64,000 nucleotides of DNA from an uncultured archaeon (GTDB lineage Archaea; Aenigmatarchaeota; Aenigmatarchaeia; QMZP01), in the NCBI GenBank assembly GCA_964555875.1, contig CAZKUD010000004.1, positions 3,580 to 67,579 of the forward strand. The letters are read 5' to 3'. Within the stretch, counting starts at the first letter, position 1. Each line of letters begins with the position of its first letter. Positions 1 through 64,000 of this stretch are shown one piece after another. The notes below the pieces were generated by a model. The model was not told the origin of the DNA, made no database searches, and saw nothing but the letters and a program-made list of their open reading frames with translations. Made by a program: the position numbers and the translations under genes.

Positions 1-507
1 GTCCTTGCCCATGTCCACGAAGCCGTCAGGCAGGTACCTCGGCATTCCCTTCAGTCTCCTGCCGCTATGGTCGAATACTGCCCAATCGAGCAGGACCTCT
101 ACGTTCAGGGCATCAATGAGGCTGTCATCGCCGTCCATCCTGCTGTAAGCATACAGGTTCATGGCCCTGATGTACCTGACAGGGTCGGCTGCGAAGAGGA
201 GTGCACCTGCCTTCTTCCTGGTTTCCAGGCTCCTCTCCCTGAATTCACGGACAGCGTCCCTCCCTGAGCCGGTCCTGTGCCCCCCGAGCAGTATGGAAAC
301 AGTGGTTTCATCCATGAGCCTCTCCATGTCCCCGCCTATGGCTTCCAGGGCATCAGGGGTTTCCAGTGCCCCTCTCGTCAGTGGGACCTCGCATACCGGC
401 TCCTGCGCGACCGGGTCTGCCCTGAGCGCCTCCAGCACTTCAGGGCCGTATTCCTCTGTTTCTGTGTTGTCAGGGTCCCTTCCATGGCCTTCCTGCATCG
501 TGCCCAT
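1..507 (-). CDS. Hypothetical protein, 3' part only. The ORF enters the window from beyond position 1. Its ATG at 505-507 lies just downstream of the stop of the 514..981 gene.
   Basis: Open minus-strand frame from 507 to position 1 with no stop, GC3-rich codons, translation begins MGTMQEGHGRDPDNTETEEYGPEVLEAL. Not in the ORF track because it is truncated. No recognisable family. Confidence 0.35.
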   Translation of the reverse strand, partial: MGTMQEGHGRDPDNTETEEYGPEVLEALRADPVAQEPVCEVPLTRGALETPDALEAIGGDMERLMDETTVSILLGGHRTGSGRDAVREFRERSLETRKKAGALLFAADPVRYIRAMNLYAYSRMDGDDSLIDALNVEVLLDWAVFDHSGRRLKGMPRYLPDGFVDMGKD

Positions 508-513
508 AACGCA

Positions 514-981
514 TCACTGGCCTCCCTCGGCCCCTCCTTCGCCTTCCAGGTTGAAGAAGTCATCCCAGTAAGCCTCCTCCATGTGGGCTGCGCATTTCGG
601 GAACATGTTGTCCAGCCAGTAGTTCTCGTCATTCGTGTGGGGAACATACACCTTTCCCCTGCCTGGGACCATCCCGGCATCCCTCAGGGCTTCCAACGCC
701 TTGTCATTGAACCTTGTGACCCAAACGTCCATGTTTTCATCCACGAAGGCCAGTATATTTTGGTTTATGCCGTATGTCCCGACGTCTACTGGTTTGCCCT
801 TTTGGATTATCCTCGGCTGGAAGGGAGGGACAAGCGTCTCGAAGGTGCCTGTAACGTTGACGAACACCGTCCTTCCGACATACCCAAGTTCCACACCAGC
901 TTCCATCGCAGGGGTGCCTTCCACATACTTCGGGTCAACCCCCCTGTACATTATCTTGTCCATGATATCACCATTTGTCAC
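514..981 (-). CDS. Hypothetical protein (155 aa)
   Basis: Clean minus-strand ORF, coding-like composition, no recognisable motifs. Confidence 0.5.
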   Translation of the reverse strand: MTNGDIMDKIMYRGVDPKYVEGTPAMEAGVELGYVGRTVFVNVTGTFETLVPPFQPRIIQKGKPVDVGTYGINQNILAFVDENMDVWVTRFNDKALEALRDAGMVPGRGKVYVPHTNDENYWLDNMFPKCAAHMEEAYWDDFFNLEGEGGAEGGQ

Positions 982-1100
982 TATTTATTAGTGACACTTA
1001 GTTATAGGGTGTATCGGGGATATTTAAAGGTTCCGGTGGGGCTCTTGATAGCGTTTTCTGGCCCAAAAACAGGAGTTTTCTGGCCTCAAAATCATGTCTC

Positions 1101-1589
1101 TCAGCACCTGGTGCTGACTGTAAGCCTTCCCTTCCTTGCCGCCTTTCTGACTGTGTCGACGTCCCCAGGCCGCTCCAGCCACTTCCAGCTGGTCTCCCTT
1201 ATCTTCTCCTTCACTCCCTCTGCGAACTCGTACTTGTCGACGTCCTTCACTGATATCCAGGCGTAGGCCTCCCTGTGGTCTTCCAGCTTCACCCTTTTGG
1301 TGGTGGGCCACACACGGAAGCAGAACCCCTTTACTGTATGGCCGTCGGGTCTCCTGAAAGCATAGTCCCAGAGGAAGTCGAACCTGTCCTTTATCCCCAG
1401 GCCTGTCTCCTCCTTCACTTCCCTCTTCAGGACCTCCATGACTCCCTCGTCCTCCTCTGCCTTCCCGCCTGGTATGGTCCACATGTTGGGGAACGCTATC
1501 TCCTTCTCATGCCTCCTGATGATGAGGAACCTCTTGTCGTCCCGCACTATCATCGCTGATATGTGCACTATGTGCTTCTTCCTTTCCAT
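1101..1589 (-). CDS. NUDIX hydrolase
   Basis: Nudix box GGKAEEDEGVMEVLKREVKEETGL (GX5EX7REUXEEXGU). Size 162 aa. Confidence 0.85.
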   Translation of the reverse strand: MERKKHIVHISAMIVRDDKRFLIIRRHEKEIAFPNMWTIPGGKAEEDEGVMEVLKREVKEETGLGIKDRFDFLWDYAFRRPDGHTVKGFCFRVWPTTKRVKLEDHREAYAWISVKDVDKYEFAEGVKEKIRETSWKWLERPGDVDTVRKAARKGRLTVSTRC

Positions 1590-2224
1590 TATTTCAGCAC
1601 CTTCCCTGTCTTCATGTACCAGAGGTAGAGGTCGAGCTCGGCCAGCCTCAGGCCGGTCTTGATTCCCATCTCCTTAAGCTTGTCCTCGCACTCCAGGTAG
1701 AACCTCCTGTTCACGCTCTTGGGCACGCGCTCTATAAGGCCGTACTCCTTCATTATCCAGAGTATGTGCCTGTCGATTATGGCCACGTCCTTGTAGCCCA
1801 CGTTCCTGAGGAAGTGGCTGGACTCCTTCCAGCCCAGTCCCTTTATGTGCTCTATCAGCCACCTCCTGGCGCTTTTCGAGTTCCTGTCCCTTATCCTGTC
1901 CTTCACGTCAGCATGCTTCCTGGCAGCCAGTATGAACTTGGCCCTTGTGTTTGGGAACCTGTGGCCCAGGCCCTTCAGCCTGGCCGCCAGCCTCTCCTCG
2001 GAGTCTCCCAGGAAGCCCTCAGGACCTATAACTTCCTGTATCTTTATGCCCCTCTGGGCAGAGCCGTTGGCTGTCAGTATGCAGAAGCAGAGCTCAGAGA
2101 ACCATTCCGCGTTCCCTTTCTGTGACAGCTCCTCGAACTCCCACATCCTCTTGTCAACTGTCCTCTTGAGGCCGCTGTTCGCCAGCTCCTTCACCTTCTT
2201 GACCAGCTGGTCTGGCGTGTGCAT
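1589..2224 (-). CDS. ogg: N-glycosylase/DNA lyase, Ogg2-type 8-oxoguanine DNA glycosylase (HhH-GPD superfamily)
   Basis: Helix-hairpin-helix region LKGLGWKESSHFLRNVGY...DVAIIDRH typical of archaeal Ogg2. About 210 aa. Confidence 0.7.
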   Translation of the reverse strand: MHTPDQLVKKVKELANSGLKRTVDKRMWEFEELSQKGNAEWFSELCFCILTANGSAQRGIKIQEVIGPEGFLGDSEERLAARLKGLGHRFPNTRAKFILAARKHADVKDRIRDRNSKSARRWLIEHIKGLGWKESSHFLRNVGYKDVAIIDRHILWIMKEYGLIERVPKSVNRRFYLECEDKLKEMGIKTGLRLAELDLYLWYMKTGKVLK

Positions 2225-2263
2225 GCTTTTTATTAAAACTGGGGGTTAAATAAAGCATACGAT

Positions 2264-2338
2264 GGCCGCAGTGGTGTTAATGGTTAGCATGTGGGACTGT
2301 GGATCCCTTGGTCCGAGTTCGAGTCTCGGCTGCGGCCC
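2264..2338 (+). tRNA. tRNA-His (anticodon GUG) with G-1, no encoded CCA
   Basis: Acceptor GCCGCAG/CUGCGGC, extra 5' G opposite discriminator C, anticodon loop CUGUGGA, T-arm CCGAG-TTCGAGT-CTCGG. Confidence 0.8.
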
Positions 2339-2360
2339 TTCCTCTTTCTGAGAGAATGAA

Positions 2361-2560
2361 TGCGGGGGGAGAGATTTGAACTCTCGAAGGCGCTAAGCCA
2401 CAGGATGTCCTATCATCGTTCCTTCCGGAACTCGATACACTTAAGTGACCTTAAGTTTGGCAGCCTTGCTTGTTGCAAGCATAGCACCTGCCCCTTTGAC
2501 CATTCCCGAGCCTTCCCTTTGGCTGAAGCCTTTGGAAAGGCTTCTCGGGAACCCCCGCTT
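2361..2560 (-). tRNA. Intron-containing class II tRNA (Leu-like; a CUUAAGG heptamer would fit a UAA anticodon loop). Spans about 200 nt, so it must carry one or more introns, possibly one in the D-loop region.
   Basis: Minus strand reads 5' GCGGGGGTTCCCGAG ... GGCTTAGCGCC (variable arm) ... CGAGAGTTCAAATCTCTCCCCCCGCA 3'. Acceptor halves are perfectly complementary, the T-arm is GAGAG-TTCAAAT-CTCTC, and the 5' end closely resembles archaeal tRNA-Leu. Internal hairpins (GAAGCCTTTCCAAAGGCTTC, CACTTAAGTG) are consistent with intron bulge-helix-bulge structures. Confidence 0.45.
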
Positions 2561-2615
2561 ATAGAGAAATTGTCCTGCCTTGTTTAAAAGGTTCTTTCAG
2601 GCACTTGGAACGGTT

Positions 2616-2819
2616 TTACTTCTTCTCAGAGAGGGTGTCGACCCTCTGCTCGAGCAGGGCCAGGCTGCCGGAGATGTCCTCCAGCATTATGGCCAACTTG
2701 TCCACCCAGGCGGCCACTATCTTCACGTCAAGGCTGTCCGCCTTGTCGTTTATCTCCTGCCTGAGCGCCCCCAGGTCGCTCTTGAACTCCTCGAATGATG
2801 TTATTGCCATAAGCATCAC
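2616..2819 (-). CDS. Small coiled-coil protein (67 aa), start overlaps trpS stop
   Basis: ORF directly downstream of trpS with a 4-nt overlap. Heptad-like sequence. No family recognised. Confidence 0.4.
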   Translation of the reverse strand: MMLMAITSFEEFKSDLGALRQEINDKADSLDVKIVAAWVDKLAIMLEDISGSLALLEQRVDTLSEKK

Positions 2820-4603
2820 TTGATGAACTTGCCCACCAGCTTCTTGGCCTTCTCCCTCTTCTTCTGGTGCTCTGTAAGGAACCTTGTCAGCAGTTCAGCG
2901 CACTCCTTCTTGCACTCCCCGCAAAGGCGCTTACCTTTCTTGCACTCCTCCCTCACCTTCTGGAGGTGCTTGTCATCCCTTGCCAGGTGGTAGGCGAACA
3001 TGTCGTAGACCGTGCACACGTCAGGGTCTGCGCCCCTCTTCCTCTGCTCGTCAGCGTTGCCCCTCCCGCCCGTGAAGGCGGCTGATAGCTTCTTGGCCGC
3101 CGCCTTCGGGGGGTCGGAAAGGGCTATATGGGAGCCCGGGTCAGAGCTTGCCATCTTGCCTCCCTTGAGGCCTTTCATGAACATGTGGTAAGTGGACGAG
3201 GGCGGGATGAAGCCGAACTCGTCCTTCACCCTGTTGGCTATGTCCCTCGTGAGCCTGAGGTGGGGGTCCTGGTCTATACCCACAGGCACCACCACAGGCG
3301 CCTTCTTCCCTTCGAACTCGGGAAGCATGGGGTGCAGGATGTCAGCCACCTGCGTCATTATGGAGGTTATCTTGCCGGGCGAAAGGTCTCCATATATGGA
3401 CTTCATCTCGTTCATGGTGGGCTTCTTGGACACTATGCCAATCAGCCTGTAGTAGGCGTTCGCCTTCCTGTGGTCGGAGTGCCTGTCGCTCTGGAAGTAG
3501 AAGTCCACGTTCTCCGGCTTCAGGCCGAGGGCTATGTAGTTGAGCAGGTACTCGTTTATCGCGACCTCCTTCAGCTCCTTGAATGTGCATTTCCTCATGT
3601 TATAGGCCTCTATGTCGGCCACGCAGAGGTATACCCTGGCCCCTATGCTCTGGTAATAGACTATCTGGTCAGCCAGCATCTTGTGGCCGAAATGGAACTT
3701 GCCTGAGGGCATCAGGCCCGTCATCATTGACCAGGGCTTGCCTGACTTCACGGCGTCAGCTATGTTCTTGAAGTCCCTGTGCCCGAAAACTATCCCCCTC
3801 TTCATGAGCGGGTGGGGATCAGGCAGCCTGTTAGACATCGGCTTGAACTTGCTTATGCCAAATTCTTCTAACAGCTTGTCGTAGTCCCTTATCTTCTGCT
3901 CCCCCCAGGGGTTTATCCTCTCTGCTGAAACGATGCCTGTCTTGACCTCCTTCCCGAGTATGTGGAGCTCGGTCTCGCCTGGCCTGCCCTTTCCCATGGC
4001 AGCCATCCTGGCGGCGTCCTTCAGGCAGTTCTTTATCCTGGCGTCCTTCACCCCCGGGACGTAGAATGCGAAGTATGCACAGTTCTTCGTCTTCCCTGTT
4101 ACTTTTGTCCTCAGCGACTGGCCCTCAAGGTACGTCCCTATCACGCCGCCTCTGTCTTTCACCACAACATCGCCCTGCTCGAGCGTGACCGTGTCGCCGG
4201 CCATGTTGGTGAACTCGTCCCCCTCCATGGCCTGGTCAACAGTGAGCGCGCCGTCCATCCTGTCGCTGTCCATCACGCCCATCAGCACCAGGTGCTTGAG
4301 CTCTGCCAGCAGCATGGCGTCCACCATCGGGGACAGGGTAGGTATGCCCTTTCCCTTGAGTACGGCCTTCACTCCCTCCAGTATGGGGAAGGGCCTGTCA
4401 TGGCGGCCGAAGAACTTGTCGTAGGCCTTTATGATGTCCACCTTCTCCCAGTTCCTGTACTCCTTCTTGACTATCCTCTCCACAGTGCTCCTCTCGTCCC
4501 TGAGCTCCCTGGACCCTGTGTTGACTGAGCCCTTCACCTCGACCAGGCCCAGACGCATGGTCGGATAGCGCTCCTTTATCCTCTGGGAAAACTGAACTTC
4601 CAT
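2816..4603 (-). CDS. trpS: Tryptophanyl-tRNA synthetase with an N-terminal B3/4-like domain (PheRS-beta editing-domain fold) of about 220 aa
   Basis: Class I HIGH motif GKFHFGHKML. KMSKS variant GGKMASSD typical of archaeal/eukaryotic TrpRS. N-terminal region LSPMVDAMLLAELKHLVLMGVMDSDRMDGALTV...GDEFTNMAGDTVTL resembles B3/4 domain consensus. 595 aa against about 380 aa for plain TrpRS. Confidence 0.8.
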   Translation of the reverse strand: MEVQFSQRIKERYPTMRLGLVEVKGSVNTGSRELRDERSTVERIVKKEYRNWEKVDIIKAYDKFFGRHDRPFPILEGVKAVLKGKGIPTLSPMVDAMLLAELKHLVLMGVMDSDRMDGALTVDQAMEGDEFTNMAGDTVTLEQGDVVVKDRGGVIGTYLEGQSLRTKVTGKTKNCAYFAFYVPGVKDARIKNCLKDAARMAAMGKGRPGETELHILGKEVKTGIVSAERINPWGEQKIRDYDKLLEEFGISKFKPMSNRLPDPHPLMKRGIVFGHRDFKNIADAVKSGKPWSMMTGLMPSGKFHFGHKMLADQIVYYQSIGARVYLCVADIEAYNMRKCTFKELKEVAINEYLLNYIALGLKPENVDFYFQSDRHSDHRKANAYYRLIGIVSKKPTMNEMKSIYGDLSPGKITSIMTQVADILHPMLPEFEGKKAPVVVPVGIDQDPHLRLTRDIANRVKDEFGFIPPSSTYHMFMKGLKGGKMASSDPGSHIALSDPPKAAAKKLSAAFTGGRGNADEQRKRGADPDVCTVYDMFAYHLARDDKHLQKVREECKKGKRLCGECKKECAELLTRFLTEHQKKREKAKKLVGKFIK

Positions 4604-4633
4604 AATATAGATTGGCTCCCCATTCTAATAACC

Positions 4634-5869
4634 TTACTCCAGGGCTTCCAGCGTTTCCTTGACATGGTCCAGGAAGCGCTGCCACCTGGATTTCTTCCTG
4701 TGCCTGACCCTCACCATGACCAGGGCCACCAGTATCGCCACGGACAGGAGGATGACCAGTATCCACCAGATGGGCTTCCTGCGCCTCTTCCAGAAGAGGT
4801 ATGCCAGTATGGCTGCTATGGAGGCCATCACGACCCACCAGTACCAGCATATCCCGAGGAACCTGCCGAAGTCCAAACCCAGGAGCATGCATTCAGGCAC
4901 GCAGTCGTTGTTGAAGCATATGTACCCGGGAGGGCACCCGCAGTCTATCGGGCAGGCCATGCAGCCCTCCCCTATGGTTGCGTCGCATATCTGGTCCCCG
5001 CAGTAGGGGCTCGGCTTCTCCACCACGGGAGGCTTGGCTATGGGCGTGCCCACCGTAAGGAAGAAGCCCGTGAAGCCTGAAGTGGACGAGAGGAAGTAGA
5101 GGAACTCGGAATCATAGCCTTCCATCCAGTACCTGTCATCGCCCTCCTCTATTGGCCCTATGGGAAGCGTGTTCCTCTTGTTCAGGTAGAACCTTATGAC
5201 CTTTATGCTGTCCGGGTCTATGTTGAACTCCTCTATCCAGTCCCTGCCCACCTTCGATATTACGAAGGAGTCCAGCAGGTTGCCCTCGTCCAGGTTCTCT
5301 GTCTGCACCATGAAGCACCTGTATGGGATTTCATAGTCATAGAGCAGCTCCTCCAGGACCTCGCAGCTTATCTGCGTCATGTTGGCCTCCGCTCCTGGGG
5401 AAGGGCTCTTGAACCTGGCGAATATGTGCATGGTGGGGTCACCCTTGGCCTTCAGGGTCTCGTTTATCAGGCCGGGGTAGACGGGCGGCGTTGGCGTTGG
5501 CGTTGGCCCGGAAGGCTCATCAGGCGGCACAGGGCACACGCCGCAATCCGACGGGCAATCGCTGCAGCTCTCGTACCCGGAGTAGCAGTAGCCGTCGCCG
5601 CAATAGCAGTCCGAAGGGCAGTTGGCATTGGTCTCGGAGGGGTAATCGCACACCCCGTTCCCGCAGTTGAGTATGGTGAGCTGAACCGTCCCGGTGGCCA
5701 GGGTGGTCATGGTGTTGGACACGGAAACCACTACCATGAACCAGGTAAGGGACAGCATGAGGGCTGCTATTATCAGGAGTGCGAGAGCCCTGTCAGGAAC
5801 CTGCCTAGCGGGTGATTTCCTGCTTCCTGACGAACTCGTAGAGGTCTTTCGCTTTCTTGTTCTTTTCAA
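4634..5869 (-). CDS. Cys-rich membrane-anchored extracytoplasmic protein. The annotated start overlaps tyrS by 65 nt, so the true start is probably internal.
   Basis: N-terminal TM helix, CPSDC-type repeats (CGNGVCDYP...CPSDCYCGDGYCYSGYESCSDCPSDCGVCP), PTPTPTPP linker, a second Cys cluster, and a C-terminal Trp-rich TM segment. Confidence 0.5.
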   Translation of the reverse strand: MKRTRKRKTSTSSSGSRKSPARQVPDRALALLIIAALMLSLTWFMVVVSVSNTMTTLATGTVQLTILNCGNGVCDYPSETNANCPSDCYCGDGYCYSGYESCSDCPSDCGVCPVPPDEPSGPTPTPTPPVYPGLINETLKAKGDPTMHIFARFKSPSPGAEANMTQISCEVLEELLYDYEIPYRCFMVQTENLDEGNLLDSFVISKVGRDWIEEFNIDPDSIKVIRFYLNKRNTLPIGPIEEGDDRYWMEGYDSEFLYFLSSTSGFTGFFLTVGTPIAKPPVVEKPSPYCGDQICDATIGEGCMACPIDCGCPPGYICFNNDCVPECMLLGLDFGRFLGICWYWWVVMASIAAILAYLFWKRRRKPIWWILVILLSVAILVALVMVRVRHRKKSRWQRFLDHVKETLEALE

Positions 5870-6899
5870 AATGATCCCTCACGGGCTTGACGAGCTTGTC
5901 TATGTGTTCGGCAATGCCCGCCTTGAGGTCTGCAGGATGGAGCTTGCCCTCCCTGAAGGCGGACTCCAGCTCCTGGTATGTCCCGAACGTGAGGGAGCCC
6001 CCGAACTTGGCAGGCCTCTCTATCGTCATGTCCTTGAAGGCCCTGAAGACTATGTGCCTCGCGTAATCCAGCATCGGGTTGTTGTCCGCTTCCTTCGGGG
6101 CGCAGTAGGCAGAGTTTATCTTCTTCCTTATCTGCTCCCCTGTGTCGTGCATGTATATGCACGTGTTGGGCTTGGACTTGCTCATCTTGGAGCTTATCTC
6201 TATGTCCATCTTCCTGTTCTTGTCGAAGCCCTCCCCTTCCCCCTTCAGGCCCCCAAGGCCCATTAGGGTGTGGTGGGATATTATCACGGGCTTCCAGAGG
6301 CCCAGCTTCGGGCCGACCTCCCTTGCCAGCATGTTGACCTTCCTCTGGTCAAGCCCGAGCTGGCATATGTCGGCCTTGAGGTGGAATATGTCGCTGCACT
6401 GCATCATGGGGTAGAAGTACTGGGCGACCTCCTTCATCTCGCCTTCCTTCCTGCCCATTATGGTGAGGCACCTGGTCGCCCTGGCGACAGAGGTTATCTT
6501 GGCTATACGTATCACCCTCTTCCAGTATTCGTCGTCCATCGAGTTGGCTGCCCAGATGAACTCCAGCTTTCCCTTTGCGGGCTCTATCCCCGAGGCCTTC
6601 CAGACCTCCTGGAAATACTCGCCGACCTTCTGTATCTTCTCCAGGTCGCCCCCCATCTTGTTGTTTATCCAGCCGAACCAGTCCGCTATCCAGAGCTTGA
6701 AATGGACGCCTGCCTTCAGCAGGTCCTTTATGTTCAGGGCCCGGTATATGCCGAAGGGAAGGTGGGCGACGCCGGAAGGCTCGAATCCGTCATAGGCCAC
6801 CGGATGGCCCTTGGCCTGGAGCAGCTGCATGAGCTCCTCGTCTGTCACCACTTCCTCGCCGACTCCCTTTATGAGCTTAAAACGCGTCTCAGTGTCCAT
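5805..6899 (-). CDS. tyrS: Tyrosyl-tRNA synthetase (archaeal type)
   Basis: FEPSGVAHL (P-x-G-x-x-HLG) and KMSKS motifs. 364 aa. Confidence 0.9.
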   Translation of the reverse strand: MDTETRFKLIKGVGEEVVTDEELMQLLQAKGHPVAYDGFEPSGVAHLPFGIYRALNIKDLLKAGVHFKLWIADWFGWINNKMGGDLEKIQKVGEYFQEVWKASGIEPAKGKLEFIWAANSMDDEYWKRVIRIAKITSVARATRCLTIMGRKEGEMKEVAQYFYPMMQCSDIFHLKADICQLGLDQRKVNMLAREVGPKLGLWKPVIISHHTLMGLGGLKGEGEGFDKNRKMDIEISSKMSKSKPNTCIYMHDTGEQIRKKINSAYCAPKEADNNPMLDYARHIVFRAFKDMTIERPAKFGGSLTFGTYQELESAFREGKLHPADLKAGIAEHIDKLVKPVRDHFEKNKKAKDLYEFVRKQEITR

Positions 6900-6933
6900 A
6901 TTACTATTTTGGCCCCAAGGCTTAAATTTTAAG

Positions 6934-7212
6934 CTAGTGCCGCTTCTTCGGGTAAACCCTCTCTATCCTCCTTCCCTTCCTGAAGACCGTCCTTCCCCCT
7001 GACTCTATCTCCTGTATCTCCTCCAGGGGCAATGTAAGGGCCTCCTGGCCTGTCTCGCCTCCCCTGAAGGTGACCTTCTGCCTGTCCACGGACACTATGT
7101 CCCTCCCGAAGACGAACGCCCTGCCGCCTGCGATTCCCTCCCCTTTGAGGGCTATGGAGCAGCTGCCTAGCCTCCCGCCGGACTCCAGGCCCTTCAGGAT
7201 GTCGTATGCCAT
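6934..7212 (-). CDS. Gly-rich small protein (92 aa), hypothetical
   Basis: Compact ORF between tyrS and radB. No confident family assignment. Confidence 0.4.
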   Translation of the reverse strand: MAYDILKGLESGGRLGSCSIALKGEGIAGGRAFVFGRDIVSVDRQKVTFRGGETGQEALTLPLEEIQEIESGGRTVFRKGRRIERVYPKKRH

Positions 7213-7247
7213 AATTCCGATTTAAATCACAGCTTCAAATATATGAC

Positions 7248-7925
7248 ATGAAGTTCCTCCGGCTTCCCGAGCCCCTGAAGGGCCTCGTAAAGGGCCTGGA
7301 GCACGGGGCGCTGACCAACATATACGGCGGCCCCGGCACCGGCAAGACCAACTGCTGCATCCTGGCCGCAGTAGAGGCGGTAAAGGGGGGCGGGAAGGTC
7401 ATATACATGGACACAGAAGGCGGCTTCTCTCCGGAGAGGCTACGGCAGGTTGCCGGGAACCCCTCTTCTATATTAAAGAGCATAATCCTGGTGGAGCCCA
7501 AGACACTGAAGGAGCAGAGCAGGATGATAAGGGATTTGGAGAAGACTGATGCCGGCCTCATCATAGTGGACTCCGTCGTTGCGCTCTACAGGCTGGAGTA
7601 CACCGACCCCAAGGTGGAGGTCCTGGAGGCATCCAGGGAGCTCTCCAGGCAGCTGGCAGACCTTTCGAACATAGCTAGGGAAAGGGGCATACCTGTCCTG
7701 GTCACGGCCCACACGTTCAAGAACTGGGACACCGGCGAGAACGAGGTGATAGGCGGCAACGTGATGAAATACTGGTCCAAGGCCATAGTGTTCCTGGAGA
7801 GGACCGGGAGGACATCAGAAAGGAGGGCCACCATAACCAAGCACAGGCACATGCCTGAGGGGGGCTCTGTCAAGTTCGAGATAGTGCAGGAAGGCATAAG
7901 GCCCTCCGGCTTCAGGATTTTTTGA
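7248..7925 (+). CDS. radB: DNA repair and recombination protein RadB (RecA/RadA paralog)
   Basis: Walker A GGPGTGKT, about 225 aa, RecA-like core without N-terminal HhH domain. Euryarchaeal hallmark. Confidence 0.8.
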   Translation: MKFLRLPEPLKGLVKGLEHGALTNIYGGPGTGKTNCCILAAVEAVKGGGKVIYMDTEGGFSPERLRQVAGNPSSILKSIILVEPKTLKEQSRMIRDLEKTDAGLIIVDSVVALYRLEYTDPKVEVLEASRELSRQLADLSNIARERGIPVLVTAHTFKNWDTGENEVIGGNVMKYWSKAIVFLERTGRTSERRATITKHRHMPEGGSVKFEIVQEGIRPSGFRIF

Positions 7926-8505
7926 GTTCCCTGTAGGCTATCTCCCCGTTGGGCTTGTCCTCTGCCCAGACGTCAGCCTGGAACGTCCAGACCTCGGTGT
8001 CCGGGTCTGTCCAGGCCGATATGGGGAGCCCGGCTTTCGTGCAGGCTGCCTCCAGGAACTTTATCGGTTCCATCCCGTGCTCGGCCGCCACCTGCGGGAG
8101 GAGCAGGCCTGTTTGCTTCCCCTTCCTGACCAGCAGGCCGTCCCTTCCTACCTTCACCTTCTTGGGGTAGTCTTCCCTGTCCCCCTCCAGCAGCCCGTGG
8201 TTCACCAGTATGGAAACCTCGACCGTTATCCTGGGCAGCTCCTCCTCCTTTATCGGGTCGAACCTGGGGTCCTCGGCCGCCTCTATGGCCGCCTCTATTA
8301 TGGCCTGGTAAAGTGGGTAAAGTGGCTCTGAGAAACCTATGCATCCCCTCAGGTTGCCGTCAGGGTAGGTGTTCAGCGTCACGAAGACACCGTACTTGCG
8401 CTTGAAATCGTCCGGTATCTCCTTTGGGCCCAGCTTCTCGCCCGTGTTCACGTAGTGCTCCAATGCTTTTCTGGCGAGCTCCACCGCGAATGAGCCTTCT
8501 GTCAT
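7912..8505 (-). CDS. AMMECR1 domain protein (AmmeMemoRadiSam system protein A-like)
   Basis: RGCIGF motif and 197-aa size. Convergent 14-nt overlap with radB. Confidence 0.8.
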   Translation of the reverse strand: MTEGSFAVELARKALEHYVNTGEKLGPKEIPDDFKRKYGVFVTLNTYPDGNLRGCIGFSEPLYPLYQAIIEAAIEAAEDPRFDPIKEEELPRITVEVSILVNHGLLEGDREDYPKKVKVGRDGLLVRKGKQTGLLLPQVAAEHGMEPIKFLEAACTKAGLPISAWTDPDTEVWTFQADVWAEDKPNGEIAYRELKKS

Positions 8506-8537
8506 GGTTTAGTATTTGCAGGGGTGCAATAAATAGC

Positions 8538-9014
8538 TCAGAGGAACGTGAGCCTGAGCTCGTCATTCCCGAAGGGGGTTTCGCAGTAATGGCACCTGAA
8601 ATTCTCAGGGTGGCCGTCGCTGTCCCTTGTTTCCACGTAGATCCTGGAAGGCTCGTCCTGGGCATTGGTTATGCAGTTGTCGTTCGGGCACTCTATGAGG
8701 CCCCTTACCTCATTGGGCACCCTGGAATGGTATTTTGCCTTGGCCATGCCGTCCTCTATCTCGCTTATGGTGTTCCTTGGAGAGACAAGGGCTATCTTTA
8801 GCTTCTGGTCATCTGTCAGGATGTTCCCCCTCCCAGGGACCGTCACCCTGGCCTTTGTTCCGTATTTCTCGCTGGGAAACCCGTCATAGACCGAGATGGG
8901 GTATGCCCCTATTATGTTCTTTACCTCGTCGCCTGTCCCCGGGAAGAGGTGGTCTATCGTTATGCCGTCCTTTATGAAATACACGTCCTCTTCATGTATC
9001 ATCCTCTCTGTCAT
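8538..9014 (-). CDS. pyrI: Aspartate carbamoyltransferase regulatory subunit
   Basis: ITIDHL region and C-terminal zinc site CPNDNC...CHYCE. Overlaps pyrB stop. Confidence 0.9.
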   Translation of the reverse strand: MTERMIHEEDVYFIKDGITIDHLFPGTGDEVKNIIGAYPISVYDGFPSEKYGTKARVTVPGRGNILTDDQKLKIALVSPRNTISEIEDGMAKAKYHSRVPNEVRGLIECPNDNCITNAQDEPSRIYVETRDSDGHPENFRCHYCETPFGNDELRLTFL

Positions 9015-10117
9015 GCTATCGTCTCCCCCTCCACGCCGTACAATTCCAGGTGCATGGTCGCCGCCCTGACGTCCACCAGGTCGGCAGACTGGTCCTCCCA
9101 GGCCTCGAAGGGAGTGTCCCTCACGTCCTTGGCTATGACCCTGGTCCTGTCCCCGTCGCTGCTGTTGAAGGGCTGCGGGTGCATTATTATCAGGTACTCC
9201 CTGGGGCTCTCGAGCATGCCGGCTTCCAGCCTCATGCCGCTGTCGTATATCTCCTTCAGCTGCTCCCTTCCCCTGTCAGTCTGCGGGAACTGCAGCTGCT
9301 GTATCCTGGAGCCGCATATCAGGTCTACCTTGTTGGCGGCCTTTGCCAGTTCCCCCCTGGTGCTTATCACATGGACGTTCCCCACCCTTTCATCGAGGTC
9401 CGCTATGGTCCTGTTGCTTAGCCCGACATACGGGTGGGAAGCAAGGTAGAGGTTCCTGACAATCCCGAAGACCGAAAGGGTGTCTATGGTGGACTTCAGG
9501 GCCCTTCCGTACTTCATGTCACCCACGCCCATCATGTCAATGCCTTCGAACCCTGAGGGCCATTTCCCCCTGTCCAGCAGGTCGAAGCCCATCCTGTCGA
9601 ACATCTTGTCCCAGACGGTGAAGAGGTCCCCTATGGCCTGCGTTGGGTGCTGGTTCTTGCCGTCGCCTCCGTTTATGACCGCTATGACCTCCCTGCTCCG
9701 GCCGTTCTCCCTGTCCTTCTCCATCTGTATCTTGGCCTCGTCCTCGACCAGCCTGGCTGCCCCGTCATTCGGGTGCCTCACCACAACCACGTTGCCTGTG
9801 GACTTCCTGCCGTAGCCTATGAAGTTCGTGGCCGTGTCCCTCAGGCTCTCTCCCTTTTCAGAAGACGTGTTCTTTGGGTCGCTGAAGCCTGTGCACCTCC
9901 CACCGTACCTCTCCATGGCCTCTATGGAGGAGTTCATTGTCCTGGTGCTGGGCTGGAAGAACATGTAGATGAGCATCTTGTTCCTGAACGCCATCTCGTA
10001 CTGCTCGCTGTTGTACTTGAACCTGCGGGCCTTGAACATTATGGTCCTGTAGTCATCAGGAGTCAGGTCTCTTGTAGAAATGATGTGCCTTCCCTTGAAT
10101 GGGCGGTTTTCTGACAT
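9011..10117 (-). CDS. pyrB: Aspartate carbamoyltransferase catalytic subunit (with about 20-aa insertions relative to typical PyrB)
   Basis: STRTR and HPTQ motifs, GDG region. pyrB-pyrI operon order. Confidence 0.9.
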   Translation of the reverse strand: MSENRPFKGRHIISTRDLTPDDYRTIMFKARRFKYNSEQYEMAFRNKMLIYMFFQPSTRTMNSSIEAMERYGGRCTGFSDPKNTSSEKGESLRDTATNFIGYGRKSTGNVVVVRHPNDGAARLVEDEAKIQMEKDRENGRSREVIAVINGGDGKNQHPTQAIGDLFTVWDKMFDRMGFDLLDRGKWPSGFEGIDMMGVGDMKYGRALKSTIDTLSVFGIVRNLYLASHPYVGLSNRTIADLDERVGNVHVISTRGELAKAANKVDLICGSRIQQLQFPQTDRGREQLKEIYDSGMRLEAGMLESPREYLIIMHPQPFNSSDGDRTRVIAKDVRDTPFEAWEDQSADLVDVRAATMHLELYGVEGETIA

Positions 10118-10167
10118 CCCCCTCTCCCTCCTAACTTATATAGATACAAAATTTTAAATAACGTATT

Positions 10168-11226
10168 ATGTTCAAGGTTGCGGTGAAGGAAGAGCTGGAA
10201 AGGATGAGGGAGATACTGGACACCAAGGGGGATAAGATGCTCTTCACGCACAGGGACGCCGACGGGATATGCTCCGGCGCCCTGCTGCTCAAGTTCTTCC
10301 CTGACTTCGAGTGCGTCATAAGGGAGGGCCCCAGGATAGAGGACGAGCTGGTGGAGGAGATAATAGACAAGGCGCCCAAGGCGATTGTTTTCCTGGACCT
10401 GCCGGTCGACCAGGAGCACAAGAAGATGGAGGAGATAGAGAAGGCGCTGCCTGACACCAAGATTCTGATAGTGGACCACCACATACCCGAGAAGAACCTG
10501 AGTAACGGCAATGTGATGCACATAAACCCCATGTTCAGGGAGAACGTCTACCTGCCTGCAAGCTTTCTCGTCTACCAGATACTCGAGGGCATGAAGCTGG
10601 AGGTGAAGAAGTACATATGGATAAGCTGCATAGGCGTGATAGGAGATTACGGCTTCGAGGACTGCAAGGAGCTGATAGAGACATGCAGGAAGGACTACCC
10701 CGAGCTGCTATTCGGCCACCCCCTGATGTCCAAGATGGGGCAGGGCGCCCAGCTCATATCGGCTGCCATCACCCTGAAGGGCCAGCCGGGCGCCAAGAAG
10801 GCCCTGAGGGCCCTCGTCAGGGCTGACGAGTTCGATGACTTCGCCATGGACAGGGAGATAATAAGCTGGTTCGACACGGTCAGGAAGGAGATAAACAGGA
10901 TACTCCTGGACTTTGACGAGAACAAGGATGTCAACAGGGAGAAAGGGGTGATAATATACGAGCTCAAGTCAAGGCTCAACATAGCGTCCGTCATATCGAC
11001 TATCCTGGCCCAGCAGAACCAGGATGACGTGATAATAATAAGGAAGGAGACCCCCAGGGGCGAATGGAAGCTCTCCATGAGGGACCAGAAGGGGAGGGTC
11101 AACCTCGGACAGCTCACCAAGAAGGCCGTCAAGGGTATAGGCTCGGGGGGAGGCCACGAGAAGGCGGCGGGCGCCCTGGTGACAGACTGGGAGAAGTTCA
11201 AGAAAAGGCTTATTTCCGGGATCTGA
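10168..11226 (+). CDS. DHH/DHHA1 family phosphoesterase (NrnA/RecJ-like)
   Basis: DADG, DHH and GGGHEKAAG (DHHA1 GGGH) motifs. Confidence 0.8.
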   Translation: MFKVAVKEELERMREILDTKGDKMLFTHRDADGICSGALLLKFFPDFECVIREGPRIEDELVEEIIDKAPKAIVFLDLPVDQEHKKMEEIEKALPDTKILIVDHHIPEKNLSNGNVMHINPMFRENVYLPASFLVYQILEGMKLEVKKYIWISCIGVIGDYGFEDCKELIETCRKDYPELLFGHPLMSKMGQGAQLISAAITLKGQPGAKKALRALVRADEFDDFAMDREIISWFDTVRKEINRILLDFDENKDVNREKGVIIYELKSRLNIASVISTILAQQNQDDVIIIRKETPRGEWKLSMRDQKGRVNLGQLTKKAVKGIGSGGGHEKAAGALVTDWEKFKKRLISGI

Positions 11227-11866
11227 GCACCACAAGCATATGGTCTTTCTCGAAAGGGTCCAGGACAACTTTCTCCACAAGCTCCAGCTCGGATGTGAGC
11301 TTCTTGACGCATTCCCTGAAGACCTCTTTAGGCTCCTTCACCACGTCCATCGAGCGTGACTTTATGGCTATCACTGCCAGGCCCCCCGGCCTGAGCTTGG
11401 CCCTGCAGTTCCTTATCAGTATCTCTGGCTGGTCGTTCGTGGCCACGTCCTGGTAGACCAGGTCAGCGGTCTCTATCCATTCGTAATCATTGGGCTTCCT
11501 GGCGTCTGCCAGAATCGGCACTATGTTGCCCCTCTTCTCTGCGACAGGGTTCAGTTCCCTGAACGCCCTCTCGGATATCTCCACAGCGTATATTACGCCC
11601 TCCTTTCCCGCTATGTCAGAGAAGAAGCTCGGTGTGTAGCCCTGGGCAGCTCCCAGGTAGAGTATCTTCATGCCCTCGCCCACAGGGAATGTCTTCAGCC
11701 CCTTGGCCACGGCGGCGGCCAGCTTTGACCTGGTGGGGTCCCATACCCTGTATTCCTCTTCCCCTATGGTGACCAGCTGTTCGGTGTAGCTCCTGAAGCC
11801 GGGGACCAGGTTCTTCGTGAGCATCTGGCCTTTCGCCTTCCAGACGCCCGGGAATATCTGCTTCAT
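11210..11866 (-). CDS. flpA: Fibrillarin-like rRNA/tRNA 2'-O-methyltransferase
   Basis: YRVWDPTRSKLAAA signature and SAM-MTase motifs. Nop5 is not adjacent. Confidence 0.9.
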   Translation of the reverse strand: MKQIFPGVWKAKGQMLTKNLVPGFRSYTEQLVTIGEEEYRVWDPTRSKLAAAVAKGLKTFPVGEGMKILYLGAAQGYTPSFFSDIAGKEGVIYAVEISERAFRELNPVAEKRGNIVPILADARKPNDYEWIETADLVYQDVATNDQPEILIRNCRAKLRPGGLAVIAIKSRSMDVVKEPKEVFRECVKKLTSELELVEKVVLDPFEKDHMLVVLRSRK

Positions 11867-12705
11867 GCTAGATTATCCGCCTGCTGCCTAATAAGCTCCT
11901 TGACCTCTTCCAGGAAAGGCACCTTTCCCTGGGCCCCCCAGCCCACGGTGGCGAAAGCCCCCATGGCATTGGCGAAGAGGCATTTCCTCTTCATGCCCCA
12001 TCCCTTCAGGTCCCCGTATATGAAGCCTGCCGCGAAGGCATCGCCTGTGCCAAGCTGGTCTATGGTGTCCACCATGAAGGCGGGGGTGTCTATGTCCTTA
12101 CCCATATGGTAGACGTTGGAGCCCCTCTCCCTCTTTGTGACCGCCAGGGTGGACTTTATGTCCGGCATCATGCCTTTTATGTACTTGGATTCCTTAGTGT
12201 TGCAGAATATGGCGCTTATGTGGGGGTCCTTAAGGTAGTGCAGGTTGTATTTCGAGTCTATGTTCTGGAGGGTGACGTAGAACTTTATCTTGTGCTTCTT
12301 GGCGAACTCCAGGTACTCCTTGAATATGGGGTTGACTATCTCTATGAATATGGCCTTCGCCTTCTTCAGGTATTCCATGTCCTTTGCGTTCAGCTTCCCT
12401 ATCCTCTTGTAATCGTCCATGTCTATGAACTCCTTCAGGCCCTTCCCTGTCCTCATGTGGCATCTTGGGGTCCTGTACGCTGACTCGTGCCTCATCTTGG
12501 AAGTGTCTATGCCGAGGAGGGTCAGCCTGGCTATCATGGACTTGCCCTCGGGGTCATTGCCTATCAGGCCGAGCACCCCTGTCCCGGCTCCGAGGGCCTG
12601 CAGCCTGACCAGGGTGTTGATTATGGAGCCCCCCGCCGACTTCTTCACTCCCTCGGCCGTGTATATTATGTCTATCCCTGCCGGCCCTATGCCTATGACG
12701 TCCAT
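11863..12705 (-). CDS. PfkB-family carbohydrate/nucleoside kinase (ribokinase-like)
   Basis: DTIDQLGTGDAFAAGF (DTxGAGD) anion-hole motif. Confidence 0.8.
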   Translation of the reverse strand: MDVIGIGPAGIDIIYTAEGVKKSAGGSIINTLVRLQALGAGTGVLGLIGNDPEGKSMIARLTLLGIDTSKMRHESAYRTPRCHMRTGKGLKEFIDMDDYKRIGKLNAKDMEYLKKAKAIFIEIVNPIFKEYLEFAKKHKIKFYVTLQNIDSKYNLHYLKDPHISAIFCNTKESKYIKGMMPDIKSTLAVTKRERGSNVYHMGKDIDTPAFMVDTIDQLGTGDAFAAGFIYGDLKGWGMKRKCLFANAMGAFATVGWGAQGKVPFLEEVKELIRQQADNLA

Positions 12706-12706
12706 G

Positions 12707-13384
12707 TTATCCCTCCCACCCCAGCAGCCCGGGCAGCTCCGCTATGCTGGGTATTATCAGCTCAGGGTCCTGCCCTGCCTCCAGGAACTCCAGCCTTCCT
12801 GTCATTCCTGTCAGGACAGATATCGGCACCAGTCCTGCCCCCTCGGATGACAGGTACCCCGGAACCGAATCGTCCACATACGCTGCTTCCCTTGGAAGTA
12901 TCCCTTCCCCGTCCAGCTTTTCCAGCACCTTCTCGAACGCCCTGGGGTTAGGCTTGTGGTATCCGGTGTCGTCTGAGGTGCTGATGAACCCGAATATCTC
13001 AGGGTCTATCCCCGAGCCTGTCAGCTTGGCCATGAGGGCCTCCCTGTCCCTGGTGGTGAGCATGCCTGTAACATACCTCCTCCTTGCCTCTCCCAGGACC
13101 TCCAGGGCCCTCTCTGCAAGGGGGTATGAGTCCTGCCTCTTGCTGCTGTAGCATGATATGATGGCCTCCCTCTCCTCCTCTGTGGTTTCAGGCCAGACAT
13201 TGGCGACCAGGGCCTGGAGGGTCGGGCTGTTCCACACGGCCTTTATGTCATCCCCTGTGGGCACCCTCACGCCCGCCTCCTGGCCAGCGGCCTGGAAGTT
13301 GGCAACCCTGGTCCCGTAAGAAAGTATGATAGTGTCATCGTTGTCGAATACCAGTGATTTCAGGGCTGAAAGGTCGTGTTTCAT
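12707..13384 (-). CDS. HAD-superfamily hydrolase
   Basis: FDNDDT motif I, KPNP motif, DD near C-terminus. Confidence 0.75.
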   Translation of the reverse strand: MKHDLSALKSLVFDNDDTIILSYGTRVANFQAAGQEAGVRVPTGDDIKAVWNSPTLQALVANVWPETTEEEREAIISCYSSKRQDSYPLAERALEVLGEARRRYVTGMLTTRDREALMAKLTGSGIDPEIFGFISTSDDTGYHKPNPRAFEKVLEKLDGEGILPREAAYVDDSVPGYLSSEGAGLVPISVLTGMTGRLEFLEAGQDPELIIPSIAELPGLLGWEG

Positions 13385-13429
13385 ATTCCCTCAAGTGGTT
13401 TGAGGTTTAAAAATGTGGCGGTTGAGGCA

Positions 13430-14305
13430 TCAGTCTGTGAGGCCCAGGTCGGCCCTTATCCGCTCTATGCTGATGAACACCTTCTTCTTGACGCCGACGT
13501 CCTCCACCAGCCTGTCAACGGGCTCCCTCAGCCTTTCGCCGGATTCCTCGTCGCCGAAGGTCATGACCCTGTGGCCTGCCATGTCGTTCCCGTACCTCGT
13601 CCTTATGCTCTCCAGCCCGTTGTCGTCATTGAACGGCATGTACACGACTGAATGGCCGTTGTCTGTCAGGTAAAGGGCGTATGCCATCGCAAAGGGCGAT
13701 GCCCCGGAAGGCACCTCGGCTATGAAAGCCACGTCCTGGCCCTTGAAATAGTCCTCTGTGAACCTCCGCCTCTTCTTCAGCCACCTCAGCGGCATCTCAC
13801 CCAGGTCCTCTACCTTCATTACCCCCGTCCTGTTCCTTGTCTCTGACATGAGCTGGTTCCTGTAAAGCTGGTCCCTTGTGAACATCTCGAACGTGGGGGT
13901 GCACAGGACATACATGAATCCCTTGTGGCCGTCCCGCATCTCCCTCGCTATGGCGAAGGGCTTGGCAGTGTCCTCCACCGGAAGGTCCGAGAAAACCGCC
14001 ACCTTCTTGTCCCTGTAATGGGCCTCGGAATGGCCTGTCACCCTTATGTTCCTCCCGCTCTTCCCGGAGGATTCGGCCTCACCGTTCTGGATGAAAAGCG
14101 GATAGCCCAGTATGCTCAGGCTGGGGTCCTCTACCCTCAGCAAGACCCTTGTCATCCCCATGTAATCGTCGCCTCCGGGATGTATGCCGTAGAAGACCGA
14201 ATCACATGACCCCACGTACCTGGCGAGCCTCTCCATGTTCTCGTTCGAGAAAAACCCGAATAGCTTTGTCCTCATTGCCCTTTGGAGGTGCTCTTGTGTT
14301 GTCAT
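13430..14305 (-). CDS. Hypothetical protein (291 aa)
   Basis: Clean ORF, no recognisable motif. Confidence 0.5.
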   Translation of the reverse strand: MTTQEHLQRAMRTKLFGFFSNENMERLARYVGSCDSVFYGIHPGGDDYMGMTRVLLRVEDPSLSILGYPLFIQNGEAESSGKSGRNIRVTGHSEAHYRDKKVAVFSDLPVEDTAKPFAIAREMRDGHKGFMYVLCTPTFEMFTRDQLYRNQLMSETRNRTGVMKVEDLGEMPLRWLKKRRRFTEDYFKGQDVAFIAEVPSGASPFAMAYALYLTDNGHSVVYMPFNDDNGLESIRTRYGNDMAGHRVMTFGDEESGERLREPVDRLVEDVGVKKKVFISIERIRADLGLTD

Positions 14306-14326
14306 AGCGTCTAATATTATCCCCAG

Positions 14327-15205
14327 TTACTTTTTAAGCCTTTCCTTGCCGTTTTTGTCCTTCAGGAGCCCTCTTATCTTGTCTATGGGCTTGTCCTTTC
14401 CCGTGTCGCTCCCTCTCCAGACCCTTGTGAGGAAGCCTGGCTGCGCCCTTTCGCCCTCCCCCAGGAGGGACTCCAGGTAGAGTTTCTCCTGGTCCCTTAT
14501 CACATCAGGATGTGGCAGGGCCGGAGCGTCCCTCCCTTCAATGGACAGCCCCAGGGTCGCATAGGCGAACTGCCTGGCATTGTACTGCTCTGCCGTGGTA
14601 AAGTCCCTTTCAATCGCCTCTTCCACCATAATCCTTATCTCAGTGTCAGTGTAATTATCCCTCTTCTCGTTGAGCTCCCTCATCCTCACATCGAGCTTGT
14701 CCAGCCTGAGGTCGCCTCCGCAGGAGAAGTCTGCCTGCTCAAGCACGTCCTCCTCGACCGCATAGACCCATTTCCTGCCGTTCGGGTTGTCGAGAGCCTG
14801 CTTCATGTTCCTCATCCTTCCCAGCCTTGCCCTTATAAGATTCATCGTCTTGCCGCTGTAGACCGCGTCATCCACCATTATGACCACCCTTCCCTTGGCG
14901 AGCCTCTCCGGTATGGTGCCGCTCTTCTTGGGCAGCTCGTAGTATTCCACGTCCAGCCCCTCTGAAAGCAGGTATGCCCTCAGGCTCATGCCGAAGTACA
15001 TGCCGCCTGACATTATCGGGACTACCAGCACGCCCTTGTAGGCGTCCTCAAGTTCGGATTCCATCCTGCTGGCGTATTCTACTATCTGGGGCCCCACCCC
15101 GAAGGTGAATTTCCTGACCCTTGGGTGGTTCAGGCCGAACTGCGTCTTCTTCGGCCTGACATCTTTTATCGGCCTGCCGTCACATTCACCTGCGTCCATC
15201 ATCAT
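14327..15205 (-). CDS. Phosphoribosyltransferase (PRTase type I) domain protein with C-terminal extension of unknown function
   Basis: PRPP-binding motif VVIMVDDAVYSGKTM. Confidence 0.65.
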   Translation of the reverse strand: MMMDAGECDGRPIKDVRPKKTQFGLNHPRVRKFTFGVGPQIVEYASRMESELEDAYKGVLVVPIMSGGMYFGMSLRAYLLSEGLDVEYYELPKKSGTIPERLAKGRVVIMVDDAVYSGKTMNLIRARLGRMRNMKQALDNPNGRKWVYAVEEDVLEQADFSCGGDLRLDKLDVRMRELNEKRDNYTDTEIRIMVEEAIERDFTTAEQYNARQFAYATLGLSIEGRDAPALPHPDVIRDQEKLYLESLLGEGERAQPGFLTRVWRGSDTGKDKPIDKIRGLLKDKNGKERLKK

Positions 15206-15209
15206 GATA

Positions 15210-16148
15210 TCACTCCATGAACTTCACGGAATCTATGTCTCCGTCCCCTTTCTTGTCAATGCCGGACATGACCTTTGCTATCACCTTCTTGTCCTTGCTG
15301 TTGCCCCCCATTATCTTGTCGTGGAATTTCGTGAGCGCCAGTATGGCCGTCTTCAGGCCCATTGAGCGCTTTCCGGCAAGGTACAGCATCCACTTCTTGT
15401 CATTGAACGGGTTGGGGAGCTTCATGACGACAGCGTCGTGGTCGTAGTTGTAGAGCTCCCCGCTCAGCTTGGATGATATGGAGAACTGCTTCTTGTCATC
15501 GAAATGTATCGGCAGCATCTCGTTCATCCTGTCCGCTATCGTGTTGACCTTCGGGTTGCCTATCACTATTATGTTGTTGTCCTTCAGGTCGCCCTCCCTT
15601 GCGGCGGTGTCCATCACGTAGCCGTTGCTGGACTGCTCCGTCAGCATGCTTCCAAGGAACATCATCAGGCCTGCCAGGTGGGGCCCGAACCTTGCCGTGG
15701 CCTCGTAGCGCCCGTGGGGATACGGGCTGCCTATTATTATCTTGGCATTGAGCCGGCCGTCCTTTATGAAGGGGTCCATCAGCTTTTCCAGGCTTTCCTT
15801 TACCATCGGCTTGGGCTTTGTCATCGCTTTCCCTCCATCGAAGAGCCTGGTGGAGACCACGGGGGAAACCACCCCGTATATCTTGGCTGTCATGGAATAC
15901 CTCTTCTCTGACCGGATGTGCTTTACCACACCGGCACTCTCCAGCCTTCTCAGGTGGTAGTATATCTTCTGCTCGTGCTGGTTCAGCCGCCTTGCCAAGT
16001 CCATGGCGCACGCGGGCTCCTTGACCAGCTCCTCTATTATCTTGAGGGAGAGCTCGGAGCTGAACATGCCCATCTTTGACGGGTCGACCAGTATGGAATC
16101 GTATATCACGGGGTTTCCGCCATTGTTGTCTATCAGCTCGAATTGCAT
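15210..16148 (-). CDS. Winged-helix (ArsR/TrmB-like HTH) domain protein with C-terminal domain of unknown function
   Basis: HTH segment SLKIIEELVKEPACAMDLARRLNQHEQKIYYHLRRLESAGVV near the N-terminus. Confidence 0.6.
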   Translation of the reverse strand: MQFELIDNNGGNPVIYDSILVDPSKMGMFSSELSLKIIEELVKEPACAMDLARRLNQHEQKIYYHLRRLESAGVVKHIRSEKRYSMTAKIYGVVSPVVSTRLFDGGKAMTKPKPMVKESLEKLMDPFIKDGRLNAKIIIGSPYPHGRYEATARFGPHLAGLMMFLGSMLTEQSSNGYVMDTAAREGDLKDNNIIVIGNPKVNTIADRMNEMLPIHFDDKKQFSISSKLSGELYNYDHDAVVMKLPNPFNDKKWMLYLAGKRSMGLKTAILALTKFHDKIMGGNSKDKKVIAKVMSGIDKKGDGDIDSVKFME

Positions 16149-16383
16149 AACAATCGATTTTTTCTTTCCGTGAGGATTTATAAGCTTTTATGAAACCAGT
16201 TGTAGTATACATTTTCCTTTTTTATAATGAAAAAATATTTTTTAGTTTTATAAATGTTTTTATAGAGGGTTTATTATTGCCTTATTAAAAGAATTTTTAT
16301 AAAAGCGAAGTATGTCGTTTTAAAAGCGCTATATAAGGCATATTTCCAACTCTTCTACAGGAAATTATCGAAAAATATAAGGA
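16149..16383. promoter_or_regulatory. 235-bp AT-rich divergent promoter region with several TATA-like boxes (TTTATAAGC, TTTTATAATG, TTTTATAAATG, TTTTAAAAGCGCTATATAAGG)
   Basis: GC content far below the window average. Lies between divergent genes 15210..16148(-) and 16384..16863(+). The TTTATAAATG element recurs upstream of other genes (22537, 40118). Confidence 0.45.
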
Positions 16384-16863
16384 ATGGGGTGGTTGAAAAT
16401 GGTGTCTGTGTGCCAAATCTGCAAGGAACCGATATGGAATTTCTTTTGCCCGGACTGTCTCGCCAATGACATAACCAAATGGCTTCCCTCCAACATGGCG
16501 GACAAGTTCCTGAAGTTCCATAAGCAGTTCTCCGGTTACTTCCATTCGAGCCTTGACACGACCTTCAACTGGTGCCTCAGCTGTAAGGGGCTTAAGGAGT
16601 CGACCATATGCCCCTACTGCTACACCAATGAGGTCATATACTGGCTCAGGGCGAGGAACCCGAAGATGGCGACAAGGTTTGCACAGCTGTTCCCGTTCGA
16701 TTTCGAGAAGATCGGCCACAAGTCCCTCTTCAAGACAGAGAGCCAGCCGGTCGACCACAAGAACGAGAAGAAGCAGCTGGGCATATGCGATGTCTGCGGG
16801 GAGTACTCGGACGAGTTAACATGTGTAGAAGGGGAATGGGTCTGCGACGGCTGCAAGGAATGA
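16384..16863 (+). CDS. Cys-rich zinc-finger/zinc-ribbon protein
   Basis: Six CxxC pairs (CQIC...CPDC, CLSC...CPYC, CDVC...CDGC). Confidence 0.55.
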   Translation: MGWLKMVSVCQICKEPIWNFFCPDCLANDITKWLPSNMADKFLKFHKQFSGYFHSSLDTTFNWCLSCKGLKESTICPYCYTNEVIYWLRARNPKMATRFAQLFPFDFEKIGHKSLFKTESQPVDHKNEKKQLGICDVCGEYSDELTCVEGEWVCDGCKE

Positions 16864-16864
16864 G

Positions 16865-17197
16865 TCAAAGGTCCTTCCCCAGTTCTTTTTCTTTTTTCTT
16901 CATCTTGTTCTGGTATCTCTTCAGCCTTCTGTAGGACTCAAAGACCTCTGCGAAGCCTATGACTACTATCACCCAGCCGACTGCCTGGACCGCAATCAGG
17001 ACGTCGCCCACTATCCCTGATATGCTGACCACCGCCAGCCCCAGGACTATGAACGTGAGCCCTGTCCTCATGAAGCTTAGGATGGTCCTCTCCTTGGAGA
17101 GTATGGTCTGCTCCTCTGCCAGGATGGTCCTCTCCTCCTCATGGGTTATGCGTCTTGCCTTCTTTTTCGGCTTTCCTCTGGGCCGTTTCTTGGCCAT
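16865..17197 (-). CDS. DUF202 (YidH-like) small membrane protein
   Basis: ERTILAEEQTILSKERTILS repeats followed by two TM helices. Confidence 0.6.
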   Translation of the reverse strand: MAKKRPRGKPKKKARRITHEEERTILAEEQTILSKERTILSFMRTGLTFIVLGLAVVSISGIVGDVLIAVQAVGWVIVVIGFAEVFESYRRLKRYQNKMKKKEKELGKDL

Positions 17198-17202
17198 GTT
17201 TA

Positions 17203-18903
17203 CTATTTGTCCCCCTTTCCCTTTTGTATCTTATAGAGGGCCCTTATCCTGTCCAGGCTGTCAGCCTGCTGGGGGCCCTTGTCCTTCCTGAGCCTGACGA
17301 ACCTAGGGAACCTAAGCGCCCAGCCGCTCGAGTAGGTGGGGCTCTTCTGTATCTCCTCGTATGCCACCTCCACCACCACCTTGGGCCTTATGGCGACCTG
17401 GTTTCCCTTCTCGCTCTCTACCAGGGGCTTCAGTATTTCTGTCAGCCGCTTAAGGGTGACCCCCCCTTCTGTCTCCTTCTCCTTGAGGCCTGTCCCCAGC
17501 ATGCCGCACTCCAGGAACTTGCCTGTCCCGGGCTCCCTGCATCCGAGCACGAACGAGCCCAGCCAGCCTGTCCTCTTTCCCGTGCCCCAGGCGGCCCCTA
17601 TAATGACTAGGTCCAGGTTCTCCATGACAGGCTTGACCTTCAGCCAGCCGCCTGCTACCCTCCTTCCAGGGACGTACAAGGCGTCCAGGTTCTTCACTAT
17701 CAGGCCCTCCTGGCCCGAATCCAGGGCCGACTTGTAGAACTTCTCTGCCTTCTCCAGGTCCTTTGTCCTGAGCTGCTTGGCGAACTGGAACCTGCCCTCT
17801 ATCGGCCTGACTATCCTCTTGAGCTCCTCCAGCCTCTTCTCCAGCGGGGCGTCGAACAGGCTCTTGCCCTCCACATAGACCGCATCGAACAGGTTCATCT
17901 GGACAGGTATCTCCTTTGCCGCCTTATCGACCCCGTGCTTCCTCTTTATCCTGGTGGACAGCATCTGGAACGGCATCGGCCTCTTCGTCTTCGGGTCTAT
18001 GGCCAGCAATTCCCCCTCTATTATCGCGTCCTTCGCCCTTATGCCCCTCTTGGCCAGGTCCACCAGGTCAGGGAACGCCTTCGTGACGTTCTCAAGCCTT
18101 CTTGTGAATATGGATATCTTGTCGCCCTTCTTGTGTATCTGGGCCCGCATGCCATCGTATTTGTACTCCATTGCCGCGTGCTCGTAGGCCCCCAGGGCAG
18201 ACTTCAGGTCTGGCGCCTTCTCTGCCAGGAGCACTATTATGGGCCTGCCTATCTCCATCCTGAGCCTCTTCAGTCCTTTCTCCCCCTTCTCCTTGGCTAT
18301 CCTGGCTATCTCGCTGTAGTCAGGGTACAGGTTCCAGCCTGACTCCACTGCCTTCACGTCTATTCCAAAGGCGTCTGATATGGCGTCACGCACTATGCCC
18401 TCTGCCACGCCTATCCTGAGTTCCTCCAGGACTGTCCTTACTATGTACCTGGCCTCCTTCGGGCCTGCGTGCGCAAGCAGCTCCACGATGAGGTTCATCT
18501 TCCTGTCCTGGCTGCCTGACTCTGCCTGCCTGGCTATGGCCTGCAGGTTCTTGAACACGAAATCGACAGTGAGCTCCTTCTTCATGAGGGTCCTCTGCCT
18601 CTTCTTGCCCTTCAGCCATTCGGCTGTCTTTCCCAGGTCGCCCATCTCATTGAACTTCCTGGCGACATCAGAAGGCTTCATGCCTATCGATTTCGATATC
18701 GCCCTTATCATGAGCTGGTTGGCCACCCCCATCTTGTCGTCTGACCAGTTAGGGAAGGGCCTTCCCATGACGAGCAGCACCAGTTGCGGCAGCTGGCCTG
18801 TAGGGGCTGATTTCAGGAGCTTGGATATGATGTCCCTCTTGGCCAGCTTGGCGCTGGTCTTCTCCAGCTCCTCATAGATGTCGGCCAGCCTTGAATACAG
18901 CAT
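17203..18903 (-). CDS. lig: ATP-dependent DNA ligase
   Basis: Adenylation motif KYDGMRAQIH (KxDG), OB-fold region. 566 aa. Confidence 0.9.
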   Translation of the reverse strand: MLYSRLADIYEELEKTSAKLAKRDIISKLLKSAPTGQLPQLVLLVMGRPFPNWSDDKMGVANQLMIRAISKSIGMKPSDVARKFNEMGDLGKTAEWLKGKKRQRTLMKKELTVDFVFKNLQAIARQAESGSQDRKMNLIVELLAHAGPKEARYIVRTVLEELRIGVAEGIVRDAISDAFGIDVKAVESGWNLYPDYSEIARIAKEKGEKGLKRLRMEIGRPIIVLLAEKAPDLKSALGAYEHAAMEYKYDGMRAQIHKKGDKISIFTRRLENVTKAFPDLVDLAKRGIRAKDAIIEGELLAIDPKTKRPMPFQMLSTRIKRKHGVDKAAKEIPVQMNLFDAVYVEGKSLFDAPLEKRLEELKRIVRPIEGRFQFAKQLRTKDLEKAEKFYKSALDSGQEGLIVKNLDALYVPGRRVAGGWLKVKPVMENLDLVIIGAAWGTGKRTGWLGSFVLGCREPGTGKFLECGMLGTGLKEKETEGGVTLKRLTEILKPLVESEKGNQVAIRPKVVVEVAYEEIQKSPTYSSGWALRFPRFVRLRKDKGPQQADSLDRIRALYKIQKGKGDK

Positions 18904-19071
18904 ATTATTATATTGTGGGGCCCGGCTATAACAGCTTTTACGGCCTGGCTATCTGGTCAGCCCCTTTAGAAGCATTTAAAACTACCGCATAGTAACAAAA
19001 GCTTTATAAAGCTTTCGGCCAAATAATGAAGTATAATTTACCACTGAGGGGCGATAAGCATTTATACCCCA

Positions 19072-19893
19072 TTGGTAAATAATAATGGAAAGTGTGATAA
19101 TATGGTAGCAACAACTCACGTGCTGGACACGCTGAAAAGCATTGGTCTGAACCTCTATGAGAGGAAGATATTCGTAGCCCTGCTCGCAAAAGGCGTAGCA
19201 ACAGCAGCTGAGGTTTCAGAGATTGCGACCGTCCCCAGGTCAAGGAGCTATGACGTCCTGCAGTCGCTTGCTGAGAAAGGCTTCGTGCTGGTGCAGCCTT
19301 CAAAGCCAATAAAGTATGTGGCCCTGGCGCCCAAGGATGCGCTGGAGAGGACCAAGCAGATTCTCAGGAAGAATTATGACGAGGCAAAGGAGAGGATAGA
19401 AGGCCTTTCCAACTCGCCCATCCTGGGCGAACTCGAGGCCATACACAAGAAGGGCCTCAACATGGTGTCCCCGAACGAGATGACAGGCACCCTGAAGGGG
19501 AGGCACATAATCAACAGGCAGCTCAAGTCCATATTCAAGGAGGCCAGGGACAGCATAAGCATCTGCACCACAGGGACGGGCCTTAACGACCTTTATTCTA
19601 ACCATTTCAGGGTTCTCAAGAAGATATCCAAGAGCGGCGTGAAGCTGAAGATAGCGGCCCCGCTTTCCGACAACGGGGCAGTGAAGGCCTTCAGGGAGAT
19701 AGCCGACATAAAGAACCTGAAGAGGAACGCTGGCAGGTTCTGCGTCATAGACCGGAACCATGTGCTGGTCGCCCTGACCGACGACTCAAAGGTCCACGAC
19801 ACACAGGATGTCGCCTTCTGGGCGAACTCAGAGCACGCTGCCGGTGACCTCATGTCACCCTACTTCGACTTCCTCTGGAAGGGAGCCAAGTAA
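19072..19893 (+). CDS. TrmB-family transcriptional regulator
   Basis: N-terminal wHTH LGLNLYERKIFVALLAKGVATAAEVSEIATVPRSRSYDVLQSLAEKGFV plus C-terminal effector domain. Confidence 0.75.
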   Translation: MVNNNGKCDNMVATTHVLDTLKSIGLNLYERKIFVALLAKGVATAAEVSEIATVPRSRSYDVLQSLAEKGFVLVQPSKPIKYVALAPKDALERTKQILRKNYDEAKERIEGLSNSPILGELEAIHKKGLNMVSPNEMTGTLKGRHIINRQLKSIFKEARDSISICTTGTGLNDLYSNHFRVLKKISKSGVKLKIAAPLSDNGAVKAFREIADIKNLKRNAGRFCVIDRNHVLVALTDDSKVHDTQDVAFWANSEHAAGDLMSPYFDFLWKGAK

Positions 19894-19932
19894 TTATAAC
19901 CTGATTCTTACAATAGCTTATTGGTGTTAGGC

Positions 19933-20544
19933 ATGCGTCTCATCATAGTAAGGCACGGCCAGACCGAATACAACGTCAAGAATATCGTACAGGGCCAGTC
20001 CGGCAACCCCCTGGACGAGACCGGCAGGGAGCAGGCCAGGAAGGCTGGGGAGCGGCTATCGGCAGAGAAGATAGACGTCGCCTACTCCAGCGACCTGAAC
20101 AGGGCCAGGATGACCTGCGAGGCCATAATGAAGCACCACCCGGGCATCCCTGTGCACTATGTGAAGGAGCTGAGGGAGATGGACATGGGCACGTTCGTGG
20201 ACGGACCCAAGGAGGCCTACAATCAGCACAAGAGGAAGTCAGGCCTCAGCAAGCTCGAATACAGGCCCCCGGGAGGAGAGAGCCACCGTGACATGAGGGA
20301 GCGTGTGATACCCTTCCTGGAAGGCATAAAGGAGGGGCACAGGGGCCAGACGGTCCTGATAGTGACCCATGGGGGAATCAAGCGCATACTGATGGGGGAG
20401 CTGATGGGCAAGACCGTGGAGGAATATTTCAAAGAGAAGTGGGGCAACACGTCTGTCAGCATAGTCAATGTCACAGGGAAGGGCCATGAGGTGATGGTCT
20501 ACAACTGCACCAAGCACCTGTCAGAGAAGCCGGGGCAGATGTGA
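19933..20544 (+). CDS. Histidine phosphatase family protein (phosphoglycerate mutase-like). The ORF track starts at TTG 19921.
   Basis: RHGQTEYN catalytic motif, second His in THGG. Confidence 0.8.
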   Translation: MRLIIVRHGQTEYNVKNIVQGQSGNPLDETGREQARKAGERLSAEKIDVAYSSDLNRARMTCEAIMKHHPGIPVHYVKELREMDMGTFVDGPKEAYNQHKRKSGLSKLEYRPPGGESHRDMRERVIPFLEGIKEGHRGQTVLIVTHGGIKRILMGELMGKTVEEYFKEKWGNTSVSIVNVTGKGHEVMVYNCTKHLSEKPGQM

Positions 20545-21423
20545 TCAGTACATGAAGCGGAATCCGGATTTCTCGAGTTCCGCGAACTCCTTCCACTTGC
20601 CGTCTATCTGTTCTTGCATCTTCTTGAGTGTGGCTTCGTTCACGTGCTTGAACCTGCCCTGTAGCCTGAGGTAGCTTTCTACCGGCTTCCTGGGCTCCGC
20701 CCTCTTGGTTATCCTGAACTTGCCGTCCTCTATCTCATAGAGGGCCCACATGCCTGTCTCGACGGCCAGCTTGCCGACGTCCACTGTCTTCTCTGTCCCG
20801 AACTTCCAGCCCGTCGGGCAGGGGCAGTGTATGTGCAGGAACGAGGGCTGCTTATCAAAGGCCTTCCTGACCTTGGCCATCAGGTCAGAGGGGTAGGCTA
20901 TCGAAGCTGAAGCGGCATAAGGTATCCTGTGGGCGGCCACTATCTCCAGGAGCTGCTTCTTGTACTGCTCCTTTCCCACCGTGGTCTTTCCCGGAGGGCT
21001 CGTGGTGGTCCAGGCCCCATACGGGGTCGCGCCTGACCTCTGGACGCCCGTGTTGGCATAGCATTCGTTGTCGACGCAGACCTGGGTGACCTTGTGGCCC
21101 CTCTCGAGCATGCCTGACAATGCCTGCAGGCCTATGTCGAACGTCCCTCCGTCGCCCGCTATCGCCAGGACCTTCCAGTCCTTGCCCATCTTCTTTATGG
21201 CTGCCTCTATCCCGCTGGCCACTGCCGAAACGCACTCGAATGCCGTGTGTATCCAGGGCACCTTCCAGGCCGTAAGGGGATAGACTGAAGTCGTGACCTC
21301 CAGGCAGGAGGTGGCTGTGGTCACTATCACCTTCTCAGGCGCCGCCCTGCCTATCAGGTTCATAGCGATGCCTATGCCGCATCCTGCGCACAGGGAGTGC
21401 CCGGACTCGATGAGCTGTGCCAT
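20545..21423 (-). CDS. porB: 2-oxoacid:ferredoxin oxidoreductase beta subunit (PorB/KorB-like, TPP-binding), apparently solitary
   Basis: N-terminal CAGCG, TPP motif GDGG, CPxP cluster. No alpha/gamma/delta genes in the window. Confidence 0.8.
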   Translation of the reverse strand: MAQLIESGHSLCAGCGIGIAMNLIGRAAPEKVIVTTATSCLEVTTSVYPLTAWKVPWIHTAFECVSAVASGIEAAIKKMGKDWKVLAIAGDGGTFDIGLQALSGMLERGHKVTQVCVDNECYANTGVQRSGATPYGAWTTTSPPGKTTVGKEQYKKQLLEIVAAHRIPYAASASIAYPSDLMAKVRKAFDKQPSFLHIHCPCPTGWKFGTEKTVDVGKLAVETGMWALYEIEDGKFRITKRAEPRKPVESYLRLQGRFKHVNEATLKKMQEQIDGKWKEFAELEKSGFRFMY

Positions 21424-21528
21424 AACCCTATTTACCGGCCTCCTTTTATAAGCTTATTTCAGGGGGCTCTGGCTATTGCCGAGCCTGACGGCTGGGGAGT
21501 GAAAAATAAGAACTAGTTTCTTTGGTAC

Positions 21529-21573
21529 AGTAGCTTTCTTGCAGAAGCGGCAGCTCTCGTAAAGAAAGCTACT
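21529..21573 (-). ncRNA. Conserved 3'-end hairpin element, copy A (12-bp stem, 21-nt loop GCAGAAGCGGCAGCTCTCGTA on + strand)
   Basis: Perfect inverted repeat AGTAGCTTTCTT/AAGAAAGCTACT. Abuts the stop codon of the 21573..21821(-) gene. Loop shares AGAAGCG-NN-AGCTCT with copies B and C while the stems differ (compensatory). A T-tract follows on the minus strand. Confidence 0.45.
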
Positions 21574-21821
21574 CACTTCTTCTTCTCTTTCTTGAGCTCC
21601 TTCTGGGCCCTGAGCTCGTCCATCTCGAGCCAGACAACGAACAGGCCGACGATTATCAGGAAGATGGGTATGACGCCGGTGAGAACCACTATGAAGTTCT
21701 TCAGCCAGTCGATGCCGAAGGTGCCCAGCACTCCCATGATTGGGATGACCGAATCAACGAAGAGCCCCAAGCCGATTATTATCAGTATGAGCCCGATTAT
21801 TATCTTCAGCGCTGGATGCAT
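21573..21821 (-). CDS. Small membrane protein with Lys-rich C-terminus (82 aa)
   Basis: Two or three predicted TM helices. Confidence 0.5.
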   Translation of the reverse strand: MHPALKIIIGLILIIIGLGLFVDSVIPIMGVLGTFGIDWLKNFIVVLTGVIPIFLIIVGLFVVWLEMDELRAQKELKKEKKK

Positions 21822-21929
21822 TTTACCCTCCTATCTATAAACTCTTCTTGGTGATTGTATTTAAAAGTTTTCTGGCTTAAAACACTTATTTAAGCAGGAT
21901 TCACAATAATTAGCTATTGGGTGAGGCGC

Positions 21930-22499
21930 ATGGTATACAAGCATATGGCAAGGCTCTGGAAGAGGCCAAAGGAAAGCGTTCCCCAGACCTGGAAGCAGAG
22001 GCTGATAGACTGGAGGAAGGAAGGCACGGTCACAAGGATAGAGAGGCCCACCAGGATAGACAGGGCCAGGAGGCTCGGCTACAAGGCAAAGCAGGGCTTC
22101 GTGATGGTAAGGGTGAAGATGCCCAAGGGGCTCAGGAAGAGGCCCAAGCCTTCCGGCGGCAGGAGGCCCAAGAGGGCAGGAAGGTACTTTTCCCTCGGGA
22201 AGTCCAAGAGATGGACGGCAGAGGAGAAGGCAGCCAGGAAGTTCGCCAACCTGGAGGTGCTCAATTCCTATTACGTCGGTGAGGACGGGTCCCAGCAGTG
22301 GTACGAGGTCATAATGGTCGACCCGAAGAACCCCTCTATAATAAAGGACAAGGACATAAGCTGGATAAGCGAGCACAGGGGCCGGGCATCAAGGGGCCTG
22401 ACCTCGGCAGGCAAGAAGGGAAGGGGACTGACGAAGAAGGGCATCGGAGCAGAGAAGGTCAGGCCTTCCCTGAAGGCGAAGAAGGGAAGGGGCAAGTGA
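21930..22499 (+). CDS. rpl15e: 50S ribosomal protein L15e
   Basis: WKRPKE...[21 protein letters not shown]...[13 protein letters not shown] signature. The ORF track begins at an upstream GTG. Confidence 0.9.
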
Positions 22500-22566
22500 G
22501 CGAAAGCAATCAGAGGGTAACGCCCCGGCTCTCAGCTTTATAAATGTGTTGCAACTAATTATATTC

Positions 22567-23097
22567 ATGGTGTTTGAAACCATTATCCAGAACATGCAGA
22601 CAATGGGCTTTTTCCAGTATCTGTTCCCATTCCTGCTTGCGCTGGCGATACTTTACGGCGTCATGACTGTCGCCCTGAAGGACAAGATGCCGAAGAACGC
22701 GATTGCTCTGATATCGCTGATACTCTCGTTCTTCGTGATGCTGTTCGTCAGCTCAAACCCTGGAATAGTAACATTCCTGATGAACATCTCTGGCTACTGG
22801 CTGGTGATAGGATCCGGAATACTGTTCCTTCTGGTTCTGCTGGGAATGTTCGGAATTAAAGCAGAGAAACTGATGGAAGGGGACTGGAGCAAGTGGATCC
22901 TGATACTTGTCATCGTTGCGATCGCGCTGGTGATCTTCTTCGGTGCAGGCGGGGAGGCCCTAGTCGGAGTGCCCTCAGGAGTATTCAGTTCTGAGCTGTG
23001 GACGATAGTGTTCTTTATCGTCATACTGGCTCTCGTGATGTTCGTGATGGGCAAAGAAGGCGGCTCTGGCGGAGGCGAGAAGCCGAAGCCAGCCTAA
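22567..23097 (+). CDS. Polytopic membrane protein, hypothetical (ORF track starts at GTG 22546; the ATG at 22567 sits about 27 nt after the TATA box at 22537, suggesting a leaderless mRNA)
   Basis: Five or six hydrophobic helices, Gly/Ser-rich C-terminus. Confidence 0.55.
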   Translation: MVFETIIQNMQTMGFFQYLFPFLLALAILYGVMTVALKDKMPKNAIALISLILSFFVMLFVSSNPGIVTFLMNISGYWLVIGSGILFLLVLLGMFGIKAEKLMEGDWSKWILILVIVAIALVIFFGAGGEALVGVPSGVFSSELWTIVFFIVILALVMFVMGKEGGSGGGEKPKPA

Positions 23098-23103
23098 AGC
23101 CGG

Positions 23104-23125
23104 TTTTTGCTTTTTCTTTTGTTTT
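23104..23125 (+). terminator. Oligo-T archaeal terminator (TTTTTGCTTTTTCTTTTGTTTTC)
   Basis: T-tracts immediately after the 22567..23097 stop. Confidence 0.45.
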
Positions 23126-23170
23126 CACCCTTTAGCCTCACGGCTGTCCAGGGAATCTTCCAGAAAGGGA

Positions 23171-24040
23171 TCAGGCCTGCTTCTCTTTCATCGTCTTGAT
23201 GGTCTCTGACAGGGACCTGAGGGACTGCATCATGGGGGTGAGGCTGTCCTTTATGGCGCGCTCCATCGCCTCTGTCCTCTCGCTGAGCTCCCCTATCGAT
23301 GACTTGTAGGATTCCATGCCGGCCTTTATCTCCTCTACGCCTGCCGAGCCTCCGCCCCTGCCTGCGCCTGGCTCCATGCCGGCCATCCTGGAGCTTATGG
23401 AATCGACCCTCTTTGACAGCTCAGCCAGCTGGGCCTCTATCGTCCTTATCCTTTCTTCCACTATGCTCTCCGCTATCTCTTCCATCTCTCCCCTTCCCAC
23501 ATGGCTCGCCTTCCTTCCGGGGGGAGGGGGCAGCGGCTCCATCTCCTCATCAAAGTCCTCGTCCTCTGGCGGCAGGGCGGAAGGCCTTCTGCCGGCAGGG
23601 GCCGGCGGCTGGGGCGCGCCTTCAGGCGGCCTCCATCCCCTCGAGGGGGGCTCCGGCTCTTCCCCCAAGACATCATCTCCCTCAGGAGGCGCGAACCTTC
23701 CCGGAGGGAACTCTGCCATCTCGAGCGAGCCCGGCCCAGGTGGCGGCTCCATCTCCTGCCCGGCCGGGGGCCTGGGCGCAGGCGCCCTTGGCGCCGGCTC
23801 CCTCTGGGGCTGCCTGGCGGGCGCTATGTCCGGGACTGCAGGGGTTCCTGTGACCGATTCCTTAAGCACGCCCTTCATGGCCTGGTCGACATCCTTCGGG
23901 CCGTAACCCTCTGCCCTGAGCGACCTCAGTATCTCGACCTCTGAAAGGCCCTGGGCAGAAAGCTCCCTAACCCTGTCCCCTGCTCCCGGCCTGCCTGGCG
24001 TGGACTTGGGCTTTTTCTTAAAAAGTGACAGACTTACCAT
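23171..24040 (-). CDS. Pro-rich low-complexity protein with C-terminal coiled coil
   Basis: PxxP-rich middle, heptad-rich C-terminus. Confidence 0.45.
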   Translation of the reverse strand: MVSLSLFKKKPKSTPGRPGAGDRVRELSAQGLSEVEILRSLRAEGYGPKDVDQAMKGVLKESVTGTPAVPDIAPARQPQREPAPRAPAPRPPAGQEMEPPPGPGSLEMAEFPPGRFAPPEGDDVLGEEPEPPSRGWRPPEGAPQPPAPAGRRPSALPPEDEDFDEEMEPLPPPPGRKASHVGRGEMEEIAESIVEERIRTIEAQLAELSKRVDSISSRMAGMEPGAGRGGGSAGVEEIKAGMESYKSSIGELSERTEAMERAIKDSLTPMMQSLRSLSETIKTMKEKQA

Positions 24041-24082
24041 ACCTCTCCTAATAGAATATTTTGTATTCCTTTCTTATTAATG

Positions 24083-24505
24083 TTATTCGTTGATGCCCTT
24101 CTTCGACCAGTAGCCCTTGAGCCTCTTGTCAAGCATCCTCTCCACTTCCTCCTTCGTCATGAACTGGGACTTCAGGGGGCTGTATATCTCCAGGAGCGTC
24201 TCGAGCTCCTTTATCTTTGTCATGCTCACGGACTTCTTGAGCCTGTCCACTATGTCCTTTATGGTCCCCTCTATCTTTATTATCCTCTCGCTCTCGTCTA
24301 TTATACTCTTCTCCAGGACCTCCACCATGTTCTTGACCTGCTTGGTCTGCTCCATCAGGGCCTCCTCCAGCGTGGTTATCCTGGAGGTGGTGACGTCCGC
24401 CTTCTCCTCCAGTATCCTGAGCCTCCTCATGTTGGAGTTCGTGCGCTCCACCAGCTCCGTGAGTATCTCCCTGATGGTGAGTCTTGCTGGCGCTTTTTTC
24501 GGCAT
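24083..24505 (-). CDS. Coiled-coil protein (140 aa)
   Basis: Continuous heptad pattern. Divergent from the ATPase gene. Confidence 0.45.
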   Translation of the reverse strand: MPKKAPARLTIREILTELVERTNSNMRRLRILEEKADVTTSRITTLEEALMEQTKQVKNMVEVLEKSIIDESERIIKIEGTIKDIVDRLKKSVSMTKIKELETLLEIYSPLKSQFMTKEEVERMLDKRLKGYWSKKGINE

Positions 24506-24548
24506 ACCTGTTTTTTATTAAGTCGTCTGGGCATAAATATATACAGGG

Positions 24549-26816
24549 GTGCCTATGGCTGCTTGTACCTGTCCTTATGAATATAATGAAGAACGGATGC
24601 AGATACGCTTCAACTGCATGGGCAGCGTCTACGGGTCTTCCATAGAGGACTTTGCCGAATGCATGTCGCATGCCATGGATGCCATCCTGGAGACCAAGAA
24701 GGTCCAGTCCATTGTTTTTGCCAGGGAGAGGGAATACGAGTACGATGCTGAGCAGGTCGGGATGCTGCTCGAGATAGCGCATGTCATAGAATACGTGATG
24801 AGGGAGAGGCTGGTGTCAAGGGCCCAGAAGATGTTCGTGAGGTGCAAGAAGTGCTACCCGGAGTGGCACGGGACCTTGAACCACATCGTTTTCGACCTGC
24901 TGAGGAAGGACCCGATAGGCGGCTACGTGCAGCTCACCAGGGAGATGAGGAAGCTCAAGTCAATGAAGTCCAGGGACAGGAGATGCCAGCTCTGCATCGG
25001 GAAGTACCTGGACGACGTCCTGGGGGTCGTAAAAGGCAAGCTCGAGGAGACCAGGATGATAAAGGAGGCCAGGCCGCATGTTATGGGCTACCATATCGGA
25101 GACAGGAGCCTCTACAGGCAGATTTTCATGCCCAGCACTAGGCCCAATTTCATGTTCACGCGCTTCATGGTCACCCCGCCTGAGGGAGGCAGGAGCGTCG
25201 ACAGGTACAAGGTCGGGGACGTCCAGATAGAGGTATACAAGCTCCCCCATGAGGCAGAGTACTTCTACCATGTGCTTCCGCCCGAGTTCAGGCTGCCTGA
25301 GGACCAGTATGCGGTGCTGGACGCCGCCAGAAGGTACATGGCGACCCACAGGCCGACGACTGCGGAGTTCATGAAGTCCGAGAGGATAAGGGACATATTC
25401 TTCAACATAGGCCGGGACACCATAAGGGACACGGCAGACTCGATGAAGGTGCACCTGACGTCCAAGCAGGTTGACCAGCTGGCCAACATACTGACCAGGT
25501 ACACGGCAGGGTTTGGCGTGCTGGAGATACTGCTGTCCGACGAGAAGCTCCAGGACATCTACCTGAACTCCCCCATAGAGAGCCAGCCCGTCCTGGTCTT
25601 CCACGGGGACTGGGGGGAGTGCAAGACCAACCTCATACCCACCAGGGAAGACGCCGAGGCCTGGGCGACAAGGCTGAGGATACAGTCAGGCAGGCCCCTG
25701 GACGAGGCCAACCCCGTGCTGGACGTTGACATATCTGTTCCCGGAGGGAAGGCCAGGTTCGCTGTTGTAACCAACAGCCTGTCCCCCGAGGGGCTGGGCT
25801 TCGCGATAAGGAGGCACAGGTACAGGCCCTGGACCCTGCCCCTGTTCATACAGAAGGATTTCCTGAGCCCGCTTTCCGCTGGACTGCTCTCCTTCCTGGT
25901 GGACGGGAACGCCGCCATGCTGGTGGCAGGCGGGAGGTCATCGGGCAAGACGTCGCTGCTCTCAGCATTGATGCTGGAGCTGCTCCCCAAGGTCAGGATA
26001 GTCACCATAGAGGACACCCTGGAATTGCCGGTCGAGCAGATGAGGAAAATGAAGTACAACATAGAGAGCCTCAAGTCCCGTTCCGTCATCACGAGGGTCG
26101 AGACAGAGATGCCTGCCGACGAGGCGCTCAGGACGTCCCTCAGGCTGGGAGATTCCGCCATGATAGTGGGGGAGATACGTAGCGTCGAGGCCAAGGCCCT
26201 CTGGGAGGCCATGAGGATAGGCGCCCTGTCTAACGTGGTGGCAGGCACCATACACGGGGAGAGCCCCTACGGGGTGTATGACAGGGTGGTGAACGACCTG
26301 GGCGTCCCGCCCACCTCCTTCAAGGCGACCGACATAGTCGTGATATGCAAGATGCTGAGGTCTGCCGACGGCCTGAAGAGGTACAGGAGGGTGACGGACA
26401 TAACAGAGGTCAGGAAGAAATGGGAGCATGACCCTGTTAGGGAAGGCGGCTTCATGGACCTCATGCAGTACTCCGGGAAGGAGGACAAGCTGAAGGGGAC
26501 CGATACCCTGGTTAACGGGGAGTCGGAGATACTCAACAGGATCTCGTCCTATGTGAAGGAATGGTCGGGCAACTGGGAGGCTGTCTGGGGGAACATACAG
26601 CTCAGGGCCAAGATAAAGGAGACCATGGCCCGACTTTCAACCGAGCTCAACCGGCCCGACATAGTGGAGGCCGAATGGGTCGTAAGCTCCAACAACAAGT
26701 ACCACCTGTTAGCAGAGAGGCTCAGGCAGGAGATAGGCTATTCTGACCCCAGGAGGGTGTACGAGGAATGGCTGAAGTGGTTCAAGGGGAGCATAAAGAA
26801 GGCGGCTTATGGCTGA
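24549..26816 (+). CDS. FlaI/VirB11/GspE-family secretion-type ATPase with a roughly 300-aa Cys-containing N-terminal extension
   Basis: Walker A GGRSSGKTSLLSAL, VTIEDTLEL, Asp/His boxes IVGEIRSVEA and TIHGESP, FAIRRH. N-terminal CTCPYEY...CKKC...CQLC. 755 aa against about 540 aa for FlaI. Confidence 0.8.
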   Translation: MPMAACTCPYEYNEERMQIRFNCMGSVYGSSIEDFAECMSHAMDAILETKKVQSIVFAREREYEYDAEQVGMLLEIAHVIEYVMRERLVSRAQKMFVRCKKCYPEWHGTLNHIVFDLLRKDPIGGYVQLTREMRKLKSMKSRDRRCQLCIGKYLDDVLGVVKGKLEETRMIKEARPHVMGYHIGDRSLYRQIFMPSTRPNFMFTRFMVTPPEGGRSVDRYKVGDVQIEVYKLPHEAEYFYHVLPPEFRLPEDQYAVLDAARRYMATHRPTTAEFMKSERIRDIFFNIGRDTIRDTADSMKVHLTSKQVDQLANILTRYTAGFGVLEILLSDEKLQDIYLNSPIESQPVLVFHGDWGECKTNLIPTREDAEAWATRLRIQSGRPLDEANPVLDVDISVPGGKARFAVVTNSLSPEGLGFAIRRHRYRPWTLPLFIQKDFLSPLSAGLLSFLVDGNAAMLVAGGRSSGKTSLLSALMLELLPKVRIVTIEDTLELPVEQMRKMKYNIESLKSRSVITRVETEMPADEALRTSLRLGDSAMIVGEIRSVEAKALWEAMRIGALSNVVAGTIHGESPYGVYDRVVNDLGVPPTSFKATDIVVICKMLRSADGLKRYRRVTDITEVRKKWEHDPVREGGFMDLMQYSGKEDKLKGTDTLVNGESEILNRISSYVKEWSGNWEAVWGNIQLRAKIKETMARLSTELNRPDIVEAEWVVSSNNKYHLLAERLRQEIGYSDPRRVYEEWLKWFKGSIKKAAYG

Positions 26817-26946
26817 AAAGAAGGACGGGAAGGAGGCCAAATCCACTTACATGTGCGCTGTTTGCGGGCACATATCGATAGGCAGGATACCTGTCAAGTG
26901 CCCTGGATGCGGCGCAGGAAAGGAGAACTTCCAGAAGGTAGCATGA
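26809..26946 (+). CDS. Zinc-ribbon micro-protein (46 aa; MAEKKDGKEAKSTYMCAVCGHISIGRIPVKCPGCGAGKENFQKVA), translationally coupled to nadK by an ATGA overlap
   Basis: CxxC-x13-CxxC. Starts 8 nt before the ATPase stop. Not in the ORF track (under 60 aa). Confidence 0.45.
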   Translation: MAEKKDGKEAKSTYMCAVCGHISIGRIPVKCPGCGAGKENFQKVA

Positions 26947-27644
26947 AAGTCGCGGTGGTCAGCTGGAACAAAAGGCTCATAGAGAGGGAGCTGAAGAAGG
27001 CGGGCCTCACCATAACCGATAGCAAGCCTGATGTAGCGGTCTGCGTCGGCGGGGAGGGCACGTTCCTTTTCGGGGAACAGAAGTATCCGGGGGTCCCCAA
27101 GCTGCTCCTCTACCACCACTGCAGTGGCTGCAAGTCGCACGATTACGGGGACATCCTGAAGAAGCTGGAGGGAGGCATGTACAGCACAGGGGAGAAGGTG
27201 AAGATAGAGGGCGCAGTGAACGGGAAGAAGTCCAGGAAGCTGGTGGCCCTCAATGACATAAGCGTGCATTTCAGCCCCCCCTGCGCCCTGGGCATAAACG
27301 TATCGGTCAACGGGAGCCCGATAGCGCAGAACCTGATAGGCGACGGCGTGGTGGTCTCGACGCCATACGGCTCAACAGCCTACTTCCATTCCATAACCCG
27401 CAAGGATTTCAAGAACGGGATAGGGATAGCCTTCAACAACCCCGTCAGTAGGACCGGCAGCGTGGTGGTCCCTGAGACCTCCGTGATAGACGTGGAGGTG
27501 ATGAAGGGCGAGGGCTACATGTCAGCAGACTGCAACAGGAAGGTCTTCCCCCTGAAGAAGGGCGACAGGGTCACGGTAAGAAGGTTCCCTGAGCCCGCCA
27601 GGATAATCAGGCTGAAGGGCCACGAAGAGAAGATAGAGCTCTGA
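26943..27644 (+). CDS. nadK: NAD+ kinase
   Basis: GGEGT (GGDGT variant), NDxxV, DGVVVSTPYGSTAY motifs. The ORF track extends upstream to 26853 in the same frame. Confidence 0.85.
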   Translation: MKVAVVSWNKRLIERELKKAGLTITDSKPDVAVCVGGEGTFLFGEQKYPGVPKLLLYHHCSGCKSHDYGDILKKLEGGMYSTGEKVKIEGAVNGKKSRKLVALNDISVHFSPPCALGINVSVNGSPIAQNLIGDGVVVSTPYGSTAYFHSITRKDFKNGIGIAFNNPVSRTGSVVVPETSVIDVEVMKGEGYMSADCNRKVFPLKKGDRVTVRRFPEPARIIRLKGHEEKIEL

Positions 27645-27692
27645 GCAACCGGCCTCAGCAAGCCTTAAGAATTCTCCTTCTCTACTTCATTT

Positions 27693-28670
27693 ATGTACAG
27701 GTGCAGGAACTTCAGGATGCTGCTGCCTGACTCTGAAGAGGTCAGGCTGTACGGGAGCCAGGACATAGTGATAGAGGAGGGCCGGCCCATGGCCAGGACC
27801 GTCCAGGACGTCGACCTCTACATGAGGATGGAAGAGGCCTGGTGCAGGCTGTTCAGGGATGCTGTTAAAAACGACAGGAACCTCTTCGCAGGCCCCCAGT
27901 ACAGGCTCAGCTCATACGGACTGTTGCCTGATGGAAAGCTCCTGCTCAGGCTCGGGCCGACAGACTACAGGGAGTTCGTGGGAACCAACATGGAAGCAGG
28001 CAAGGATCCTGAGTATATGAAGGCTCTCATTGAGAGAGGCATGCTGAGACTGCAAGATGAGAACGCGTTCTTTTCCAATACCATGGCAATATGCTCTGCC
28101 ATAGAGACATCAGACGGGAAGGTGGTTGCCGGCCTGAGGGGGGACAGGACGCGTGTGGCAGAGTACGGAAGGGCATGGCACACCATAGGGGGGCACCCGA
28201 ACCCTTCCCGTTTTGCTCCCACAAGGGCAGACCTCATCGATGCAATGACAAGGGAGATAACAGGCGAACTTCTGATAGAGGAGGAGGACATAACAGATAT
28301 CAGGGCTGCCGGCCTGGTCAGGAACGGATACACAAGGAAGCCTGAGCTGCTATTCACATCCAGGATAGGCCTTCCTTTCAGCGCCATAAAGGAGAGCAGG
28401 ATAGCTGACGGAAAGGACGAGCACTTCATGTTCTTCGGCCTGGACGGGCCAGAGGAGCTTGCTGACTTCCTCAGGAAGAACCAGGCCAACTTCACGTTCC
28501 CGGAGGGCGCAAGGCTGACGGACGAGGAAAGGGCCATAATGACGCCGGATGGCCTCGCAGACAACACGAGCAACCACTTCTGCCCCCCGGGGGAGGCGTG
28601 CTGGACTGTATATCTCATGCAGAAGGGTATGGACATACGAAGGGAACTCCCTCACCTGGAGCCTGTCTGA
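27693..28670 (+). CDS. Hypothetical protein, possibly a divergent NUDIX-like fold
   Basis: Segment WHTIGGHPNPSRFAPTRADLIDAMTREITGELLIEEED weakly resembles a Nudix box. Low confidence. Confidence 0.4.
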   Translation: MYRCRNFRMLLPDSEEVRLYGSQDIVIEEGRPMARTVQDVDLYMRMEEAWCRLFRDAVKNDRNLFAGPQYRLSSYGLLPDGKLLLRLGPTDYREFVGTNMEAGKDPEYMKALIERGMLRLQDENAFFSNTMAICSAIETSDGKVVAGLRGDRTRVAEYGRAWHTIGGHPNPSRFAPTRADLIDAMTREITGELLIEEEDITDIRAAGLVRNGYTRKPELLFTSRIGLPFSAIKESRIADGKDEHFMFFGLDGPEELADFLRKNQANFTFPEGARLTDEERAIMTPDGLADNTSNHFCPPGEACWTVYLMQKGMDIRRELPHLEPV

Positions 28671-30136
28671 TTCGCCCTGTAAACGACCACCGCCTCGGGC
28701 TCGCCCCACTGCCCCCAGGACTTCACCTTCTCGAACTCCCTGTCGAAGTACGCTATCGTCCTGGCAGGGTTCATGAGCTCGAACTTGTATGAGAGCACGT
28801 AGGTTATGTTGTGCTTCTCCAGCAGCGGCAGGACAGCAGTAGCCTCCCATGTCCTGGCTATTATCTGGGCCTGGCACGCCTCCCAGGCATCGTTGACGAT
28901 GTAGTTCTCGCAGTACGGCACGGCCTTCCTGCCCACCAGGTACACGTAAGGGTAGGACTGCGTAAGTACGCTCTCTCCGGGCCCTGTCTTTCCCTCCAGG
29001 AAAAGGGCCGCCTGGTAGAGCCCTGACGCAGAGTCCCTGTCCTCCCATGCCATGGACAGGCCGTATGCTAGGCTGGTGACAGAGAGCACGCATACGGCAG
29101 CCACCGCCAGCTTCTTCCAACGGCCGTTCAGCATGGCCTCCCTTGCGCCCAGGCCGGCAAGCAGGGCATATGCGGGGAAGAACGAGAGCAGGTACCTGGG
29201 CTCCTTATGGCCGGACCCCAGGAAGAATGCCAGTGATATTACCAGTACCAGGACCGAAACCATCAGGGCAGGGTTCCTCCTCCTGCGCTTTGAGTGCAGG
29301 ACGAAAAGCCCGAATGCCAGGAAGACCCAGGCGTAGTTGAGGGACGAAGCAAGCATATGGAGGCCCTCCAGAAGGGTCTGTGCGAACGAGAAGGTCCAGA
29401 TGTTGAAGTTGGTTACGAAGGCCCCCACAGGGTTCCCGTAATAGGCCTGGCCTATCCAGAACCAGGGGATTAGCGACAGGATGAACCCTGACAGCAGGGC
29501 GGCGAGGGGCCTGAATTCAGGCATCCTCTTCCTGGCAAGGGGAGAAAGGAAGTAGACGATGTAGGCGAGCACCAGGACGTAAGCCAGGTACCTCGTCATG
29601 AAAGCTGCCCCTGCAAGGGCCCCGCAGAGGAACAGGTCCTTCTTGTCCCTGCCCCTGGACCAACTGGAGAACATAATCATCGAATGGGAGAACAGGACAA
29701 TGAATATGGGCTCTGACATTATCTTGGAGCTGAAGAAGACGAACAGGTGGGACGTGGCTGTGAAGGCAGCGGCAAACAGGGCCCCGGTTTCCCCCAGGGC
29801 GTCCCTCCCCAGCCTGTAGACGGCCAGCACTGAAAATATCGATATCAGCGCAACGAAGCACCTGGCATAATCGGCTGACCAGTAAAAGGATGATATCACC
29901 AGCGGCGTGACAGGGGGCCTGAAGCTCTCCAGGGGGACGCCGGGCTCAAGGGTGTACTGGTAGGATGAGAGGGCCCTTCCCAGCCCCAGGTAGACCGCCT
30001 CGTCCCACCAGAGCCCACCTGACTGGGATATGACGTAAAGCCTGCCTGCAAGCGATGCCAGCACCACGAGCGCCAGGAGCGCCCCCCACCGGGAAAGTTT
30101 CATGTATTTATTTTCTCCTGCCGAAATAATAAGCAT
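28652..30136 (-). CDS. GT-C fold glycosyltransferase (GT39/GT83, ArnT/PMT-like), polytopic membrane protein
   Basis: More than ten TM helices, first-loop DE motif LWWDEAVY, large C-terminal soluble domain. Confidence 0.7.
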   Translation of the reverse strand: MLIISAGENKYMKLSRWGALLALVVLASLAGRLYVISQSGGLWWDEAVYLGLGRALSSYQYTLEPGVPLESFRPPVTPLVISSFYWSADYARCFVALISIFSVLAVYRLGRDALGETGALFAAAFTATSHLFVFFSSKIMSEPIFIVLFSHSMIMFSSWSRGRDKKDLFLCGALAGAAFMTRYLAYVLVLAYIVYFLSPLARKRMPEFRPLAALLSGFILSLIPWFWIGQAYYGNPVGAFVTNFNIWTFSFAQTLLEGLHMLASSLNYAWVFLAFGLFVLHSKRRRRNPALMVSVLVLVISLAFFLGSGHKEPRYLLSFFPAYALLAGLGAREAMLNGRWKKLAVAAVCVLSVTSLAYGLSMAWEDRDSASGLYQAALFLEGKTGPGESVLTQSYPYVYLVGRKAVPYCENYIVNDAWEACQAQIIARTWEATAVLPLLEKHNITYVLSYKFELMNPARTIAYFDREFEKVKSWGQWGEPEAVVVYRANQTGSR

Positions 30137-31376
30137 GCTATGGACTACTATCCTTAACTATCTCGCCTGGTACATATTCGTGTTCCTGGGCGTGATGTGG
30201 ATACTGGTGCTCTTCCAGAACAAGGGGAAGGTCAAGGGGAAGGTGCCCAGCCCCTCCAGGCTGCCTCCGGTCTCGGTCATACTGCCTGCGTACAACGAGG
30301 AGAAGACCCTCGCCAAGAGCATAAGGTCGATACTCAGCCTGGACTACCCCAGGAGGCTCCTGGACATAATAGTCGTCAATGACTGCTCCACTGACAGGAC
30401 CGGGGAGATTGCCGAGTCCTTCAGGAAGGAGGGCGTGAGGGTGCTCCACAACAAGAGGAACGTGGGCAAGGCGGCCGGCCTGAACAGGGGGATAGCGGCC
30501 GCCAAGCACGAGCTGATAGCGACAGTGGACGCGGACTCCATAGTGGAGCCGCCCATCATAAGGAAGATGGTCGGCTACTTCAGCGACCCGGGGGTCGCCT
30601 CGGTCACCCCTGCCCTGAAGGTCTGGAAGCACGGGGGCATGCTGGAGAAGATGCAGCACGCGGAGTACCTGCTGAACGTGTTCCTGAGGAAGATACTCTC
30701 CTTCCTGGACTCCATACACGTGACCCCCGGGGTGTTCTCCATGTACAGGAAGAGTGTGCTGAAGGAGATAGGGGGCTTCGATGAGGGCAACCTGACAGAG
30801 GACCTGGAGGTGGCCCTCAACATACACAGGCACGGGTACAGGATAGAGAACAACCTGGACGCCTGCTCTTACACGCTCTGCCCGAGGAAATGGAGGCAGC
30901 TGTTCAGGCAGAGGATTAGGTGGTACAGGGGCGCGATACAGAACACCATCAAGCACCGTCATCTGTTTTTCAACCCCAGGTTCGGGAACCTCGGGATGTT
31001 CTTCCTTCCGGCGAACATAATCTCTGTGGTGGCGATAATAGCGCTGTTCTTCGTCATGGCCTGGAACTGGATGAGCACGACTGCCGACTATGTCTGGAAG
31101 ATGTCGATGATAAACTGGGACTTCTCGGTGTACATGGGCTCATTGGACCTGATGTCCATGTTCTCGAATGCGATTTCCACGCCCATGCTCTTCGCCCTCA
31201 TCGGGCTGGTCCTGGGTGGCTACGTCCTGTACGTGAGCTTCAAGGTGTGCGACTCCAGGGTCAGGCACAACAAGCTGGGCTACCTGCTCTACCTGGTCCT
31301 GTTCCCGATGGTCATGATGGCCTTCTGGACGCTCGCCTTCCTGTACGAGGTCGTCGGCGCGAAGAAGAACTGGTGA
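30102..31376 (+). CDS. Family 2 glycosyltransferase, membrane-integrated (processive-type motifs)
   Basis: LPAYNEE, DXD (VDADS), QRIRWYRG (QxxRW). TM helices at both ends. Confidence 0.8.
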   Translation: MYLFSPAEIISMLWTTILNYLAWYIFVFLGVMWILVLFQNKGKVKGKVPSPSRLPPVSVILPAYNEEKTLAKSIRSILSLDYPRRLLDIIVVNDCSTDRTGEIAESFRKEGVRVLHNKRNVGKAAGLNRGIAAAKHELIATVDADSIVEPPIIRKMVGYFSDPGVASVTPALKVWKHGGMLEKMQHAEYLLNVFLRKILSFLDSIHVTPGVFSMYRKSVLKEIGGFDEGNLTEDLEVALNIHRHGYRIENNLDACSYTLCPRKWRQLFRQRIRWYRGAIQNTIKHRHLFFNPRFGNLGMFFLPANIISVVAIIALFFVMAWNWMSTTADYVWKMSMINWDFSVYMGSLDLMSMFSNAISTPMLFALIGLVLGGYVLYVSFKVCDSRVRHNKLGYLLYLVLFPMVMMAFWTLAFLYEVVGAKKNW

Positions 31377-31458
31377 GGCCTTTGCGGGCTTCGCCCCCCA
31401 CTTCGCAAAAAAGGTTTCAAACAAACAACTTTTTATTCCGGGGAGACAATCTTAATCT

Positions 31459-32124
31459 ATGGCCAGGAAGCAGCTGAACGCAGGCACCATAATATCAGCC
31501 CTGATAATATCGGCGGTCATATTCTGCGGAGGCATGATGCTGGGATTCAGCATCAACAAGGAGAGGCTCGTCACCATAGAGGATGAGATGAGGGAGGTAA
31601 CCAGGCACGTGCAGAACTTCCAGCTCCAGTTCCTGTTCTTCGACGTCCTGGGAGACAGCGCGACCTGCCCCCTCCTGGGCGCGACCCTGGCTGACATAAA
31701 CAAGGCCTCATACGAGATAGGGGCCAAGCTCACCACACAGGGTGAGGAGGGCCAGGTGCAGGACTATGACACTTACGTGAGCCTGAAGAACGAATACTCC
31801 AGGCTGCTCGTGAGCTACTGGCTGCTGACACAGAAGCTCCAGGAGACGTGCGAGATGGACGCCAAGACCGTCATATACTTCTACAGGAAGGAGTGCGCAA
31901 GGTGCGACGACCAGGGGTTCATACTGACTTACCTCAAGAAGAAGTACGGGGAAAGGCTGCTGATATTCGCCCTGGACGCGGACCTGAGCGACGCGTCGGT
32001 GCAGACCCTGGTCAACTACTACAATGTGGAGGAGTACCCTGCCCTCATAATAGACGGGGAGCTGCATGAGGGCTTCCTTTCAGAGGCGCAGATGAAGGGC
32101 ATGATGGGGCTCAACGGGCTGTGA
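31459..32124 (+). CDS. Membrane-anchored thioredoxin-like protein (CxxC)
   Basis: N-terminal TM helix. FYRKECARCDDQG resembles a Trx-fold active site. Confidence 0.5.
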   Translation: MARKQLNAGTIISALIISAVIFCGGMMLGFSINKERLVTIEDEMREVTRHVQNFQLQFLFFDVLGDSATCPLLGATLADINKASYEIGAKLTTQGEEGQVQDYDTYVSLKNEYSRLLVSYWLLTQKLQETCEMDAKTVIYFYRKECARCDDQGFILTYLKKKYGERLLIFALDADLSDASVQTLVNYYNVEEYPALIIDGELHEGFLSEAQMKGMMGLNGL

Positions 32125-32534
32125 TTATGAGGCATTTTTTGGGCAGGCACAAGGGGCGCTTCACCAGGTTCTGCGTGGTGGGCCTTTCAGGCGTGCTGGT
32201 CAACGAAGGGCTGCTCTGGCTGTTCACGGACATGCTGGGCATATTCTTCCTGCTGTCCTCCCTTGTGGCGATAGAGATATCCATCCTTACCAACTTCACC
32301 CTCAACGAGCTCTGGACATTCAGGGACATGAGGGGCGGGCGGGAGGTCTACACCAGGATGTACCTCTACAACCTGGTCGCCCTGGGCGGGCTGGTGATAA
32401 ACCTCTTTGTTTTGTACGCCCTCACCACCACAGGCATGCACTACCTGATAGCCAACCTGTTCGGCATAGCCGCGGCTGTCCTCTGGAACTACTTCGTGAA
32501 CTACAGGTGGACCTGGCTGGGGGAAAACACTTAA
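32121..32534 (+). CDS. GtrA-family membrane protein (glycolipid translocation / GtrA-like)
   Basis: 137 aa, four TM helices, RF..VG N-terminal pattern, WNYFVNYRWTW C-terminus. Confidence 0.7.
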   Translation: MIMRHFLGRHKGRFTRFCVVGLSGVLVNEGLLWLFTDMLGIFFLLSSLVAIEISILTNFTLNELWTFRDMRGGREVYTRMYLYNLVALGGLVINLFVLYALTTTGMHYLIANLFGIAAAVLWNYFVNYRWTWLGENT

Positions 32535-32556
32535 GACCGACTTCTTAAGATAAAGC

Positions 32557-32883
32557 ATGGCCAAACTGAAGCTAGCTGCGGTGTTCAACAATGAGGAAGA
32601 GAACTACTTCAAGATAAAGGTAGCGGACAGCAGGAGCAAGAAATACATAATGAGCCTTAACAAGTTCCTGGAAGACCTCGGCATAAAGAGCTACCTGGGA
32701 AAGCAGTGCGATGAATGCAGCGAGAAGCACAAGGACTGGGTGGGCATGCACCAGTTCTTCAGGAGCATGAAGCATGTCGTGCACATAGTGTGGGGGGAGA
32801 AGTTCATAGCAGTATTGGTCAAGTGCGCCCCGAAGGACAGACAGGCTATGGTGGACACTCTGGAAAAGCACTTCGACTTCTGA
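32557..32883 (+). CDS. Hypothetical protein (108 aa)
   Basis: Clean ORF upstream of metG. Confidence 0.45.
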   Translation: MAKLKLAAVFNNEEENYFKIKVADSRSKKYIMSLNKFLEDLGIKSYLGKQCDECSEKHKDWVGMHQFFRSMKHVVHIVWGEKFIAVLVKCAPKDRQAMVDTLEKHFDF

Positions 32884-32922
32884 GCAAACTTTAAATTGAA
32901 CGGAGTGCAACGTTTCTAATAG

Positions 32923-35067
32923 GTGGTTGGGATAGCCGGTAAGTTTTACATCACGACAGCCATTGACTACGTCAATGCGAAGCCGCACCTTGGGCATGCG
33001 TACGAGAAGCTGGCAGCTGACACGATAGCCAGGTGGCACAGGCTTAAGGGGGAGGACGTGCTCTTCCTGACAGGGACAGACGAGAACGCCCAGAAGAACG
33101 TGCAGGCTGCAGAGAAGGCAGGCAAGCCTGTCAAGGAGTTCATAGACGATGTCGTGAAGAACTTCCTGAACCTGTGCAGGGTGTACAACATCTCATATGA
33201 CGATTTCATCAGGACCACAGAGGACAGGCACCACCAGGTGACCAGGTCCCTCTTCCAGAAGATGCACGACAGCGGGGACATCTACAGGGGGCATTATGAG
33301 GGCATATACTGCTACGGCTGCGAGGCCTTCTACCTGGAGAAGGACCTGAAGGGCGGATGCTGCCCTGTGCATAAGACCAAGCCTGTGGTCATAAAGGAGG
33401 AGGCGTACTTCTTCAAGCTGAGCAAGTACGAGAAGAGGCTGCTGGACTTCTACAGGAAGCTGCCTGACAACGTGCTTCCGAAGAGCAGGAAGAACGAGAT
33501 GCTGAACAGGATAGGAGAGGGCCTGAGGGACCTCTGCGTGAGCAGGCAGAAGGTGGAATGGGGGGTGAAGGTGCCTTTCGATGAGAACCACAGGGTGTAC
33601 GTCTGGTTCGATGCCCTCATCAACTACATATCAGCACTGGGGTGGCCTAAAGGGGAGAGGTTCAGGAAGTACTGGCCGGCTGACATACACATGATAGGCA
33701 CCGATATCAACTGGTTCCATTCCGTCATATGGCCCGCCATGCTGATGTCGGCGGGGATAGAGCCCCCTAAAACAGTGTTCGTGCACGGCATGATTACGTC
33801 AGAAGGCGAGAAGCTAAGCAAGACCAGGGGCATAATAGTGGACCCATTCGACCTGGTCGAAAGGTATGGGCTGGACCAGGTGCGTTACTTCCTCCTAAGG
33901 GCAGGCCCGTTCGGCGAGGAGATAGACTACACTGAAGAGGCGATAGTGGGCAGGATAAACGGCGAGCTTGTGGCCGACTTGGGCAACCTACTGAACAGGG
34001 CCGTGACACTGGCAGAGAAATACAAGGGAGAGATAAAGGGCAAGCCTGAGCTGGACAGCGGCCTGGGACTTGAGAAGCTCTCCCTCCACATGGACAGGCT
34101 CGAGCTGCACCATGCGCTGGAGGAGCTCTGGAGGTACATGGGCATCTGCAACAAGTACATCAACGACAGGGAGCCCTGGAAGCTGGAAGGGGATGAGCTC
34201 TCGAACGTGCTCTACAACCTGCTCGAGGCCCTGAGATGCATAGCGATTCTCATAACCCCCTTCATGCCAGGGACAGCCGGGAAGATGAACGAACAGCTTG
34301 GGGTGAAGCCGGGCAAGCTGGCTGACTGCAAGTTTGGGCCCTGGGAGGGCAGTGTCAGGAAGGGCGGGCACCTGTTCGAGAAGGTCGAGTTCAAGAAGAA
34401 GGAAGGGAAGGCGAAGGAGATATCGGTCAACGTCACCCCTGAGGCCCAGAAGCTCGGGATAAAGGTCAGGGCAGCCGTAATAACGGGCGTGAAGGTGAAG
34501 AGGAAGCAGTCAAGCCTGGAGAAGCTCAAGAAGGACGAGGTGGGGCTGACAGACCTGGACGCCATAGGGAAATCCAAGGAGATCGAGGGCTACAGGCTGC
34601 TTTACGAGAAGGTCGGGGCCAAGGTGGAGAATCCGGTTGCCCACCTTGCCGGCATAGTCAAGAAGGCAGGCAAGCTGCCCACCATCAACACTGTGGTCGA
34701 TTCCTATAATATAGTGGCCCTCAGGAAGCGCCTGTCAGTGGGTGCCCATGACCTGGACAGGATACAGGGCAACGTCAATTTCAAGATAACCGACGGCAAG
34801 GAGTCCTGGACTCCCCTGGGGGAGGACAGGCCAAAGGCTGTCCCGGAAGGCGAGTATGCCTGCGTGGACCAGGCCAAGGTGCTGTGCAGGATGGACATCA
34901 AGCAGGGAGACCAGACCAAGATAACCGACAGGACGAAGAACATATTTGTCTATGTCCAGGGCAACCCCAACACGCCTGACGACTATCTCAAGCAGGCCCT
35001 GGAGGAGATAATAACCAACATCACCCGGTTCTGCGGCGGGAAGGCCGTGATTTCTGAGCCTATATAA
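32923..35067 (+). CDS. metG: Methionyl-tRNA synthetase with a C-terminal B3/4-like domain
   Basis: HIGH (KPHLGHAYE) and KMSKS (KLSKTRG) motifs, MetRS zinc knuckle CYGCEAF...CCPVH. C-terminal 200 aa (INTVVDSYNIVALRKRLSVGAHDLDRIQGNVNF...) resembles the PheT B3/4 domain rather than the usual EMAP-like tRNA-binding domain. Confidence 0.85.
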   Translation: MVGIAGKFYITTAIDYVNAKPHLGHAYEKLAADTIARWHRLKGEDVLFLTGTDENAQKNVQAAEKAGKPVKEFIDDVVKNFLNLCRVYNISYDDFIRTTEDRHHQVTRSLFQKMHDSGDIYRGHYEGIYCYGCEAFYLEKDLKGGCCPVHKTKPVVIKEEAYFFKLSKYEKRLLDFYRKLPDNVLPKSRKNEMLNRIGEGLRDLCVSRQKVEWGVKVPFDENHRVYVWFDALINYISALGWPKGERFRKYWPADIHMIGTDINWFHSVIWPAMLMSAGIEPPKTVFVHGMITSEGEKLSKTRGIIVDPFDLVERYGLDQVRYFLLRAGPFGEEIDYTEEAIVGRINGELVADLGNLLNRAVTLAEKYKGEIKGKPELDSGLGLEKLSLHMDRLELHHALEELWRYMGICNKYINDREPWKLEGDELSNVLYNLLEALRCIAILITPFMPGTAGKMNEQLGVKPGKLADCKFGPWEGSVRKGGHLFEKVEFKKKEGKAKEISVNVTPEAQKLGIKVRAAVITGVKVKRKQSSLEKLKKDEVGLTDLDAIGKSKEIEGYRLLYEKVGAKVENPVAHLAGIVKKAGKLPTINTVVDSYNIVALRKRLSVGAHDLDRIQGNVNFKITDGKESWTPLGEDRPKAVPEGEYACVDQAKVLCRMDIKQGDQTKITDRTKNIFVYVQGNPNTPDDYLKQALEEIITNITRFCGGKAVISEPI

Positions 35068-35080
35068 GTATTTTGGTGAT

Positions 35081-35229
35081 TCAGTATATATTGTGTAGAA
35101 TATAGATTGGGAATACTATTTTGTAGGACACATACACTTATATAGGCGCTCAGACTAATTACATATTGCGCTTGTCATACTATATATTGTGTGCCAGACA
35201 CGAGAAATACACAATTTCCTTGTATTTCC
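35081..35229 (+). promoter_or_regulatory. nrdD upstream control region: two NrdR-box-like palindromes (TCAGTATATATTGTGT 35081-35096; ATACTATATATTGTGT 35177-35192; centres 96 bp apart) plus inverted repeat GAAATACAC-N9-GTGTATTTC-like at 35203-35229
   Basis: Match to the bacterial NrdR-box consensus acaCwAtATaTwGtgt (15/16 and 13/16). AT-rich 200-bp leader. SD GGGAGGGAG 7 nt before the ATG. Confidence 0.4.
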
Positions 35230-35269
35230 GTGTTACTGGCCAGTGACAAAGGCATGGGAGGGAGATGAT

Positions 35270-37525
35270 ATGAAGTGTCCATTTTGCGGAAAAGAGGAAA
35301 CCAAGGTCCTTGACAAGAGGGAATCAGGGGTATCCAACAGGCGGAGAAGGGAGTGCCTGAGCTGCAAGAAGAGGTTCACCACTTACGAGAAGATAGGCGG
35401 CCTTCTGACAAAGGTCCGCAAGAGGGACGGAAAGGAAATAGATTTCAGCCAGGACAGGATCACTGAAGCCATCTGGGCATCTGCCAGGGAGGTAGGAGGC
35501 AAGGACAAGGAGCTCGCCAAGAAGCTGTCCGACAGGGTGGTGCAGGTCCTGGAGGAGAAGTTCGGCGGCTACACTGTGCCGACTGTCGAGCAGATACAGG
35601 ATCTTGTGGAGAAGGTGCTGGTCGAGGGCGGGCACTACGAGACAGCCAAGGCCTACATACTGTACAGGAAGAACAGGGAGAAGCTGAGGGAGGCCAAGTC
35701 CACGATGGTGGACGTCGAGAACACCATAAGCTCATACCTGGACAGGAGGGACTGGAGGGTCAAGGAGAACAGCAACGAGGCCTTCTCGTTTTCCGGCCTC
35801 CTGCTCTACACTGCAGGCAAGGTGATGGCCAACTACAACCTGAACGAGATATACACGCCGGCCATAGCCGAGGCGCACAGGAAGGGCTACATGCACGTGC
35901 ACGACCTCTCCCACGGGGTCATAGGCTACTGCTGCGGTCATTCGCTCAAGAACCTGCTCCTTACAGGGTTCGGGGGCGTGCCCAACAAGGTGGACGCCAA
36001 GCCAGCCAAGCACCTGGACGTGGTGGTGCACCACATGATAAACTACATAGGCTGCCTGCAGATGGAGTTCGCAGGCGCGCAGGCTTTCAACTCCGTGGAC
36101 ACCCTGCTCGCGCCCTTCGTGAAGGAGGACAGCCTGACATACAAGCAGGTCAAGCAGAACATGCAGAAGCTCGTCTTCTCGCTGAACGTGCCCTCCAGGT
36201 GGGGGTCACAGTACCCGTTCTCCAACCTGACTTTCGACTGGGTGCCTCCAGAGGACCTCAAGGGCCAGAAGGCCATAGTCGGCGGGAAGGAACTGGATTA
36301 CAACTACGGCGACTGCCAGGCAGAGATGAACATGATAAACAGGGCCTTCATAGAGGTCATGCTCGAGGGAGACGCGAACGGGAGGATATTCACCTTCCCC
36401 ATACCGACCTACAACATAACCAGGGACTTCGACTGGGACTCTGAGAACGCCAAGCTGCTCTTCGAGCTCACGGCCAAGTACGGGACACCCTACTTCCAGA
36501 ACTATGTGGGCTCCAACCTGAACCCAAATTCGGTCAGGGCCATGTGCTGCAGGCTGAACATGGACCTGACGCAGCTAATGAACAGGCCGGGAGGCATGTG
36601 GTCGATGGGCGACAGCACAGGCTCCATAGGCGTGGTCACCATAAACCTTAACAGGCTTGCGTACGAGGCCAAGGACAAGGACGAGTTCCTAGAGAAGATA
36701 AAGCACTACATGATGCTTGCGAAGACGTCCCTGGAGACCAAGAGGAGGGTGGTGGAGAACAACATGAGGAACGGCCTGATGCCCTATACCAAGAGGTACT
36801 TGGGCACATTCAAGAACCACTTCTCAACCATCGGCCTGTGCGGCATGAACGAGGCCTGCCTCAACCTGATAGGAAAGGACATAAGCTCGCCCGAAGGGAA
36901 GGAGCTCACGATAGACACCCTCAAGTTCATGAGGGAGAAGACGAGGGAGTTCCAGACAGAGACAGGAAGCCTCTACAACCTGGAGGCGACCCCTGCCGAA
37001 TCGACCGCATACAGGTTCGCCAGGCTGGACAAGAAGATGTACCCTGACATAAAGGTGTCCGGCACCGAGGAGACGCCGTACCTCACCAACTCGACGTACC
37101 TGCCTGTCGGGCACACAGACGACGTGGTGCAGGCGCTGGAGCACCAGAACGACATACAGCCATTGTACACTGGAGGGACGATGTTCCATACGTTCCTTGG
37201 GGAGAAGGTCTCCAGCGGGGAGTCGGCCAAGATGCTGGTCAAGAAGATAGCGGTGAACACCAGGCTGCCGTACTTCTCGATAACCCCGACCTTCAGCATA
37301 TGCCCGACCCACGGTTACGTGAGGGGCGAGCATTTCAAGTGCCCACAGCCGAACGGCGGCTCAGAGCCCTGCGGGAAGAACTGCGAGGTGTTCTCCAGGG
37401 TGGTCGGTTACTTCAGGCCAATCCAGAACTGGAACGACGGAAAGCAGCAGGAGTTCAAGGAGAGGCTGGAATACCAGGAGAACAAGGCCTTCTCGAGGGA
37501 CTTCTCCTTCACTAAGGCCACATAG
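35270..37525 (+). CDS. nrdD: Anaerobic ribonucleoside-triphosphate reductase (class III) with an NrdR-like zinc-ribbon + ATP-cone N-terminus
   Basis: N-terminus MKCPFCGKEETKVLDKRESGVSNRRRRECLSCKKRFTTYEKI (NrdR-type Zn ribbon), ATP-cone, C-terminal glycyl-radical motif RVVGYFRPIQNWNDGKQQE. The ORF track starts upstream at 35189. Confidence 0.9.
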   Translation: MKCPFCGKEETKVLDKRESGVSNRRRRECLSCKKRFTTYEKIGGLLTKVRKRDGKEIDFSQDRITEAIWASAREVGGKDKELAKKLSDRVVQVLEEKFGGYTVPTVEQIQDLVEKVLVEGGHYETAKAYILYRKNREKLREAKSTMVDVENTISSYLDRRDWRVKENSNEAFSFSGLLLYTAGKVMANYNLNEIYTPAIAEAHRKGYMHVHDLSHGVIGYCCGHSLKNLLLTGFGGVPNKVDAKPAKHLDVVVHHMINYIGCLQMEFAGAQAFNSVDTLLAPFVKEDSLTYKQVKQNMQKLVFSLNVPSRWGSQYPFSNLTFDWVPPEDLKGQKAIVGGKELDYNYGDCQAEMNMINRAFIEVMLEGDANGRIFTFPIPTYNITRDFDWDSENAKLLFELTAKYGTPYFQNYVGSNLNPNSVRAMCCRLNMDLTQLMNRPGGMWSMGDSTGSIGVVTINLNRLAYEAKDKDEFLEKIKHYMMLAKTSLETKRRVVENNMRNGLMPYTKRYLGTFKNHFSTIGLCGMNEACLNLIGKDISSPEGKELTIDTLKFMREKTREFQTETGSLYNLEATPAESTAYRFARLDKKMYPDIKVSGTEETPYLTNSTYLPVGHTDDVVQALEHQNDIQPLYTGGTMFHTFLGEKVSSGESAKMLVKKIAVNTRLPYFSITPTFSICPTHGYVRGEHFKCPQPNGGSEPCGKNCEVFSRVVGYFRPIQNWNDGKQQEFKERLEYQENKAFSRDFSFTKAT

Positions 37526-37555
37526 CACTTTTATTTTTTATTCACAATCATAATT

Positions 37556-38248
37556 ATGGACATCAAAGGCATACAGAAGACATCGATGATAGACTACCCC
37601 GGGAAGATGAGCGCCATCATATTCCTTCCCAAGTGCACGTTCAGGTGCGGCTTCTGCCACAACGTCGACCTGGTCACGGGCTGGGAGAAGCTGGACACAA
37701 TAGACGAGAGGGAGGCACTCAACTTCCTGAAGGACAGGAAGAAATGGCTTGACGGCATCGTCATTACCGGCGGGGAGCCGACCGTCCACAGGGACCTTCC
37801 GGATTTCATAAGGAAGGTCAAGGAGCTGGGATACCTGGTCAAGCTCGACACGAACGGCTCCAACCCCTACATGCTGGAGGACCTGATAAAGGAGGGGCTG
37901 ATAGACTACATAGCGATGGACATAAAGGGCCCGAAGGAACGCTATGACGAGATATGCAGGGTGAAGGTGAACATCAAGCTGATAGAGATGTCAGTCGAGC
38001 GGATACGGGAGTCCGGCCTGGATTATGAGTTCAGGACCACCGCCGTACCGGGGCTGATAACAGTGGAGGACATTGCCAAGATAGGGGAATGGATGAAGGG
38101 GTCCAGGCTCTATTGCATACAGCAGTTCAGGCCCATGAGGACGCTTGACGGCAGCCTGCAGAACAGCAGGCCTTACAAGCCCGAGGAACTCCAGAAGATG
38201 GCAGAGGTTGCGGGCCCTTTCTTTGATAAGGTGGAAATAAGGCAATGA
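37556..38248 (+). CDS. nrdG: Anaerobic RNR activating protein (radical SAM)
   Basis: CTFRCGFCHN (CxxxCxxC), GGEPT. Confidence 0.85.
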   Translation: MDIKGIQKTSMIDYPGKMSAIIFLPKCTFRCGFCHNVDLVTGWEKLDTIDEREALNFLKDRKKWLDGIVITGGEPTVHRDLPDFIRKVKELGYLVKLDTNGSNPYMLEDLIKEGLIDYIAMDIKGPKERYDEICRVKVNIKLIEMSVERIRESGLDYEFRTTAVPGLITVEDIAKIGEWMKGSRLYCIQQFRPMRTLDGSLQNSRPYKPEELQKMAEVAGPFFDKVEIRQ

Positions 38249-39240
38249 AGATAGTCATCTGCGGCAGCATGAAGCTGGCCAAGGAGATGAACGAGGCCAG
38301 GAGGAAGCTGGAGGGGATGGGGCACGAGGCCATTTGCCCGCCTGACACAGACCATTGCGTGGCCAACCCTGACCTGAACGAGGAAGTCGAATACTGCATA
38401 GAGCATGATGTCATAAGGGAGCATTTCAGGCTAATAGCAGACGCTGACGCAGTGCTCACCCTCAACCACACGAGGAAGGGCATACCCGGGTATGTGGGAA
38501 GCAACACCCTGATGGACATGGCCATAGCATACCACCTGAAGAAGAGGATATTCCTTCTTTACCCCATACCTGACATGGACTGCGCGACAGAGCTCAGGAT
38601 AATGCAGCCCACCGTACTTGACGGCGACATGTCCAGGATACCGTTCGCCAGGTCCAGGGTGGTGCTGGCATCCAAGTCTCCCAGGAGGATGCAGCTGCTT
38701 GAGCAGCTCGGGGTCGACTTCGAGATAGTCGCGAGCAAAGCAGACGAGAGCAGCATACAGGATGACGACCCCACGGAGATGGTCAAGAAGCTGGCGGAGC
38801 TGAAGGCAAGGACCGTGGCGGAGAAGGTCGGCAAGGGGCCGGTCATAGTGTCAGGCGACAGCCTCACCTTCATGGACGGGAAGCCGATAGGAAAGCCCAA
38901 GGCCGCAACAGGGGACGAGGCGAGGGAAAGGGCCAGGGAGATGCTGAGGACGTTCTCAGGCAGGTCCCATGACGTCTATTCAGGCCTGTGCGTGCTCAAC
39001 ACGGAGACGGGAAAGATGCTGACGGACGCTGTCAGGACTGTCGTGACCTTCAGGGAACTGACCGAGAAGGACATAGAGGAGTGCGTGAAGGAGAAGAGGA
39101 TATACGGGGGCGCAGGCGCCTATGTGCCTGAGACATGGCCCAGGTGCTTCCAGGGGCTGGAAGGCTCGCACACCAATGTGCTGGGGACACCCACAGAGAG
39201 GCTGATACCCATGCTCAGGGAAGCGGGGGTGGAGATATGA
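38245..39240 (+). CDS. Fusion protein: N-terminal LOG/nucleoside 2-deoxyribosyltransferase/DNPH1-like Rossmann domain + C-terminal Maf nucleoside-triphosphate pyrophosphatase
   Basis: N-domain ADAVLTLNHTRKGIPGYVGSNTLMDMAIAY resembles the xDAxIALPGGxGTxEE core. C-domain VVLASKSPRRMQLLEQLGVDFEIVASKADES is a Maf signature. ATGA overlap with nrdG. Confidence 0.7.
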   Translation: MKIVICGSMKLAKEMNEARRKLEGMGHEAICPPDTDHCVANPDLNEEVEYCIEHDVIREHFRLIADADAVLTLNHTRKGIPGYVGSNTLMDMAIAYHLKKRIFLLYPIPDMDCATELRIMQPTVLDGDMSRIPFARSRVVLASKSPRRMQLLEQLGVDFEIVASKADESSIQDDDPTEMVKKLAELKARTVAEKVGKGPVIVSGDSLTFMDGKPIGKPKAATGDEARERAREMLRTFSGRSHDVYSGLCVLNTETGKMLTDAVRTVVTFRELTEKDIEECVKEKRIYGGAGAYVPETWPRCFQGLEGSHTNVLGTPTERLIPMLREAGVEI

Positions 39241-39806
39241 GGTCCATAGCCATATACCTCTCAGGGAGCATAAGGAAGGGCGAGAAGGACAGCAACAAGA
39301 TCTGCTGGGAGAAGGAGGACAAGGACTTCATAAGGAACGAGCTCGAGGGCTGGGAAGTCATGCTGCTGGACCCCCAATCAAGGGGAGACGACCTGTCTGA
39401 CCATATTTCAGTCTTCGGAAGGGACATGACCCAGGTTGCCAACTGCGACTTCGTGCTCGTGGACGGGAGGCAGAAGAGAGGCGTCGGCGTGGGCATGGAG
39501 ATGCTGATGGCCAAGATGAGGGGCATACCCGTGGTATCGGTAATACCCAAGAACAGCCATTACCACAGGGACAAGGTCGATTACCTGGGACAGACGGTCA
39601 GGAACTTCACGCACCCGGCCTTCTATGCCATTTCGGACCACATAGCTGAAGACCTGGCAAGCGCCATGGCATGGGTGAAGGAGCAGCTGATGGACCCCAG
39701 GCCGGTCAAGGGCCTCCATGTGGTGGAGGACGCGATGAAGCGCTACAGGGAGACCCAACTGGAGAAAGACAAGAAAATGAAAGAATTTCTATCAGGGAGG
39801 CAATAA
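39237..39806 (+). CDS. Nucleoside 2-deoxyribosyltransferase/DNPH1-like domain protein (standalone)
   Basis: IYLSGSI ... CDFVLVDGRQKRGVGVGMEMLMAKMRGIPVV pattern. ATGA overlap with the preceding gene. The ORF track starts upstream at 39135. Confidence 0.55.
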   Translation: MRSIAIYLSGSIRKGEKDSNKICWEKEDKDFIRNELEGWEVMLLDPQSRGDDLSDHISVFGRDMTQVANCDFVLVDGRQKRGVGVGMEMLMAKMRGIPVVSVIPKNSHYHRDKVDYLGQTVRNFTHPAFYAISDHIAEDLASAMAWVKEQLMDPRPVKGLHVVEDAMKRYRETQLEKDKKMKEFLSGRQ

Positions 39807-39812
39807 TATACT

Positions 39813-40088
39813 ATGTATCTGCTGGTTGGCGTCCTGGGCGCAGTCCTGATCCTCCTGTCGTGGGTGTTCGAGACTATAGAAGGGGTGAAGGAGCACAGGA
39901 GCCTCATGGACATCAGGTTCGCCGCCATATACATGCCAGGCGTGGTCCTCCTCGTGGCGTACAGCTGGTACATAGGGGACGCAGTCTTCTTGTGGCTGAA
40001 CGCCGCCATAGCTGTTTTCGTGGCAGCTGAGCTGCTCTATTCCATACACGTGAAGAAGGTCCATAGAGGCAGGAAGCGCAAGAAGTAG
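39813..40088 (+). CDS. Small membrane protein (91 aa)
   Basis: Two or three TM helices, basic C-terminus. Confidence 0.45.
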   Translation: MYLLVGVLGAVLILLSWVFETIEGVKEHRSLMDIRFAAIYMPGVVLLVAYSWYIGDAVFLWLNAAIAVFVAAELLYSIHVKKVHRGRKRKK

Positions 40089-40163
40089 TCAATCGACGTA
40101 GCCTGTTTGTGCATTTATAAATGTTTCTTCCCATACTATAGAATTCATAAGCGAGGGTCAACT

Positions 40164-40346
40164 ATGCCTAAACCGGAGATTGATTTCGAGAAGTGCCAGC
40201 ATTGCGGAGTCTGCGTTGACGTCTGCCCCCTTCAGTGCTTCGGGAAGAAGAAGGACAAGGTCGAGATAACGAAGCCGAACGAATGCATAGGGTGCAGGTC
40301 ATGCGAGGTGCAGTGCCCGCAGGCTGCTATAACGGTGAAAGACTGA
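40164..40346 (+). CDS. 2x[4Fe-4S] ferredoxin
   Basis: CQHCGVCVDVCP and CIGCRSCEVQCP motifs. The ORF track starts upstream at 40107. Confidence 0.8.
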   Translation: MPKPEIDFEKCQHCGVCVDVCPLQCFGKKKDKVEITKPNECIGCRSCEVQCPQAAITVKD

Positions 40347-40347
40347 C

Positions 40348-40566
40348 ATGGCCAATAAAATCACCAAGGACATGACGATTGGGGAAATAGTCAAGGACCA
40401 CCCTGAGGCAGCCCAGGTGCTGATGGAGCACGGGTTCCACTGCCTGGGGTGCGCCATGGCCTCAATGGAGACCCTGGAGCAGGGCGCCAAGGCCCACGGC
40501 CTGGACGACAAGCAGGTCGGAGAGCTTGTAAAAAAACTGAATTCTAAGTCTGGGTTGAAGAAGTAA
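40348..40566 (+). CDS. DUF1858-type small redox protein (hybrid-cluster-protein-associated disulfide domain)
   Basis: MTIGEIV...PEAAQVLMEHGFHCLGCAMA pattern. Confidence 0.55.
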   Translation: MANKITKDMTIGEIVKDHPEAAQVLMEHGFHCLGCAMASMETLEQGAKAHGLDDKQVGELVKKLNSKSGLKK

Positions 40567-40613
40567 ACCGATACCATACAAACCCTTAAATACTTTTCCT
40601 TACAATAAGTAAG

Positions 40614-41027
40614 ATGGCTACTGCAACGGCGGACAGGGAAACATCGCACGGACTGGTGGTTGAAACAGTCAGAAAGGAATACCAGGAAGGCCCCATGGAT
40701 TTTGACATAGACCTAGACTGCAGCATAGAAGAGGCCAGGGACGGCGTAAGGAAGGTTGCCGTCCAGAACCCGAAGGGCCACAGGGTCAACGAGTTCGTGG
40801 TCGAGAGCGTGAAGGAAATCGTTTACGGCACGCCCGGGGCCACCAAATATGCCATCGATTTCGTCCTGGGGGAGGATATCGGCCATGTTGACCCGGCATA
40901 CCTTTTCAACAGGTTCAGGGCCGCAGCCAGGGGCGGAGAGCTTCCAGAAGGGATGTACCTGGACGGCATGAGGCTGGCGGTCGCCAAAGGAGAGGACCTG
41001 TTCTCGCTAGTTCTCAAGTACAGGTGA
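40614..41027 (+). CDS. Hypothetical protein (137 aa)
   Basis: Clean ORF. Confidence 0.45.
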   Translation: MATATADRETSHGLVVETVRKEYQEGPMDFDIDLDCSIEEARDGVRKVAVQNPKGHRVNEFVVESVKEIVYGTPGATKYAIDFVLGEDIGHVDPAYLFNRFRAAARGGELPEGMYLDGMRLAVAKGEDLFSLVLKYR

Positions 41028-41086
41028 GGGCTTCTTGCAACATGTTGGGAAAAGCTTTATATACCAGACTTAACAATCGTTAAACC

Positions 41087-41443
41087 ATGGCCATAAAGTC
41101 CCCCCAAGAGATAGAGGTCTGGTACGTCATCCCCGCCATAAGGCGCGAGATGGTGCTGGAGTTCAGGAAGAGGAAGGTCAGCCAGAAGGCGGCGGCAGGG
41201 CTGCTGGGCCTGACAGAGGCAGCGGTCTCCCAGTACATGAAAGGCAAGAGGGGGACCGACGTCAGTTTCAGCCCTGTAATGAAGGCTGAGATAAGGAAGT
41301 CGGTAGACGCCATACAGGAAGGAGCCAGCGTGATGGAGGAGATACACAAAATGACCGTCCTGTGCAAGAAGAACGGCGTCCTCTGTAGGCTTCACAGGAA
41401 GATGGGGAATGTCCCCAAGGAGTGCACAATATGCCTGGGATGA
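41087..41443 (+). CDS. HTH (XRE-like) transcriptional regulator with C-terminal Cys motif, upstream of iscS
   Basis: SQKAAAGLLGLTEAAVSQYMKGKR helix-turn-helix. C-terminal C..C...C.IC. Confidence 0.6.
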   Translation: MAIKSPQEIEVWYVIPAIRREMVLEFRKRKVSQKAAAGLLGLTEAAVSQYMKGKRGTDVSFSPVMKAEIRKSVDAIQEGASVMEEIHKMTVLCKKNGVLCRLHRKMGNVPKECTICLG

Positions 41444-42594
41444 TATACCTGGACAATGCAGCCACCACACCGGTGGCTGGAGAGGTGCTGGAGGCAATGG
41501 TGCCATATTTCAGCGAGAAGTACGGGAACCCCTCCAGCCTTCACACGCCTGGACAGGATGCCAGGAAGGCGATGGAGGAGGCAAGGGAGCAGGCGGCAAG
41601 GGTGATAAATGCCGACCCCGATGAGATGATATTCACTTCAGGCGGCACAGAGGCCGACAACCTGGCGATAAAGGGCGCTGTTTTTAATTCATGCGGCTCT
41701 GAGGAGAGTCCGCACATAATAACCTCCAGGATAGAGCACCCGGCAGTGCTTGAGGTATGCAAGTGCCTGGAAGAGATGGGCATGGATGTCACTTACCTGA
41801 AGGTGGACAAGGACGGCATGGTAGACCCCGAGGACGTGGAGAAGGCCATAAGGAAGGGAACCGTCCTTGTTTCAATCATGCATGCCAATAATGAGATAGG
41901 CACGATAGAGCCTATAGGGGAGATAGCCAGGGTCTGCAAGAGGCACGGGGTGCTCTTCCACACTGACGCTGTGCAGACTTTCGGCAAGGTGCCCATAGAC
42001 GTAAGGAAGATGGGCATAGACCTTCTTTCAGCCAGCAGCCACAAGGTACACGGCCCCAAGGGGGTAGGATGCCTCTATGTCAGGAGGGGGGTGAAGCTGC
42101 ACACCATGCTGCAGGGAGGCGGCCATGAGAGGGGCATGCGCTCCGGCACAGAGAACGTGGCGGGCATAGTGGGCTTCGGAAAGGCATGCGAACTCAGCAG
42201 GAAGACGATGAAGAAGGAATCTGCAAGGCAGAAGGCGCTGAGGGACAGGCTCATATCAGGTGTCATGGGCATACCTGGAACCAGGCTGAATGGGCATCCC
42301 GGCAAGAGGCTCCCAGGGAACGCGAACTTCGGCTTCGGTTCCATAGAGGGGGAGAGCCTGGTGCTGAGGCTGGATGCCAGGGGCATAGCGGCAAGCACGG
42401 GTTCTGCCTGCTCGACGGGCAAGCTTGAGCCGAGCCACGTGCTCACTGCGATAGGGCTGAAGCCAGAGGAGAGCCACGGAAGCCTGAGGCTGACCCTAGG
42501 GAGGCAGACCACCAAGGATGACATAGATTACACTATCAGGGCCGTGAAGGAGGAGACATGGGAGCTCAGGAAGATGAGCCCGATAAGGGAATGA
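41422..42594 (+). CDS. iscS: Cysteine desulfurase (IscS/NifS family)
   Basis: PLP-lysine motif SSHKVHGPKGVGCLYV, active-site GSACSTG. Confidence 0.9.
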   Translation: MHNMPGMIYLDNAATTPVAGEVLEAMVPYFSEKYGNPSSLHTPGQDARKAMEEAREQAARVINADPDEMIFTSGGTEADNLAIKGAVFNSCGSEESPHIITSRIEHPAVLEVCKCLEEMGMDVTYLKVDKDGMVDPEDVEKAIRKGTVLVSIMHANNEIGTIEPIGEIARVCKRHGVLFHTDAVQTFGKVPIDVRKMGIDLLSASSHKVHGPKGVGCLYVRRGVKLHTMLQGGGHERGMRSGTENVAGIVGFGKACELSRKTMKKESARQKALRDRLISGVMGIPGTRLNGHPGKRLPGNANFGFGSIEGESLVLRLDARGIAASTGSACSTGKLEPSHVLTAIGLKPEESHGSLRLTLGRQTTKDDIDYTIRAVKEETWELRKMSPIRE

Positions 42595-43034
42595 TTATGG
42601 CACAGTATTCAGACACCGTGATGGAGCACTTCAAGAACCCCCACAACGTGGGGGAGATAAAGGACGCCGACGGAATCGGGAAGATAGGCAACAGGAGGTG
42701 CGGCGACGTGATGTGGCTTTACATAAGGGTGGAAGGCGGCAGGATAGCAGACATAAGGTTCAAGACCATGGGGTGCGCGGCTGCCATAGCGACAAGCAGC
42801 ATGCTGACCGACATGGCGAAAGGCAAGACCCTGGAGGAGGCCCTGAAGATAACCAGCAAGGGCCTGGCCGAGGAGCTGGGCGGCCTCCCCCCGGTGAAGC
42901 TGCACTGCTCCATCCTGGCAGCCGATGCGCTCGCAGAGGCTGTGTACGACTATTACATGAGGTGCGGGAAGCCTGTCCCAAAAGGCCTGCAGGAGAGGCG
43001 CGATTCACTGAAGAAGAGGGAGGGGCACCAATAA
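42591..43034 (+). CDS. iscU: Fe-S cluster scaffold IscU/NifU-like
   Basis: Conserved Cys in NRRCGDVM, GCAAAIA, HCS. ATGA overlap with iscS. Confidence 0.85.
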   Translation: MIMAQYSDTVMEHFKNPHNVGEIKDADGIGKIGNRRCGDVMWLYIRVEGGRIADIRFKTMGCAAAIATSSMLTDMAKGKTLEEALKITSKGLAEELGGLPPVKLHCSILAADALAEAVYDYYMRCGKPVPKGLQERRDSLKKREGHQ

Positions 43035-43058
43035 ATATCTGACAGCCATATTTTTACT

Positions 43059-44180
43059 ATGATTGACCATGACGACTTCGGGCCGGAGAAGGTCATAACA
43101 ATATTCAACCCCAAGGTGGACCTGCATGCAGTGACGGTCGTGGACAACACTGCCCTGGGGCCCGGCAAGGGCGGCATCAGGATGACCCCAACCGTCAGCG
43201 TGGAGGAGGTCATGAGGCTGGCCAGGGCAATGACCTGGAAGTGCGCCATGGCAGAGCTTCCGTTCGGAGGGGGCAAGTCAGGCATAATAGCCAACCCGAA
43301 GGAATTCTCCGGGGAGAAGAAGAGGGAGCTGGTGGAGGCATTCGGAGAGGCCCTGAAGGAGGTTTCACCGGCCATATACGTGGCAGCGCCGGACATCAAC
43401 ATGGCAGAGGACGAGATGAAATGGTTCTCTGAAGCGAACGGGAACCCCAAGTCCTGCACAGGCAAACCCAGGGAGATGGGCGGCCTCCCGCACGAGCTGG
43501 GTTCCACAGGGTTCGGGGTGTTCCACGCAGCCAAGGTCGGCGCCGAGTTCCTGGGAATGAAGCTTAAGAACGTCAGGTTCGCCGTGGAGGGCTTCGGCAA
43601 CGTGGGCTGGTTCGCCGCCAAGTTCATGACCGAGAAGGGCGCCAAGATGGTCGCGGTGTCCGATTCCAAGGGATGCGTATACAACCCGGAAGGCATCGAT
43701 TTCAAGAAGCTGGCGGAGGTCAAGAAGGACACCAGGTCCGTCGTTAATTACAGGCCCGGGAACGTCCTGCCCAACAAGGAGATACTGGGGCTTCCCGTAG
43801 ACGTTCTGATAACCGCAGCCGTGCCTGACCTGATTCTCATGTCTGACGCTGAGGACATCAAAGCCAGGCTGATAGTGGAGGGCAGCAACATACCCGCCAA
43901 GAAAGAGGTGGAGGACGAGCTCTTCAAGAAGGGCATAACAGTCGTACCGGATTTCGTGGCCAGCGCAGGCGGCGTGATATCCTCCTACGTGGAATACAAG
44001 GGCGGGGAAGAGAAGGAGATGTGGGAGATGATAGAGTCCAAGGTCAAGAGGAACACCCAGATAATGCTGCAGTCAGCCAAGGAGAAGGGCATCAGCCCGA
44101 GGGACGCTGCCCTGGAGATAGCCAAGGATAGGGTTCTCAAGAAATGCAAGACATGCTACGTCCCCGAAGACGGCCAGTAG
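43059..44180 (+). CDS. Glu/Leu/Phe/Val dehydrogenase family protein (short form)
   Basis: GGGKSG catalytic lysine motif, NAD(P) GFGNVG. Confidence 0.8.
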   Translation: MIDHDDFGPEKVITIFNPKVDLHAVTVVDNTALGPGKGGIRMTPTVSVEEVMRLARAMTWKCAMAELPFGGGKSGIIANPKEFSGEKKRELVEAFGEALKEVSPAIYVAAPDINMAEDEMKWFSEANGNPKSCTGKPREMGGLPHELGSTGFGVFHAAKVGAEFLGMKLKNVRFAVEGFGNVGWFAAKFMTEKGAKMVAVSDSKGCVYNPEGIDFKKLAEVKKDTRSVVNYRPGNVLPNKEILGLPVDVLITAAVPDLILMSDAEDIKARLIVEGSNIPAKKEVEDELFKKGITVVPDFVASAGGVISSYVEYKGGEEKEMWEMIESKVKRNTQIMLQSAKEKGISPRDAALEIAKDRVLKKCKTCYVPEDGQ

Positions 44181-44212
44181 GCTAATTTTATTACGCGCCC
44201 CAAATATTAAGC

Positions 44213-46927
44213 ATGGGCGCCAATCTCCCACCCAATGCACTTGCCCTGCTGAAGCAGAGGTACCTCCTGAAGGATGACAGGGGAAGGGTCAGGGAGACGC
44301 CTGAGCAGATGTTCAGGAGGGTCGCAAGGGCTGTCGCCAAGGCCGAGGGCAGGAACGCGGGGAGGTTCGGGAAGGAATTCTTCGGCATGATGAGCAGGCT
44401 GGAGTTCCTGCCAAACAGCCCGACCATGTTCAATGCGGGCACCAAGCTGGGCCAGTTGTCGGCATGCTTCGTGCTGCCCATAAACGATTCGCTGGTCAGC
44501 ATATTCGACGCGGTCAAGCACACTGCACTGATAGAGCAGAGCGGGGGCGGGGTCGGCCTGTCCTTCTCGAGGATCAGGCCGAAGGGCTCAATGGTGAAAT
44601 CTTCCAGGGGCCAGGCCAGCGGGCCTGTCTCGTTCATGAGGGTGTTCGACACTGTCACAGGCGTGATAAACGCGGGCGGCAAGAGGAGGGGCGCCATGAT
44701 GGGCGTCCTGGACGTGGGCCATCCCGACATAATGGATTTCATAACATCCAAGGAAGGCTATGACGTGCTCAGCAATTTCAACATATCGGTGGCGGTCACA
44801 GATTCCTTCATGGAAGGCGTCAGGAAAGGGAACAGGAAGGTATGGGACGCCATAGTGGAGGGCGCATGGAAGGGCGGGGACCCCGGGCTGCTTTTCATGG
44901 ACGAGATAAATAGGGGGAACCCGACCAGGAAGCTGGGAAAGGTGGAGACCACCAACCCCTGCGTTCCTTCCCATACATGGATAATGACAGGCGGCGGGCC
45001 GAGGCTGGTGGACGATATTATAAACAACAGTGTTGGCATAGGCGTCAATGGCTGCTCCTACCAGACCGCAGGTTTCTTCAGGACGGGGAGGAAAGAGGTG
45101 TTTAAGATTACAACCAAAGAGGGCCTGGAGGTGGAGGCAACTGCAAGCCATCCCTTCCTAAAGGCCGAAAAGATAACCAGATACAAGACGTATCCCAAAT
45201 GGACGGCTCTTGGCGAGCTGAAGCGCGGGGACAGGCTCGTTTTGAGCGAGCATAATGGAAATAGATGGGACGGGGATTTGTCCAAGGATGATGGTTACCT
45301 CTTGGGCCTGCTCTTTGGCGACGGCACCATGACAAAGAGGAATGCCATACTCTACTCCTGGTCAACAAGCAAGGGGGACGAAGGCGTAAGGAAGGCTGTC
45401 ATGGATATAGCCAAAAAGATAAGGCACAGAAGGGACTTCATAGGATGGTGTTACAACAAAAGAACTAAGAGGTATTCACTGAGCCTGGCATATATTGATG
45501 GTCTAATCCGGAGGCTGGGTGTAGGAAGAAAGATAATAAATGGCCCCATTGAAAGGGAATCTTATGATTTTTACGTTGGGTTCATAGGGGGCCTGTTTGA
45601 TGCCGATGGCTCTGTGCAGGGCGACCAGAGGAAGGGCGTTTCCATAAGGCTCTCCCAGAGCAATGTGCCAAACCTGAAAGCCGTACAGAGGATGCTATTA
45701 AGATTGGGAATAATGTCAAAATTATACCAAAACAGGAGGCCTGGGGGCTTAAAAAGACTGCCAGACGGGCGCGGTGGAAAAAAGGATTACAAAATAAAGG
45801 CCCAGCACGAGCTTGTCATATCAAACAGGGGTGTCCTTAAGTTCTTGAATTTGATAGGGTTCAGGAACATTAAAAAGAAGGAGAGGCTTGATGCCCTAGT
45901 TAAGGGCTACAGGAGAACTATTAACAAAGATATGTTTGTGGCCACAATAGAAAGCATCGTCCCCCTTGGGATTAAGGAGGTCTTTGACATTAATGTCCCG
46001 GTTGCGCATTGTTTTGACGCAAATGGATTCTTAGTTCACAATTGCGGGGAAGCCGTGCTGCATCCCTATGAGAGCTGCAACTTGGGCAGCATAAACCTCA
46101 CCAGGATGGTAAGCGGAGGGAAGGTGGACTGGGAAAGGCTCAGGAAGACTGCCAGGCTGGCGGTAAGGTTCCTGGACGACGTGATAGACGTCAACAGGTA
46201 CCCGATGCCCCAGATAGAGGCCATGACCAAGGCCAACAGGAGGATAGGCCTGGGGGTGATGGGCTTCGCGGACATGCTGATAATGCTGGGCATACCGTAT
46301 GACTCTGAAGAGGCCCTGAGGACGGCAGGGGAGCTCATGAGGTTCATAACCGAAGAGTCCCACAGGATGTCAGAGGAGCTGGCAAAGGAGAAGGGACCGT
46401 TCAGGAACATGGCCAAGAGCTCCTGGAAGAGGCCCATGAGGAACGCGACCACCACCACAATAGCGCCAACCGGCAGCATATCCATCATAGCCGGGGTGTC
46501 CTCAGGCATAGAGCCCCTCTTCGCTGTCAGCTACGTTAGGAGCGTCCTGGGGGGCAGGAAGATGGCAGAGACCAACCGGCTTTTCAGTGAGATGGCAAAG
46601 AGCAGGGGGTTCCACTCCAAGAAGCTCATGTCAGAGGTTGCCAGGAAGGGCACTGCCAGGGGCGTGAAGGGGATCCCGAAGGACGTCCAGAGGCTGTTCG
46701 CCACGGCCCTGGAGATAAGCCCGGAATGGCACGTAAGGATGCAGGCCGCCTTCCAGAAGCACACCGACAATGCTGTGTCTAAGACCGTCAACTTCCCGAA
46801 GGGCGCCAGCCGGTCAGACATAGACAGGGTCTTCATGCTGGCGCACAGGCTGAGGTGCAAGGGGATAACAGCATACAGGTACGGCTCCAGGAAGGAGCAG
46901 GTCCTGACATGCGGGGAGTGTGAGTGA
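44213..46927 (+). CDS. nrdJ: Adenosylcobalamin-dependent ribonucleotide reductase (class II, NrdJ-like) interrupted by one intein
   Basis: Extein motifs TTNP|CGE at the active-site Cys and C-terminal redox pair CGECE. Extein is about 543 aa after removing the 361-aa intein. Confidence 0.75.
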   Translation: MGANLPPNALALLKQRYLLKDDRGRVRETPEQMFRRVARAVAKAEGRNAGRFGKEFFGMMSRLEFLPNSPTMFNAGTKLGQLSACFVLPINDSLVSIFDAVKHTALIEQSGGGVGLSFSRIRPKGSMVKSSRGQASGPVSFMRVFDTVTGVINAGGKRRGAMMGVLDVGHPDIMDFITSKEGYDVLSNFNISVAVTDSFMEGVRKGNRKVWDAIVEGAWKGGDPGLLFMDEINRGNPTRKLGKVETTNPCVPSHTWIMTGGGPRLVDDIINNSVGIGVNGCSYQTAGFFRTGRKEVFKITTKEGLEVEATASHPFLKAEKITRYKTYPKWTALGELKRGDRLVLSEHNGNRWDGDLSKDDGYLLGLLFGDGTMTKRNAILYSWSTSKGDEGVRKAVMDIAKKIRHRRDFIGWCYNKRTKRYSLSLAYIDGLIRRLGVGRKIINGPIERESYDFYVGFIGGLFDADGSVQGDQRKGVSIRLSQSNVPNLKAVQRMLLRLGIMSKLYQNRRPGGLKRLPDGRGGKKDYKIKAQHELVISNRGVLKFLNLIGFRNIKKKERLDALVKGYRRTINKDMFVATIESIVPLGIKEVFDINVPVAHCFDANGFLVHNCGEAVLHPYESCNLGSINLTRMVSGGKVDWERLRKTARLAVRFLDDVIDVNRYPMPQIEAMTKANRRIGLGVMGFADMLIMLGIPYDSEEALRTAGELMRFITEESHRMSEELAKEKGPFRNMAKSSWKRPMRNATTTTIAPTGSISIIAGVSSGIEPLFAVSYVRSVLGGRKMAETNRLFSEMAKSRGFHSKKLMSEVARKGTARGVKGIPKDVQRLFATALEISPEWHVRMQAAFQKHTDNAVSKTVNFPKGASRSDIDRVFMLAHRLRCKGITAYRYGSRKEQVLTCGECE
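44960..46042 (+). mobile_element. Intein with LAGLIDADG homing endonuclease, inserted at the NrdJ TNP/CGE site
   Basis: Begins with Cys (CVPSHTW), ends HN followed by Cys. Two LAGLIDADG blocks LLGLLFGDG and FIGGLFDADG. Locally lower GC. Confidence 0.8.
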
Positions 46928-47436
46928 TGGGAGACATATACCTATACACGGGCAAGGGGGCAGGCAAGACCACCAACGCCCTGGGGCTTGCCCTGAGGAT
47001 GGCAGGCCACAACAAGACCACGGTGATAATACAGTTCCTCAAGTGGTGGAAGAAGACAGGGGAATACAGGATGAGGAACCGGCTTAAAGGATACCACATC
47101 TACCAGTTCGGGAGGAGGGGCTGGAAAGGGCTGGAGAACCTGGGCCCCAAGGACAGGGAGCTGTGCGAGAGGGGTCTGGAGAAGGCCAGGAAGGAGATTA
47201 AGAGGAGGAGGCCCCACCTGCTGGTGCTGGACGAGCTGAACCTGGCGGTGCACTGCGGGATGCTCGACGTGAAAGAGGTCCTGGAATTCCTGGACTCTGT
47301 CCCGAAGAGGACGGACGTGGTGATAACCGGCAGGCATGCGCCCAAGGAACTGGTGAGAAGGGCGGAATACGTGAACGAGATAGTGATGGTCAAGATGCCC
47401 AAGAAGCCTGCCAGCAAGGCAGGCATACAGTATTAA
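46927..47436 (+). CDS. cobO: Cob(I)alamin/cob(I)yrinic acid a,c-diamide adenosyltransferase (CobA/CobO/BtuR)
   Basis: P-loop TGKGAGKTT, VIIQFLK, VLDELN. Start overlaps nrdJ stop (TGATG). Confidence 0.85.
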   Translation: MGDIYLYTGKGAGKTTNALGLALRMAGHNKTTVIIQFLKWWKKTGEYRMRNRLKGYHIYQFGRRGWKGLENLGPKDRELCERGLEKARKEIKRRRPHLLVLDELNLAVHCGMLDVKEVLEFLDSVPKRTDVVITGRHAPKELVRRAEYVNEIVMVKMPKKPASKAGIQY

Positions 47437-47819
47437 TCCTTCTTGACTAGGACTGCGCTTATGGCTCCGTGCTGGCCGGGCCTGCTTCTGACGCGAGCCT
47501 GGCCGGCCTCTGTCTTTATTATGGCCCCCTTCGTTAGGACATTCCTTCTCACATAATGCGGGTTGGCGTCGTTAGATGTGGTCGAGATTATCTTGGACTT
47601 TGTGACCTTGCCTGTCTTGGGGTCGGAAACATTGGCCACGTCTATGGACTTGAGCTTCACTTTGGCTCCCCCGCCGCGCACCCTCTTGTGCCTGACGTTC
47701 CTTTCATCTATCCTGGTCTCAAGGAACCTGGTGCCCTTGTCCATCCTTCTCTTCTTCCTGAGCCTGCTCAGCTTCTTGCCGGTCTTCGTCCTTTTGGAGC
47801 GCAGATGCCATGTCGTCAT
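47433..47819 (-). CDS. rps8e: 30S ribosomal protein S8e
   Basis: N-terminal basic RSKRTKTGKK region, conserved core. Confidence 0.85.
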   Translation of the reverse strand: MTTWHLRSKRTKTGKKLSRLRKKRRMDKGTRFLETRIDERNVRHKRVRGGGAKVKLKSIDVANVSDPKTGKVTKSKIISTTSNDANPHYVRRNVLTKGAIIKTEAGQARVRSRPGQHGAISAVLVKKD

Positions 47820-47920
47820 AGTATCACATAGTACTTGCTTATTTAAATGGTTTTATTCGTCTCCGGATTTTTAAAGCTTCCCGGAATCAAGCTTATATAC
47901 ATTCAACTCTTTAATAAACC

Positions 47921-48151
47921 ATGGAAAACGGTACTAACAAAAGGCCATTGGACGTGTTGGGCTCCTCGCTGGAGAAGAACATCCTGGTCAAGACCAAGTT
48001 TGGCGATGACATAACGGGAGTTCTCAAGGCGTTCGATTCCCACATAAACATCTGGATGGACGATGCCAGGATGCAGGGAGAGAAGGAAGTCAGCCTCGGC
48101 AAGGTCCTGATCAGGGGCGACAACATAGTTTTCATATCGCCTGCGAAGTGA
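47921..48151 (+). CDS. Sm-like archaeal protein (LSm)
   Basis: Sm1/Sm2 motifs, VLIRGDNIVFI. Confidence 0.85.
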   Translation: MENGTNKRPLDVLGSSLEKNILVKTKFGDDITGVLKAFDSHINIWMDDARMQGEKEVSLGKVLIRGDNIVFISPAK

Positions 48152-48219
48152 GAAGCTTCTTCTTCAGGGACAAGCTTAAAAACCCTTGAGTGATAAAATG
48201 ATTATTGTAAGGTGAAAGC

Positions 48220-48411
48220 ATGGGCGGAGGAACCAAGGCATTCGGGAAGCAGAACAAGAAGACGCACATAATCTGCAGGAGGTGCGGCAAGCACACGTAC
48301 CATGTGAGGGACCGGAGGTGCGCAGCCTGCGGTTTCGGGGCATCCTCCAAGCTCAAGCAGTACACCTGGCAGAACAAGGCCAACAAGGGCAAGTGCAACA
48401 GGCTGAAGTGA
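48220..48411 (+). CDS. rpl37e: 50S ribosomal protein L37e
   Basis: GTKAFGKQNKKTHIICRRCG...CAACG zinc ribbon. Confidence 0.9.
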   Translation: MGGGTKAFGKQNKKTHIICRRCGKHTYHVRDRRCAACGFGASSKLKQYTWQNKANKGKCNRLK

Positions 48412-48425
48412 TCTGGTTTTGGATA

Positions 48426-48463
48426 GAACCCTTTGTAGAAGCGTAAGCTCTCGTAAAAGGTTC
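48426..48463. ncRNA. Conserved 3'-end hairpin element, copy B (stem GAACCCTTTG/TAAAAGGTTC with one bulge, loop TAGAAGCGTAAGCTCTCG)
   Basis: Between convergent rpl37e and tbp. Same loop core as copies A and C with a different stem sequence. Confidence 0.45.
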
Positions 48464-48499
48464 TGCAACAGGCTGAAGCGAATCTTTTCAGAAGAAACC

Positions 48500-49126
48500 C
48501 TAACACTTCTCAGGCTTTATCTTTATGCCTATGGACTCCAGCTTCTCCTTCAGCTTCCTCAGCGCAGCGTGCACGTCTGACAGGGTGTGTGCTCCTGTGC
48601 AGATTATCTTGCCTGAGCTGAAGAGCAGGAATGCCACCCTGGGCTCGCTTATCCTGTAGACCAGGCCAGGGAACTGCTCAGGCTCATATTCAGCGTTCTC
48701 CAGGCTGAAGGTTATCTCTTCCAGGTTCAGCTGGGCGTTTATCTTGGAGCTGGCCACTATGTTCTCTATCTTGACGTCGTATTTCCTCGGCATGGATATG
48801 CCCACAGAGCGTATCCTCTTGACCACCTTGTCTATTGCAACGTTCGCCAGCTCTATGTTCTTGGCGCCTGTGCACACTATCTTGCCGCTAGAGAATATCA
48901 GGGCAGCCGCCCTGGGCTCCTTGGTCCTGTAGACCAGGCCAGGGAACTGCTCAGGTTCATATTCAGCGTTCTCTATCTCCCCCACCAGCTTGTTGAGGGG
49001 AATCTTCTTGCCCAAGGCCACGAAAGCGACGACGTTCTCCACCTTGACGTGGAATTTCCCGCTTCCCCCTCCCTTGGAGGCCCTTTTTGGGGCAGCCTTT
49101 GCCTTAGTATTGGTTGGTTTTGCCAT
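48500..49126 (-). CDS. tbp: TATA-box binding protein
   Basis: Two direct repeats ENAEYEPEQFPGLVYR...SGKI(V/I)CTGA. Confidence 0.9.
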   Translation of the reverse strand: MAKPTNTKAKAAPKRASKGGGSGKFHVKVENVVAFVALGKKIPLNKLVGEIENAEYEPEQFPGLVYRTKEPRAAALIFSSGKIVCTGAKNIELANVAIDKVVKRIRSVGISMPRKYDVKIENIVASSKINAQLNLEEITFSLENAEYEPEQFPGLVYRISEPRVAFLLFSSGKIICTGAHTLSDVHAALRKLKEKLESIGIKIKPEKC

Positions 49127-49270
49127 AACTATCTATAACCGTAACCTTTTTAAACCCTTATTTTATCTATTGGTATTGAACCGCATATAAATGCGATAAA
49201 ACACTGGTCATAATTGGCTCTTTCTCAGAACAGAGTTAACAATGATGAACAGAAAAAAGGAAGTGATAAA

Positions 49271-51103
49271 ATGAACGAAAAAACAAAAAGCGCTAGCAAT
49301 AAGTCTAGCAGAAAGAAGGTCGTCCCGGACACGAGCGTGCTCATCCTGGGGACGATATCGGGCCGGATAAAATCCGGCAAGCTGAAGGGCGCAAGGATCC
49401 TCATTCCCAAGGCAGCCATAGACGAGCTGCAGGCCCAGGCAAGCAGGGGTCACGAGACCGGCTTCAAGGGGCTTGAGGAAGTCAAGGCCATAAGGGCGCT
49501 GGGAAAACAGAAGGGCATAGAAGTGGAATTCCCGGGCACGCGGCCGACCCTAGAGGAGATACACCTGGCCAAGAAGGGCAGGATAGACGCCCTGATAAGG
49601 GACGTTGCCGCCAAGAGCGGCGGGAAGCTGCTTACTGCCGATTATGTTCAGGCCCTTGTGGCCGAGGCAGAGGACGTTGCAGTGGAATACGTCCCACAGC
49701 CCGTCAAGAAGAAGGTCAGCATAGAGTCCTTCTTCAGGGAGGGGATGCAGTCCCTCCATATGAAGGTGGGGGTGCCTCCCATGGCCAAGATAGGCAGGCC
49801 TGGCGAGGTGAAGCTCGTGCAGCTCAAGAAGCAGAAGGTGGACGAGGACGGGCTGAAGGCAATGATAGACGAGATAGTCTACCAGGCCAAGAAGAAGGAC
49901 GATTCCTTCATAGAGATAGGGAGGAACGGAGCCACTGTCGTGCAGATGGGGGAGTACAGGATATCCATAACCAGGCCCCCTTTCTCTGACGCCATGGAGC
50001 TGACAGCTGTCAGGCCCATAGCCAAGGTGAAGCTGGACGACTACCAGCTGCATGAGGAGCTGAAGGAAAGGTTCGCCAAGAAGTCCCAAGGTGTCCTGAT
50101 AACAGGACCGCCTGGGGAGGGCAAGACGAGCTTCGCCTCGGCCCTGGCCAAGTTCCTGAGCAGCCAGGACAAGGTTGTCAAGACATTCGAGCAGCCCAGG
50201 GACCTGCAGGTAGGCCCTGAGGTCACCCAGTACGGCCCCCTGGAGGGGGACTGGGTCAAGTCAGCGGAGATTCTCCTGCTGGTGAGGCCCGACTACACCA
50301 TATTCGACGAGATCAGGAAGACATCCGACTTCAGGATATTCGGTGACATGAGGCTGGCTGGTGTCGGCATGATTGGGGTGGTGCACGCCACGTCCCCCGT
50401 GAGCGCAATACAGCGTTTCATAGGGCGCGTTGAGCTGGGCATGATACCCAACATAATAGACACCGTCATCTTCGTGGAGGCAGGCAGGGTCTCCAAGGTG
50501 TACGAGATGGTGCTGAGCGTGAAGGTGCCTTCAGGCATGACCGAGGCCGACCTGGCCAGGCCTGTGGTGGAGGTGAAGGACTTCGCCACCAAGAAAGCGG
50601 AGTATGAGATATACACGTTCGGGAACGAGAACGTCATCATACCTGTCAAGGAGGGCGCCAAGGGCTCGCCTGTCAATGAGCTCGCCAAGCAGAGGGTAGA
50701 GCAGGAGCTCAGGAGGTACGACCCCTCTGTGGAGGTGGAGGTCGTCGGCGCCAACAAGGTGGTGGCCCGGGTCCGCAATGAGTCCATGGCCCGGCTCATA
50801 GGAAGGAAGGGCGAGAACATAAGCTCCCTGGAGAAGAGGCTGGGCATCTCAATTGATGTCCAGCCCAGGGAAGCCACAATGAAGCAGGGACTGAAATGGA
50901 GGCACCAGGAATCCGGCGCCTTCGTGAACATCCTTGTGGACCCTGAGCTCACAGGAGAGCAGGTGGACGTCTACAGGGCTGACGAGTACATATTCTCCCC
51001 CTACGTGGGGAAGGGCGGGGCGATAAAGGTCAAGAAGCGCTCCCCGCTCGGCAGCAAGATAATGGGAGCGATATACTCCCGAAGACTGAGAGTGATGGCA
51101 TAA
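49271..51103 (+). CDS. PIN-domain / PilT-PhoH-like ATPase / C-terminal KH domain protein (COG1855-like)
   Basis: PIN-like N-terminus, Walker A GPPGEGKTS, KH-like RLIGRKGENISSLEKRLGISIDV. The ORF track starts at 49214; the ATG at 49271 has an SD-like AGGAAGTGA. Confidence 0.75.
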   Translation: MNEKTKSASNKSSRKKVVPDTSVLILGTISGRIKSGKLKGARILIPKAAIDELQAQASRGHETGFKGLEEVKAIRALGKQKGIEVEFPGTRPTLEEIHLAKKGRIDALIRDVAAKSGGKLLTADYVQALVAEAEDVAVEYVPQPVKKKVSIESFFREGMQSLHMKVGVPPMAKIGRPGEVKLVQLKKQKVDEDGLKAMIDEIVYQAKKKDDSFIEIGRNGATVVQMGEYRISITRPPFSDAMELTAVRPIAKVKLDDYQLHEELKERFAKKSQGVLITGPPGEGKTSFASALAKFLSSQDKVVKTFEQPRDLQVGPEVTQYGPLEGDWVKSAEILLLVRPDYTIFDEIRKTSDFRIFGDMRLAGVGMIGVVHATSPVSAIQRFIGRVELGMIPNIIDTVIFVEAGRVSKVYEMVLSVKVPSGMTEADLARPVVEVKDFATKKAEYEIYTFGNENVIIPVKEGAKGSPVNELAKQRVEQELRRYDPSVEVEVVGANKVVARVRNESMARLIGRKGENISSLEKRLGISIDVQPREATMKQGLKWRHQESGAFVNILVDPELTGEQVDVYRADEYIFSPYVGKGGAIKVKKRSPLGSKIMGAIYSRRLRVMA

Positions 51104-51112
51104 GAAAGGGGC

Positions 51113-51562
51113 TTACTTCACCAGCAGCTTGGCCCTGCTGAGGTTCCACTTCCAGTCAACTGGCATGAGTCCCCTGCCCTTGTAGTACTTGGCAAGGCGC
51201 CTTATCTTGGACTCGGTGATTTCGAGGCCCCTCTTGGAGGTATAGTCCCTCTTGTTCTTGGAGAGGTGCACCTCAAGGCCCGCAGCCTTCTTGATGAGGT
51301 TGACCATGTCCTCAGGAAGCTCTGGGTAGGCCTTGTTCTTCCTCATGACATCGGCTATCTTGAGCTTGCTCATCCTCACGGAAGGGATGCCGTACTGGTC
51401 CCTCAGGACCAGCCCTATCTGGGCTGACTGCATGCCTTCCTTGGCGTGCTTGAGTATTATGCCCTCTATCTCCTTGGGCTTGTACTTCATCCAGGGGGCC
51501 ACCTTCTGCATGGGTTTCTTTGACCTTGACTTGCCCCGCTTTCTGGAATACATCCTTGCCAT
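51113..51562 (-). CDS. rps15: 30S ribosomal protein S15P/S13e
   Basis: MARMYSRKRGKSRS N-terminus and conserved S15 core. Confidence 0.9.
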   Translation of the reverse strand: MARMYSRKRGKSRSKKPMQKVAPWMKYKPKEIEGIILKHAKEGMQSAQIGLVLRDQYGIPSVRMSKLKIADVMRKNKAYPELPEDMVNLIKKAAGLEVHLSKNKRDYTSKRGLEITESKIRRLAKYYKGRGLMPVDWKWNLSRAKLLVK

Positions 51563-51611
51563 AGTATCTTTTTTGCACTCAGGGTTTTTAAAAGCATCAC
51601 GGGGTTTGCTC

Positions 51612-51648
51612 CCCCGCTTTGGAGAAGGCGGAAGCCTCTAAAGCGGGG
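51612..51648 (-). ncRNA. Conserved 3'-end hairpin element, copy C (9-bp stem CCCCGCTTT/AAAGCGGGG, loop GGAGAAGGCGGAAGCCTCT)
   Basis: Directly abuts the thrC stop (51649). Loop resembles the A/B core (AGAAG(G)CG-NN-AGC(C)TCT). Confidence 0.4.
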
Positions 51649-52908
51649 TCAAGGTTTAAAAGCCTTGAGGAAACGCGGACCGGTGCTCTTCACCTCTATG
51701 GGCTTGCCCCTGACGCCTGTCTTGGGCGTCTTCAGGCCGTGGCCTGTAACCATGCAGACCACATTGCCTTTGAATCTCTTTTTGGACTTCAGTATGCCTG
51801 CCAGGGCGACAGCCCCTGCAGGCTCGGCGAACAGGCCTTCCTTCTGGGCCAGCATCTCCCTGCACCTGAGGATATCCTGGTCTGTGACCGTTATGCACGT
51901 GCCTCCCGACTCCTTGATGGCTGCGAGCGCCCTCTTGCCGTCGAGGGGGTCGCCGCATTCAATTGCCACAGCTACTGTATGGCTGCACCTCTTCCTGGGC
52001 CTTCCTGTGAAGTCCTGGAAGACAGGGGAGCACCTGGAGGACTGTATGCCTGAGATTATTGGGAGCTTCTTTATCCAGCCCAGGGTGTAGAACTCCTGGA
52101 ACGCCTTCCAGGTGGCAGAAATAAGGGTTCCGTTGCCCACAGGGCACACCACATGGTCCACATGGGGCAACTGGTCAGCTATCTCGAAGCCCACCGACTT
52201 GGTCCCTTCCCTCCTCCAGAGGTAGTCGCCCAGCATGTACAGGCTCTTCCTCCTGGTGAGCCGCTCGACTGCCCCGGCCGCCTCAGCATAATTGCCCCTT
52301 ATGCGGTAGAGCCTGGCCCCGTAGGCCAGTATCTGCTCCATCTTGACTAAGGCCGTATCAGAGGGCGAAACTATGGTGCATTTCAGGCCTGACATGGCCG
52401 AGTACGCTGAAACAGAGGCGCCCATGTTGCCTGTGGACGCGCAAACAACGTGCCTGGCCTTCTGCTCCAGGGCCCTGGCCACCTCCACAGAGGAGCCCCT
52501 GTCCTTGAAGGAGCCTGTCGGGTTCTGCGCCTCGTACTTGAACCAGAGCCTGAACGGCAGCCTGGACTCCTTCTCCACCCTCTTGGAGCGCACGAGAGGC
52601 GTGCCGCCTTCCTGTATGGAGACCAGCTTCCTGACAGGGAAGAACTCCGCGTACCGGGAATGGTTGAAGGGTCGGGACAGGACGTCCTTTCTCTTAAGCC
52701 TGGACAGCTTCCTGTAGTCCATCATCACTTCAAGGCTGCCCCCGCAGGGGCACCTGGCGTTGGGGTACTTCAGGGGATAGGCCTTCCCGCACTCTGAACA
52801 GCGTATGCTTTTCGCGTACATCCATTTATAATTGGGCTCGGACCAAATTAAACTATGGCTATATCTGAGGCCATGGTGCTTTTGCCCATGGTTTTCCAGT
52901 ACATACAA
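51649..52908 (-). CDS. thrC: Threonine synthase with N-terminal zinc ribbon (alternative start at 52821)
   Basis: PLP lysine FKDRG. N-terminal CSECGK...CPCGG. The start as drawn overlaps a divergent gene by 54 nt. Confidence 0.85.
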   Translation of the reverse strand: MYVLENHGQKHHGLRYSHSLIWSEPNYKWMYAKSIRCSECGKAYPLKYPNARCPCGGSLEVMMDYRKLSRLKRKDVLSRPFNHSRYAEFFPVRKLVSIQEGGTPLVRSKRVEKESRLPFRLWFKYEAQNPTGSFKDRGSSVEVARALEQKARHVVCASTGNMGASVSAYSAMSGLKCTIVSPSDTALVKMEQILAYGARLYRIRGNYAEAAGAVERLTRRKSLYMLGDYLWRREGTKSVGFEIADQLPHVDHVVCPVGNGTLISATWKAFQEFYTLGWIKKLPIISGIQSSRCSPVFQDFTGRPRKRCSHTVAVAIECGDPLDGKRALAAIKESGGTCITVTDQDILRCREMLAQKEGLFAEPAGAVALAGILKSKKRFKGNVVCMVTGHGLKTPKTGVRGKPIEVKSTGPRFLKAFKP

Positions 52909-53619
52909 GTGATAGGATACATAGTGATGGTGCTGTTCTTCGGCTCAATAGCCATGAGGGGCTGGAAGGGCTGGTTCCCCTGGTACATCAACCTGCTGGC
53001 CAGGGTGGGGACAGGGTTCGTCTGCCTGATTGCCGGGGTCTCGCTCGGCCCGTTCATGACGGGCCTGAGGACAGGGATACTCGCCATGTTCCAGCTGGAC
53101 CTGATAACGGTCGGGGTGATATCATCAGTCATCATGTCCGTTGCCCTCTACCTTATATCATTCAAGTCCCACAGGGCGGCCCTGAGCGTAAAGAAGAGGA
53201 TACACAAGCTGGAGAGGAAGCTCAGGGGAATGGGCCACCCTCCCAAGGGGATGACCAAATGGAAATGGGCCGGCCTGGCGATAATAGTTGCCCTGGTGGC
53301 ACTTTCGGCTGTCAGCTTCAGGGGGTTCCCTGAGAATGCCGCGTCAGAGATGTTCAAGAGCATGGGGCTTCCGGAAGAGGTGGCGGACATGTCCCCGGAA
53401 TGCCTGAGCGCCATGATGGCCGTGACCTCCGTAGGAGAGATAAGGGACCCGCCCCTGTACGAGAACGACGCCCTGAAATCCACAATTGAGGCGGAGTCGG
53501 GCGAGACCGTATTCGAGATGTACAGGATAGAGAATGCCGGGGCCACCATAATAGCCGTGAAGACCGTCAGCGACAAGACCTGCTTCGCCACAGAGACCGA
53601 TTTCTGCATGTGCCAGTGA
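52855..53619 (+). CDS. Membrane protein, hypothetical (254 aa)
   Basis: Four or five TM helices in the N-terminal half, soluble C-terminal domain. Confidence 0.5.
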   Translation: MAISEAMVLLPMVFQYIQVIGYIVMVLFFGSIAMRGWKGWFPWYINLLARVGTGFVCLIAGVSLGPFMTGLRTGILAMFQLDLITVGVISSVIMSVALYLISFKSHRAALSVKKRIHKLERKLRGMGHPPKGMTKWKWAGLAIIVALVALSAVSFRGFPENAASEMFKSMGLPEEVADMSPECLSAMMAVTSVGEIRDPPLYENDALKSTIEAESGETVFEMYRIENAGATIIAVKTVSDKTCFATETDFCMCQ

Positions 53620-53700
53620 GAGGCTACCAGAAAGGTTTAAATATGTGCCAGCCAATTAATACTCAACAAATTCAGCGTTGGATAAAGGAGGTGGCCTTTC

Positions 53701-53769
53701 ATGGAGGACTTCAAGATGACCCTTTTCGACGATGAAGAGAATGAAGACGATCTTAATGAGGAAGACTGA
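53701..53769 (+). CDS. Candidate 22-aa highly acidic micro-ORF MEDFKMTLFDDEENEDDLNEED
   Basis: Preceded by a canonical SD (AAAGGAGGTG) 5 nt upstream of the ATG. Intergenic location. Under 60 aa, so absent from the ORF track. Confidence 0.25.
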   Translation: MEDFKMTLFDDEENEDDLNEED

Positions 53770-53776
53770 ATGAGCT

Positions 53777-54184
53777 TCATCCCTTTCTGATTTCCCGTAT
53801 GATCCTGCTAGTGCTGTATCCAGGAAGCCTTTTCTTTATCCTGACAACCTTGCATTTTATGCCCATTGCCTTCAGGCGTTTTCTTATTTCATTATCGTCC
53901 TGGTCGAAGCCCAAGGCTATCACGTCTGGTTTCTCCTCCCTTACCGCCTTCATCATGTCTGACGGGTGGCCCACCCTCACCTTGTCGACGAACCCCAGGC
54001 TGCCCACCATATCCTTCCTGTCCTTTGCAGAGAACGAGAGCCTGCCGCTCTTTCTGCCGGCTGTCCTGTCATGGGCCACCACCACCACCAGGCTGGTGCC
54101 CAGCCTCCTGGCGGCCTTCAGGAAGAATATGTGCCCCGGATGGAGCAGGGAGAACACGCCGCCGACAAGGACCTTCCTTCCCAT
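53777..54184 (-). CDS. ribL: Cytidylyltransferase-family nucleotidyltransferase, archaeal FAD synthase RibL-like
   Basis: GGVFSLLHPGHI (HxGH) motif, 135 aa. Similar to archaeal RibL/PPAT-type enzymes. Confidence 0.6.
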   Translation of the reverse strand: MGRKVLVGGVFSLLHPGHIFFLKAARRLGTSLVVVVAHDRTAGRKSGRLSFSAKDRKDMVGSLGFVDKVRVGHPSDMMKAVREEKPDVIALGFDQDDNEIRKRLKAMGIKCKVVRIKKRLPGYSTSRIIREIRKG

Positions 54185-57100
54185 CAGCCCCTCCTTACCG
54201 TGAGCGCGTATCCGGAACCGGTCTTGTTGCTCTCCAGGATAAGCTTGTGGGTCCCTGGGTTGAGTATCAGGTCGCTCTGCACGTCTATGTTGCCGTAGCC
54301 CAGCAGGCTCTTGACCGTGCTGTAAAGTCCCAGCCCGTAGCCGAAGCTCGGGGAAGGCTTCTCCAGGAACTGCTGGGACTTTATCAGGCCCATCTTCTCC
54401 TCTATCGCCCTCCAGTCACCCTTCGTGAAGACCAGGAAGGCCAGCGGGTTGTCCTTGCCCAGGGCGACTGTCATGGTGTGGGAGGAGGGGGTCTTGTCGT
54501 ATCTCAGGAACTCGGGATTCTGGTAGGCGAAGACCAGGCCGTAAAGGACCCCGCTCCCGTAGCTGGCGAGGTAATAGCTGGGCGGGCTGTTCCAGACAGT
54601 CCCCCACTGGCTGGCTGGCTTGGCGCCTGCCCCGGGCACGTAAACCATGTTGCTGGTGTTGTTGATGGTCAGGCTTATGGTCAGGTTGCCCACGGCCGCG
54701 CCTGACACTGTCAGGGTGTCGTTCTCTGACTTGCTGTCATACCCTCCCCTATGGCATGTGACGTTCCAGCCGTATGTCCCGTGGCTGCTGAATGACCTGC
54801 TGAAGGTGTAAAGGGCTGTGGGTATGCTGTAGGACATCTGGTACTGCCCGTCGCTGAAGCTTATGTTGCAGCTGCTGCTCGTTAGCGCGCTGCCGCCTGA
54901 GGTGTAGTTGGCGTAGAAGCCGACAGACTGCCCGACCCTTATGGTCTGCCCGCCGCCCGCAGGGTCTCCGCTGTCCCATATGCTCAGTAAGGACGCCTGG
55001 GTGTCGCATATGTTGTCTATCCCGTCAGCGTCATCGTCCTGCCCTGTGTTAACCTGGTTCGGGCACATGTCGCACACCATGTTCGGGTCCCCGTAGAGGC
55101 TCGTGTTCACGCCCTCTGTCCAGCCGTCCTGGTCGAAGTCTGCCTTGGCGCAGGTCCAGCCCGTCCCCCTGCTGGTCAGGCTGTCGCAGACATAGAAGAC
55201 CTTCTTGTAAGAGCTCACCTGGTCGCCGTCCTCGTCCGTCACGTTCACGTAGGCCCTGTACATGCCATCAGAGTTGGGGGCGGGCACGGTCCCGTTGCAC
55301 TCCACGGTCGAGCCCGAGCCCCCTGTCTTCGTCAGGGTCCCTGACCAGACAACCGAGCCAGAGGAGTCCTCTATGTAGGCGTTGCATGCAGCGGACTGGA
55401 AGTTTCCGCTGTCCGCTGTCCTGAAGCTGGCTCCTATCAGCGCGCCGTCAGTGCTGCGGTAGAATGGCTCTGTCATGTTTATGGACGCTGCTGTCGGGAC
55501 AGGCATGACGTTTATCCCTATCGTCCTGCTCCCCCCATTGGTGCCCGTGTTGTCTGCGCCGTCCGTTGCGTTGGCGGAGAGCTGGTAGCTCCCGTCATCG
55601 TCAGTGTAGGTGGTGGCGTACAGGCAGTTCCCGTCGCTGGACTGCACGACCGTCCCGTCAAGGTCGAAGGCGCACCTGCATATGCCTGACGGGTCGCTGG
55701 ACGGTATCGCCCTGTACCTTATGGTGCCCCCGTATGGTATGTTCACGAAGTTCGAGGAGTTTATCGGCCCGACCTCTACTGAGGAGACGGTCGGCGGCGT
55801 GTTCTCATAGACTGTCGGGCTCCTGGTGCCTGCCCCATTGTCCGGGGAGCCGTCCGAAAGCGAGTTGGTTATGGAGATGGAGTATGTCTTTGCCTGTGGC
55901 GAGGACACCCCTCCACAGTTCAGGGTGACATCAAACCCGTTCAGCGGGTTCCCTGCTCCCACCTGGCCCGGGTCATGGTCTATCCTTCCGACCTGGTCCT
56001 GGGTGGACACGTACCTGAGCTTGTTGGCGTTGGTGCCGCTCATCGTGCAGTTGGAAGCGTTGTACGGGAAGTACCTGGTCGGGTCTGTGGCGTCGCCCAG
56101 GATTATGGAGATCGAATTGTAGCTGCCTGAGCCCACCACCCTTACCGTGTAGTTGGTGAAGACATAGTGCCTCTGCAGGTGTCCCACGGAAACCGTTGTC
56201 CCGCCTACGGCTGACGGGCTTGTCGTGTAAGGTATGGTGGTGCAGCCCACAGTCGACCAGCCCTGGCTCGGGCACGCGCCCACGCCGTAGCAGTCGCTGT
56301 CGGCGCAGTCATAGTAGCCGTCGGCGTCATTGTCCAGGCCGTCCGTGCAGCTGGTTTCGGTCCCGTATTCGCACCATCCCACTCCGTTGCAGTCCACGTC
56401 AGCGCAGTCTGCCCCTCCCTGCGCGTCATTGTCGAAGCCGTCGAAGCAGCTGGTTTCGGTCCCGTATTCGCATGCCTCCCCGTTGGCCGTGGAGCCTATC
56501 TCCCCTGAGCAGTTTATGTCCGCGCAGTCTGTTATTCCTGTCGGCATCATGTGGTCATTGTCCAGGCCGTCCGAGCAGGATGACCAGGTGTAGTTCTCCT
56601 CTCCCGGGCAGGGGCCGCATGAGCCGAACTTCCTGTTGCAGTCAGGGTCGGTGCAGTCAGTGCCGCCGTTGGGCCAGCCCTGGGAGTTGTCCCCGTCGTC
56701 ATCATAGTTGTTGTTGCAGAACTGGTAGTGCTGGGCGAGGTTGAACTCGTATGGGTAGCAGACCTCGTTCGGGTTGGCCGGGTTGGCCACCCCCAGGCAG
56801 TCCACGTCAGCGCAGTCTATGTTGGCCGCAGGACCTGTGTATGTCATGGAGGGGTTGTCCAGGTCATTGTCTATGTTGTCGAAGCACTGGCTGTCATTAA
56901 CCTGCCCGTACCTGTTGTGCCTCTCATTGGTCGGGCACGTGTCGGTCCCGTTCGTCTGGCCCCTGCAGTCATAGTCCCTGCAGTCCGAGCCGCCGGTCTG
57001 GCTGCAGCTCCTGCTGTTGGAGCCGTCGTCATAGTCATTGTTTATGCCGTCGAAGCACCAGCCAGCCAAATTGCTCTCGTTGGACGGGCAGGGGTCTGAA

Positions 57101-60100
57101 GTGGACGTGCCTCCCTTCTGCCAGCAGACTGTCGGGTCGCAGCAGTCTATGTAGTCGGTGTAGCCCGTGCTGTACGGGGTGGATGCGTCCTGGTCATTGT
57201 CGAACAGGTCTGCGCATGCTGTCCTCCAGGGGTAGAATGACTCATGGGTGGCGTTGCTGAAGCCAGCCCCCTCCTGGTACTCGCACAGGTTGGTCATGTC
57301 CTGGTAGTCGCCGGGCTTCAGGTCGCAGTCGGCGTCCGCGCAGTCGTACCCGTCCTGGGCGTCGTTGTTGAAGCAGTCGTAGCAGGTGAGCTCCAGGCCG
57401 TACTCGCAATAGGCGTTCCCTGAGGTGCAGTTTGTGCCGCCTATGAACCCGTCGCAGTCCTGGTCAGCGCAGTTGGGGTAGTAGTCCAGGTCGTTGTCGG
57501 GCACGTATCCGCTCACTGCCGGGTCAGAGCATGGCGCGGATATTGTCCCTGACATCTCCTCTGTCTCGTTCCAGTTGGTGGGTGCCGAGGAGCTTACTAT
57601 TATGGGCACGTCGTAGATTATCAGGTTGGAGCCGTACTGAGTTATGGAGACCGTTATGTTGTGCTCGCCAGAAGACCATCCGCTGGTCAGGTTGACGTAC
57701 ATGACCATGTCTATGTCGCCTGTGTAGCCTGATGCGTCCTCCGCCTTGTAGGTCACGTTCTGGCCGCCTGACTGGGCTATCTGGTCGCTTGTGAGGTTAT
57801 GAGAGCCCGGTGCAGGGTACTTGCCGTACGAAACGAATCCGTCATCGAGGTCTGTCAGGGCGAAGGCTATCGGCTGTCCGGTGGAGTAGCTGCCCCCGTC
57901 GAACCTGAACTTCAGCGTGCCGCCGTTCTGGACGTACCTGGTGTAATAGTATGTCGTGGAGTGCCCGCCCACTGTCTTGGTCTCCCAGCATATGCCGTTC
58001 GAGCATGTCCCCCCGAACGGGTCGTCGACTGGCGTATGGTTGGCGCAGGAGTAGGTTATGCCTCCGCAGTACTGGTCACCGCAGTCCGACAGGACGTTCC
58101 CGTCATTGTCCTGGCCGTCATGGCACCAGCCCTCTATGTTGACGCCCCTGCTCATTGCCACCGCGAAGGCTACGTCACCGGAGTAGTCGCACCTGTAGGT
58201 GTTGTTGAAGAACACCTTGTCGAACTGGAGGAAGCAGTCGAGCGCCCTGTAGGCGTCGTCGCCTATGTCGTCGAACCTGTTCCAGGTGTTCCCGTGGACG
58301 AATATCTTCTTGCCCAGCCAGGGCTCCCTCCCGTAGTCTGTAGCGTTGGTGTACAGGAGCCCCCTCCCTGAATTGTACAGGGAGCAATTGTGCACCCACC
58401 AGGGAGAGGTCTTGTTGTAGGAGTCCGAGAAGCTCATGTTGTGGTTAAGGTATTCCTGGCCGTTGCTCACGCTGCTGCCAAGCGTCTTGTTCAGGTAAAG
58501 CATGCTGCCGTTGGACATCTCTATCTCGCACTCGAGTATGCTGCCCGAAGAGGCGCTGAAGTTTTGGAATGTTATGTTGAAGTCGAACTTGTGCGTGCCC
58601 GGTATGGTCGCATTATAGGGCTCGTAAACGCCCTCCGGGAAGCTTATGTTGAGCCAGGCCACCACAGTCGTCAGGTTGGCTGGGTACGGGCCCAGGTCGT
58701 TGACGAACCCTGTCACGTTGGCCCCGTTGGTTGCGTTGTAGGGATACTGTGAGCCGTAGTCCCCGAAACCGTCGCCGTCAGTGTCGAATATCTGCAGGGT
58801 GCTGAGGTCGTCCCACGTGTTGCCCTCGTGTTGGTAGCCCTGGGGCTTGGATGTGTTTGTCCTGTAGAACATGTTGCCTGAAACTGAGCCAGCATGGTAG
58901 CCAATGCTTCCGGTGAAATTGTTGGAGTAGAGCACGTTGCCGACCGAGTTGTCTGTCAGGTTTGCCCCTATCTGGTTTTCCAGGAATGTGTTGTTGCTGA
59001 TGGTGTTGTTTTCAGCGCTGTCCAGGTGTATTCCTATCTGGCTGCTGTCGCGCACGGTGTTGAGGCATACTGAGTTGTTGTCTGCTGAATCCAGCAGTAT
59101 GCCAACAGGGTTCCTTTCCAAGGCGTTGCCGGAAACCGTGATGTTTTCAGCGCTGTCCAGGTAGATGCCGGACTGGCTGCTGTCGCGCACGGTGTTGAGC
59201 CGGATTGAGTTGAAAATTGAGTTGTAGTCATAGATGCCTATGTAATTGTAATCCGCTGTGTTGTTGTACACAGTAATGTTCTCGGAAGTGTCCAGGTAGA
59301 CGCCCTGGGCGTTGGAGCTTACATTATTCTGTTCCAGCGTGCCGTTGTTTGACAGCTCGACAATAACGCCTGAATTGCTGTTGTTGTACAGGGTGTTCTC
59401 CCACACATGGCTGGAGTTGCTGTCATGCAGCATGATGGCATCAGTGAAGTTGAGTATGGTGCAGTTGAAGATGGAAACGTTCTCCTGGCCTGTCACGTTT
59501 ATGGCTATCCCGGAGCCGTCTCCCCTCAGGATGTAGTCGGCGCAGTCGAACGTGATGTTGCTGGCGTTTATTATGAAGCAGTCCCCTGTCACGTTCAGGT
59601 CCTGTATCATGGTGGTGTCGTTGTTTATGAAGCCGCAGCTCAGGTCGCAGACGTTGTCTATCCCGTCAGCGTCGTCGTCCCTTCCCGTGTTCACCTGGCC
59701 CGGGCACATGTCGCACACGAAACCCTGCCCGTACATGCTTATGGTGACGCCCTCTGTCCAGCCGTCCTGGTCGAAGTCTGCCTTGGCGCAGGTCCAGCCC
59801 GTCCCATTGCTGGCCAGGCTGTCGCAGACATAGAATACCCTGGATTCGGAGCTCACCTGGTCGCCGTCCTCGTCCGTTATGTTTACGTAGACCGTGTACA
59901 GCATGTCGATGTTCGGCACTGGTATGGTCCCGTTGCATTCAGCTGCCCCTGAGCCCAGGCTGGTCTTCGTCAGGGTGCCGGAGGAATATACACTGCCCAT
60001 GGCGTCCTGGATGTAATAGTTGCAGGTCCCCGGGAAGCTCCCGTCGCTGGAGGTCTGGAAGCTGGCGCCGAAGCCCATGTCCTCTGTGCTGTAGAAGAAG

Positions 60101-63100
60101 GGCTCTGTCTTGTTTATATTGGTGCTGGTAGAAACGGGCATGACGTTTATCTGGAACGTCCTGCTGCCTCCGTAGGAGCCCAGGTTGTTGGCCCTGTCCC
60201 TGGACCTGGCCCGTACGGTGTAGACGCCGTCGTCCTGGGTGTATGTCGTGGAGTAAGTGCAGTCGCCGTCAGTGTTCGGGAAGGAGGAGCTGTCCAGGTC
60301 GAACTGGCACTGGCATATGCCCGAAGGGTCATTGCTCGCGTTTGCCCTGTACCTTACGGTGCCCCCGTAGGGTATGTTTATCCCGTCAGTGGCATTGACC
60401 GGGCCCGCCTCTATCCTGTGGACTGAAGGCGCCACGTTCTCGTATATGGTGTAGCTGTGGGTCTTGCTGCCTGATTCCGTCCCGCTGCTCAGCTGGTTGC
60501 TTATGGTCACCGGGTAGGATTCTGACTGCGCGCTCTCGTTCCCGCCGCATGTCAGGGATATCGAGAAGCCGTTCAGTGGGGTGGACTGGGAGACGTTTAT
60601 GTCCTGTATGGTTCCCAGGTCGTCACCGCTGGTCACCCACTGGAGGCTGTCTGTCGGGTCTATAAGGGTGCAGTTGGTGGCATTGAAGGGGAAGGGGTCA
60701 GCAGGCGGGGAGGTCTTGCCTATTATCATGGCTATCGCCCAGTAAGTGCCTGTTCCGGTTATGTTTATCGTGAAGTTGTCATAGACATGCAGCCTGTACA
60801 GGTGGTTGGTGTATATGGTGCTGGAGCCCACCCGGGAGTTGCCTGTCCAGGCGGGCACTGTCAGGCACCCCACAGTGGACCAGAGCTTGGGGGAGCATGT
60901 GCCCACTCCATAGCAGTCAGTATCCACACAGTCAATGTAGCCGTCGGCATCATTGTCCAAATCGTCTGAGCAGGTGGTTTCGGTTCCGTGCTCGCACCAT
61001 CCCACGCCGTTGCAGTCGCTGTCGGCGCAGTCAGCCCCTCCCTGCGCATCGTTGTCGAAGCCGTCGAAGCAGCTGGTTTCGGTCCCGTATTCGCATCTCT
61101 CCCCGTTGGCCGTGGAGCCTATCTCCCCTGAGCAGTTTATGTCAGCGCAGTCCTGGCCATCCGTGAAGGAATCCGCAGTGTTGTCATAGTCATCGTCCAG
61201 GCCGTTGGCGCATGAGTCCCAGGTCACGTTCTCCTCCTCCGGGCAGGGGCCGCATCCGTTGAACTGCTGGTAGCAGTCAGAGTCTCCGCAGTCAGTGCCC
61301 CCTGGCCATCCCGCATGGGCGTCCCCGTCATTGTCGAAGCTGTCAGCGCAGAACTGGTAGTGCTGGGCGAGGTTGAACTCGTAAGGATAGCAGACTTGAT
61401 TCGGGTTGGCCGGGTTGGCGACCCCGAGGCAGTCCAGGTCAGCGCAGTCTATGTTGGCCGCTGGCGCGTTGTATGTCATGGACGGGTTGTCCAGGTCGTT
61501 GTCTATGCCGTCGAAGCACTGGGAGGCGTTGAACTGGCCTGTCAGGTTGTAGGCCTCATGGACAGGGCAGGTGTGCGTGGTGTTGGAGACGCCCCTGCAG
61601 TCATAGTCCCTGCAGTCGGCCCCTGTGTTCACGTTGCAGTCGGCGTTGTTGGAGCCGTCGTCATAGTCGTTGTCTATGCCGTCATGGCACCAGCTGCCGA
61701 CCGTGTTGTTGGCGGTATTATTCTCCTGTGCCGGGCAGGGGAAGTTGGAGGTGTCCGTGCTGGTCCCGCCCTTCTGCCAGCAGACGGTGGTGTCGCAGCA
61801 GTCTATGTTGAGCAGCGGGCCGTACGGGGAGGCTGCGTCCTGGTCATTGTCGAACGTGTCCTGGCAGGCGGTCTTCCAGGGGTAGAATGATTCGTGCGTG
61901 GCGTTGCTGAAGCCGGCCCCCTCCTGGTACTCGCAGAGGTTGGTCATGTCCTGGTAGTCCCCGGGCTTCAGGTCGCATTCCGCCTCCGCGCAGTCGTACC
62001 CGTCCTCTGCGTCGTTGTTGAAGCAGTCATAGCATGTGAGCTCCAGCCCGTACTCGCAGTAGGCGTCTCCCCCCGTGCAGTCCGAGCCTCCCACCTGCAG
62101 GTCGCAGTCCTGGTCAGCGCAGTTAGAATAGTAGTCCATGTCGTTGTCCCAGGAGTCAGCGCAGGGGTCGTCTATAACGCCCGCCATCGGGTCGCTCTCG
62201 TTCCAGGCCGTTGGGGAGCTGTCGTTTATGTAGAGGGGGATGTTCTCTATCAGCAGGCTGTCGCCGTACTGCGTTATGGTCAGCTCGAAGGTGGTCTGGC
62301 CTTCCCCGTAGCTGCTCAGGTTGGTGTACAGGACCATGTCTATGTCGCCGGAATAGCTGCTCTGCTCCCAGGCCTTGCATGTTATCCCGCTGGTTGACGT
62401 CTGGGTCAGGTTGTGGGAGCCCGGGCCCGCGTACTTGTCGCAGCCTGTCCAGTTGCCTGACTGGAGGCTGGTTATGGCGAACTCCATTATCCTCCCCTGG
62501 GCGTCGTTGTGGTTGCCTGCATCGAACCTGACCTTCAGGGACTCTGTAGAGCTGTTCCTGACGTACTGGTTGAAGTAATATGTCACAGGGTACCCGCCGA
62601 CAGTGGCTGTCTCGCTGCAGACGCCGTTGCTGCAGACGGCGGTCCCGGAGTAGTTGAAGGCAGGGTCAGGGAGCGACGGGTGGCTGAGGCAGGAGTACGT
62701 TATGCCGCTGCAGTCGTCGTCAGAGCAGTCGGTTGCCGCATCCGTGTCGTCGTCCTGGCCGTTATGGCACCAGCCCTCCACCTGGGCTCCCTGGGACATC
62801 TTGACCGAGAACGTCACGTCTCCCGCCCAGTCGCACCTCCTGGTGTTGTTGAAGTATACCTTGTCGAAGCCCTGGTAGCACGACTGGGCCTTGTAGCCGT
62901 CGTCAGTCTGGGTGTCGAACTTGGTCCAGAAGTTCCCGTGGACGAATATGTTCTTCCGGAGCGGGCTGCCGTAGTCGGATGAGTTGGTGTAAATGGCTGA
63001 ACCTCCCTCGCTGGCCCTCAGGGAGCAGTTGTAGACGTACCATGGCTGGTCCCTGTCTATGTAGCTGCTGTCCCAGTCATTGGCAGTCAGGGTGTAGCTC

Positions 63101-64000
63101 AGGTTGTAAGTCACATTGCTGTAGCTGCTTGACAGCGTCTCGTTCAGGACTAAGGTGGAGTTGTCCGAGCGCCTTATCTGGCACTCGATGTTCTGTCCGG
63201 ATGAACCCGAGAACTCCTGGAAGGTTATGTTGAACTCGGACTTGTGCGTCCCCCATGTCACGCTGGCGTTCTGGGGCTCATAAATACCCTCGGGCCAGGT
63301 TATGTTGATCCAGTATATGACGTCACTTATCAGGACGCCGTTCTTGCTCGTGCTGTATGCGGTGTACTCTGACCTGTCGAACGCCTTGGCCTTGCAGGTC
63401 CAGTTCTCCCCCACCTGCGTCATTGAGCTGTTCAGGGTGCCGGCAATACCAAGCCCTGTGCCGGTTATGGTGTTGGAGAAGCCGCCGTACTTGTAAAGCA
63501 CAGCCGGGACAGAGCCGTAGTCGTCGTCCCTTCCAGTGACGAGGAGGTTATCATGATTGTCAACAGCTATACCGTATCCCATCTCGGTTGAGCCCGGATC
63601 ACCTATGCTCCAGTTCATCACCATGTCGCCTGTGCCGTTGAGTATCAGGACCAGCATGTCCCCTCCGAAGCCGTAGGAAGATGCGTTTCCTGTCACTATG
63701 GTCTGGCCCATGCTGTCTATGGCCACGTCATATGCCAGGTCTGGGCCGGATGAGGTTCCCCAGGTGAACCTCCAGTTCTGGGTTCCGGATGAACTGTAGT
63801 TTGCGACGAATATGTCGCACACTCCCTCGTATCCTATGCTCGTGCAGTTGTCTCCTGTCACTATTATGTTGTCCTGGCTGTCAATAGCAAGGGCATGCGG
63901 GAAGTTGGAGAAGGCCGAGCCCCCGGCAATGAACGGTTCCGACCACATAAGGCTTCCGTTCGGCATGTACTTGTTTATGACCCAGTAATAGTAGGTGCCG
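54184..64000 (-). CDS. Giant cell-surface protein (at least 3270 aa; the N-terminus lies beyond the window) with an SBBP beta-propeller, parallel beta-helix (NosD/PbH1-like) repeats, TSP3-like calcium-binding Asp/Cys-rich repeats and Ig-like segments
   Basis: Single uninterrupted minus-strand frame. The reading frame stays open past the first in-window Met (63966) to the window edge. Motifs include YGIAVDNHDNLLVTG (SBBP), repeated NxS/T-rich beta-helix turns, and DFDQDGWTEGV...CDMCPNQVNTGQDDDADGIDNICD. Confidence 0.85.
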   Translation of the reverse strand, partial: GTYYYWVINKYMPNGSLMWSEPFIAGGSAFSNFPHALAIDSQDNIIVTGDNCTSIGYEGVCDIFVANYSSSGTQNWRFTWGTSSGPDLAYDVAIDSMGQTIVTGNASSYGFGGDMLVLILNGTGDMVMNWSIGDPGSTEMGYGIAVDNHDNLLVTGRDDDYGSVPAVLYKYGGFSNTITGTGLGIAGTLNSSMTQVGENWTCKAKAFDRSEYTAYSTSKNGVLISDVIYWINITWPEGIYEPQNASVTWGTHKSEFNITFQEFSGSSGQNIECQIRRSDNSTLVLNETLSSSYSNVTYNLSYTLTANDWDSSYIDRDQPWYVYNCSLRASEGGSAIYTNSSDYGSPLRKNIFVHGNFWTKFDTQTDDGYKAQSCYQGFDKVYFNNTRRCDWAGDVTFSVKMSQGAQVEGWCHNGQDDDTDAATDCSDDDCSGITYSCLSHPSLPDPAFNYSGTAVCSNGVCSETATVGGYPVTYYFNQYVRNSSTESLKVRFDAGNHNDAQGRIMEFAITSLQSGNWTGCDKYAGPGSHNLTQTSTSGITCKAWEQSSYSGDIDMVLYTNLSSYGEGQTTFELTITQYGDSLLIENIPLYINDSSPTAWNESDPMAGVIDDPCADSWDNDMDYYSNCADQDCDLQVGGSDCTGGDAYCEYGLELTCYDCFNNDAEDGYDCAEAECDLKPGDYQDMTNLCEYQEGAGFSNATHESFYPWKTACQDTFDNDQDAASPYGPLLNIDCCDTTVCWQKGGTSTDTSNFPCPAQENNTANNTVGSWCHDGIDNDYDDGSNNADCNVNTGADCRDYDCRGVSNTTHTCPVHEAYNLTGQFNASQCFDGIDNDLDNPSMTYNAPAANIDCADLDCLGVANPANPNQVCYPYEFNLAQHYQFCADSFDNDGDAHAGWPGGTDCGDSDCYQQFNGCGPCPEEENVTWDSCANGLDDDYDNTADSFTDGQDCADINCSGEIGSTANGERCEYGTETSCFDGFDNDAQGGADCADSDCNGVGWCEHGTETTCSDDLDNDADGYIDCVDTDCYGVGTCSPKLWSTVGCLTVPAWTGNSRVGSSTIYTNHLYRLHVYDNFTINITGTGTYWAIAMIIGKTSPPADPFPFNATNCTLIDPTDSLQWVTSGDDLGTIQDINVSQSTPLNGFSISLTCGGNESAQSESYPVTISNQLSSGTESGSKTHSYTIYENVAPSVHRIEAGPVNATDGINIPYGGTVRYRANASNDPSGICQCQFDLDSSSFPNTDGDCTYSTTYTQDDGVYTVRARSRDRANNLGSYGGSRTFQINVMPVSTSTNINKTEPFFYSTEDMGFGASFQTSSDGSFPGTCNYYIQDAMGSVYSSGTLTKTSLGSGAAECNGTIPVPNIDMLYTVYVNITDEDGDQVSSESRVFYVCDSLASNGTGWTCAKADFDQDGWTEGVTISMYGQGFVCDMCPGQVNTGRDDDADGIDNVCDLSCGFINNDTTMIQDLNVTGDCFIINASNITFDCADYILRGDGSGIAINVTGQENVSIFNCTILNFTDAIMLHDSNSSHVWENTLYNNSNSGVIVELSNNGTLEQNNVSSNAQGVYLDTSENITVYNNTADYNYIGIYDYNSIFNSIRLNTVRDSSQSGIYLDSAENITVSGNALERNPVGILLDSADNNSVCLNTVRDSSQIGIHLDSAENNTISNNTFLENQIGANLTDNSVGNVLYSNNFTGSIGYHAGSVSGNMFYRTNTSKPQGYQHEGNTWDDLSTLQIFDTDGDGFGDYGSQYPYNATNGANVTGFVNDLGPYPANLTTVVAWLNISFPEGVYEPYNATIPGTHKFDFNITFQNFSASSGSILECEIEMSNGSMLYLNKTLGSSVSNGQEYLNHNMSFSDSYNKTSPWWVHNCSLYNSGRGLLYTNATDYGREPWLGKKIFVHGNTWNRFDDIGDDAYRALDCFLQFDKVFFNNTYRCDYSGDVAFAVAMSRGVNIEGWCHDGQDNDGNVLSDCGDQYCGGITYSCANHTPVDDPFGGTCSNGICWETKTVGGHSTTYYYTRYVQNGGTLKFRFDGGSYSTGQPIAFALTDLDDGFVSYGKYPAPGSHNLTSDQIAQSGGQNVTYKAEDASGYTGDIDMVMYVNLTSGWSSGEHNITVSITQYGSNLIIYDVPIIVSSSAPTNWNETEEMSGTISAPCSDPAVSGYVPDNDLDYYPNCADQDCDGFIGGTNCTSGNAYCEYGLELTCYDCFNNDAQDGYDCADADCDLKPGDYQDMTNLCEYQEGAGFSNATHESFYPWRTACADLFDNDQDASTPYSTGYTDYIDCCDPTVCWQKGGTSTSDPCPSNESNLAGWCFDGINNDYDDGSNSRSCSQTGGSDCRDYDCRGQTNGTDTCPTNERHNRYGQVNDSQCFDNIDNDLDNPSMTYTGPAANIDCADVDCLGVANPANPNEVCYPYEFNLAQHYQFCNNNYDDDGDNSQGWPNGGTDCTDPDCNRKFGSCGPCPGEENYTWSSCSDGLDNDHMMPTGITDCADINCSGEIGSTANGEACEYGTETSCFDGFDNDAQGGADCADVDCNGVGWCEYGTETSCTDGLDNDADGYYDCADSDCYGVGACPSQGWSTVGCTTIPYTTSPSAVGGTTVSVGHLQRHYVFTNYTVRVVGSGSYNSISIILGDATDPTRYFPYNASNCTMSGTNANKLRYVSTQDQVGRIDHDPGQVGAGNPLNGFDVTLNCGGVSSPQAKTYSISITNSLSDGSPDNGAGTRSPTVYENTPPTVSSVEVGPINSSNFVNIPYGGTIRYRAIPSSDPSGICRCAFDLDGTVVQSSDGNCLYATTYTDDDGSYQLSANATDGADNTGTNGGSRTIGINVMPVPTAASINMTEPFYRSTDGALIGASFRTADSGNFQSAACNAYIEDSSGSVVWSGTLTKTGGSGSTVECNGTVPAPNSDGMYRAYVNVTDEDGDQVSSYKKVFYVCDSLTSRGTGWTCAKADFDQDGWTEGVNTSLYGDPNMVCDMCPNQVNTGQDDDADGIDNICDTQASLLSIWDSGDPAGGGQTIRVGQSVGFYANYTSGGSALTSSSCNISFSDGQYQMSYSIPTALYTFSRSFSSHGTYGWNVTCHRGGYDSKSENDTLTVSGAAVGNLTISLTINNTSNMVYVPGAGAKPASQWGTVWNSPPSYYLASYGSGVLYGLVFAYQNPEFLRYDKTPSSHTMTVALGKDNPLAFLVFTKGDWRAIEEKMGLIKSQQFLEKPSPSFGYGLGLYSTVKSLLGYGNIDVQSDLILNPGTHKLILESNKTGSGYALTVRRG
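54950..64000 (-). repeat. Intragenic tandem duplication: two modules of about 4.65 kb (about 1550 aa each) at high nucleotide identity within the giant surface-protein gene
   Basis: Near-identical segments offset by 4640-4650 nt (for example 55000-55080 vs 59641-59720, and 57340-57410 vs 61990-62060). Confidence 0.8.

Follow-up and report, generated by a model that had tools for sequence, protein, structure and literature searches.

Whether a stretch of about 200 nt that begins and ends like a tRNA-Leu can be read as a single functional gene, and how its interior would be removed, is the question raised by this locus, which lies in a 64-kb (64,000-nt) stretch of archaeal DNA, analysed as a whole and referred to here as the window. 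In an initial annotation the locus had been read as a tRNA-Leu gene carrying one or more large or non-canonical introns, with a seemingly interrupted D region that pointed to an intron outside the canonical position 37/38. These proposals are borne out by the present analysis, in which three introns flanked by bulge-helix-bulge (BHB) motifs have been located at positions 15/16, 30/31 and 37/38, the first of them in the D-loop. Judged from sequence comparison, the locus is, with a probability of about 0.9, a functional Aenigmatarchaeota (DPANN) tRNA-Leu(UAA) gene split by three protein-spliced BHB introns.

Gene structure and predicted product

As listed in Table 1, the gene reads on the minus strand and contains all of the elements on which its recognition had been based, namely the acceptor stem, the T-arm, a Leu-like 5' end and a class II variable region, the latter being 15 nt long (TGGCTTAGCGCCTTC). 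Its measured length agrees with the span of about 200 nt originally given. When the three introns are removed in silico, an 84-nt class II product is obtained, which folds into a cloverleaf with an acceptor stem of 7 bp, a long variable arm and A73 as discriminator, and which ARAGORN calls tRNA-Leu(taa). This product is collinear with the spliced orthologues as well as with the intron-less tRNA-Leu genes of other archaea. The four exons are also collinear on one strand within 198 nt, an arrangement other than that of a split or permuted tRNA gene.

Table 1. Features of the tRNA-Leu(UAA) locus and of its surroundings in the window; window position = 2559 - p for pre-tRNA position p
Feature	Pre-tRNA position	Window position	Strand	Description
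TATA-box-like TTTTAAA		2583..2589	-	25-31 nt upstream of the mature 5' end; putative archaeal promoter
tRNA-Leu(UAA) gene		2361..2558	-	198 nt including the discriminator (197 nt + A at 2361)
Acceptor stem		2558..2552 with 2368..2362	-	GCGGGGG paired with CCCCCGC; discriminator A at 2361
Exon 1	p1-15	2544..2558	-	Acceptor 5' strand GCGGGGG, U8 U9, D-stem 5' strand CCCG, A14 G15
Intron 1	p16-56	2503..2543	-	41 nt in the favoured register; D-loop, position 15/16; BHB scan
Exon 2	p57-72	2487..2502	-	Remaining D-loop UGGUCAA, D-stem 3' strand AGGG, G26, anticodon stem C27-G30
Intron 2	p73-102	2457..2486	-	30 nt; anticodon stem, position 30/31
Exon 3	p103-109	2450..2456	-	A31 and C32 U33 U34 A35 A36 G37
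Anticodon UAA		2453..2451	-	
Intron 3	p110-152	2407..2449	-	43 nt; canonical position 37/38; BHB scan
CUUAAGU in intron 3	p114-120	2439..2445	-	Perfect 7-nt complement of A31-G37
K-turn-like module (speculative), intron 3	p124-148	2411..2435	-	Pattern scan
Exon 4	p153-198	2361..2406	-	A38, anticodon stem 3' strand UCCUG, variable arm, T-arm, acceptor 3' strand, A73
T-arm GAGAG-TTCAAAT-CTCTC		2385..2369	-	
tRNA-His(GUG)		2265..2338	+	Intron-less; ARAGORN; Rfam 53.7 bits
75-aa ORF (spurious)		2360..2587	+	Antisense to the tRNA-Leu gene
Fibrillarin gene		11210..11866	-	Within the window

The exon junctions have counterparts in uninterrupted genomic DNA. Exon 1 joins exon 2 directly in L014, L041 and L044, exon 2 likewise joins exon 3 in L041 and L044, and no interruption separates exons 3 and 4 in L003, L005, L009 and L026-L040. 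Exon 4 is identical to CAGGACTTAAGATCCTGTGGCTTAGCGCCTTCGAGAGTTCAAATCTCTCCCCC, which is unbroken genomic sequence in L026-L040.

In its unspliced form the gene escapes standard detection. ARAGORN, applied to the window and to the excised region, missed it with or without the intron option, even when introns of up to 3000 nt were allowed and the thresholds were lowered, its sole call on the region being a poor tRNA-Ala at the 80% threshold, and Rfam gave no minus-strand match over the unspliced gene at either the gathering threshold or E<=10. On spliced products the program is permissive: in an exhaustive enumeration, 160 of the 5,542 alternative BHB-based products were accepted, so that its call alone has no power to single out the three-intron solution. 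A scan of the window for acceptor and T-arm sequences matched only this gene and the neighbouring tRNA-His gene, and no other tRNA-Leu(UAA) gene was found within the window. The tRNA-His neighbour had been correctly noted in the initial annotation; it is convergent with the tRNA-Leu gene and lies 22 nt from its 3' end.

BHB motifs of the three introns

A BHB motif comprises a pair of exon-intron boundaries within two 3-nt bulges that are separated by a 4-bp helix, and occurs in a strict hBHBh' form and in relaxed HBh' and hBH forms. A search for motifs compatible with a cloverleaf, the check put forward when the gene was first noted, has located one at each of the three junctions, every central helix being paired at 4/4 positions and followed by an inner helix of 3-9 bp. 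The intron 1 motif has the central helix CCCG/CGGG, the bulges AG|A and AA|U and a 9-bp inner helix; its outer helix is weak or absent, which makes it of the relaxed HBh' type. The central helix of intron 2 is GGCA/UGCC, with bulges GG|U and AA|A, h and h' helices of 3 bp each and an additional 6-bp hairpin. Intron 3 has CUUA/UAGG as central helix, bulges AG|G and AC|A, and the 3-bp inner helix UCA/UGA, while the anticodon stem, whole only after intron 2 has been removed, serves as its outer helix.

When the intron sequences are shuffled with the junctions kept fixed, a 4/4-paired central helix with an inner helix of at least 3 bp arises with a chance of 1.6e-4, 2.9e-4 and 1.5e-3 for introns 1, 2 and 3, respectively. 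Counted generically, BHB-like motifs are no more frequent in the 198 nt than in shuffles (5 strict motifs vs 4.1 +/- 2.4), and only the junction-specific test is meaningful for significance. Other arrangements have also been considered: a second copy of CTTAAG as the anticodon loop, a 12-nt mini-intron at p110-121 and G38 junctions at p110-112/q154-156 were all rejected, as they left the central helix unpaired or gave a product that is not a tRNA. No further sequence resembling intron 1 was found elsewhere in the window.

Two interior hairpins had been taken as possible parts of BHB structures in the initial annotation. Both are present, GAAGCCTTTCCAAAGGCTTC at pre-tRNA positions 15-34 and CACTTAAGTG at 112-121, but neither is a BHB element: the former represents another local fold within intron 1, and the latter the intronic stretch complementary to the anticodon loop. 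Energy-model predictions for naked RNA at 37 C place the BHB fold of intron 1 at 2.2 kcal/mol above the minimum free energy (MFE) fold and make the BHB the local MFE fold for intron 2. For intron 3 they put the BHB 10-17 kcal/mol above the MFE fold, because a competing ACUUAAG/CUUAAGU hairpin pairs the anticodon loop with the intron.

Intron content of related genes

Five orthologous gene versions and the related gene L011 contain differing subsets of four intron positions (15/16, 30/31, 37/38 and 59/60), with the canonical intron occurring in 7/7 of the gene versions compared. Insertions and deletions between the orthologues coincide exactly with the predicted splice sites, including those of the intron that interrupts the D region, and the helices covary. 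The relative L014, which is 84% identical, shows a 41-nt gap precisely at intron 1 in global alignment. Intron 2 is shared with L014, where 4 additional nt are inserted in the apical loop only; introns 2 and 3 together are identical at 72/73 positions (~99%), the single substitution being located in a bulge. The exons are identical at 82/84 positions, with both differences in loops, whereas identity falls to 45-55% at the four-fold degenerate sites of the neighbouring genes.

An intron at 15/16 with the same bulges as in the window also occurs in L019 (14 nt) and L047 (66 nt). The window and L019 share its central helix CCCG/CGGG, which is replaced by CCCA/UGGG in L047; in the inner helix, AGCC.../...GGCU gives way to ACCC/GGGU, with pairing kept. 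At 30/31, L019 has a 29-nt intron in which the hairpin stem has an entirely different sequence and is nonetheless paired. All four of the orthologous genes that were recovered complete splice in silico to a collinear 84-nt tRNA-Leu(UAA), and L011 to an 86-nt tRNA-Leu(UAA) with two extra D-loop nucleotides. The absence of intron 1 from L014 could suggest a recent gain, an idea that was dropped because L019 and L047 share the site and the bulges, which makes ancestral presence followed by repeated precise loss more parsimonious. For the gene family as a whole, the simplest reading of the sequences is likewise that of an ancestor with many introns, which would have been followed by repeated precise losses.

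A single scan of metagenome contigs for the variable-arm/T-arm pattern returned 14 copies from a different lineage with a Micrarchaeota-like D-loop intron, as well as L035 with a long canonical intron, and no close orthologue. A synteny-based retrieval through the TrpRS homologues P0002, P0005 and P0006 yielded no tRNA-Leu, and L016 has an interrupted 155-nt tRNA-Leu gene whose exons were not resolvable. Non-canonical and multiple introns are common in the clade, and have also been reported for DPANN generally (PMC5829648); for example, L023 has a tRNA-His with two introns and L041 a T-loop intron with a perfect hBHBh' motif.

Proposed expression and splicing

An A/T-rich box at a similar place as the TATA-like box of the window, together with a conserved proximal leader, is present in L014, L041, L047, L019 and L044. 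Conservation relative to L014 covers the proximal ~35 nt of the upstream region and is lost beyond them, and every copy of the gene is followed by a T-rich trailer. From this promoter-like box, the anatomy of the gene, its BHB motifs, the indels and the covariation, we infer the following course of transcription, cleavage and ligation. An archaeal promoter, with the TATA-like box at -31..-25, would drive a precursor of ~200 nt, in which the 3' end of each intron would pair with the four exon nucleotides upstream of the 5' splice site, leaving two 3-nt bulges 4 bp apart. The splicing endonuclease EndA would then cleave after the second nucleotide of each bulge, an RtcB-type ligase would seal the exons, and the resulting 84-nt class II tRNA-Leu(UAA) would subsequently receive its CCA.

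Both strands of the D-stem are sequestered by the motifs of introns 1 and 2. Since the outer helix of intron 3 exists only once intron 2 has been lost, ordered splicing is probable, with intron 2 probably removed ahead of intron 3. The D-loop motif has no real outer helix, and its cleavage would thus need an endonuclease of broad specificity. A Pfam search of ~50 ORFs of the window found neither EndA nor RtcB within it.

Alternative readings of the locus

A different register for intron 1 deserves consideration, in which p17-55 (39 nt) would be removed, leaving a tRNA of 86 nt whose D-loop has 11 nt (AGAAUGGUCAA). It uses the 3-nt bulge G15 A16 A17, which is present in the MFE fold, has symmetric GAA/GAA bulges and an inner helix of 8 bp, and its product is also called tRNA-Leu(taa). 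Nevertheless, it is without an outer helix pair and requires three pairs to open, and its constrained energy is -85.3 kcal/mol compared to -88.3 kcal/mol for the 41-nt register. The latter gives a product collinear with L014, L041 and L047, matches the alignment gap exactly, and has bulges (AG|A and AA|U) that recur in L019 and L047; the 39-nt register is thus considered unlikely. Even less probable is a tRNA-Leu pseudogene in decay, disrupted by three insertions of unrelated sequence and yielding no functional tRNA. The silence of the standard detectors ARAGORN and Rfam and the non-MFE status of the intron 3 BHB would be in keeping with decay, but the near-identity of the exons to L014, with changes in loops only, beside flanking four-fold sites as divergent as described above, argues against it. 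So do the BHB boundaries of all three insertions, with motifs that covary in relatives, the conserved promoter-like box and the intact cloverleaf obtained in silico from every complete gene version. Hardly any weight can be given to the notion that the locus is a plus-strand protein gene, or an assembly chimera, rather than a tRNA gene. An ORF of 75 aa with an ATG start does cover the region, but it has no match in Pfam, is antisense to a perfect acceptor/T-arm pair, and would have its frame broken by the length difference of 37 nt in L014, which is not a multiple of 3; the ORF had already been suspected to be spurious. As for a chimera, the locus sequence is identical between independent JGI and ENA assemblies.

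The remaining alternative leaves the three-intron gene in place and concerns the nature of its canonical intron, which might serve a function as an RNA module instead of being a passive spacer. A CUUAAG element is present in the canonical intron of 7/7 gene versions, as CUUAAGU in six and as CUUAAGA in L044. CUUAAG being a palindrome, the element of intron 3 doubles as a copy of the exon sequence, and CUUAAGU forms a 7-bp hairpin in MFE folds. Next to it lies a K-turn-like module made up of UCGA (D'-like), the hairpin GUUCC-GGAA-GGAAC, the 3-nt bulge GAU and GA-UA (C'-like). It has been suggested on this basis that CUUAAGU and the D'/C'-like K-turn might bind L7Ae and possibly Nop5-fibrillarin, a reading that is possible but doubtful. 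The precursor would then be kept in a non-BHB conformer. In one version, a minimal "half" C/D RNP might guide 2'-O-methylation of C32/U34 in cis until refolding permits splicing, on the model of the box C/D intron of archaeal pre-tRNA-Trp; in another, the module would act as a protein-dependent conformational switch, ordering the modification and the removal of the three introns. Guide RNAs of the pre-tRNA-Trp type have terminal C (RUGAUGA) and D (CUGA) boxes and an internal D'/C' pair, forming two K-turns, with ~10-12 nt of complementarity in which the target pairs with the fifth nucleotide upstream of D or D'. The corresponding N+5 rule points to C32 in the window, L014, L041 and L047 and to U34 in L019, L044 and L011, and this difference in predicted target among lineages speaks against the module. 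The K-turn-like pattern is found at the same place in 5/6 independent canonical introns, with a stem that covaries between lineages and a bulge always ending in U, compared to 4-10% of shuffles, although the pattern was defined after viewing the data. Further support may be seen in the near-identity of introns 2 and 3 with L014 (near 100%) beside ~50% at neutral four-fold sites, which would reflect selection if the module is functional; recent gene transfer could also explain it, as only two closely related copies are involved. A fibrillarin gene is present in the window (Table 1), and in Pyrococcus trans-acting C/D sRNAs have been described for position 34 of tRNA-Leu, while the tRNA-Trp intron is itself a C/D guide (PMC7994747, PMC5558902). 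On the other hand, the terminal C/D pair is absent from intron 3, which has a single D'/C'-like motif (UCGA ... AUGAUA), and a full box C/D reading was rejected for that reason. Moreover, Rfam gave no C/D family match for intron 3 even at E<=10, the guide-like complementarity of CUUAAGU with A31-G37 is limited to 7 nt and would give a duplex of only 7 bp, and the C'-like UGA of the short introns simply coincides with the h'/H' strand of the BHB, its sequence being forced by complementarity to CUUA.

Significance and comparison with known systems

Genes missed in the way that this tRNA-Leu was are one reason why DPANN tRNA sets look incomplete, and such genes also lead to spurious ORFs being annotated over them, as in the window and in L041. 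The orthologues, with four intron positions in varied combinations over short distances, constitute a compact natural series. This series may inform on the gain and precise loss of archaeal tRNA introns, on the requirements of DPANN endonucleases, from strict hBHBh' to relaxed motifs without an outer helix, and on whether the removal of multiple introns from one precursor is ordered. If the K-turn-like module is real, intron-borne RNA-guided modification would extend from tRNA-Trp to tRNA-Leu, in a minimal format with one K-turn.

The three-intron tRNA-Leu gene is of a known kind of gene structure, as multi-intron archaeal tRNAs have been described in Thermoproteales, Methanopyrus and DPANN (PMC4090602, PMC5829648). 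The tRNA-Pro(UGG) of Pyrobaculum islandicum, for example, has introns at 25/26, 37/38 and 56/57 (PMC4090602). Multi-intron tRNAs of Thermoproteales resemble the window gene in having three BHB-type introns, one canonical and two non-canonical, and in an intron content that varies among close relatives. Position 30/31 is a listed non-canonical site in PMC4090602, whereas 15/16 is absent from the open-ended list given there. The Thermoproteales belong to the Crenarchaeota, while the host of the window is a DPANN archaeon, and the signature of "intron transposition" known from the former, namely similar introns in different tRNA genes, was not found here, where one tRNA-Leu locus per genome was examined. 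The lineage hint in the initial annotation was off target as regards Thermoproteales; disrupted tRNA genes had already been reported for DPANN archaea (PMC5829648).

The pre-tRNA-Glu(UUC) of Methanopyrus kandleri provides a second parallel, with a relaxed HBh' D-loop intron and a canonical intron, of which the canonical one is likely removed first (PMC5829648). As in the window gene, the D-loop intron is relaxed, having no good outer helix, and shares the precursor with a canonical intron whose BHB is strict. Ordered intron removal thus has a precedent, but the order proposed here differs, with intron 2 preceding canonical intron 3; the M. kandleri case also concerns another tRNA in another lineage, and the window gene has a third intron at 30/31. 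Within DPANN, disrupted tRNA genes and broad-specificity EndA enzymes (the ARMAN epsilon2 type and L3-loop alpha4 types) have been reported (PMC3239211, PMC5829648), and EndAs with an L3 loop are associated with disrupted tRNA genes (PMC5829648). These genes share non-canonical and multiple introns with the window gene, and a published remark on incompletely predicted DPANN tRNA sets fits the failure of ARAGORN and Rfam described above. A literature search found no paper describing Aenigmatarchaeota tRNA introns.

With regard to the canonical intron, the euryarchaeal pre-tRNA-Trp intron is a box C/D guide RNA, and the Pyrococcus trans-acting C/D sRNAs target N34 of both tRNA-Leu(UAA) and tRNA-Leu(CAA) (PMC7994747, PMC5558902). 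Intron 3 resembles the pre-tRNA-Trp intron in placing an anticodon-loop complement beside D'/C'-like K-turn signatures, with guide and BHB conformers that exclude one another. The targets predicted for it, 32 or 34, are positions of the anticodon loop, the latter being the one reported as C/D-guided in Pyrococcus tRNA-Leu. Compared to the pre-tRNA-Trp guide, however, the canonical introns of this family have one K-turn-like motif, a 7-bp duplex instead of ~10-12 and a length of 32-57 nt.

Gene detection and host

The minus-strand locus reading GCGGGGGTTCCCGAG...GAGAGTTCAAATCTCTCCCCCCGCA is best explained, at a probability of about 0.9 on sequence evidence, as a three-intron tRNA-Leu(UAA) gene. 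The initial annotation had described a perfect 7-bp acceptor stem, a T-arm (GAGAG-TTCAAAT-CTCTC), a class II variable arm, a discriminator A and two internal hairpins, and all of these are present, the variable region being 15 nt long. The tRNA-His noted beside it is tRNA-His(GUG) and convergent, and the noted 75-aa ORF is antisense. The proposed ARAGORN check returned no call on the unspliced gene, even with the intron option, and Rfam at E<=10 also missed it, tRNA-His being the sole call. A scan of the 64 kb for acceptor pairs with T-arms recovered only these two genes. Every tRNA-Leu copy has an A/T-rich box 25-31 nt upstream and is followed by a T-rich trailer.

Features of the window (p, precursor position; p1 = 2558, window coordinate = 2559 - p)
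Feature	Position	Strand	Remarks
tRNA-His(GUG)	2265..2338	+	ARAGORN and Rfam
75-aa ORF	2360..2587	+	ORF listing; antisense to tRNA-Leu
tRNA-Leu(UAA), probable	2558..2361	-	
Intron 1	2543..2503	-	p16-56, 41 nt; D-loop, between nucleotides 15 and 16
Intron 2	2486..2457	-	p73-102, 30 nt; between positions 30 and 31
Intron 3	2449..2407	-	p110-152, 43 nt; canonical 37/38 site
A/T-rich box TTTTAAA	2589..2583	-	25-31 nt upstream of mature tRNA-Leu 5' end
66-aa ORF	2616..2819	-	without Pfam match
TrpRS	2816..4603	-	595 aa; N-terminal B3_4 domain
MetRS	32923..35067	+	C-terminal B3_4 domain
Ribonucleotide reductase large subunit, class II-type	44213..46927	+	intein with LAGLIDADG domain (Pfam Intein_splicing, LAGLIDADG_3)
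Giant protein	54184..63966	-	one ORF, 3,260 aa

Among GTDB species representatives the nearest is L014, a MAG named 'Candidatus Aenigmatarchaeota archaeon', with 82-84% nucleotide identity to the window over TrpRS, tRNA-Leu, tRNA-His, Ogg and NUDIX. Taken with the labels of the best-matching named TrpRS homologues (Aenigmarchaeota or Aenigmatarchaeota), this indicates a DPANN host, whose genomic G+C is about 56%. The TrpRS protein is identical on nine JGI and ENA metagenome contigs, and on the two whose DNA was compared the tRNA region is unchanged, which argues against an assembly artefact.

Intron anatomy and splice product

In motifs of the bulge-helix-bulge (BHB) type, a 4-nt stretch ending two positions ahead of the 5' cut is paired with another ending three ahead of the 3' cut, and each cut separates the second and third nucleotides of a 3-nt bulge. 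Application of this geometry to the precursor yields three introns. Intron 1 has bulges AG↓A and AA↓U (arrows marking cuts), a central helix CCCG/CGGG and a 9-bp inner helix; with two G-U pairs at best as outer helix, it belongs to the relaxed HBh' type among the known motif classes (PMC5829648, PMC4090602). Intron 2 shows bulges GG↓U and AA↓A and a central helix GGCA/UGCC, its inner helix running into a 6-bp hairpin, while intron 3 combines bulges AG↓G and AC↓A with a central helix CUUA/UAGG, an inner helix UCA/UGA and the anticodon stem as outer helix. The four exons join into an 84-nt product, GCGGGGGTTCCCGAGTGGTCAAAGGGGCAGGACTTAAGATCCTGTGGCTTAGCGCCTTCGAGAGTTCAAATCTCTCCCCCCGCA, called tRNA-Leu(UAA) by ARAGORN, as is the 86-nt product of a 39-nt register of intron 1. 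The initial reading of a tRNA-Leu with introns is supported.

When each intron's sequence was shuffled with the junctions kept fixed, a 4/4 central helix with an inner helix of at least 3 bp had chances of 1.6e-4, 2.9e-4 and 1.5e-3 for introns 1, 2 and 3, respectively. A generic tally of BHB-like motifs in the gene gave no excess over chance, and ARAGORN was permissive, accepting 160 of the 5,542 alternative splice products built from BHB motifs; it is therefore comparative evidence that singles out the three-intron solution.

Orthologous genes and intron mosaic

Five more orthologous gene versions and a related gene (L011) were found through a DNA scan and the neighbourhoods of TrpRS and Ogg homologues.

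Intron lengths (nt) by position in tRNA-Leu genes (L-numbers, DNA pieces of relatives or other archaea)
Gene	15/16	30/31	37/38	59/60
Window	41	30	43	none
L014 (= L043)	none	34	43	none
L041 (= L042)	none	none	57	38
L019	14	29	32	>100 (contig ends inside)
L047	66	none	52	none
L044 (ends before gene's 3' end)	none	none	32	
L011	none	none	48	none

Each exon-exon junction of the window gene is uninterrupted genomic DNA in some relative, and all four complete orthologues, spliced in silico, give a collinear 84-nt tRNA-Leu(UAA); the L011 product is an 86-nt tRNA-Leu(UAA) with two additional D-loop nucleotides. In a global alignment of the window and L014 precursors, a single 41-nt gap covers exactly p16-56 and a 4-nt gap falls in the intron-2 apical loop; elsewhere the two agree at 154 of 157 aligned positions, with the mismatches in the D-loop, variable loop and a bulge of intron 3. 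The site and bulges of the D-loop intron are common to the window, L019 and L047, with covariation in its central helix (CCCG/CGGG to CCCA/UGGG) and a change from AGCC.../...GGCU to ACCC/GGGU in its inner helix. The hairpin stem of intron 2 in L019 differs wholly in sequence with pairing kept, and in L041 the T-loop intron gives a textbook hBHBh' fold. The simplest history would be a four-intron ancestor, as in L019, followed by repeated precise losses.

The tRNA-His of L041 and L042 is identical to that of the window. At L041 1589..1711 (-), a 40-aa ORF is called over the two-intron tRNA-Leu, the second case of a disrupted tRNA gene hidden by a spurious ORF. In the window, the interval from TrpRS to tRNA-Leu contains just the 66-aa ORF; L014 (1900..2180), L043 and L041 have an additional 92-aa MazG-like gene there, so the locus has been rearranged among close relatives.

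Conservation of the canonical intron

Introns 2 and 3 are identical at 72 of 73 positions between the window and L014, and the tRNA-Leu precursors at 98% of aligned positions. Identity at four-fold degenerate sites of the flanking genes is 45.5% (TrpRS) and 54.7% (Ogg), and the adjacent tRNA-His is 73% identical to its counterpart at L014 2394..2466 (-). With two sequences compared, the intron identity would reflect either strong constraint on whole intron sequences or a recent movement of the tRNA-Leu gene between the two lineages. The data suggest that one tRNA gene at this locus was replaced or transferred.

All seven canonical introns share features beyond BHB requirements, comprising a complement of the anticodon loop, CUUAAG(U), then YYGA or UCGA 1-3 nt later, a short hairpin with a covarying stem (GUUCC/GGAAC, GGGC/GCCC, GG/CC, GCU/AGC, GAUC/GAUC; a plain loop in L044) and a subsequent NNU-GA. 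There is about an even chance that this module is a K-turn, made up of a C helix, a 3-nt bulge whose last nucleotide is U, tandem G.A pairs and a short NC helix; the pattern, defined post hoc, matches 5/6 independent canonical introns against 4-10% of shuffles. The module is also similar to an internal D'/C' motif immediately following a guide sequence. Function as a guide or switch is improbable. Its appeal lies in the pre-tRNA-Trp intron, itself a C/D guide, in the trans-acting C/D sRNAs that serve position 34 of tRNA-Leu(UAA) and tRNA-Leu(CAA) in Pyrococcus (PMC7994747, PMC5558902), and in the fibrillarin gene of the window. However, besides the K-turn pattern having been drawn up after data inspection, the intron has neither a terminal C/D pair nor an Rfam match, the duplex with the anticodon loop is just 7 bp, and the N+5 target is inconsistent (C32 in four gene versions, U34 in three). 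The 3' UGA of the short introns, that of the window among them, doubles as the BHB h'/H' strand and is constrained regardless.

Proposed splicing mechanism

The splicing endonuclease would cut the precursor at three bulge pairs, with an RtcB-type ligase re-joining the exons. In the precursor, the central helix of intron 1 would occupy the 5' strand of the D-stem and that of intron 2 would occupy G25-A28 (the last D-stem 3'-strand nucleotide, G26 and the start of the anticodon-stem 5' strand), its outer helix taking A22-G24, so that the mature D-arm and anticodon stem would form only after splicing. As the outer helix of intron 3 is complete only without intron 2, removal of intron 2 before intron 3 is suggested. 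For introns 1 and 2, constrained folding puts the BHB conformer within ~2 kcal/mol of the MFE; for intron 3 that conformer lies 10-17 kcal/mol above it, because the anticodon loop ACUUAAG can pair perfectly with the intron's CUUAAGU. The relaxed D-loop motif implies that an EndA of broad specificity would be needed; L3-loop DPANN EndAs are associated with disrupted tRNA genes (PMC5829648). Searches within the 64-kb window found neither EndA nor RtcB genes.

Other genes in the window

Two aminoacyl-tRNA synthetases, TrpRS and MetRS, are fused to a PheRS-beta-type B3/4 domain; in TrpRS the fusion is limited to the closest ~8 homologues, the others being ~370 aa. Giant proteins such as the 3,260-aa ORF are frequent in DPANN genomes.

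Comparison with known systems

The clade commonly has non-canonical introns, as exemplified by a tRNA-His adjoining Ogg in another Aenigmatarchaeota genome (L023 7691..7868 (+), GCA_038999435.1), missed by ARAGORN and apparently carrying two introns, one of ~12 nt directly behind the anticodon and another of ~85-95 nt within the T-loop. In Aenigmatarchaeota NC_groundwater_689 (L016, ~7550..7705 (+)), a 155-nt interrupted tRNA-Leu-like gene has acceptor and T-arm as in the window, probably with anticodon GAG and insertions in the D region and near 30/31; an exon solution was sought for it and none was obtained. A separate Micrarchaeota-like lineage (metagenome contigs L026-L034 and L036-L040, with L003, L005 and L009) carries in its tRNA-Leu(UAA) gene a short D-loop intron, GGTC↓TGGC-NNN(N)-GCCACAGAAAAA↓TGCG, in which the TGGC/GCCA stem is invariant and the loop alone varies; from the anticodon stem onward the exons of this gene are the same as those in the window. 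Very long canonical introns occur in the tRNA-Leu(UAA) of L035 (Ga0194120_10067241; ~240 nt) and of L013 (Altiarchaeales; ~105 nt, highly A/T-rich and repetitive).

Multi-intron BHB tRNA genes are already well described, and the interest of this one is specialist rather than general. Disrupted tRNAs have been reported for ARMAN and for further DPANN archaea (PMC3239211, PMC5829648), and Methanopyrus kandleri tRNA-Glu combines a D-loop HBh' intron with a canonical one (PMC5829648). No description of multi-intron or non-canonical-intron tRNA genes was found in the literature for Aenigmatarchaeota, a lineage in which such genes are expected but poorly annotated. Thermoproteales have tRNA genes with three introns, and the positions listed for them include 30/31 and 59/60 (PMC4090602); the four-position mosaic among close relatives described here is similar to the rapid turnover of introns that has been reported in that order.

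Follow-up and report, generated by a model that had tools for sequence, protein, structure and literature searches.

The B3/B4 editing domain of PheRS-beta hydrolyses Tyr- and m-Tyr-tRNAPhe. Editing by class I synthetases is, to our knowledge, otherwise done by the CP1 domain, and we know of no need for editing by TrpRS. The table of shared domains at AARS Online gives TrpRS no editing domain. A free-standing protein of the B3/B4 fold, CtdA (PDB 9f7e and 9mkl), has been described as a canavanyl-tRNAArg deacylase (PMC10018355, PMC12268091, PMC12449066) whose trans activity is directed at a non-cognate amino acid (PMC10018355, PMC12449066), and an uncharacterized 'CtdA-2' clade is named in the same set of papers. 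The cytosolic TrpRS of Plasmodium falciparum has an N-terminal AlaX-like domain (PMC3680381, PMC3240968), which was concluded to bind tRNA and not to edit (PMC3680381). In CPR bacteria the B2 domain of PheRS-beta is fused to TyrRS, and synthetase 'domain' swapping was reported (Mukai et al. 2017, PMC5370408). No description of a TrpRS joined to a CtdA-like module was found in the literature.

The window, that is the whole stretch of 64,000 nucleotides analysed here, carries on its minus strand a gene (2816..4603) that encodes a protein of 595 amino acids in a single uninterrupted reading frame with an ATG start. A complete CtdA-like B3/B4 module, three-helix insert included (residues 1-217, 3953..4603), is followed by a flexible linker (residues 218-228, 3920..3952), which has low pLDDT in both structure models, and by an archaeal-type TrpRS body (residues 229-595 plus the stop codon, 2816..3919). 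A Pfam scan of the whole protein found only B3_4 and tRNA-synt_1b, the latter at residues 288-576 (E 7.6e-41). The body scored 493.6 bits with the NCBIfam equivalog NF008925 (cut-off 451) in an alignment of residues 229-594 to positions 1-361 of the 365 in the profile, and it is ~60% identical to unfused TrpRS of Aenigmatarchaeota (364-376 aa). In a motif scan the HIGH and KMSKS signatures were located as HFGH (residues 304-307, 3683..3694) and KMASS (residues 483-487, 3143..3157), respectively. That residues 229-595 constitute a bona fide archaeal TrpRS is confirmed.

The exact 595-residue protein was present on four contigs, one each from NCBI, JGI, Logan and ENA, and the same continuous frame was seen in the L002 orthologue, which is about 85-86% identical; the fusion is therefore not an assembly or frameshift artefact. 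Unbroken fused reading frames also occur in relatives at 51-54% and lower identity, the start codon is backed by the identical N-termini of relatives (MEV/IxFSQRIKER), and at the junction neither a stop codon nor an alternative start was found in the ORF check. Another organism, represented by locus L091, does have B3/4 and trpS as separate neighbours, which is the arrangement from which a sequencing or assembly error or a recent frameshift could have merged two genes, but the four independent sources, the continuous frames of the relatives, the clean junction and a dN/dS of 0.18 in the linker (window versus L002) argue so strongly against such a merger that it can practically be dismissed. 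In both AF2 models residues 219-230 had pLDDT values below 50 and the segment ~216-240 was devoid of secondary structure. The pTM of the full-length model was 0.70, although its mean pLDDT was 93; no confident interdomain packing was seen in it, and for this reason no docking geometry is claimed. The models show the module held to TrpRS by what is predicted to be a loose, flexible linker of roughly 12-20 residues, as would be expected for a mobile domain capturing the CCA end.

The module scored 42.1 bits with Pfam B3_4 (PF03483; gathering cut-off 29.3, E 9.1e-11, residues 82-184), and an AF2 model of residues 1-228 (pLDDT 91.5, pTM 0.88) contained insert helices at residues 32-48, 56-66 and 73-82. 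When the model was compared with the PDB by Foldseek, the top match was CtdA (9mkl/9f7e, TM 0.75 over 228 columns, E ~1e-13); B3/B4 of PheRS-beta was a weaker match (TM about 0.6) and the C-terminal domain of TilS a weak one, the probability being 1.0 for CtdA and for more than 30 PheRS-beta chains. In a sequence-profile search of the PDB, CtdA 9f7e again ranked first (E 2.6e-10). A sequence-only reading of this DNA had claimed a 595-residue TrpRS with an N-terminal B3/4 module of ~220 residues, and with one reading frame, a B3_4 match and agreement between AF2 and Foldseek this claim was borne out; the peptides quoted in its support lie at residues 90-122 and 128-141. WHEP or another domain already known from TrpRS was considered as the identity of the extension and rejected; of the two findings that would have spoken against the claim (no B3_4 or fold match, a known TrpRS-specific extension), neither was made.

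The same reading had taken the module for a PheRS-type domain, and in this respect it has to be corrected. The structural similarity is higher to CtdA than to PheRS-beta, the helical insert is of the CtdA type, and stand-alone proteins of 205-235 aa match the module from end to end; an exhaustive profile search gave 1001 hits, whereas only 2 relatives came from a word-indexed search in which the module was the sole query. The pheT_bact profile TIGR00472 gave 13.7 bits with the 595-residue protein against a cut-off of 402.65 (NCBIfam), and the B1/B2/B5-B8 domains and PheRS-specific helices of PheRS-beta were absent by Pfam, NCBIfam and Foldseek. The module is not PheRS-derived but is a whole CtdA-like protein of the normally free-standing kind: it has the format of the CtdA family, a single domain of ~220-230 aa with B3/B4 and the CtdA-type helical insert, though fused here. 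It belongs to a subfamily that is distinct from characterized CtdA and has the signature [ML][FL]xxE...[HQ]D...D...GP.

Conservation of the PheT editing site had been proposed as a check. Of the residues that we take to form this site, N254, H265, G318 and E334 in E. coli numbering (in part also PMC12268091), the first three are replaced in the module (N254 by L98, H265 by G109 and G318 by Q162, as aligned with E. coli/Salmonella PheRS-beta), and E334 falls within an insertion that the module lacks; the equivalents of E. coli D268 and D306 are retained as D112 and D150. Among the CtdA residues relevant to the pocket or to catalysis (Y104, N105, G116, E118, C166, Q173 and E191; PMC12268091, PMC12449066) only G116 and Q173 have matching equivalents (G109 and Q162), Y104, N105, E118 and E191 being aligned with M97, L98, M111 and F180, and C166 with G156. 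The equivalents of CtdA D102 and D160 are kept (D95 and D150), as are the positions nearly invariant in the subfamily, V94, E101, L107, D112, D150, G161, T166 and T172. The pocket of the module is hydrophobic/aromatic (M97, L98, M111, F178, F180) and contains a subfamily-specific carboxylate, E101.

The module is under strong purifying selection, about as strong as that on the TrpRS body (dN/dS 0.132 and 0.107, respectively, window versus L002). Pocket positions drift more in the fused Aenigmatarchaeota clade than among the stand-alone proteins: E101 is changed to Q or S in three of nine sequences of the clade, and position 111 is occupied by M, H or K, where 125 of 137 stand-alone proteins have H or Q. 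Inside each of the fused subgroups the variable pocket triplet is conserved: one subgroup has GVM/GIM or TAH, the other D-V/I-K. In one relative, P0194, a Lys-rich tail stands in place of the N-terminal half of the module.

Among the best 150 representatives of the family just three proteins are longer than 300 aa (567-588 aa), each of them a TrpRS fusion, and these three belong to three TrpRS subfamilies: NF008925, NF008927 and the bacterial TIGR00233/NF009207. For every fused group the closest kin of the module beyond the group itself are stand-alone proteins. The pairing of a CtdA-like module with TrpRS arose several times independently. A split and a fused form of one operon were found in L091 and L084. 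L091 has the order TDO-like gene, XRE gene, stand-alone B3/4, a 51-nt gap and trpS, whereas in the orthologous operon L084 B3/4 and trpS, here with a bacterial TrpRS backbone, are fused; the identities between the two are 55% for the TDO-like protein, 61% for TrpRS and 41% for the module. Comparison of the window with locus L001 revealed an exchange of the synthetase. Both have the order TyrRS - Cys-rich protein - B3/4-TrpRS, the TyrRS of the window being an archaeal enzyme of 364 aa without an appended domain (5805..6899, minus strand; NF006330, 360.8 bits), and the identity is 71% for TyrRS and 60% for the module, but only 31% for the TrpRS body. This shows that the TrpRS body was replaced in place and the module retained. 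In L082, too, a TyrRS gene lies upstream of the gene for the fused TrpRS. In a set of 80 genome-representative archaeal TrpRS loci the fusion was present in L002 only, and none had a separate B3/4 gene beside trpS.

Some relatives are located next to genes of tryptophan metabolism: the gene of the stand-alone protein P0012 lies 36 nt downstream of trpB-trpA, that of the fused protein P0022 adjoins trpA, and an aromatic-type decarboxylase gene is present nearby in L091. The neighbourhoods of P0005, P0009, P0165 and P0172 contained nothing informative. A second sub-clade ('VEAMFMAE/LLTAGHD') was sampled in 80 metagenomic loci, 38 of which were at least 4 kb long, and trpS, trpA, trpB or a TDO-like gene was found in none of the 80; the recurrent neighbours were ABC exporters, MOSC-domain proteins and AraC regulators. 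Dedication of the whole module subfamily to tryptophan was therefore rejected. The COG3382 genes reported under the ykkC (guanidine) riboswitch (PMC3766115) belong to the CtdA-1/canavanine branch and not to that of the TrpRS module.

A B3/4-like domain on the MetRS of the same genome had been claimed as well, and it was found. The protein (714 aa, 32923..35067, plus strand; Pfam tRNA-synt_1g 349.8 bits) carries a C-terminal CtdA-like B3/B4 module of the 'MetRS-type' subfamily (residues 510-708, 34450..35046), which has a B3_4 match at residues 573-703 (69.9 bits) and scores 99.3 bits with the profile of the stand-alone family (positions 13-215). The C-terminal position of MetRS is commonly occupied by a tRNA_bind domain of the Trbp111/EMAP type; no match to it was found by Pfam in the 714-residue protein. 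Between the MetRS and TrpRS modules the identity is 24% (E 9e-10); the MetRS module fits the MetRS-type signature D-Y-N..G.HD..D..C..KQ..Y.Q, which is conserved or nearly so across 17 members. It retains the equivalents of CtdA Y, N, G, C and Q, and all 17 MetRS-type sequences keep Y, N, H, C and Q at CtdA-like positions, an indication that the pocket is active at least in the MetRS paralogue. Judged from their sequences, the MetRS and TrpRS modules represent two subfamilies with differing pocket signatures, and so they are not one domain recruited twice. Of the earlier idea of a lineage-specific recruitment of one domain to several class I synthetases, it thus holds that both TrpRS and MetRS carry B3/4, but the two domains come from different subfamilies, and the TrpRS fusion recurs on other archaeal and bacterial backbones.

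The function that we favour, tentatively, is that of a putative cis proofreader of mischarged tRNATrp. An archaeal TrpRS, predicted to be catalytically intact, has gained a complete, formerly free-standing CtdA-like protein at its N-terminus through a flexible linker. The module would act on the 3' CCA-aminoacyl end of tRNATrp during or just after charging by TrpRS: the aminoacyl moiety may be bound in the pocket formed between B3 and B4, and a near-cognate product would be hydrolysed, presumably by substrate-assisted catalysis as has been proposed for PheRS editing. Such post-transfer proofreading could operate in cis or across the TrpRS dimer. Side chains that are aromatic or resemble indole would fit a hydrophobic/aromatic pocket with E101; the candidate substrates are analogues or oxidation products of tryptophan (kynurenine, hydroxy-Trp), D-Trp, or Tyr/Phe. 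By analogy, this function is suggested by the homologous families CtdA and PheRS-beta, which are aminoacyl-tRNA deacylases; it is also supported by selection on the module, its recurrence on TrpRS, the split/fused pair, the synthetase swap, the links to trpA and trpBA, the flexible tether and the retention of the positions nearly invariant in the subfamily. More doubtful, though conceivable, is the extension of this proposal to certain CtdA-like B3/B4 branches as putative X-tRNATrp deacylases (with X as D-Trp, an analogue or an oxidised form of Trp, or a further aromatic amino acid), working in cis when fused, as in Aenigmatarchaeota, other archaea and some bacteria, and in trans when encoded beside trpS or trpBA.

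Several observations speak against proofreading: hydrophobic residues stand at the positions equivalent to the catalytic residues of CtdA and PheRS, the pocket drifts within the fused clade, and in P0194 half of the module has given way to a tail rich in Lys, as is typical of elements that bind RNA non-specifically. These same observations would be accounted for by the main rival explanation, a non-catalytic tRNA-binding appendage, in which hydrolysis was lost or never used and whose sole task would be to capture or orient the tRNATrp acceptor end, so that a reduced DPANN translation system gains in affinity or efficiency. No need for editing is known for TrpRS, and the Plasmodium precedent is one of tRNA binding (PMC3680381, PMC3240968). 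The MetRS module sits C-terminally, where no tRNA_bind domain was detected, and a binding role agrees just as well with the purifying selection on the module, its recurrence and its flexible tether. A generic binder, however, would be expected on many synthetases, yet each subfamily pairs with one, all three long proteins among the best 150 being TrpRS fusions. The window protein keeps the subfamily-specific E101, D112, D150 and G161, the variable pocket triplet is conserved inside each fused subgroup, and the MetRS-type module preserves the CtdA-like pocket positions in 17 of 17 sequences. We consider a purely binding role somewhat less likely than proofreading.

That the association with tryptophan is not family-wide (none of the 80 loci of the other sub-clade) counts against proofreading of tRNATrp and would agree with an active deacylase working in trans on another non-proteinogenic aminoacyl-tRNA, the fusion to TrpRS serving only co-expression or stoichiometry in a small genome. 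CtdA, the sole characterized free-standing member, works in trans (PMC10018355, PMC12449066), the other sub-clade occurs in detoxification-like contexts (ABC exporter, MOSC, AraC) without a tryptophan link, and the tether is long and flexible. This explanation is nonetheless improbable, as independent fusions and operon adjacency repeatedly involved TrpRS and no other partner, the module survived replacement of the TrpRS body, and there are the further links to trpBA and to a tryptophan-dioxygenase-like gene. A domain that does not act on tRNA at all, but modulates TrpRS as a sensor of free Trp or of one of its metabolites, or serves to dock TrpRS on a further factor, would be compatible with the hydrophobic pocket and its conserved carboxylate and with the proximity of some relatives to trpA, trpBA, the TDO-like gene and the aromatic-type decarboxylase gene (L091); it appears more improbable still, since the characterized members of the fold known to us (PheRS B3/B4, CtdA and the TilS C-terminal domain) act on tRNA, and no regulatory precedent was found.

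Free-standing B3/B4 proteins are largely uncharacterized, a substrate being known only for CtdA-1. The repeated capture of such a module by TrpRS, its retention through the synthetase swap and the second module on MetRS offer a 'Rosetta-stone' lead to their function. In the textbook view TrpRS achieves fidelity without editing, and the fusion hints that tryptophan has a step of quality control or tRNA handling that is as yet undescribed. If proofreading is the correct explanation, the decoding of tryptophan would rely on a proofreading factor of its own that had escaped notice, and TrpRS would be the first class I enzyme found with an editing fold of class II (PheRS-type), followed by the MetRS fusion as the second case. 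Whether tRNATrp and tRNAMet undergo post-transfer proofreading can now be tested with a small number of recombinant proteins. Should the module do no more than bind tRNA, editing folds would have been convergently reused as tRNA handles in archaea and Plasmodium alike.

In comparison with the described systems, the module is most similar to CtdA in size (~220-230 aa), B3/B4 fold, helical insert and full-length structural match; it differs in being only 18-20% identical to CtdA and in being fused to a synthetase, whereas CtdA is free-standing. With B3/B4 of PheRS-beta it shares PF03483, the fold and the cis placement on a synthetase, but the host of the latter is a class II and that of the module a class I enzyme, and the PheRS domain is embedded, whereas the module is terminal, placed on a flexible linker and devoid of the PheRS-specific helices and of surrounding B1/B2/B5 domains. 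The closest architectural analogue is the Plasmodium TrpRS, in which a homologue of a free-standing trans-editing factor is joined N-terminally to TrpRS by a linker; there the fold is AlaX and not B3/B4, and the enzyme is eukaryotic and confined to alveolates. The TyrRS of CPR bacteria resembles the fused TrpRS in carrying a PheRS-beta-related module at the N-terminus of a class Ic synthetase of ultrasmall prokaryotes, and in the exchange of the synthetase body between near-syntenic contigs with retention of the module, as between L001 and the window; it differs in that B2 is an OB-fold RNA-binding domain and not of the B3/B4 deacylase fold, and in that the host is TyrRS and not TrpRS.

The B3/4-TrpRS gene (positions 2816..4603, minus strand) is a single uninterrupted ORF, which starts with ATG and encodes 595 amino acids. 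Residues 229-594 matched the archaeal TrpRS equivalog NF008925 over profile positions 1-361 of 365 (NCBIfam, 493.6 bits, cut-off 451), and the HIGH and KMSKS signatures are present as HFGH at 304 and KMASS at 483. Thus, a complete TrpRS follows ~228 additional residues. In Pfam searches tRNA-synt_1b matched residues 288-576 (E 7.6e-41) and B3_4 (PF03483) matched residues 82-184 (42.1 bits, gathering cut-off 29.3, E 9.1e-11), which, together with a confidently predicted AlphaFold2 fold, confirms the B3/4-fold extension proposed in the sequence-only reading. Four contigs, each from a different public source, carry the identical protein. The continuous frame is kept in an 86% identical orthologue (L002, a Candidatus Aenigmatarchaeota MAG) and in further relatives, and the N-terminus MEV/IxFSQRIKER is common to the relatives. 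The fusion is real and not an assembly artefact, an explanation to which we assign a negligible probability. Public sequences of this fusion type had already been deposited, annotated simply as TrpRS.

An exhaustive profile search of 1.84 billion representatives with the module (the N-terminal CtdA-like B3/4 domain, residues 1-217) yielded 1001 matches at E <= 1e-3. Nearly all of the best 150 were single-domain proteins of 205-235 aa, with alignments running from residue ~1 to ~205. When a profile of 80 stand-alone proteins was searched against the PDB, the best match was the canavanyl-tRNAArg deacylase CtdA (9f7e, E 2.6e-10; also 9mkl), followed by the B3/B4 domain of bacterial PheRS-beta. 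AlphaFold2 modelled residues 1-228 with pLDDT 91.5 and pTM 0.88, and placed the end of the domain at ~217. In a Foldseek comparison with the PDB, CtdA was top over the full length (TM 0.75, E ~1e-13), PheRS-beta was behind (TM ~0.6), and the C-terminal domain of TilS was a weak match. Three helices of the module (residues 32-82) are the counterpart of the CtdA-specific helical insert (PMC12449066). The end-to-end stand-alone matches and the closer structural similarity to CtdA speak against the PheRS-type assignment of the sequence-only reading: the module is an entire free-standing protein joined to TrpRS, not a PheRS-beta fragment. In the full-length model (mean pLDDT 93.2, pTM 0.70) the linker (219-230) is disordered, and the predicted structure reads as two rigid bodies with a flexible tether between them.

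Positions of CtdA relevant for catalysis or specificity (PMC12268091, PMC12449066) were mapped by HMMER alignment to the Pseudomonas canavaninivorans protein. Y104, N105, G116 and E118 correspond to M97, L98, G109 and M111 of the module, and C166, Q173, I189 and E191 to G156, Q162, F178 and F180. The PheT editing site is not conserved either: in the Salmonella/E. coli alignment N254, H265 and G318 of PheRS-beta fall on L98, G109 and Q162, E334 sits in a four-residue insertion absent from the module, and conservation is limited to D268 and D306, which correspond to D112 and D150. As judged from both alignments, the active-site constellations of PheRS and of CtdA-1 are therefore both missing from the module. 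The 137 stand-alone proteins nearest to it have a signature of their own, [M/L]97, [F/L]98, P162 and [Y/F/W]180, with E101, D112, D150 and G161 each present in 129 and [H/Q]111 in 125 of them. The window module retains E101, D112, D150, G161, T166 and T172, and has Met at position 111. Hydrophobic/aromatic walls and a subfamily-specific carboxylate, as deduced from these residues, would match a side chain that is indole-like or aromatic.

In the comparison with L002, the dN/dS ratios of module, linker and TrpRS body were 0.132, 0.184 and 0.107, showing that purifying selection constrains the module almost as tightly as the body. D112, D150, G161 and T172 do not vary in the fused Aenigmatarchaeota clade, but several pocket positions differ by subgroup. 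Positions 109-111 are GVM or GIM in the window protein and P0002, TAH in 81-85% identical relatives, and D-V/I-K in a 51-54% identical group. In three of the four members of the latter E101 is replaced (Q in P0003 and P0191, S in P0193), and P0192 keeps it. In P0194 (549 aa; ENA contig of 4381 bp) a Lys/Ala-rich low-complexity tail takes the place of the N-terminal (B3) half; of the module only the C-terminal half is left, with a longer linker. The pocket variation is compatible with changed specificity, and also with loss of catalysis with RNA binding retained.

Among 80 genome-representative archaeal TrpRS loci the module was present on TrpRS in one (L002), and no separate B3/4 gene was detected within the fetched flanks (<=6 kb). 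A full-length search for PF03483+PF00579 on window-type TrpRS yielded eight cluster representatives, one of them the window protein itself; every source-named one is from Aenigmatarchaeota and carries no label beyond 'tryptophan--tRNA ligase'. Elsewhere in Aenigmatarchaeota, TrpRS is 364-376 aa long. The module also occurs on NF008927-type archaeal TrpRS (P0022 and P0002) and on bacterial-type TrpRS (P0062, TIGR00233/NF009207). The TrpRS fusion, for which lineage-specific recruitment had earlier been proposed, is not restricted to one lineage: of these two further backbones one is archaeal and one bacterial. Only three of the best 150 of the 1001 family representatives exceed 300 aa (567-588 aa), and all three are TrpRS fusions. 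In BLAST comparisons the nearest relatives of each fused module outside its own group were stand-alone proteins: the P0062 module is 44% identical to P0085 vs 32% to the window module, and the P0022 module 35% to P0023 vs 27% to the window module. This pattern, obtained from nearest-neighbour BLAST rather than a full phylogeny, argues for at least three independent fusions. If partners were drawn randomly from ~20 synthetase families, the second and third events would match the first with p ~0.0025 or less.

The contig carrying P0002 (L001) has the gene order of the window: TyrRS, Cys-rich membrane protein, B3/4-TrpRS. Identities to the window are 71% for TyrRS, 34% for the membrane protein, 60% for the module and 31% for the TrpRS body. 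The P0002 body is 59% identical to that of P0022. Judging from this single 2.9-kb metagenomic contig (L001 1730..2872, compared with window 2816..4603), the TrpRS body appears to have been exchanged in place with the fused module retained; a chimera in L001, joined in frame exactly at the linker, is unlikely. An analogous case, module kept and body swapped, is B2-TyrRS in CPR bacteria (Mukai et al., PMC5370408). The Cys-rich protein between TyrRS and TrpRS (411 aa, window 4634..5869, minus strand) contains repeated CGDxxCD-like motifs and predicted transmembrane segments, and had no significant Pfam match.

In bacterial loci (L084 1..4466, also L085 and L086; GC ~40-41%) the fused P0062 follows a distant tryptophan-2,3-dioxygenase (TDO)-like gene (424-427 aa) and an XRE regulator in an apparent operon. 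The orthologous operon of L091 (300..4727) contains the stand-alone B3/4 gene P0085 and, 51 nt downstream, a separate trpS (TIGR00233, 284.8 bits, cut-off 176.75). Between the two operons identity is 55% for the TDO-like proteins, 46% for the XRE regulators, 61% for the TrpRS bodies and 41% for P0085 and the P0062 module; L084 and L091 are a textbook split/fused pair. The L091 vicinity also encodes an aromatic-type PLP decarboxylase and CHAT/SIR2/nSTAND defence-like proteins. Two other genes also show a tryptophan link. Bona fide trpB-trpA are followed after 36 nt, in the same orientation, by the gene for the stand-alone P0012 (L092 3746..6408, L093 3989..6693). The fused P0022 (L083 6..3993, GC 35%) is flanked by trpA and genes for a YggS-like PLP-binding protein (Ala_racemase_N) and an Asp/Glu racemase, possibly a D-amino acid hint, or merely Trp-biosynthesis context. 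The gene contexts of P0005 and P0009 were uninformative on a tryptophan link.

Another sub-clade of stand-alone B3/4 proteins within the TrpRS-type subfamily, with the patterns [LI]VEAMF[MI]A and LLTAGHD, was followed in 80 metagenomic loci (L095..L174). In none of the 80, of which 38 are at least 4 kb long, was trpS, trpA, trpB or a TDO-like gene found in the flanks. The most recurrent neighbours were an ABC exporter (9 loci), a directly downstream MOSC-domain gene (7) and an AraC regulator (4), and a detoxification role is suggested for this VEAMFMAE...LLTAGHD sub-clade. These loci rule out a tryptophan association of the whole family; the association is branch-specific. Overall, the family looks like deacylase-fold proteins with diversified partners.

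The MetRS of the same genome (714 aa, window 32923..35067, plus strand) also carries a B3/4 module, as the sequence-only reading had stated; this module is CtdA-like and C-terminal, at residues 510-708 (window 34450..35046, plus strand; 69.9 bits with Pfam B3_4, 99.3 bits with the stand-alone profile). It shares just 24% identity with the TrpRS module and belongs to a separate subfamily, which includes stand-alone DPANN proteins at 46-48% identity. Across the 17 members of this subfamily the pocket is conserved or nearly so, with CtdA-like Y, N, G, C and Q, the D kept, and His for E118. Another Aenigmatarchaeota genome (L090 4895..7016) has this architecture too, with the MetRS called as two overlapping ORFs, which may reflect a frameshift or a genuine split. 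The window MetRS gave no match to a tRNA_bind domain of Trbp111/EMAP type. The stand-alone DPANN member P0165 (L089 1571..3008) has the gene of an RNase P Rpr2 subunit on one side and a DTW-domain gene on the other; since DTW-domain proteins are tRNA-modification-type enzymes, this neighbourhood is tRNA-related.

Other plus-strand genes of the window encode the anaerobic ribonucleotide reductase NrdD (35189..37525) with an N-terminal NrdR-type zinc ribbon and ATP-cone, a ribonucleotide reductase large subunit (44213..46927) split by an intein with a LAGLIDADG homing-endonuclease domain, and a 629-aa protein (49214..51103) combining PIN, T2SSE-like ATPase and KH domains. A giant minus-strand ORF (54184..63966, 3260 aa) with NosD/right-handed beta-helix and Big_13 Ig-like regions probably encodes a surface protein. 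Cumulative GC skew has its minimum at ~18-20 kb, where genes switch from mostly minus to mostly plus strand (~18000..24000).

Alongside the observed domain identities, fold, tether, selection, recurrence, split/fused pair and in-place swap, the best-supported reading, which we put forward tentatively, is that the module acts on the CCA end of aminoacylated tRNATrp. There it would deacylate a near-cognate product, either in cis or from one subunit of the TrpRS dimer to the other. Candidate substrates would be D-Trp, Tyr/Phe, and analogues or oxidation products of Trp, at which the neighbouring TDO-like and racemase genes hint only weakly. The main rival, a non-catalytic tRNA-binding handle, seems to us rather unlikely. 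It is favoured by the lack of the catalytic residues of known deacylases, by the pocket drift within the fused clade and by the Lys-rich replacement in P0194, and the same conclusion was reached for the AlaX-like domain on Plasmodium TrpRS (PMC3680381). A trans-acting detoxifying deacylase unrelated to TrpRS products is improbable, and a ligand-sensing or interaction domain more improbable still. The fusion offers a testable way into possible proofreading on tRNATrp and tRNAMet, and into what uncharacterized CtdA-like proteins do.

Full-text literature searches found no description of a B3/B4-TrpRS architecture. For TrpRS, the AARS Online shared-domain table has no entries other than the WY anticodon-binding domain and WHEP, and it gives no B3/B4 domain for TrpRS or MetRS; the passages of a 2020 review that name TrpRS do not mention editing by it. 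Synthetase fusions are not mentioned in the three CtdA papers, which state the specificity of a second clade, CtdA-2, as undetermined. CtdA-2 is said to keep N105, which is absent from the TrpRS-type subfamily but present in the MetRS-type subfamily. We regard the architecture as one in which a synthetase has gained a homologue of a trans-editing factor as an appendage.

Follow-up and report, generated by a model that had tools for sequence, protein, structure and literature searches.

A family of small hairpin elements, probably mobile, behind protein genes and inside stable-RNA genes of Aenigmatarchaeota and other archaeal MAGs

Results

Three hairpins at gene 3' ends

The window analyzed here, the whole 64-kb stretch (64,000 nucleotides) of a contig from an uncultured aenigmatarchaeote, contains three hairpins, referred to as copies A, B, and C (Table 1). 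Copy A follows a gene for a small membrane protein (ORF 21573..21821), with the last base of that gene's TGA serving as the first base of its stem. Copy B lies between the convergent genes tbp and rpl37e, the latter on the plus strand, and copy C starts immediately 3' of the TGA of a PALP/ThrC-like ORF (51649..52908). The initial annotation had placed hairpins at exactly these sites, and all three were confirmed there. It had read their common core on the plus strand, however, while orientation relative to host genes indicates that the relevant strand is the minus strand, which is the sense strand of the upstream genes.

Table 1. Coordinates of copies A, B, and C, their duplications, and adjacent features in the window
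Feature	Positions	Strand	Sequence and remarks
Copy A hairpin	21529..21573	-	Sense AGUAGCUUUCUU-UACGAGAGCUGCCGCUUCUGC-AAGAAAGCUACU; outer arms 21562-21573 (5') and 21529-21540 (3'), 12 perfect bp, interior 21 nt
Copy A conserved core	21541..21561	-	Internal loop UACG/GC, inner helix AGAGC/GC(U)UCU, loop UGCC; exact pattern match
Copy A 3' tail	21517..21528	-	GUACCAAAGAAA
Host T-rich tract 3' of copy A	21499..21512	-	Sense UUCUUAUUUUUCAC; kept in relatives L130 and L131 (alignment)
ORF, 82-aa membrane protein	21573..21821	-	TGA stop 21573-21575; orthologues called in L130 and L131
Copy B hairpin	48425..48464	-	Sense AGAACCUUUU-ACGAGAGCUUACGCUUCUAC-AAAGGGUUCU, one G.U pair; core 48435-48456
Copy B 3' tail	48415..48424	-	AUCCAAAACC
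B duplication, left (sense-upstream) copy	48465..48485	-	AGAUUCGCUUCAGCCUGUUGC(A); relic of rpl37e 3' end, stop changed to CGA
B duplication, right copy	48394..48414	-	AGAUCACUUCAGCCUGUUGCA; functional last five rpl37e codons plus TGA
tbp gene	48500..49126	-	UAG stop 35 nt upstream (sense) of copy B
Copy C hairpin, variant subtype	51612..51648	-	Sense CCCCGCUUU-AGAGGCUUCCGCCUUCUCC-AAAGCGGGG; arms 51612-51620 and 51640-51648, 9 perfect bp (13 bp at 92% counting inner pairs)
Copy C 3' tail	51596..51611	-	GAGCAAACCCCGUGAU
C duplication, left copy	51649..51664	-	GGCUUUUAAACCUUGA; final codons plus TGA of PALP/ThrC-like ORF 51649..52908
C duplication, right copy	51579..51595	-	GCUUUUAAAAACCCUGA; TATA-like box upstream of rps15 (51113..51562)

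The loop core that had been described as common to all three hairpins is exact in two of them. Copies A and B are identical across AGAAGCG-NN-AGCTCTCGTAAA, have an exact 21-nt core in common, and are the only two matches in the window to the pattern AGAAGCGNNAGCTCT, for which we estimate a chance expectation of about 0.002 (exact 13-base pattern, both strands of 64 kb). Copy C does not match this pattern even when two mismatches are allowed. It represents a diverged subtype from which CGTA (sense-strand UACG) is missing and in which the inner helix has one more G-C pair. L115 has this subtype, GAGGCUUCCGCCUUCU, at 1666-1715. A tRNA-Gln-like gene of L085 has it too, in an insert that follows GGTTCGAA and carries compensatory changes of the inner stem. 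A similar qualification applies to the stems, which had been called perfectly complementary: this is true of A and C, while B has a C.A mismatch on the plus strand and pairs continuously over 10 bp only on the minus strand, where one of the pairs is G.U.

A covariance-model search brought the three copies together. Model R1 was built from 14 copies, with B included and A and C left out, and it recovered both of the copies on which it had not been trained. Scores in the window were 55.8 bits for B, 44.0 bits for A (E, 3.2e-8), and 22.5 bits for C (E, 0.0056), all on the minus strand; the next match had an E value of 0.29, and the scan revealed no further copy in the 64 kb. Of the 61 window ORFs evaluated, none has a structure behind its stop more stable than C, and in its mRNA context the minimum-free-energy fold of copy A favors an alternative pairing with the ORF end. 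In this window, stop codons are not generally followed by hairpins.

A conserved core between freely varying arms

Copies A, B, and C belong to a lineage-specific, previously undescribed DPANN family present in Aenigmatarchaeota and other archaeal MAGs. It was described nowhere in the literature retrieved for the core sequence or for introns of DPANN/Aenigmarchaeota. The 43 distinct copies that we compiled come from Aenigmatarchaeota, other archaeal MAGs, and metagenome contigs. In length the element measures about 50-75 nt. Its outer stem of 7-13 bp has a free sequence and a 5' arm ending in U's; next come an internal loop that is asymmetric (5'-UACG / 3'-NC) and an inner helix, AGA-GC / GC-(U)-UCU, that is conserved. 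The apical cap (UNNC) varies and tolerates a 37-nt insertion, and the A-rich 3' tail of 10-36 nt often reads C[C/G]AAAAC. The tail motif C[CG]A3-7 was found in 21/41 tails versus 3/41 upstream controls. A 17-base core pattern matched 82 loci in the genome collection, 19 of them in archaeal MAGs, and nearly all of these 19 have flanking complementary arms. Matches in bacterial genomes lack comparable arms (three have weak 6-8-bp pairings, which we judged to be due to chance), and the one match in viral contigs, also attributed to chance, falls in a coding region and has no stem.

Covariation extends through most of the structure. In a 14-sequence alignment, 8/10 outer pairs change on both sides, and paired cells amount to 94%, versus 42-54% in slid controls. 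When all 43 distinct copies are compared, both sides have changed in a compensatory way at 12 of 15 base pairs, and the inner-helix changes include A-U to G-C (five times), G-C to U-A (twice), C-G to U-A (twice), and inserted pairs. As copies were first retrieved by the exact core pattern, core invariance among them exists by construction, and only the divergent copies found with the covariance model are informative about the core. Internal loop and inner helix are kept across genomes of 29% to 64% GC. The proposal that these are selected structures rather than plain terminators is thus borne out by family-wide covariation of the outer stem, by the finding that the supposed inner loop is a covarying helix, and by the lack of a U-tract directly 3' of the hairpins. 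The preponderance of G.U over A.C is weak (11 versus 4 in an unbiased recount and 14 versus 11 in the covariance-model alignment); a count of 20 versus 3 proved to be an artifact of a stem finder that favors G.U pairs, and we do not rely on this strand test. A small ORF across the hairpin was also considered, and its peptide likeness, FYES.RF.K, merely reflects nucleotide conservation.

Near-identical copies occur at nonhomologous loci. A copy with the stem and tail of A lies 3' of a different gene in L060/L095/L100, and the stem type of B, GAACCCUUU, reappears in 16S rRNA inserts of L093. An origin of the stems from local inverted duplication of the target was rejected because the stem types AAGCCUUU, CACCGCU(C)UUU, GAACCCUUU, and UAGCUUUUCU recur in unrelated contexts and genomes. 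Orientation is strict: at least 14 copies lie inside stable-RNA genes, all in sense, and 11 copies stand behind long sense ORFs of 85-586 codons, with the stop between -4 and +3 nt from the foot of the hairpin. An antisense ORF ends at the foot of one copy only (L043). The module is also found in tRNA trailers, downstream of the tRNA 3' end, and in tandem arrays.

Searches for a known equivalent returned little. At gathering thresholds, Rfam yielded no family for the element, the only match in the whole window being a tRNA-His; with E values up to 10, the best match around copy A had 18 bits against a 65-bit threshold. A K-turn/L7Ae motif was rejected on inspection of the sequence, as in both orientations the nonbulged strand carries N-C instead of the necessary G-A. 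K-loop, box C/D, H/ACA, hammerhead, archaeal SECIS, and loop-E/bulged-G motifs were checked by eye, and none fits. Identity to the sarcin-ricin loop is limited to the 8 nt of UACGAGAG, with the rest of that motif not matching.

Target-site duplications and empty sites

Copies B and C are both flanked by duplications, with the left copy set against the 5' hairpin foot and the right copy following the tail. For B, the duplication measures 21 nt (17/18 identity; score 32, 0/300 shuffles), and the relative L127 has a single copy of the duplicated sequence in a 36-nt spacer. For C, it measures about 17 nt (p about 0.01), and positions 1-30 of L128 read TTTAAACCTTGA joined directly to CTGCAAAAAAGATACTATG, with the element absent; these empty sites are in a syntenic relative. 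The right duplication of C now supplies the TATA-like box upstream of rps15 and would act as part of its promoter. The same geometry is seen in L106, with an exact 16-nt duplication, and in L043, with one of 17 nt (14/17 identity). Of the roughly 20 copies located outside stable-RNA genes, only 4-5 show a duplication. Target-site duplications with empty sites, together with nonhomologous loci and a patchy presence among relatives, are what is expected of a non-autonomous transposable element.

Copy A has no duplication and looks like the replacement of an older hairpin. Its tail marks the end of similarity to the A-like copies of L060/L095, and host sequence homologous to L131 restarts at CUAG. 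In syntenic relatives whose PorB proteins are 93% and 80% identical, copy A is absent and an unrelated hairpin followed by a T-run occupies the site. The T-rich tract beyond the tail is probably the terminator of the 82-aa gene. Replacement of one hairpin by another would also be consistent with selection keeping a hairpin of some kind in this place. About 52 kb of relatives' sequence (nonredundant loci among L130, L131, L125-L128, L005, and L008) contained no copies.

At the loci examined, genes for a transposase, a reverse transcriptase, or another partner were not found next to copies or arrays, and there was neither an ORF-carrying autonomous version nor a split core with a long insert. 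The neighbors of the L094 array are exclusively housekeeping genes, none of them transposase-like.

Copies inside rRNA and tRNA genes

Copies in 16S rRNA and tRNA-Glu genes lie in BHB-type inserts, deletion of which restores the gene. ARAGORN detects none of the disrupted tRNAs, and it finds tRNA-Glu(CUC) in L054 and L115 only with the 71- or 76-nt T-loop insert removed. The 16S rRNA gene of L093 has inserts at 349-422, 623-672, and 991-1094 that are absent from the 16S rRNA gene of L116. The second of these, bounded exactly by GTGCCGTG and AGGTGTCC, forms a BHB of relaxed type (GCCG/CGGU; bulges UGU and AAA), a feature also present in L093 991-1094 and in L115. Splicing of the rRNA and tRNA copies is predicted at the bulges, e.g., between GUGCCGUG and AGGUGUCC, and judged by sequence, the element in stable-RNA genes behaves as an excisable intron. 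The module further occurs within 23S and 5S rRNA genes. In the multiply interrupted tRNA-Gln-like gene of L085, where an insert is at the D-loop position, full reconstruction failed for want of a convincing 3' acceptor strand. Copies A, B, and C of the window lie outside genes, and inspection of their sequences and folds showed no 4-nt flanking complementarity in BHB geometry.

Discussion

The three hairpins are, with good probability, separate insertions of one lineage-specific non-autonomous mobile element. The element enters DNA with a target-site duplication of 16-21 bp, as in B, C, L043, and L106, and insertions would survive only where they are harmless. In a compact genome, a long duplication could make room for the element between signals that overlap: the ORF end and its stop would be kept by the left copy, and the promoter of the next gene or the end of a convergent one by the right. 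Long duplications in such a genome would therefore leave the hairpin directly behind a stop codon. We suggest that the conserved, covarying core is the cis-acting part recognized by a mobilizing or maintenance machinery, probably as RNA, because its orientation is strictly sense. The window copies would be transcribed as 3'-UTR hairpins and may incidentally stabilize 3' ends or contribute to their formation, with copy A apparently taking the place of an ancestral plain hairpin.

The initial annotation proposed a host signal, and a cis-acting 3'-UTR element whose core is read by a protein that sets mRNA 3' ends, stability, or termination behind the stop would explain the strong structural conservation with its compensatory changes, the 11 copies set against the stop of a long sense ORF, and the stability of the structure behind the stop of the PALP/ThrC-like ORF. 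The different hairpin and T-run at the A locus of relatives likewise suggest that some hairpin is favored there. We nevertheless consider this reading unlikely. A signal tied to particular genes does not agree with B and C being recent insertions with duplications and empty sites, with the absence of A from the corresponding loci of relatives, or with the patchy distribution generally; only three genes carry the element among about 61 selected window ORFs, these three are functionally unrelated, and B sits 35 nt away from the stop of tbp. In rRNA and tRNA inserts, tRNA trailers, and tandem arrays, a function linked to mRNA or stop codons would make no sense, and the compactness of the genome, together with long duplications, accounts for adjacency to stops.

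A small functional RNA module, carried in introns, UTRs, and trailers and either processed to act in trans or self-cleaving as a small ribozyme, appears still less probable. Excised archaeal introns are often circularized and stable, and a module in putative excised introns, held strictly in sense and with its internal loop and inner helix kept over so wide a range of GC contents, could recall the box C/D guide hosted by a tRNA-Trp intron. However, the element matches no box C/D, H/ACA, K-turn, hammerhead, twister, or any other Rfam model, its stems are self-complementary and therefore cannot be guides, the window copies lack a releasing BHB, and the insertion signatures point to spread at the DNA level. 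Ordinary palindromic terminators, or a chance likeness of unrelated hairpins, would be consistent with the location at gene 3' ends and with a T5 tract 17 nt downstream of the hairpin of A. That explanation, to which we attach next to no probability, is already refuted by the core common to A and B, the covariance-model E values of 3e-8 (A) and 0.006 (C), and the 43 distinct related copies elsewhere; B and C, moreover, have no 3' U-tract.

A bolder version of the mobile-element reading, offered tentatively and in our view doubtful, is that the family represents the first SINE-like, RNA-mediated retroposon in Archaea and also displays the gain of BHB introns. A small structured RNA with an A-rich tail would be copied into staggered breaks, giving variable duplications of 16-21 bp. 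Behind a stop codon, the insertion would be a harmless 3'-UTR passenger, and where a duplicated or palindromic target permits a BHB, it would become a spliceable rRNA or tRNA intron. The UACG/NC loop and inner helix could then be a new protein-recognition or catalytic RNA motif. We know of nothing SINE-like of this kind described in archaea.

As a mobile element, the family links non-canonical tRNA introns, rRNA mini-introns, and intergenic repeats behind protein genes, which have so far been treated separately, and it offers a concrete lead on how archaeal introns spread. Clean insertions with empty sites and long duplications are the footprints needed for inferring a mechanism. They also illustrate how a parasite can enter a maximally compact genome when a long duplication regenerates an ORF end together with an overlapping promoter or convergent gene end. 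In addition, the inserts help to explain missed or misannotated tRNA genes, and possibly rRNA genes, in DPANN MAGs, and the covariance model can be used to find and remove them.

Several known systems share parts of this picture. Like the 3' hairpins of intrinsic terminators, the element can stand directly downstream of a stop, and at the A locus it replaces the plain GC hairpin that precedes a T-run in relatives. Unlike them, its core is conserved over unrelated genes and genomes, it also occurs inside rRNA and tRNA genes, and its sense tails are A-rich, with the nearest T5 17 nt downstream of the hairpin in A and none after B or C. Integron attC sites also fold strand-specifically into hairpins that vary in sequence and keep their structure, have extrahelical bases, and stand just after cassette ORFs. 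In attC, however, the foot with its R''/R' boxes is conserved, whereas the element conserves its apical part, and it has core housekeeping genes as neighbors rather than cassette arrays or an integrase.

MITEs and bacterial REP/BIME sequences are likewise small, noncoding, palindromic, multicopy, mostly located in intergenic 3' regions, and patchy among relatives, and MITEs also generate target-site duplications. Their ends or palindromes are conserved and their interiors free, while the element has free arms and a conserved interior: conserved terminal inverted repeats are absent, as the arms differ between copies and covary, and the foot of the hairpin is not preceded on its 5' side by a conserved GTAG-type tetranucleotide as in REP sequences. 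Genes next to copies or arrays include no RAYT or transposase partner. Moreover, the duplications are unusually long and variable in length, and members probably also act as introns. Eukaryotic SINEs are comparable in some respects, with a structured 5' RNA domain, a variable-length A-rich 3' tail by the right duplication, variable duplications of 15-21 bp, strict sense orientation, and a non-autonomous nature. The element indeed has an A-rich tail beside the right duplication, and its duplications vary (16, 17, about 17, and 21 nt). It differs from SINEs in lacking an identified reverse transcriptase, internal promoter, or target nick consensus, and an RNA stage is hinted at by strict sense orientation alone; we would treat the SINE resemblance as only a lead.

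Archaeal BHB introns are also close to the element. The 16S rRNA mini-introns (PMC4496867) are one comparison system, and the "transposing" non-canonical tRNA introns of Thermoproteales (Fujishima et al. 2010, as summarized in PMC4090602), whose transposition mechanism has been called unknown (PMC4090602), are another. For several DPANN lineages, EndA variants (L3 loop) associated with increased tRNA gene disruption have been reported (PMC5829648). In contrast to these introns, the element is also found outside stable-RNA genes without a BHB, as in A, B, and C, and its covarying core, A-rich tail, and 16-21-bp duplications with empty sites were not found in the papers on intron transposition that were consulted. 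Like BHB introns, it interrupts 16S rRNA, tRNA-Glu (T-loop), and tRNA-Gln-like (D-loop) genes, with further copies in 23S and 5S rRNA genes, and at least some copies have BHB-like bounds and leave a restored gene when removed. As with the transposing introns, related sequences lie at different positions in different genes, which therefore points to intron transposition.

Results

Three related hairpins in the window

The hairpins of the window belong to a structured, multicopy, lineage-specific element that inserts with target duplications of 16 to 21 bp. All three lie where the initial annotation had placed them, and the observation that they are related is confirmed and statistically solid. 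Their stems had been described as perfectly complementary, which holds for copies A and C and fails for B on the plus strand (see table), and the loop core said to be common to all is identical in A and B over AGAAGCG-NN-AGCTCTCGTAAA but is not matched by C. By our own estimate, the exact 13-base pattern is expected by chance about 0.002 times in 128 kb, both strands. When a covariance model (R1) was built from 14 family copies, with A and C left out, it matched all three on the minus strand, scoring 55.8 bits for B, 44.0 bits (E 3.2e-8) for A, and 22.5 bits (E 0.0056) for C, and no further match in the whole 64-kb window had an E value below 0.29. Copy C is without the four bases UACG and has one extra G-C pair in its inner helix; the same subtype occurs in L115 (1666-1715; L-numbers denote loci fetched from other genomes or metagenomes) and, with compensatory inner-stem changes, in L085, within an insert that follows GGTTCGAA in a tRNA-Gln-like gene.

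Features of the window
Feature	Position	Strand	Description
Copy A stem	21529-21540 + 21562-21573		perfect 12 bp
Copy B hairpin	48425-48464		minus strand: continuous 10-bp stem, one G.U; plus strand: C.A mismatch
Copy C stem	51612-51620 + 51640-51648		perfect 9 bp
Plain hairpin GCCUGCC-UUGCU-GGCAGGC	47390-47432	minus	directly behind rps8e stop; unrelated to family
Very long ORF, ~3260 aa	54184-63966	minus
Near-palindromic TATA-like region (CCTTTTATAAGCTTATTTCAGG)	21438-21467		upstream of porB; conserved in L130 and L131

RNA structure and covariation

The proposal of a selected RNA structure was borne out by covariation in both the outer stem and the inner helix. Among the 14 aligned sequences, both sides vary in 8 of 10 outer pairs and 94% of cells are paired, compared with 42 to 54% when the 3' partners were slid as a control; over 43 copies the corresponding values are 12 of 15 pairs and 92.9%, against 43 to 59% in slid controls. 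Because the first copies were retrieved by the exact core pattern, core invariance among them exists by construction, and it is the divergent, model-detected copies that are informative. These carry compensatory inner-helix changes (A-U to G-C five times, G-C to U-A twice, and C-G to U-A twice) as well as inserted G-C or U-A pairs, and the "loop" of the initial annotation is therefore itself structured. The core consists of an internal loop (5'-UACG/3'-NC), a helix (AGA-GC/GC-(U)-UCU), and a UNNC cap that varies and, in L093 (990-1072), accommodates 37 inserted nucleotides. The sequence 3' of the hairpin is an A-rich tail; of 41 tails, 21 contain the motif C[C/G]A3-7, versus 3 of 41 upstream controls.

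One recurring place in the outer stem has a C.C mismatch (5' ..ACC(C)UUUU with AAAA(G)CGU..), as in L043 3049-3095, L018 5897-5943, L093 351-397, L093 990-1072, L099 1175-1221, and L101 713-759. At such loci the 5' arm is often perfectly complementary to a distal repeat of the 3' arm, and the combination suggests two alternative conformations. In the sense strand the core (window 21541-21561 and 48435-48456, minus) starts with UACGAGAG, an exact match to 8 nt in the sarcin-ricin loop, a universally conserved part of 23S rRNA (AGUACGAGAGGACC); as the remainder of that motif is absent, the identity is probably a coincidence.

Distribution of the family

Scanning a single genome from each prokaryotic species with the 17-base core returned 82 loci. 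Archaeal MAGs, carrying the label Aenigmatarchaeota or "uncultured archaeon," accounted for 19 matches, and almost all of these 19 have complementary arms, unrelated in sequence, around the core; matches in bacterial genomes had no comparable arms, and weak 6- to 8-bp pairings at three of them were judged to be chance. With a scan of metagenomes and searches of the fetched loci by covariance model, the family grew to 43 distinct copies. The window itself derives from an uncultured DPANN archaeon, most likely of the Aenigmatarchaeota: the named relatives closest to its TBP and PorB proteins are labelled as such, and contigs identical to the window are present in sediment metagenomes. About 52 kb of non-redundant loci from relatives contained no family copy. 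The family appears to be undescribed so far: an Rfam search of the window gave no family for the hairpin, a literature search with the core sequence gave no match, and viral contigs searched for the family gave no real match. A copy like A, with the same stem type and tail, stands behind a different gene in L060/L095/L100, a 113-aa ORF followed downstream by a 168-aa ORF that we take to be Trm56-like.

Insertion footprints

Empty sites for B and C were found in a relative (L127/L128) with the gene order of the window (S15, PIN/KH ATPase, TBP, L37e, LSM, S8e, CobA). Between tbp and rpl37e it has a 36-nt spacer with a single copy of CTATTTCAGCCTGTTGCA; in the window, hairpin B and a 10-nt tail lie between two duplication copies, AGATTCGCTTCAGCCTGTTGCA and AGATCACTTCAGCCTGTTGCA, the right one being the functional rpl37e end and the left one a relic with a mutated stop codon. 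The empty site for C, at the start of L128, reads TTTAAACCTTGA|CTGCAAAAAAGATACTATG, and the window has ...GGCTTTTAAACCTTGA, a 37-nt hairpin, a 16-nt tail, and then GCTTTTAAAAACCCTGA and GTGCAAAAAAGATACTATG. The left duplication copy of C (51649-51664) retains the ORF end, and the right copy (51579-51595) retains the presumed rps15 promoter. In L128, without C, the ThrC-like stop lies 16 nt ahead of the rps15 start, with a TATA-like box within the last ThrC-like codons, a junction of extreme signal overlap in these genomes. The geometry recurs in L106 and L043, where the left duplication copy touches the 5' hairpin foot and the right copy follows the tail: L106 has an exact 16-nt duplication whose span covers 12 nt at the start of a tRNA-like sequence, and L043 has one of 17 nt with 14/17 identity.

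Copy A has no duplication. Syntenic relatives at this locus (PorB 93% and 80% identity) have an unrelated GC-rich hairpin enclosed by the same stop codon and T-rich tract. Between the stop of the 82-aa ORF and the T-run, the GC-rich hairpin of L130 (9871-10000) and that of L131 (3862-4000) are different, compared with window 21424-21572, which points to turnover of 3' hairpins at a single locus.

Orientation was called relative to host genes rather than from G.U versus A.C counts (11 versus 4 and 14 versus 11 in unbiased recounts, a weak trend). Every copy in an rRNA or tRNA gene has its UACGAGAG strand on the host sense strand, and 11 copies follow a long sense ORF (85 to 586 codons) whose stop falls between -4 and +3 nt relative to the foot of the hairpin; an antisense ORF ends at the foot of one copy only (L043). 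In the window the family sense strand is minus, and the 82-aa ORF, tbp, and the ThrC-like gene are encoded in that sense too.

Copies in stable-RNA genes

In some stable-RNA genes, the element is part of putatively excisable BHB-type inserts. The partial 16S of L093 has six extra segments of 34 to 104 nt relative to the aligned part of the L116 16S, with the core in three (349-422, 623-672, and 991-1094); two further copies with the core lie at 39-85 and in the 23S. The 50-nt insert at 623-672 has exact boundaries, GTGCCGTG and AGGTGTCC, and folds with a 3-nt bulge and a 4- to 5-bp helix (GCCG/CGGU), plus a bulge or loop of AAA; this is a relaxed BHB with the family hairpin as inner helix. In longer inserts the 5' arm has two possible partners: pairing to the proximal 3' arm would form the hairpin, and pairing to a distal repeat by the 3' splice site would form the BHB inner helix. 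The tRNA-Glu(CUC) genes of L054 and L115 are detected by ARAGORN only after removal of a 71- or 76-nt element-bearing T-loop insert. Other copies occupy the D-loop insert of the L085 tRNA-Gln-like gene, the T-loop insert of an L099 tRNA (two copies, nested, with two more directly after its 3' end), the position directly behind a tRNA 3' end in L120, and the interior of a 5S rRNA gene (L068 26-110 and L112 2084-2170; CCCGTTCCCATA|...|TCGAACACGGAAGTTAAGCC).

The Aenigmatarchaeota-like rRNA operon of L093 is heavily interrupted (partial 16S 1-1340, 23S 1963-3464). Its 16S segments at 179-227, 514-549, and 868-901 are without the family core, and 179-227 looks like a member that has lost it. The tRNA-Gln-like gene (L085 5105-5330) has, besides its D-loop insert, an insert in the T-loop and a canonical intron in the anticodon loop; ARAGORN misses both this gene and the other multiply disrupted tRNA (L099 1100-1360, minus).

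Tandem arrays of family copies, with periods of 75 to 111 nt, occur in L045/L094 and L089/L101. They lie at L045 5040-5210 (= L094 6040-6200; period about 111 nt) and near 5870 in L089/L101 (about 75 nt), and the repeat unit is the hairpin plus a 39- to 70-nt spacer. One array adjoins a tRNA-Leu(GAG) that contains an intron and lies on the opposite strand, and the L089 array extends into an assembly gap.

Discussion

Among the candidate roles in the initial annotation was a 3'-UTR or termination element. A reading of the hairpins as a gene-specific 3'-UTR signal is not upheld: B and C are insertions with duplications and with empty sites in L127/L128. Post-stop hairpins are otherwise not general in the window, where sequence behind stops folds at a median of -8.6 kcal/mol versus -12.65 kcal/mol in coding controls, and the family hairpin differs from a terminator in having no U-tract after it. 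Insertion offers another account of stop-codon adjacency. Copies would survive only at harmless sites; where an ORF end overlaps the next promoter or nearly meets a convergent gene, a long duplication would make insertion tolerable and would force the element to a position right behind the stop codon. Adjacency may thus follow from long duplications in a genome of overlapping signals, with no translation or termination role needed. The conserved core may be a cis-acting determinant for a putative mobilising or maintenance machinery, and the strictness of the sense orientation suggests an RNA stage. An inserted hairpin would become part of the 3' UTR, which it may stabilise, and at the A locus the element would have replaced an ancestral hairpin.

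These insertion footprints, which are dated, bear on a long-standing question, how archaeal introns spread. Target duplication, an empty site, and copies at non-homologous loci liken the window copies to transposable insertions, but the conserved terminal repeats of MITEs and REPs are absent from them. With its structured 5' domain, an A-rich tail that varies, and duplications that differ in length, the element recalls SINE-type retroposition, a resemblance that is only a lead, since no reverse transcriptase or partner gene was identified next to copies or arrays. Unlike archaeal BHB introns, the window copies have no BHB and interrupt no gene, and for that reason they are not filed as introns. 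For several DPANN lineages, splicing endonucleases carrying an L3 loop have been reported, a loop that is associated with greater disruption of tRNA genes (PMC5829648). Among known systems, the nearest are the BHB introns of archaea, in particular the tRNA introns of Thermoproteales described as "transposing," for which the mechanism has been called unknown (PMC4090602), and the 16S mini-introns (PMC4496867). We class the family as a mobile archaeal intron or miniature mobile element.
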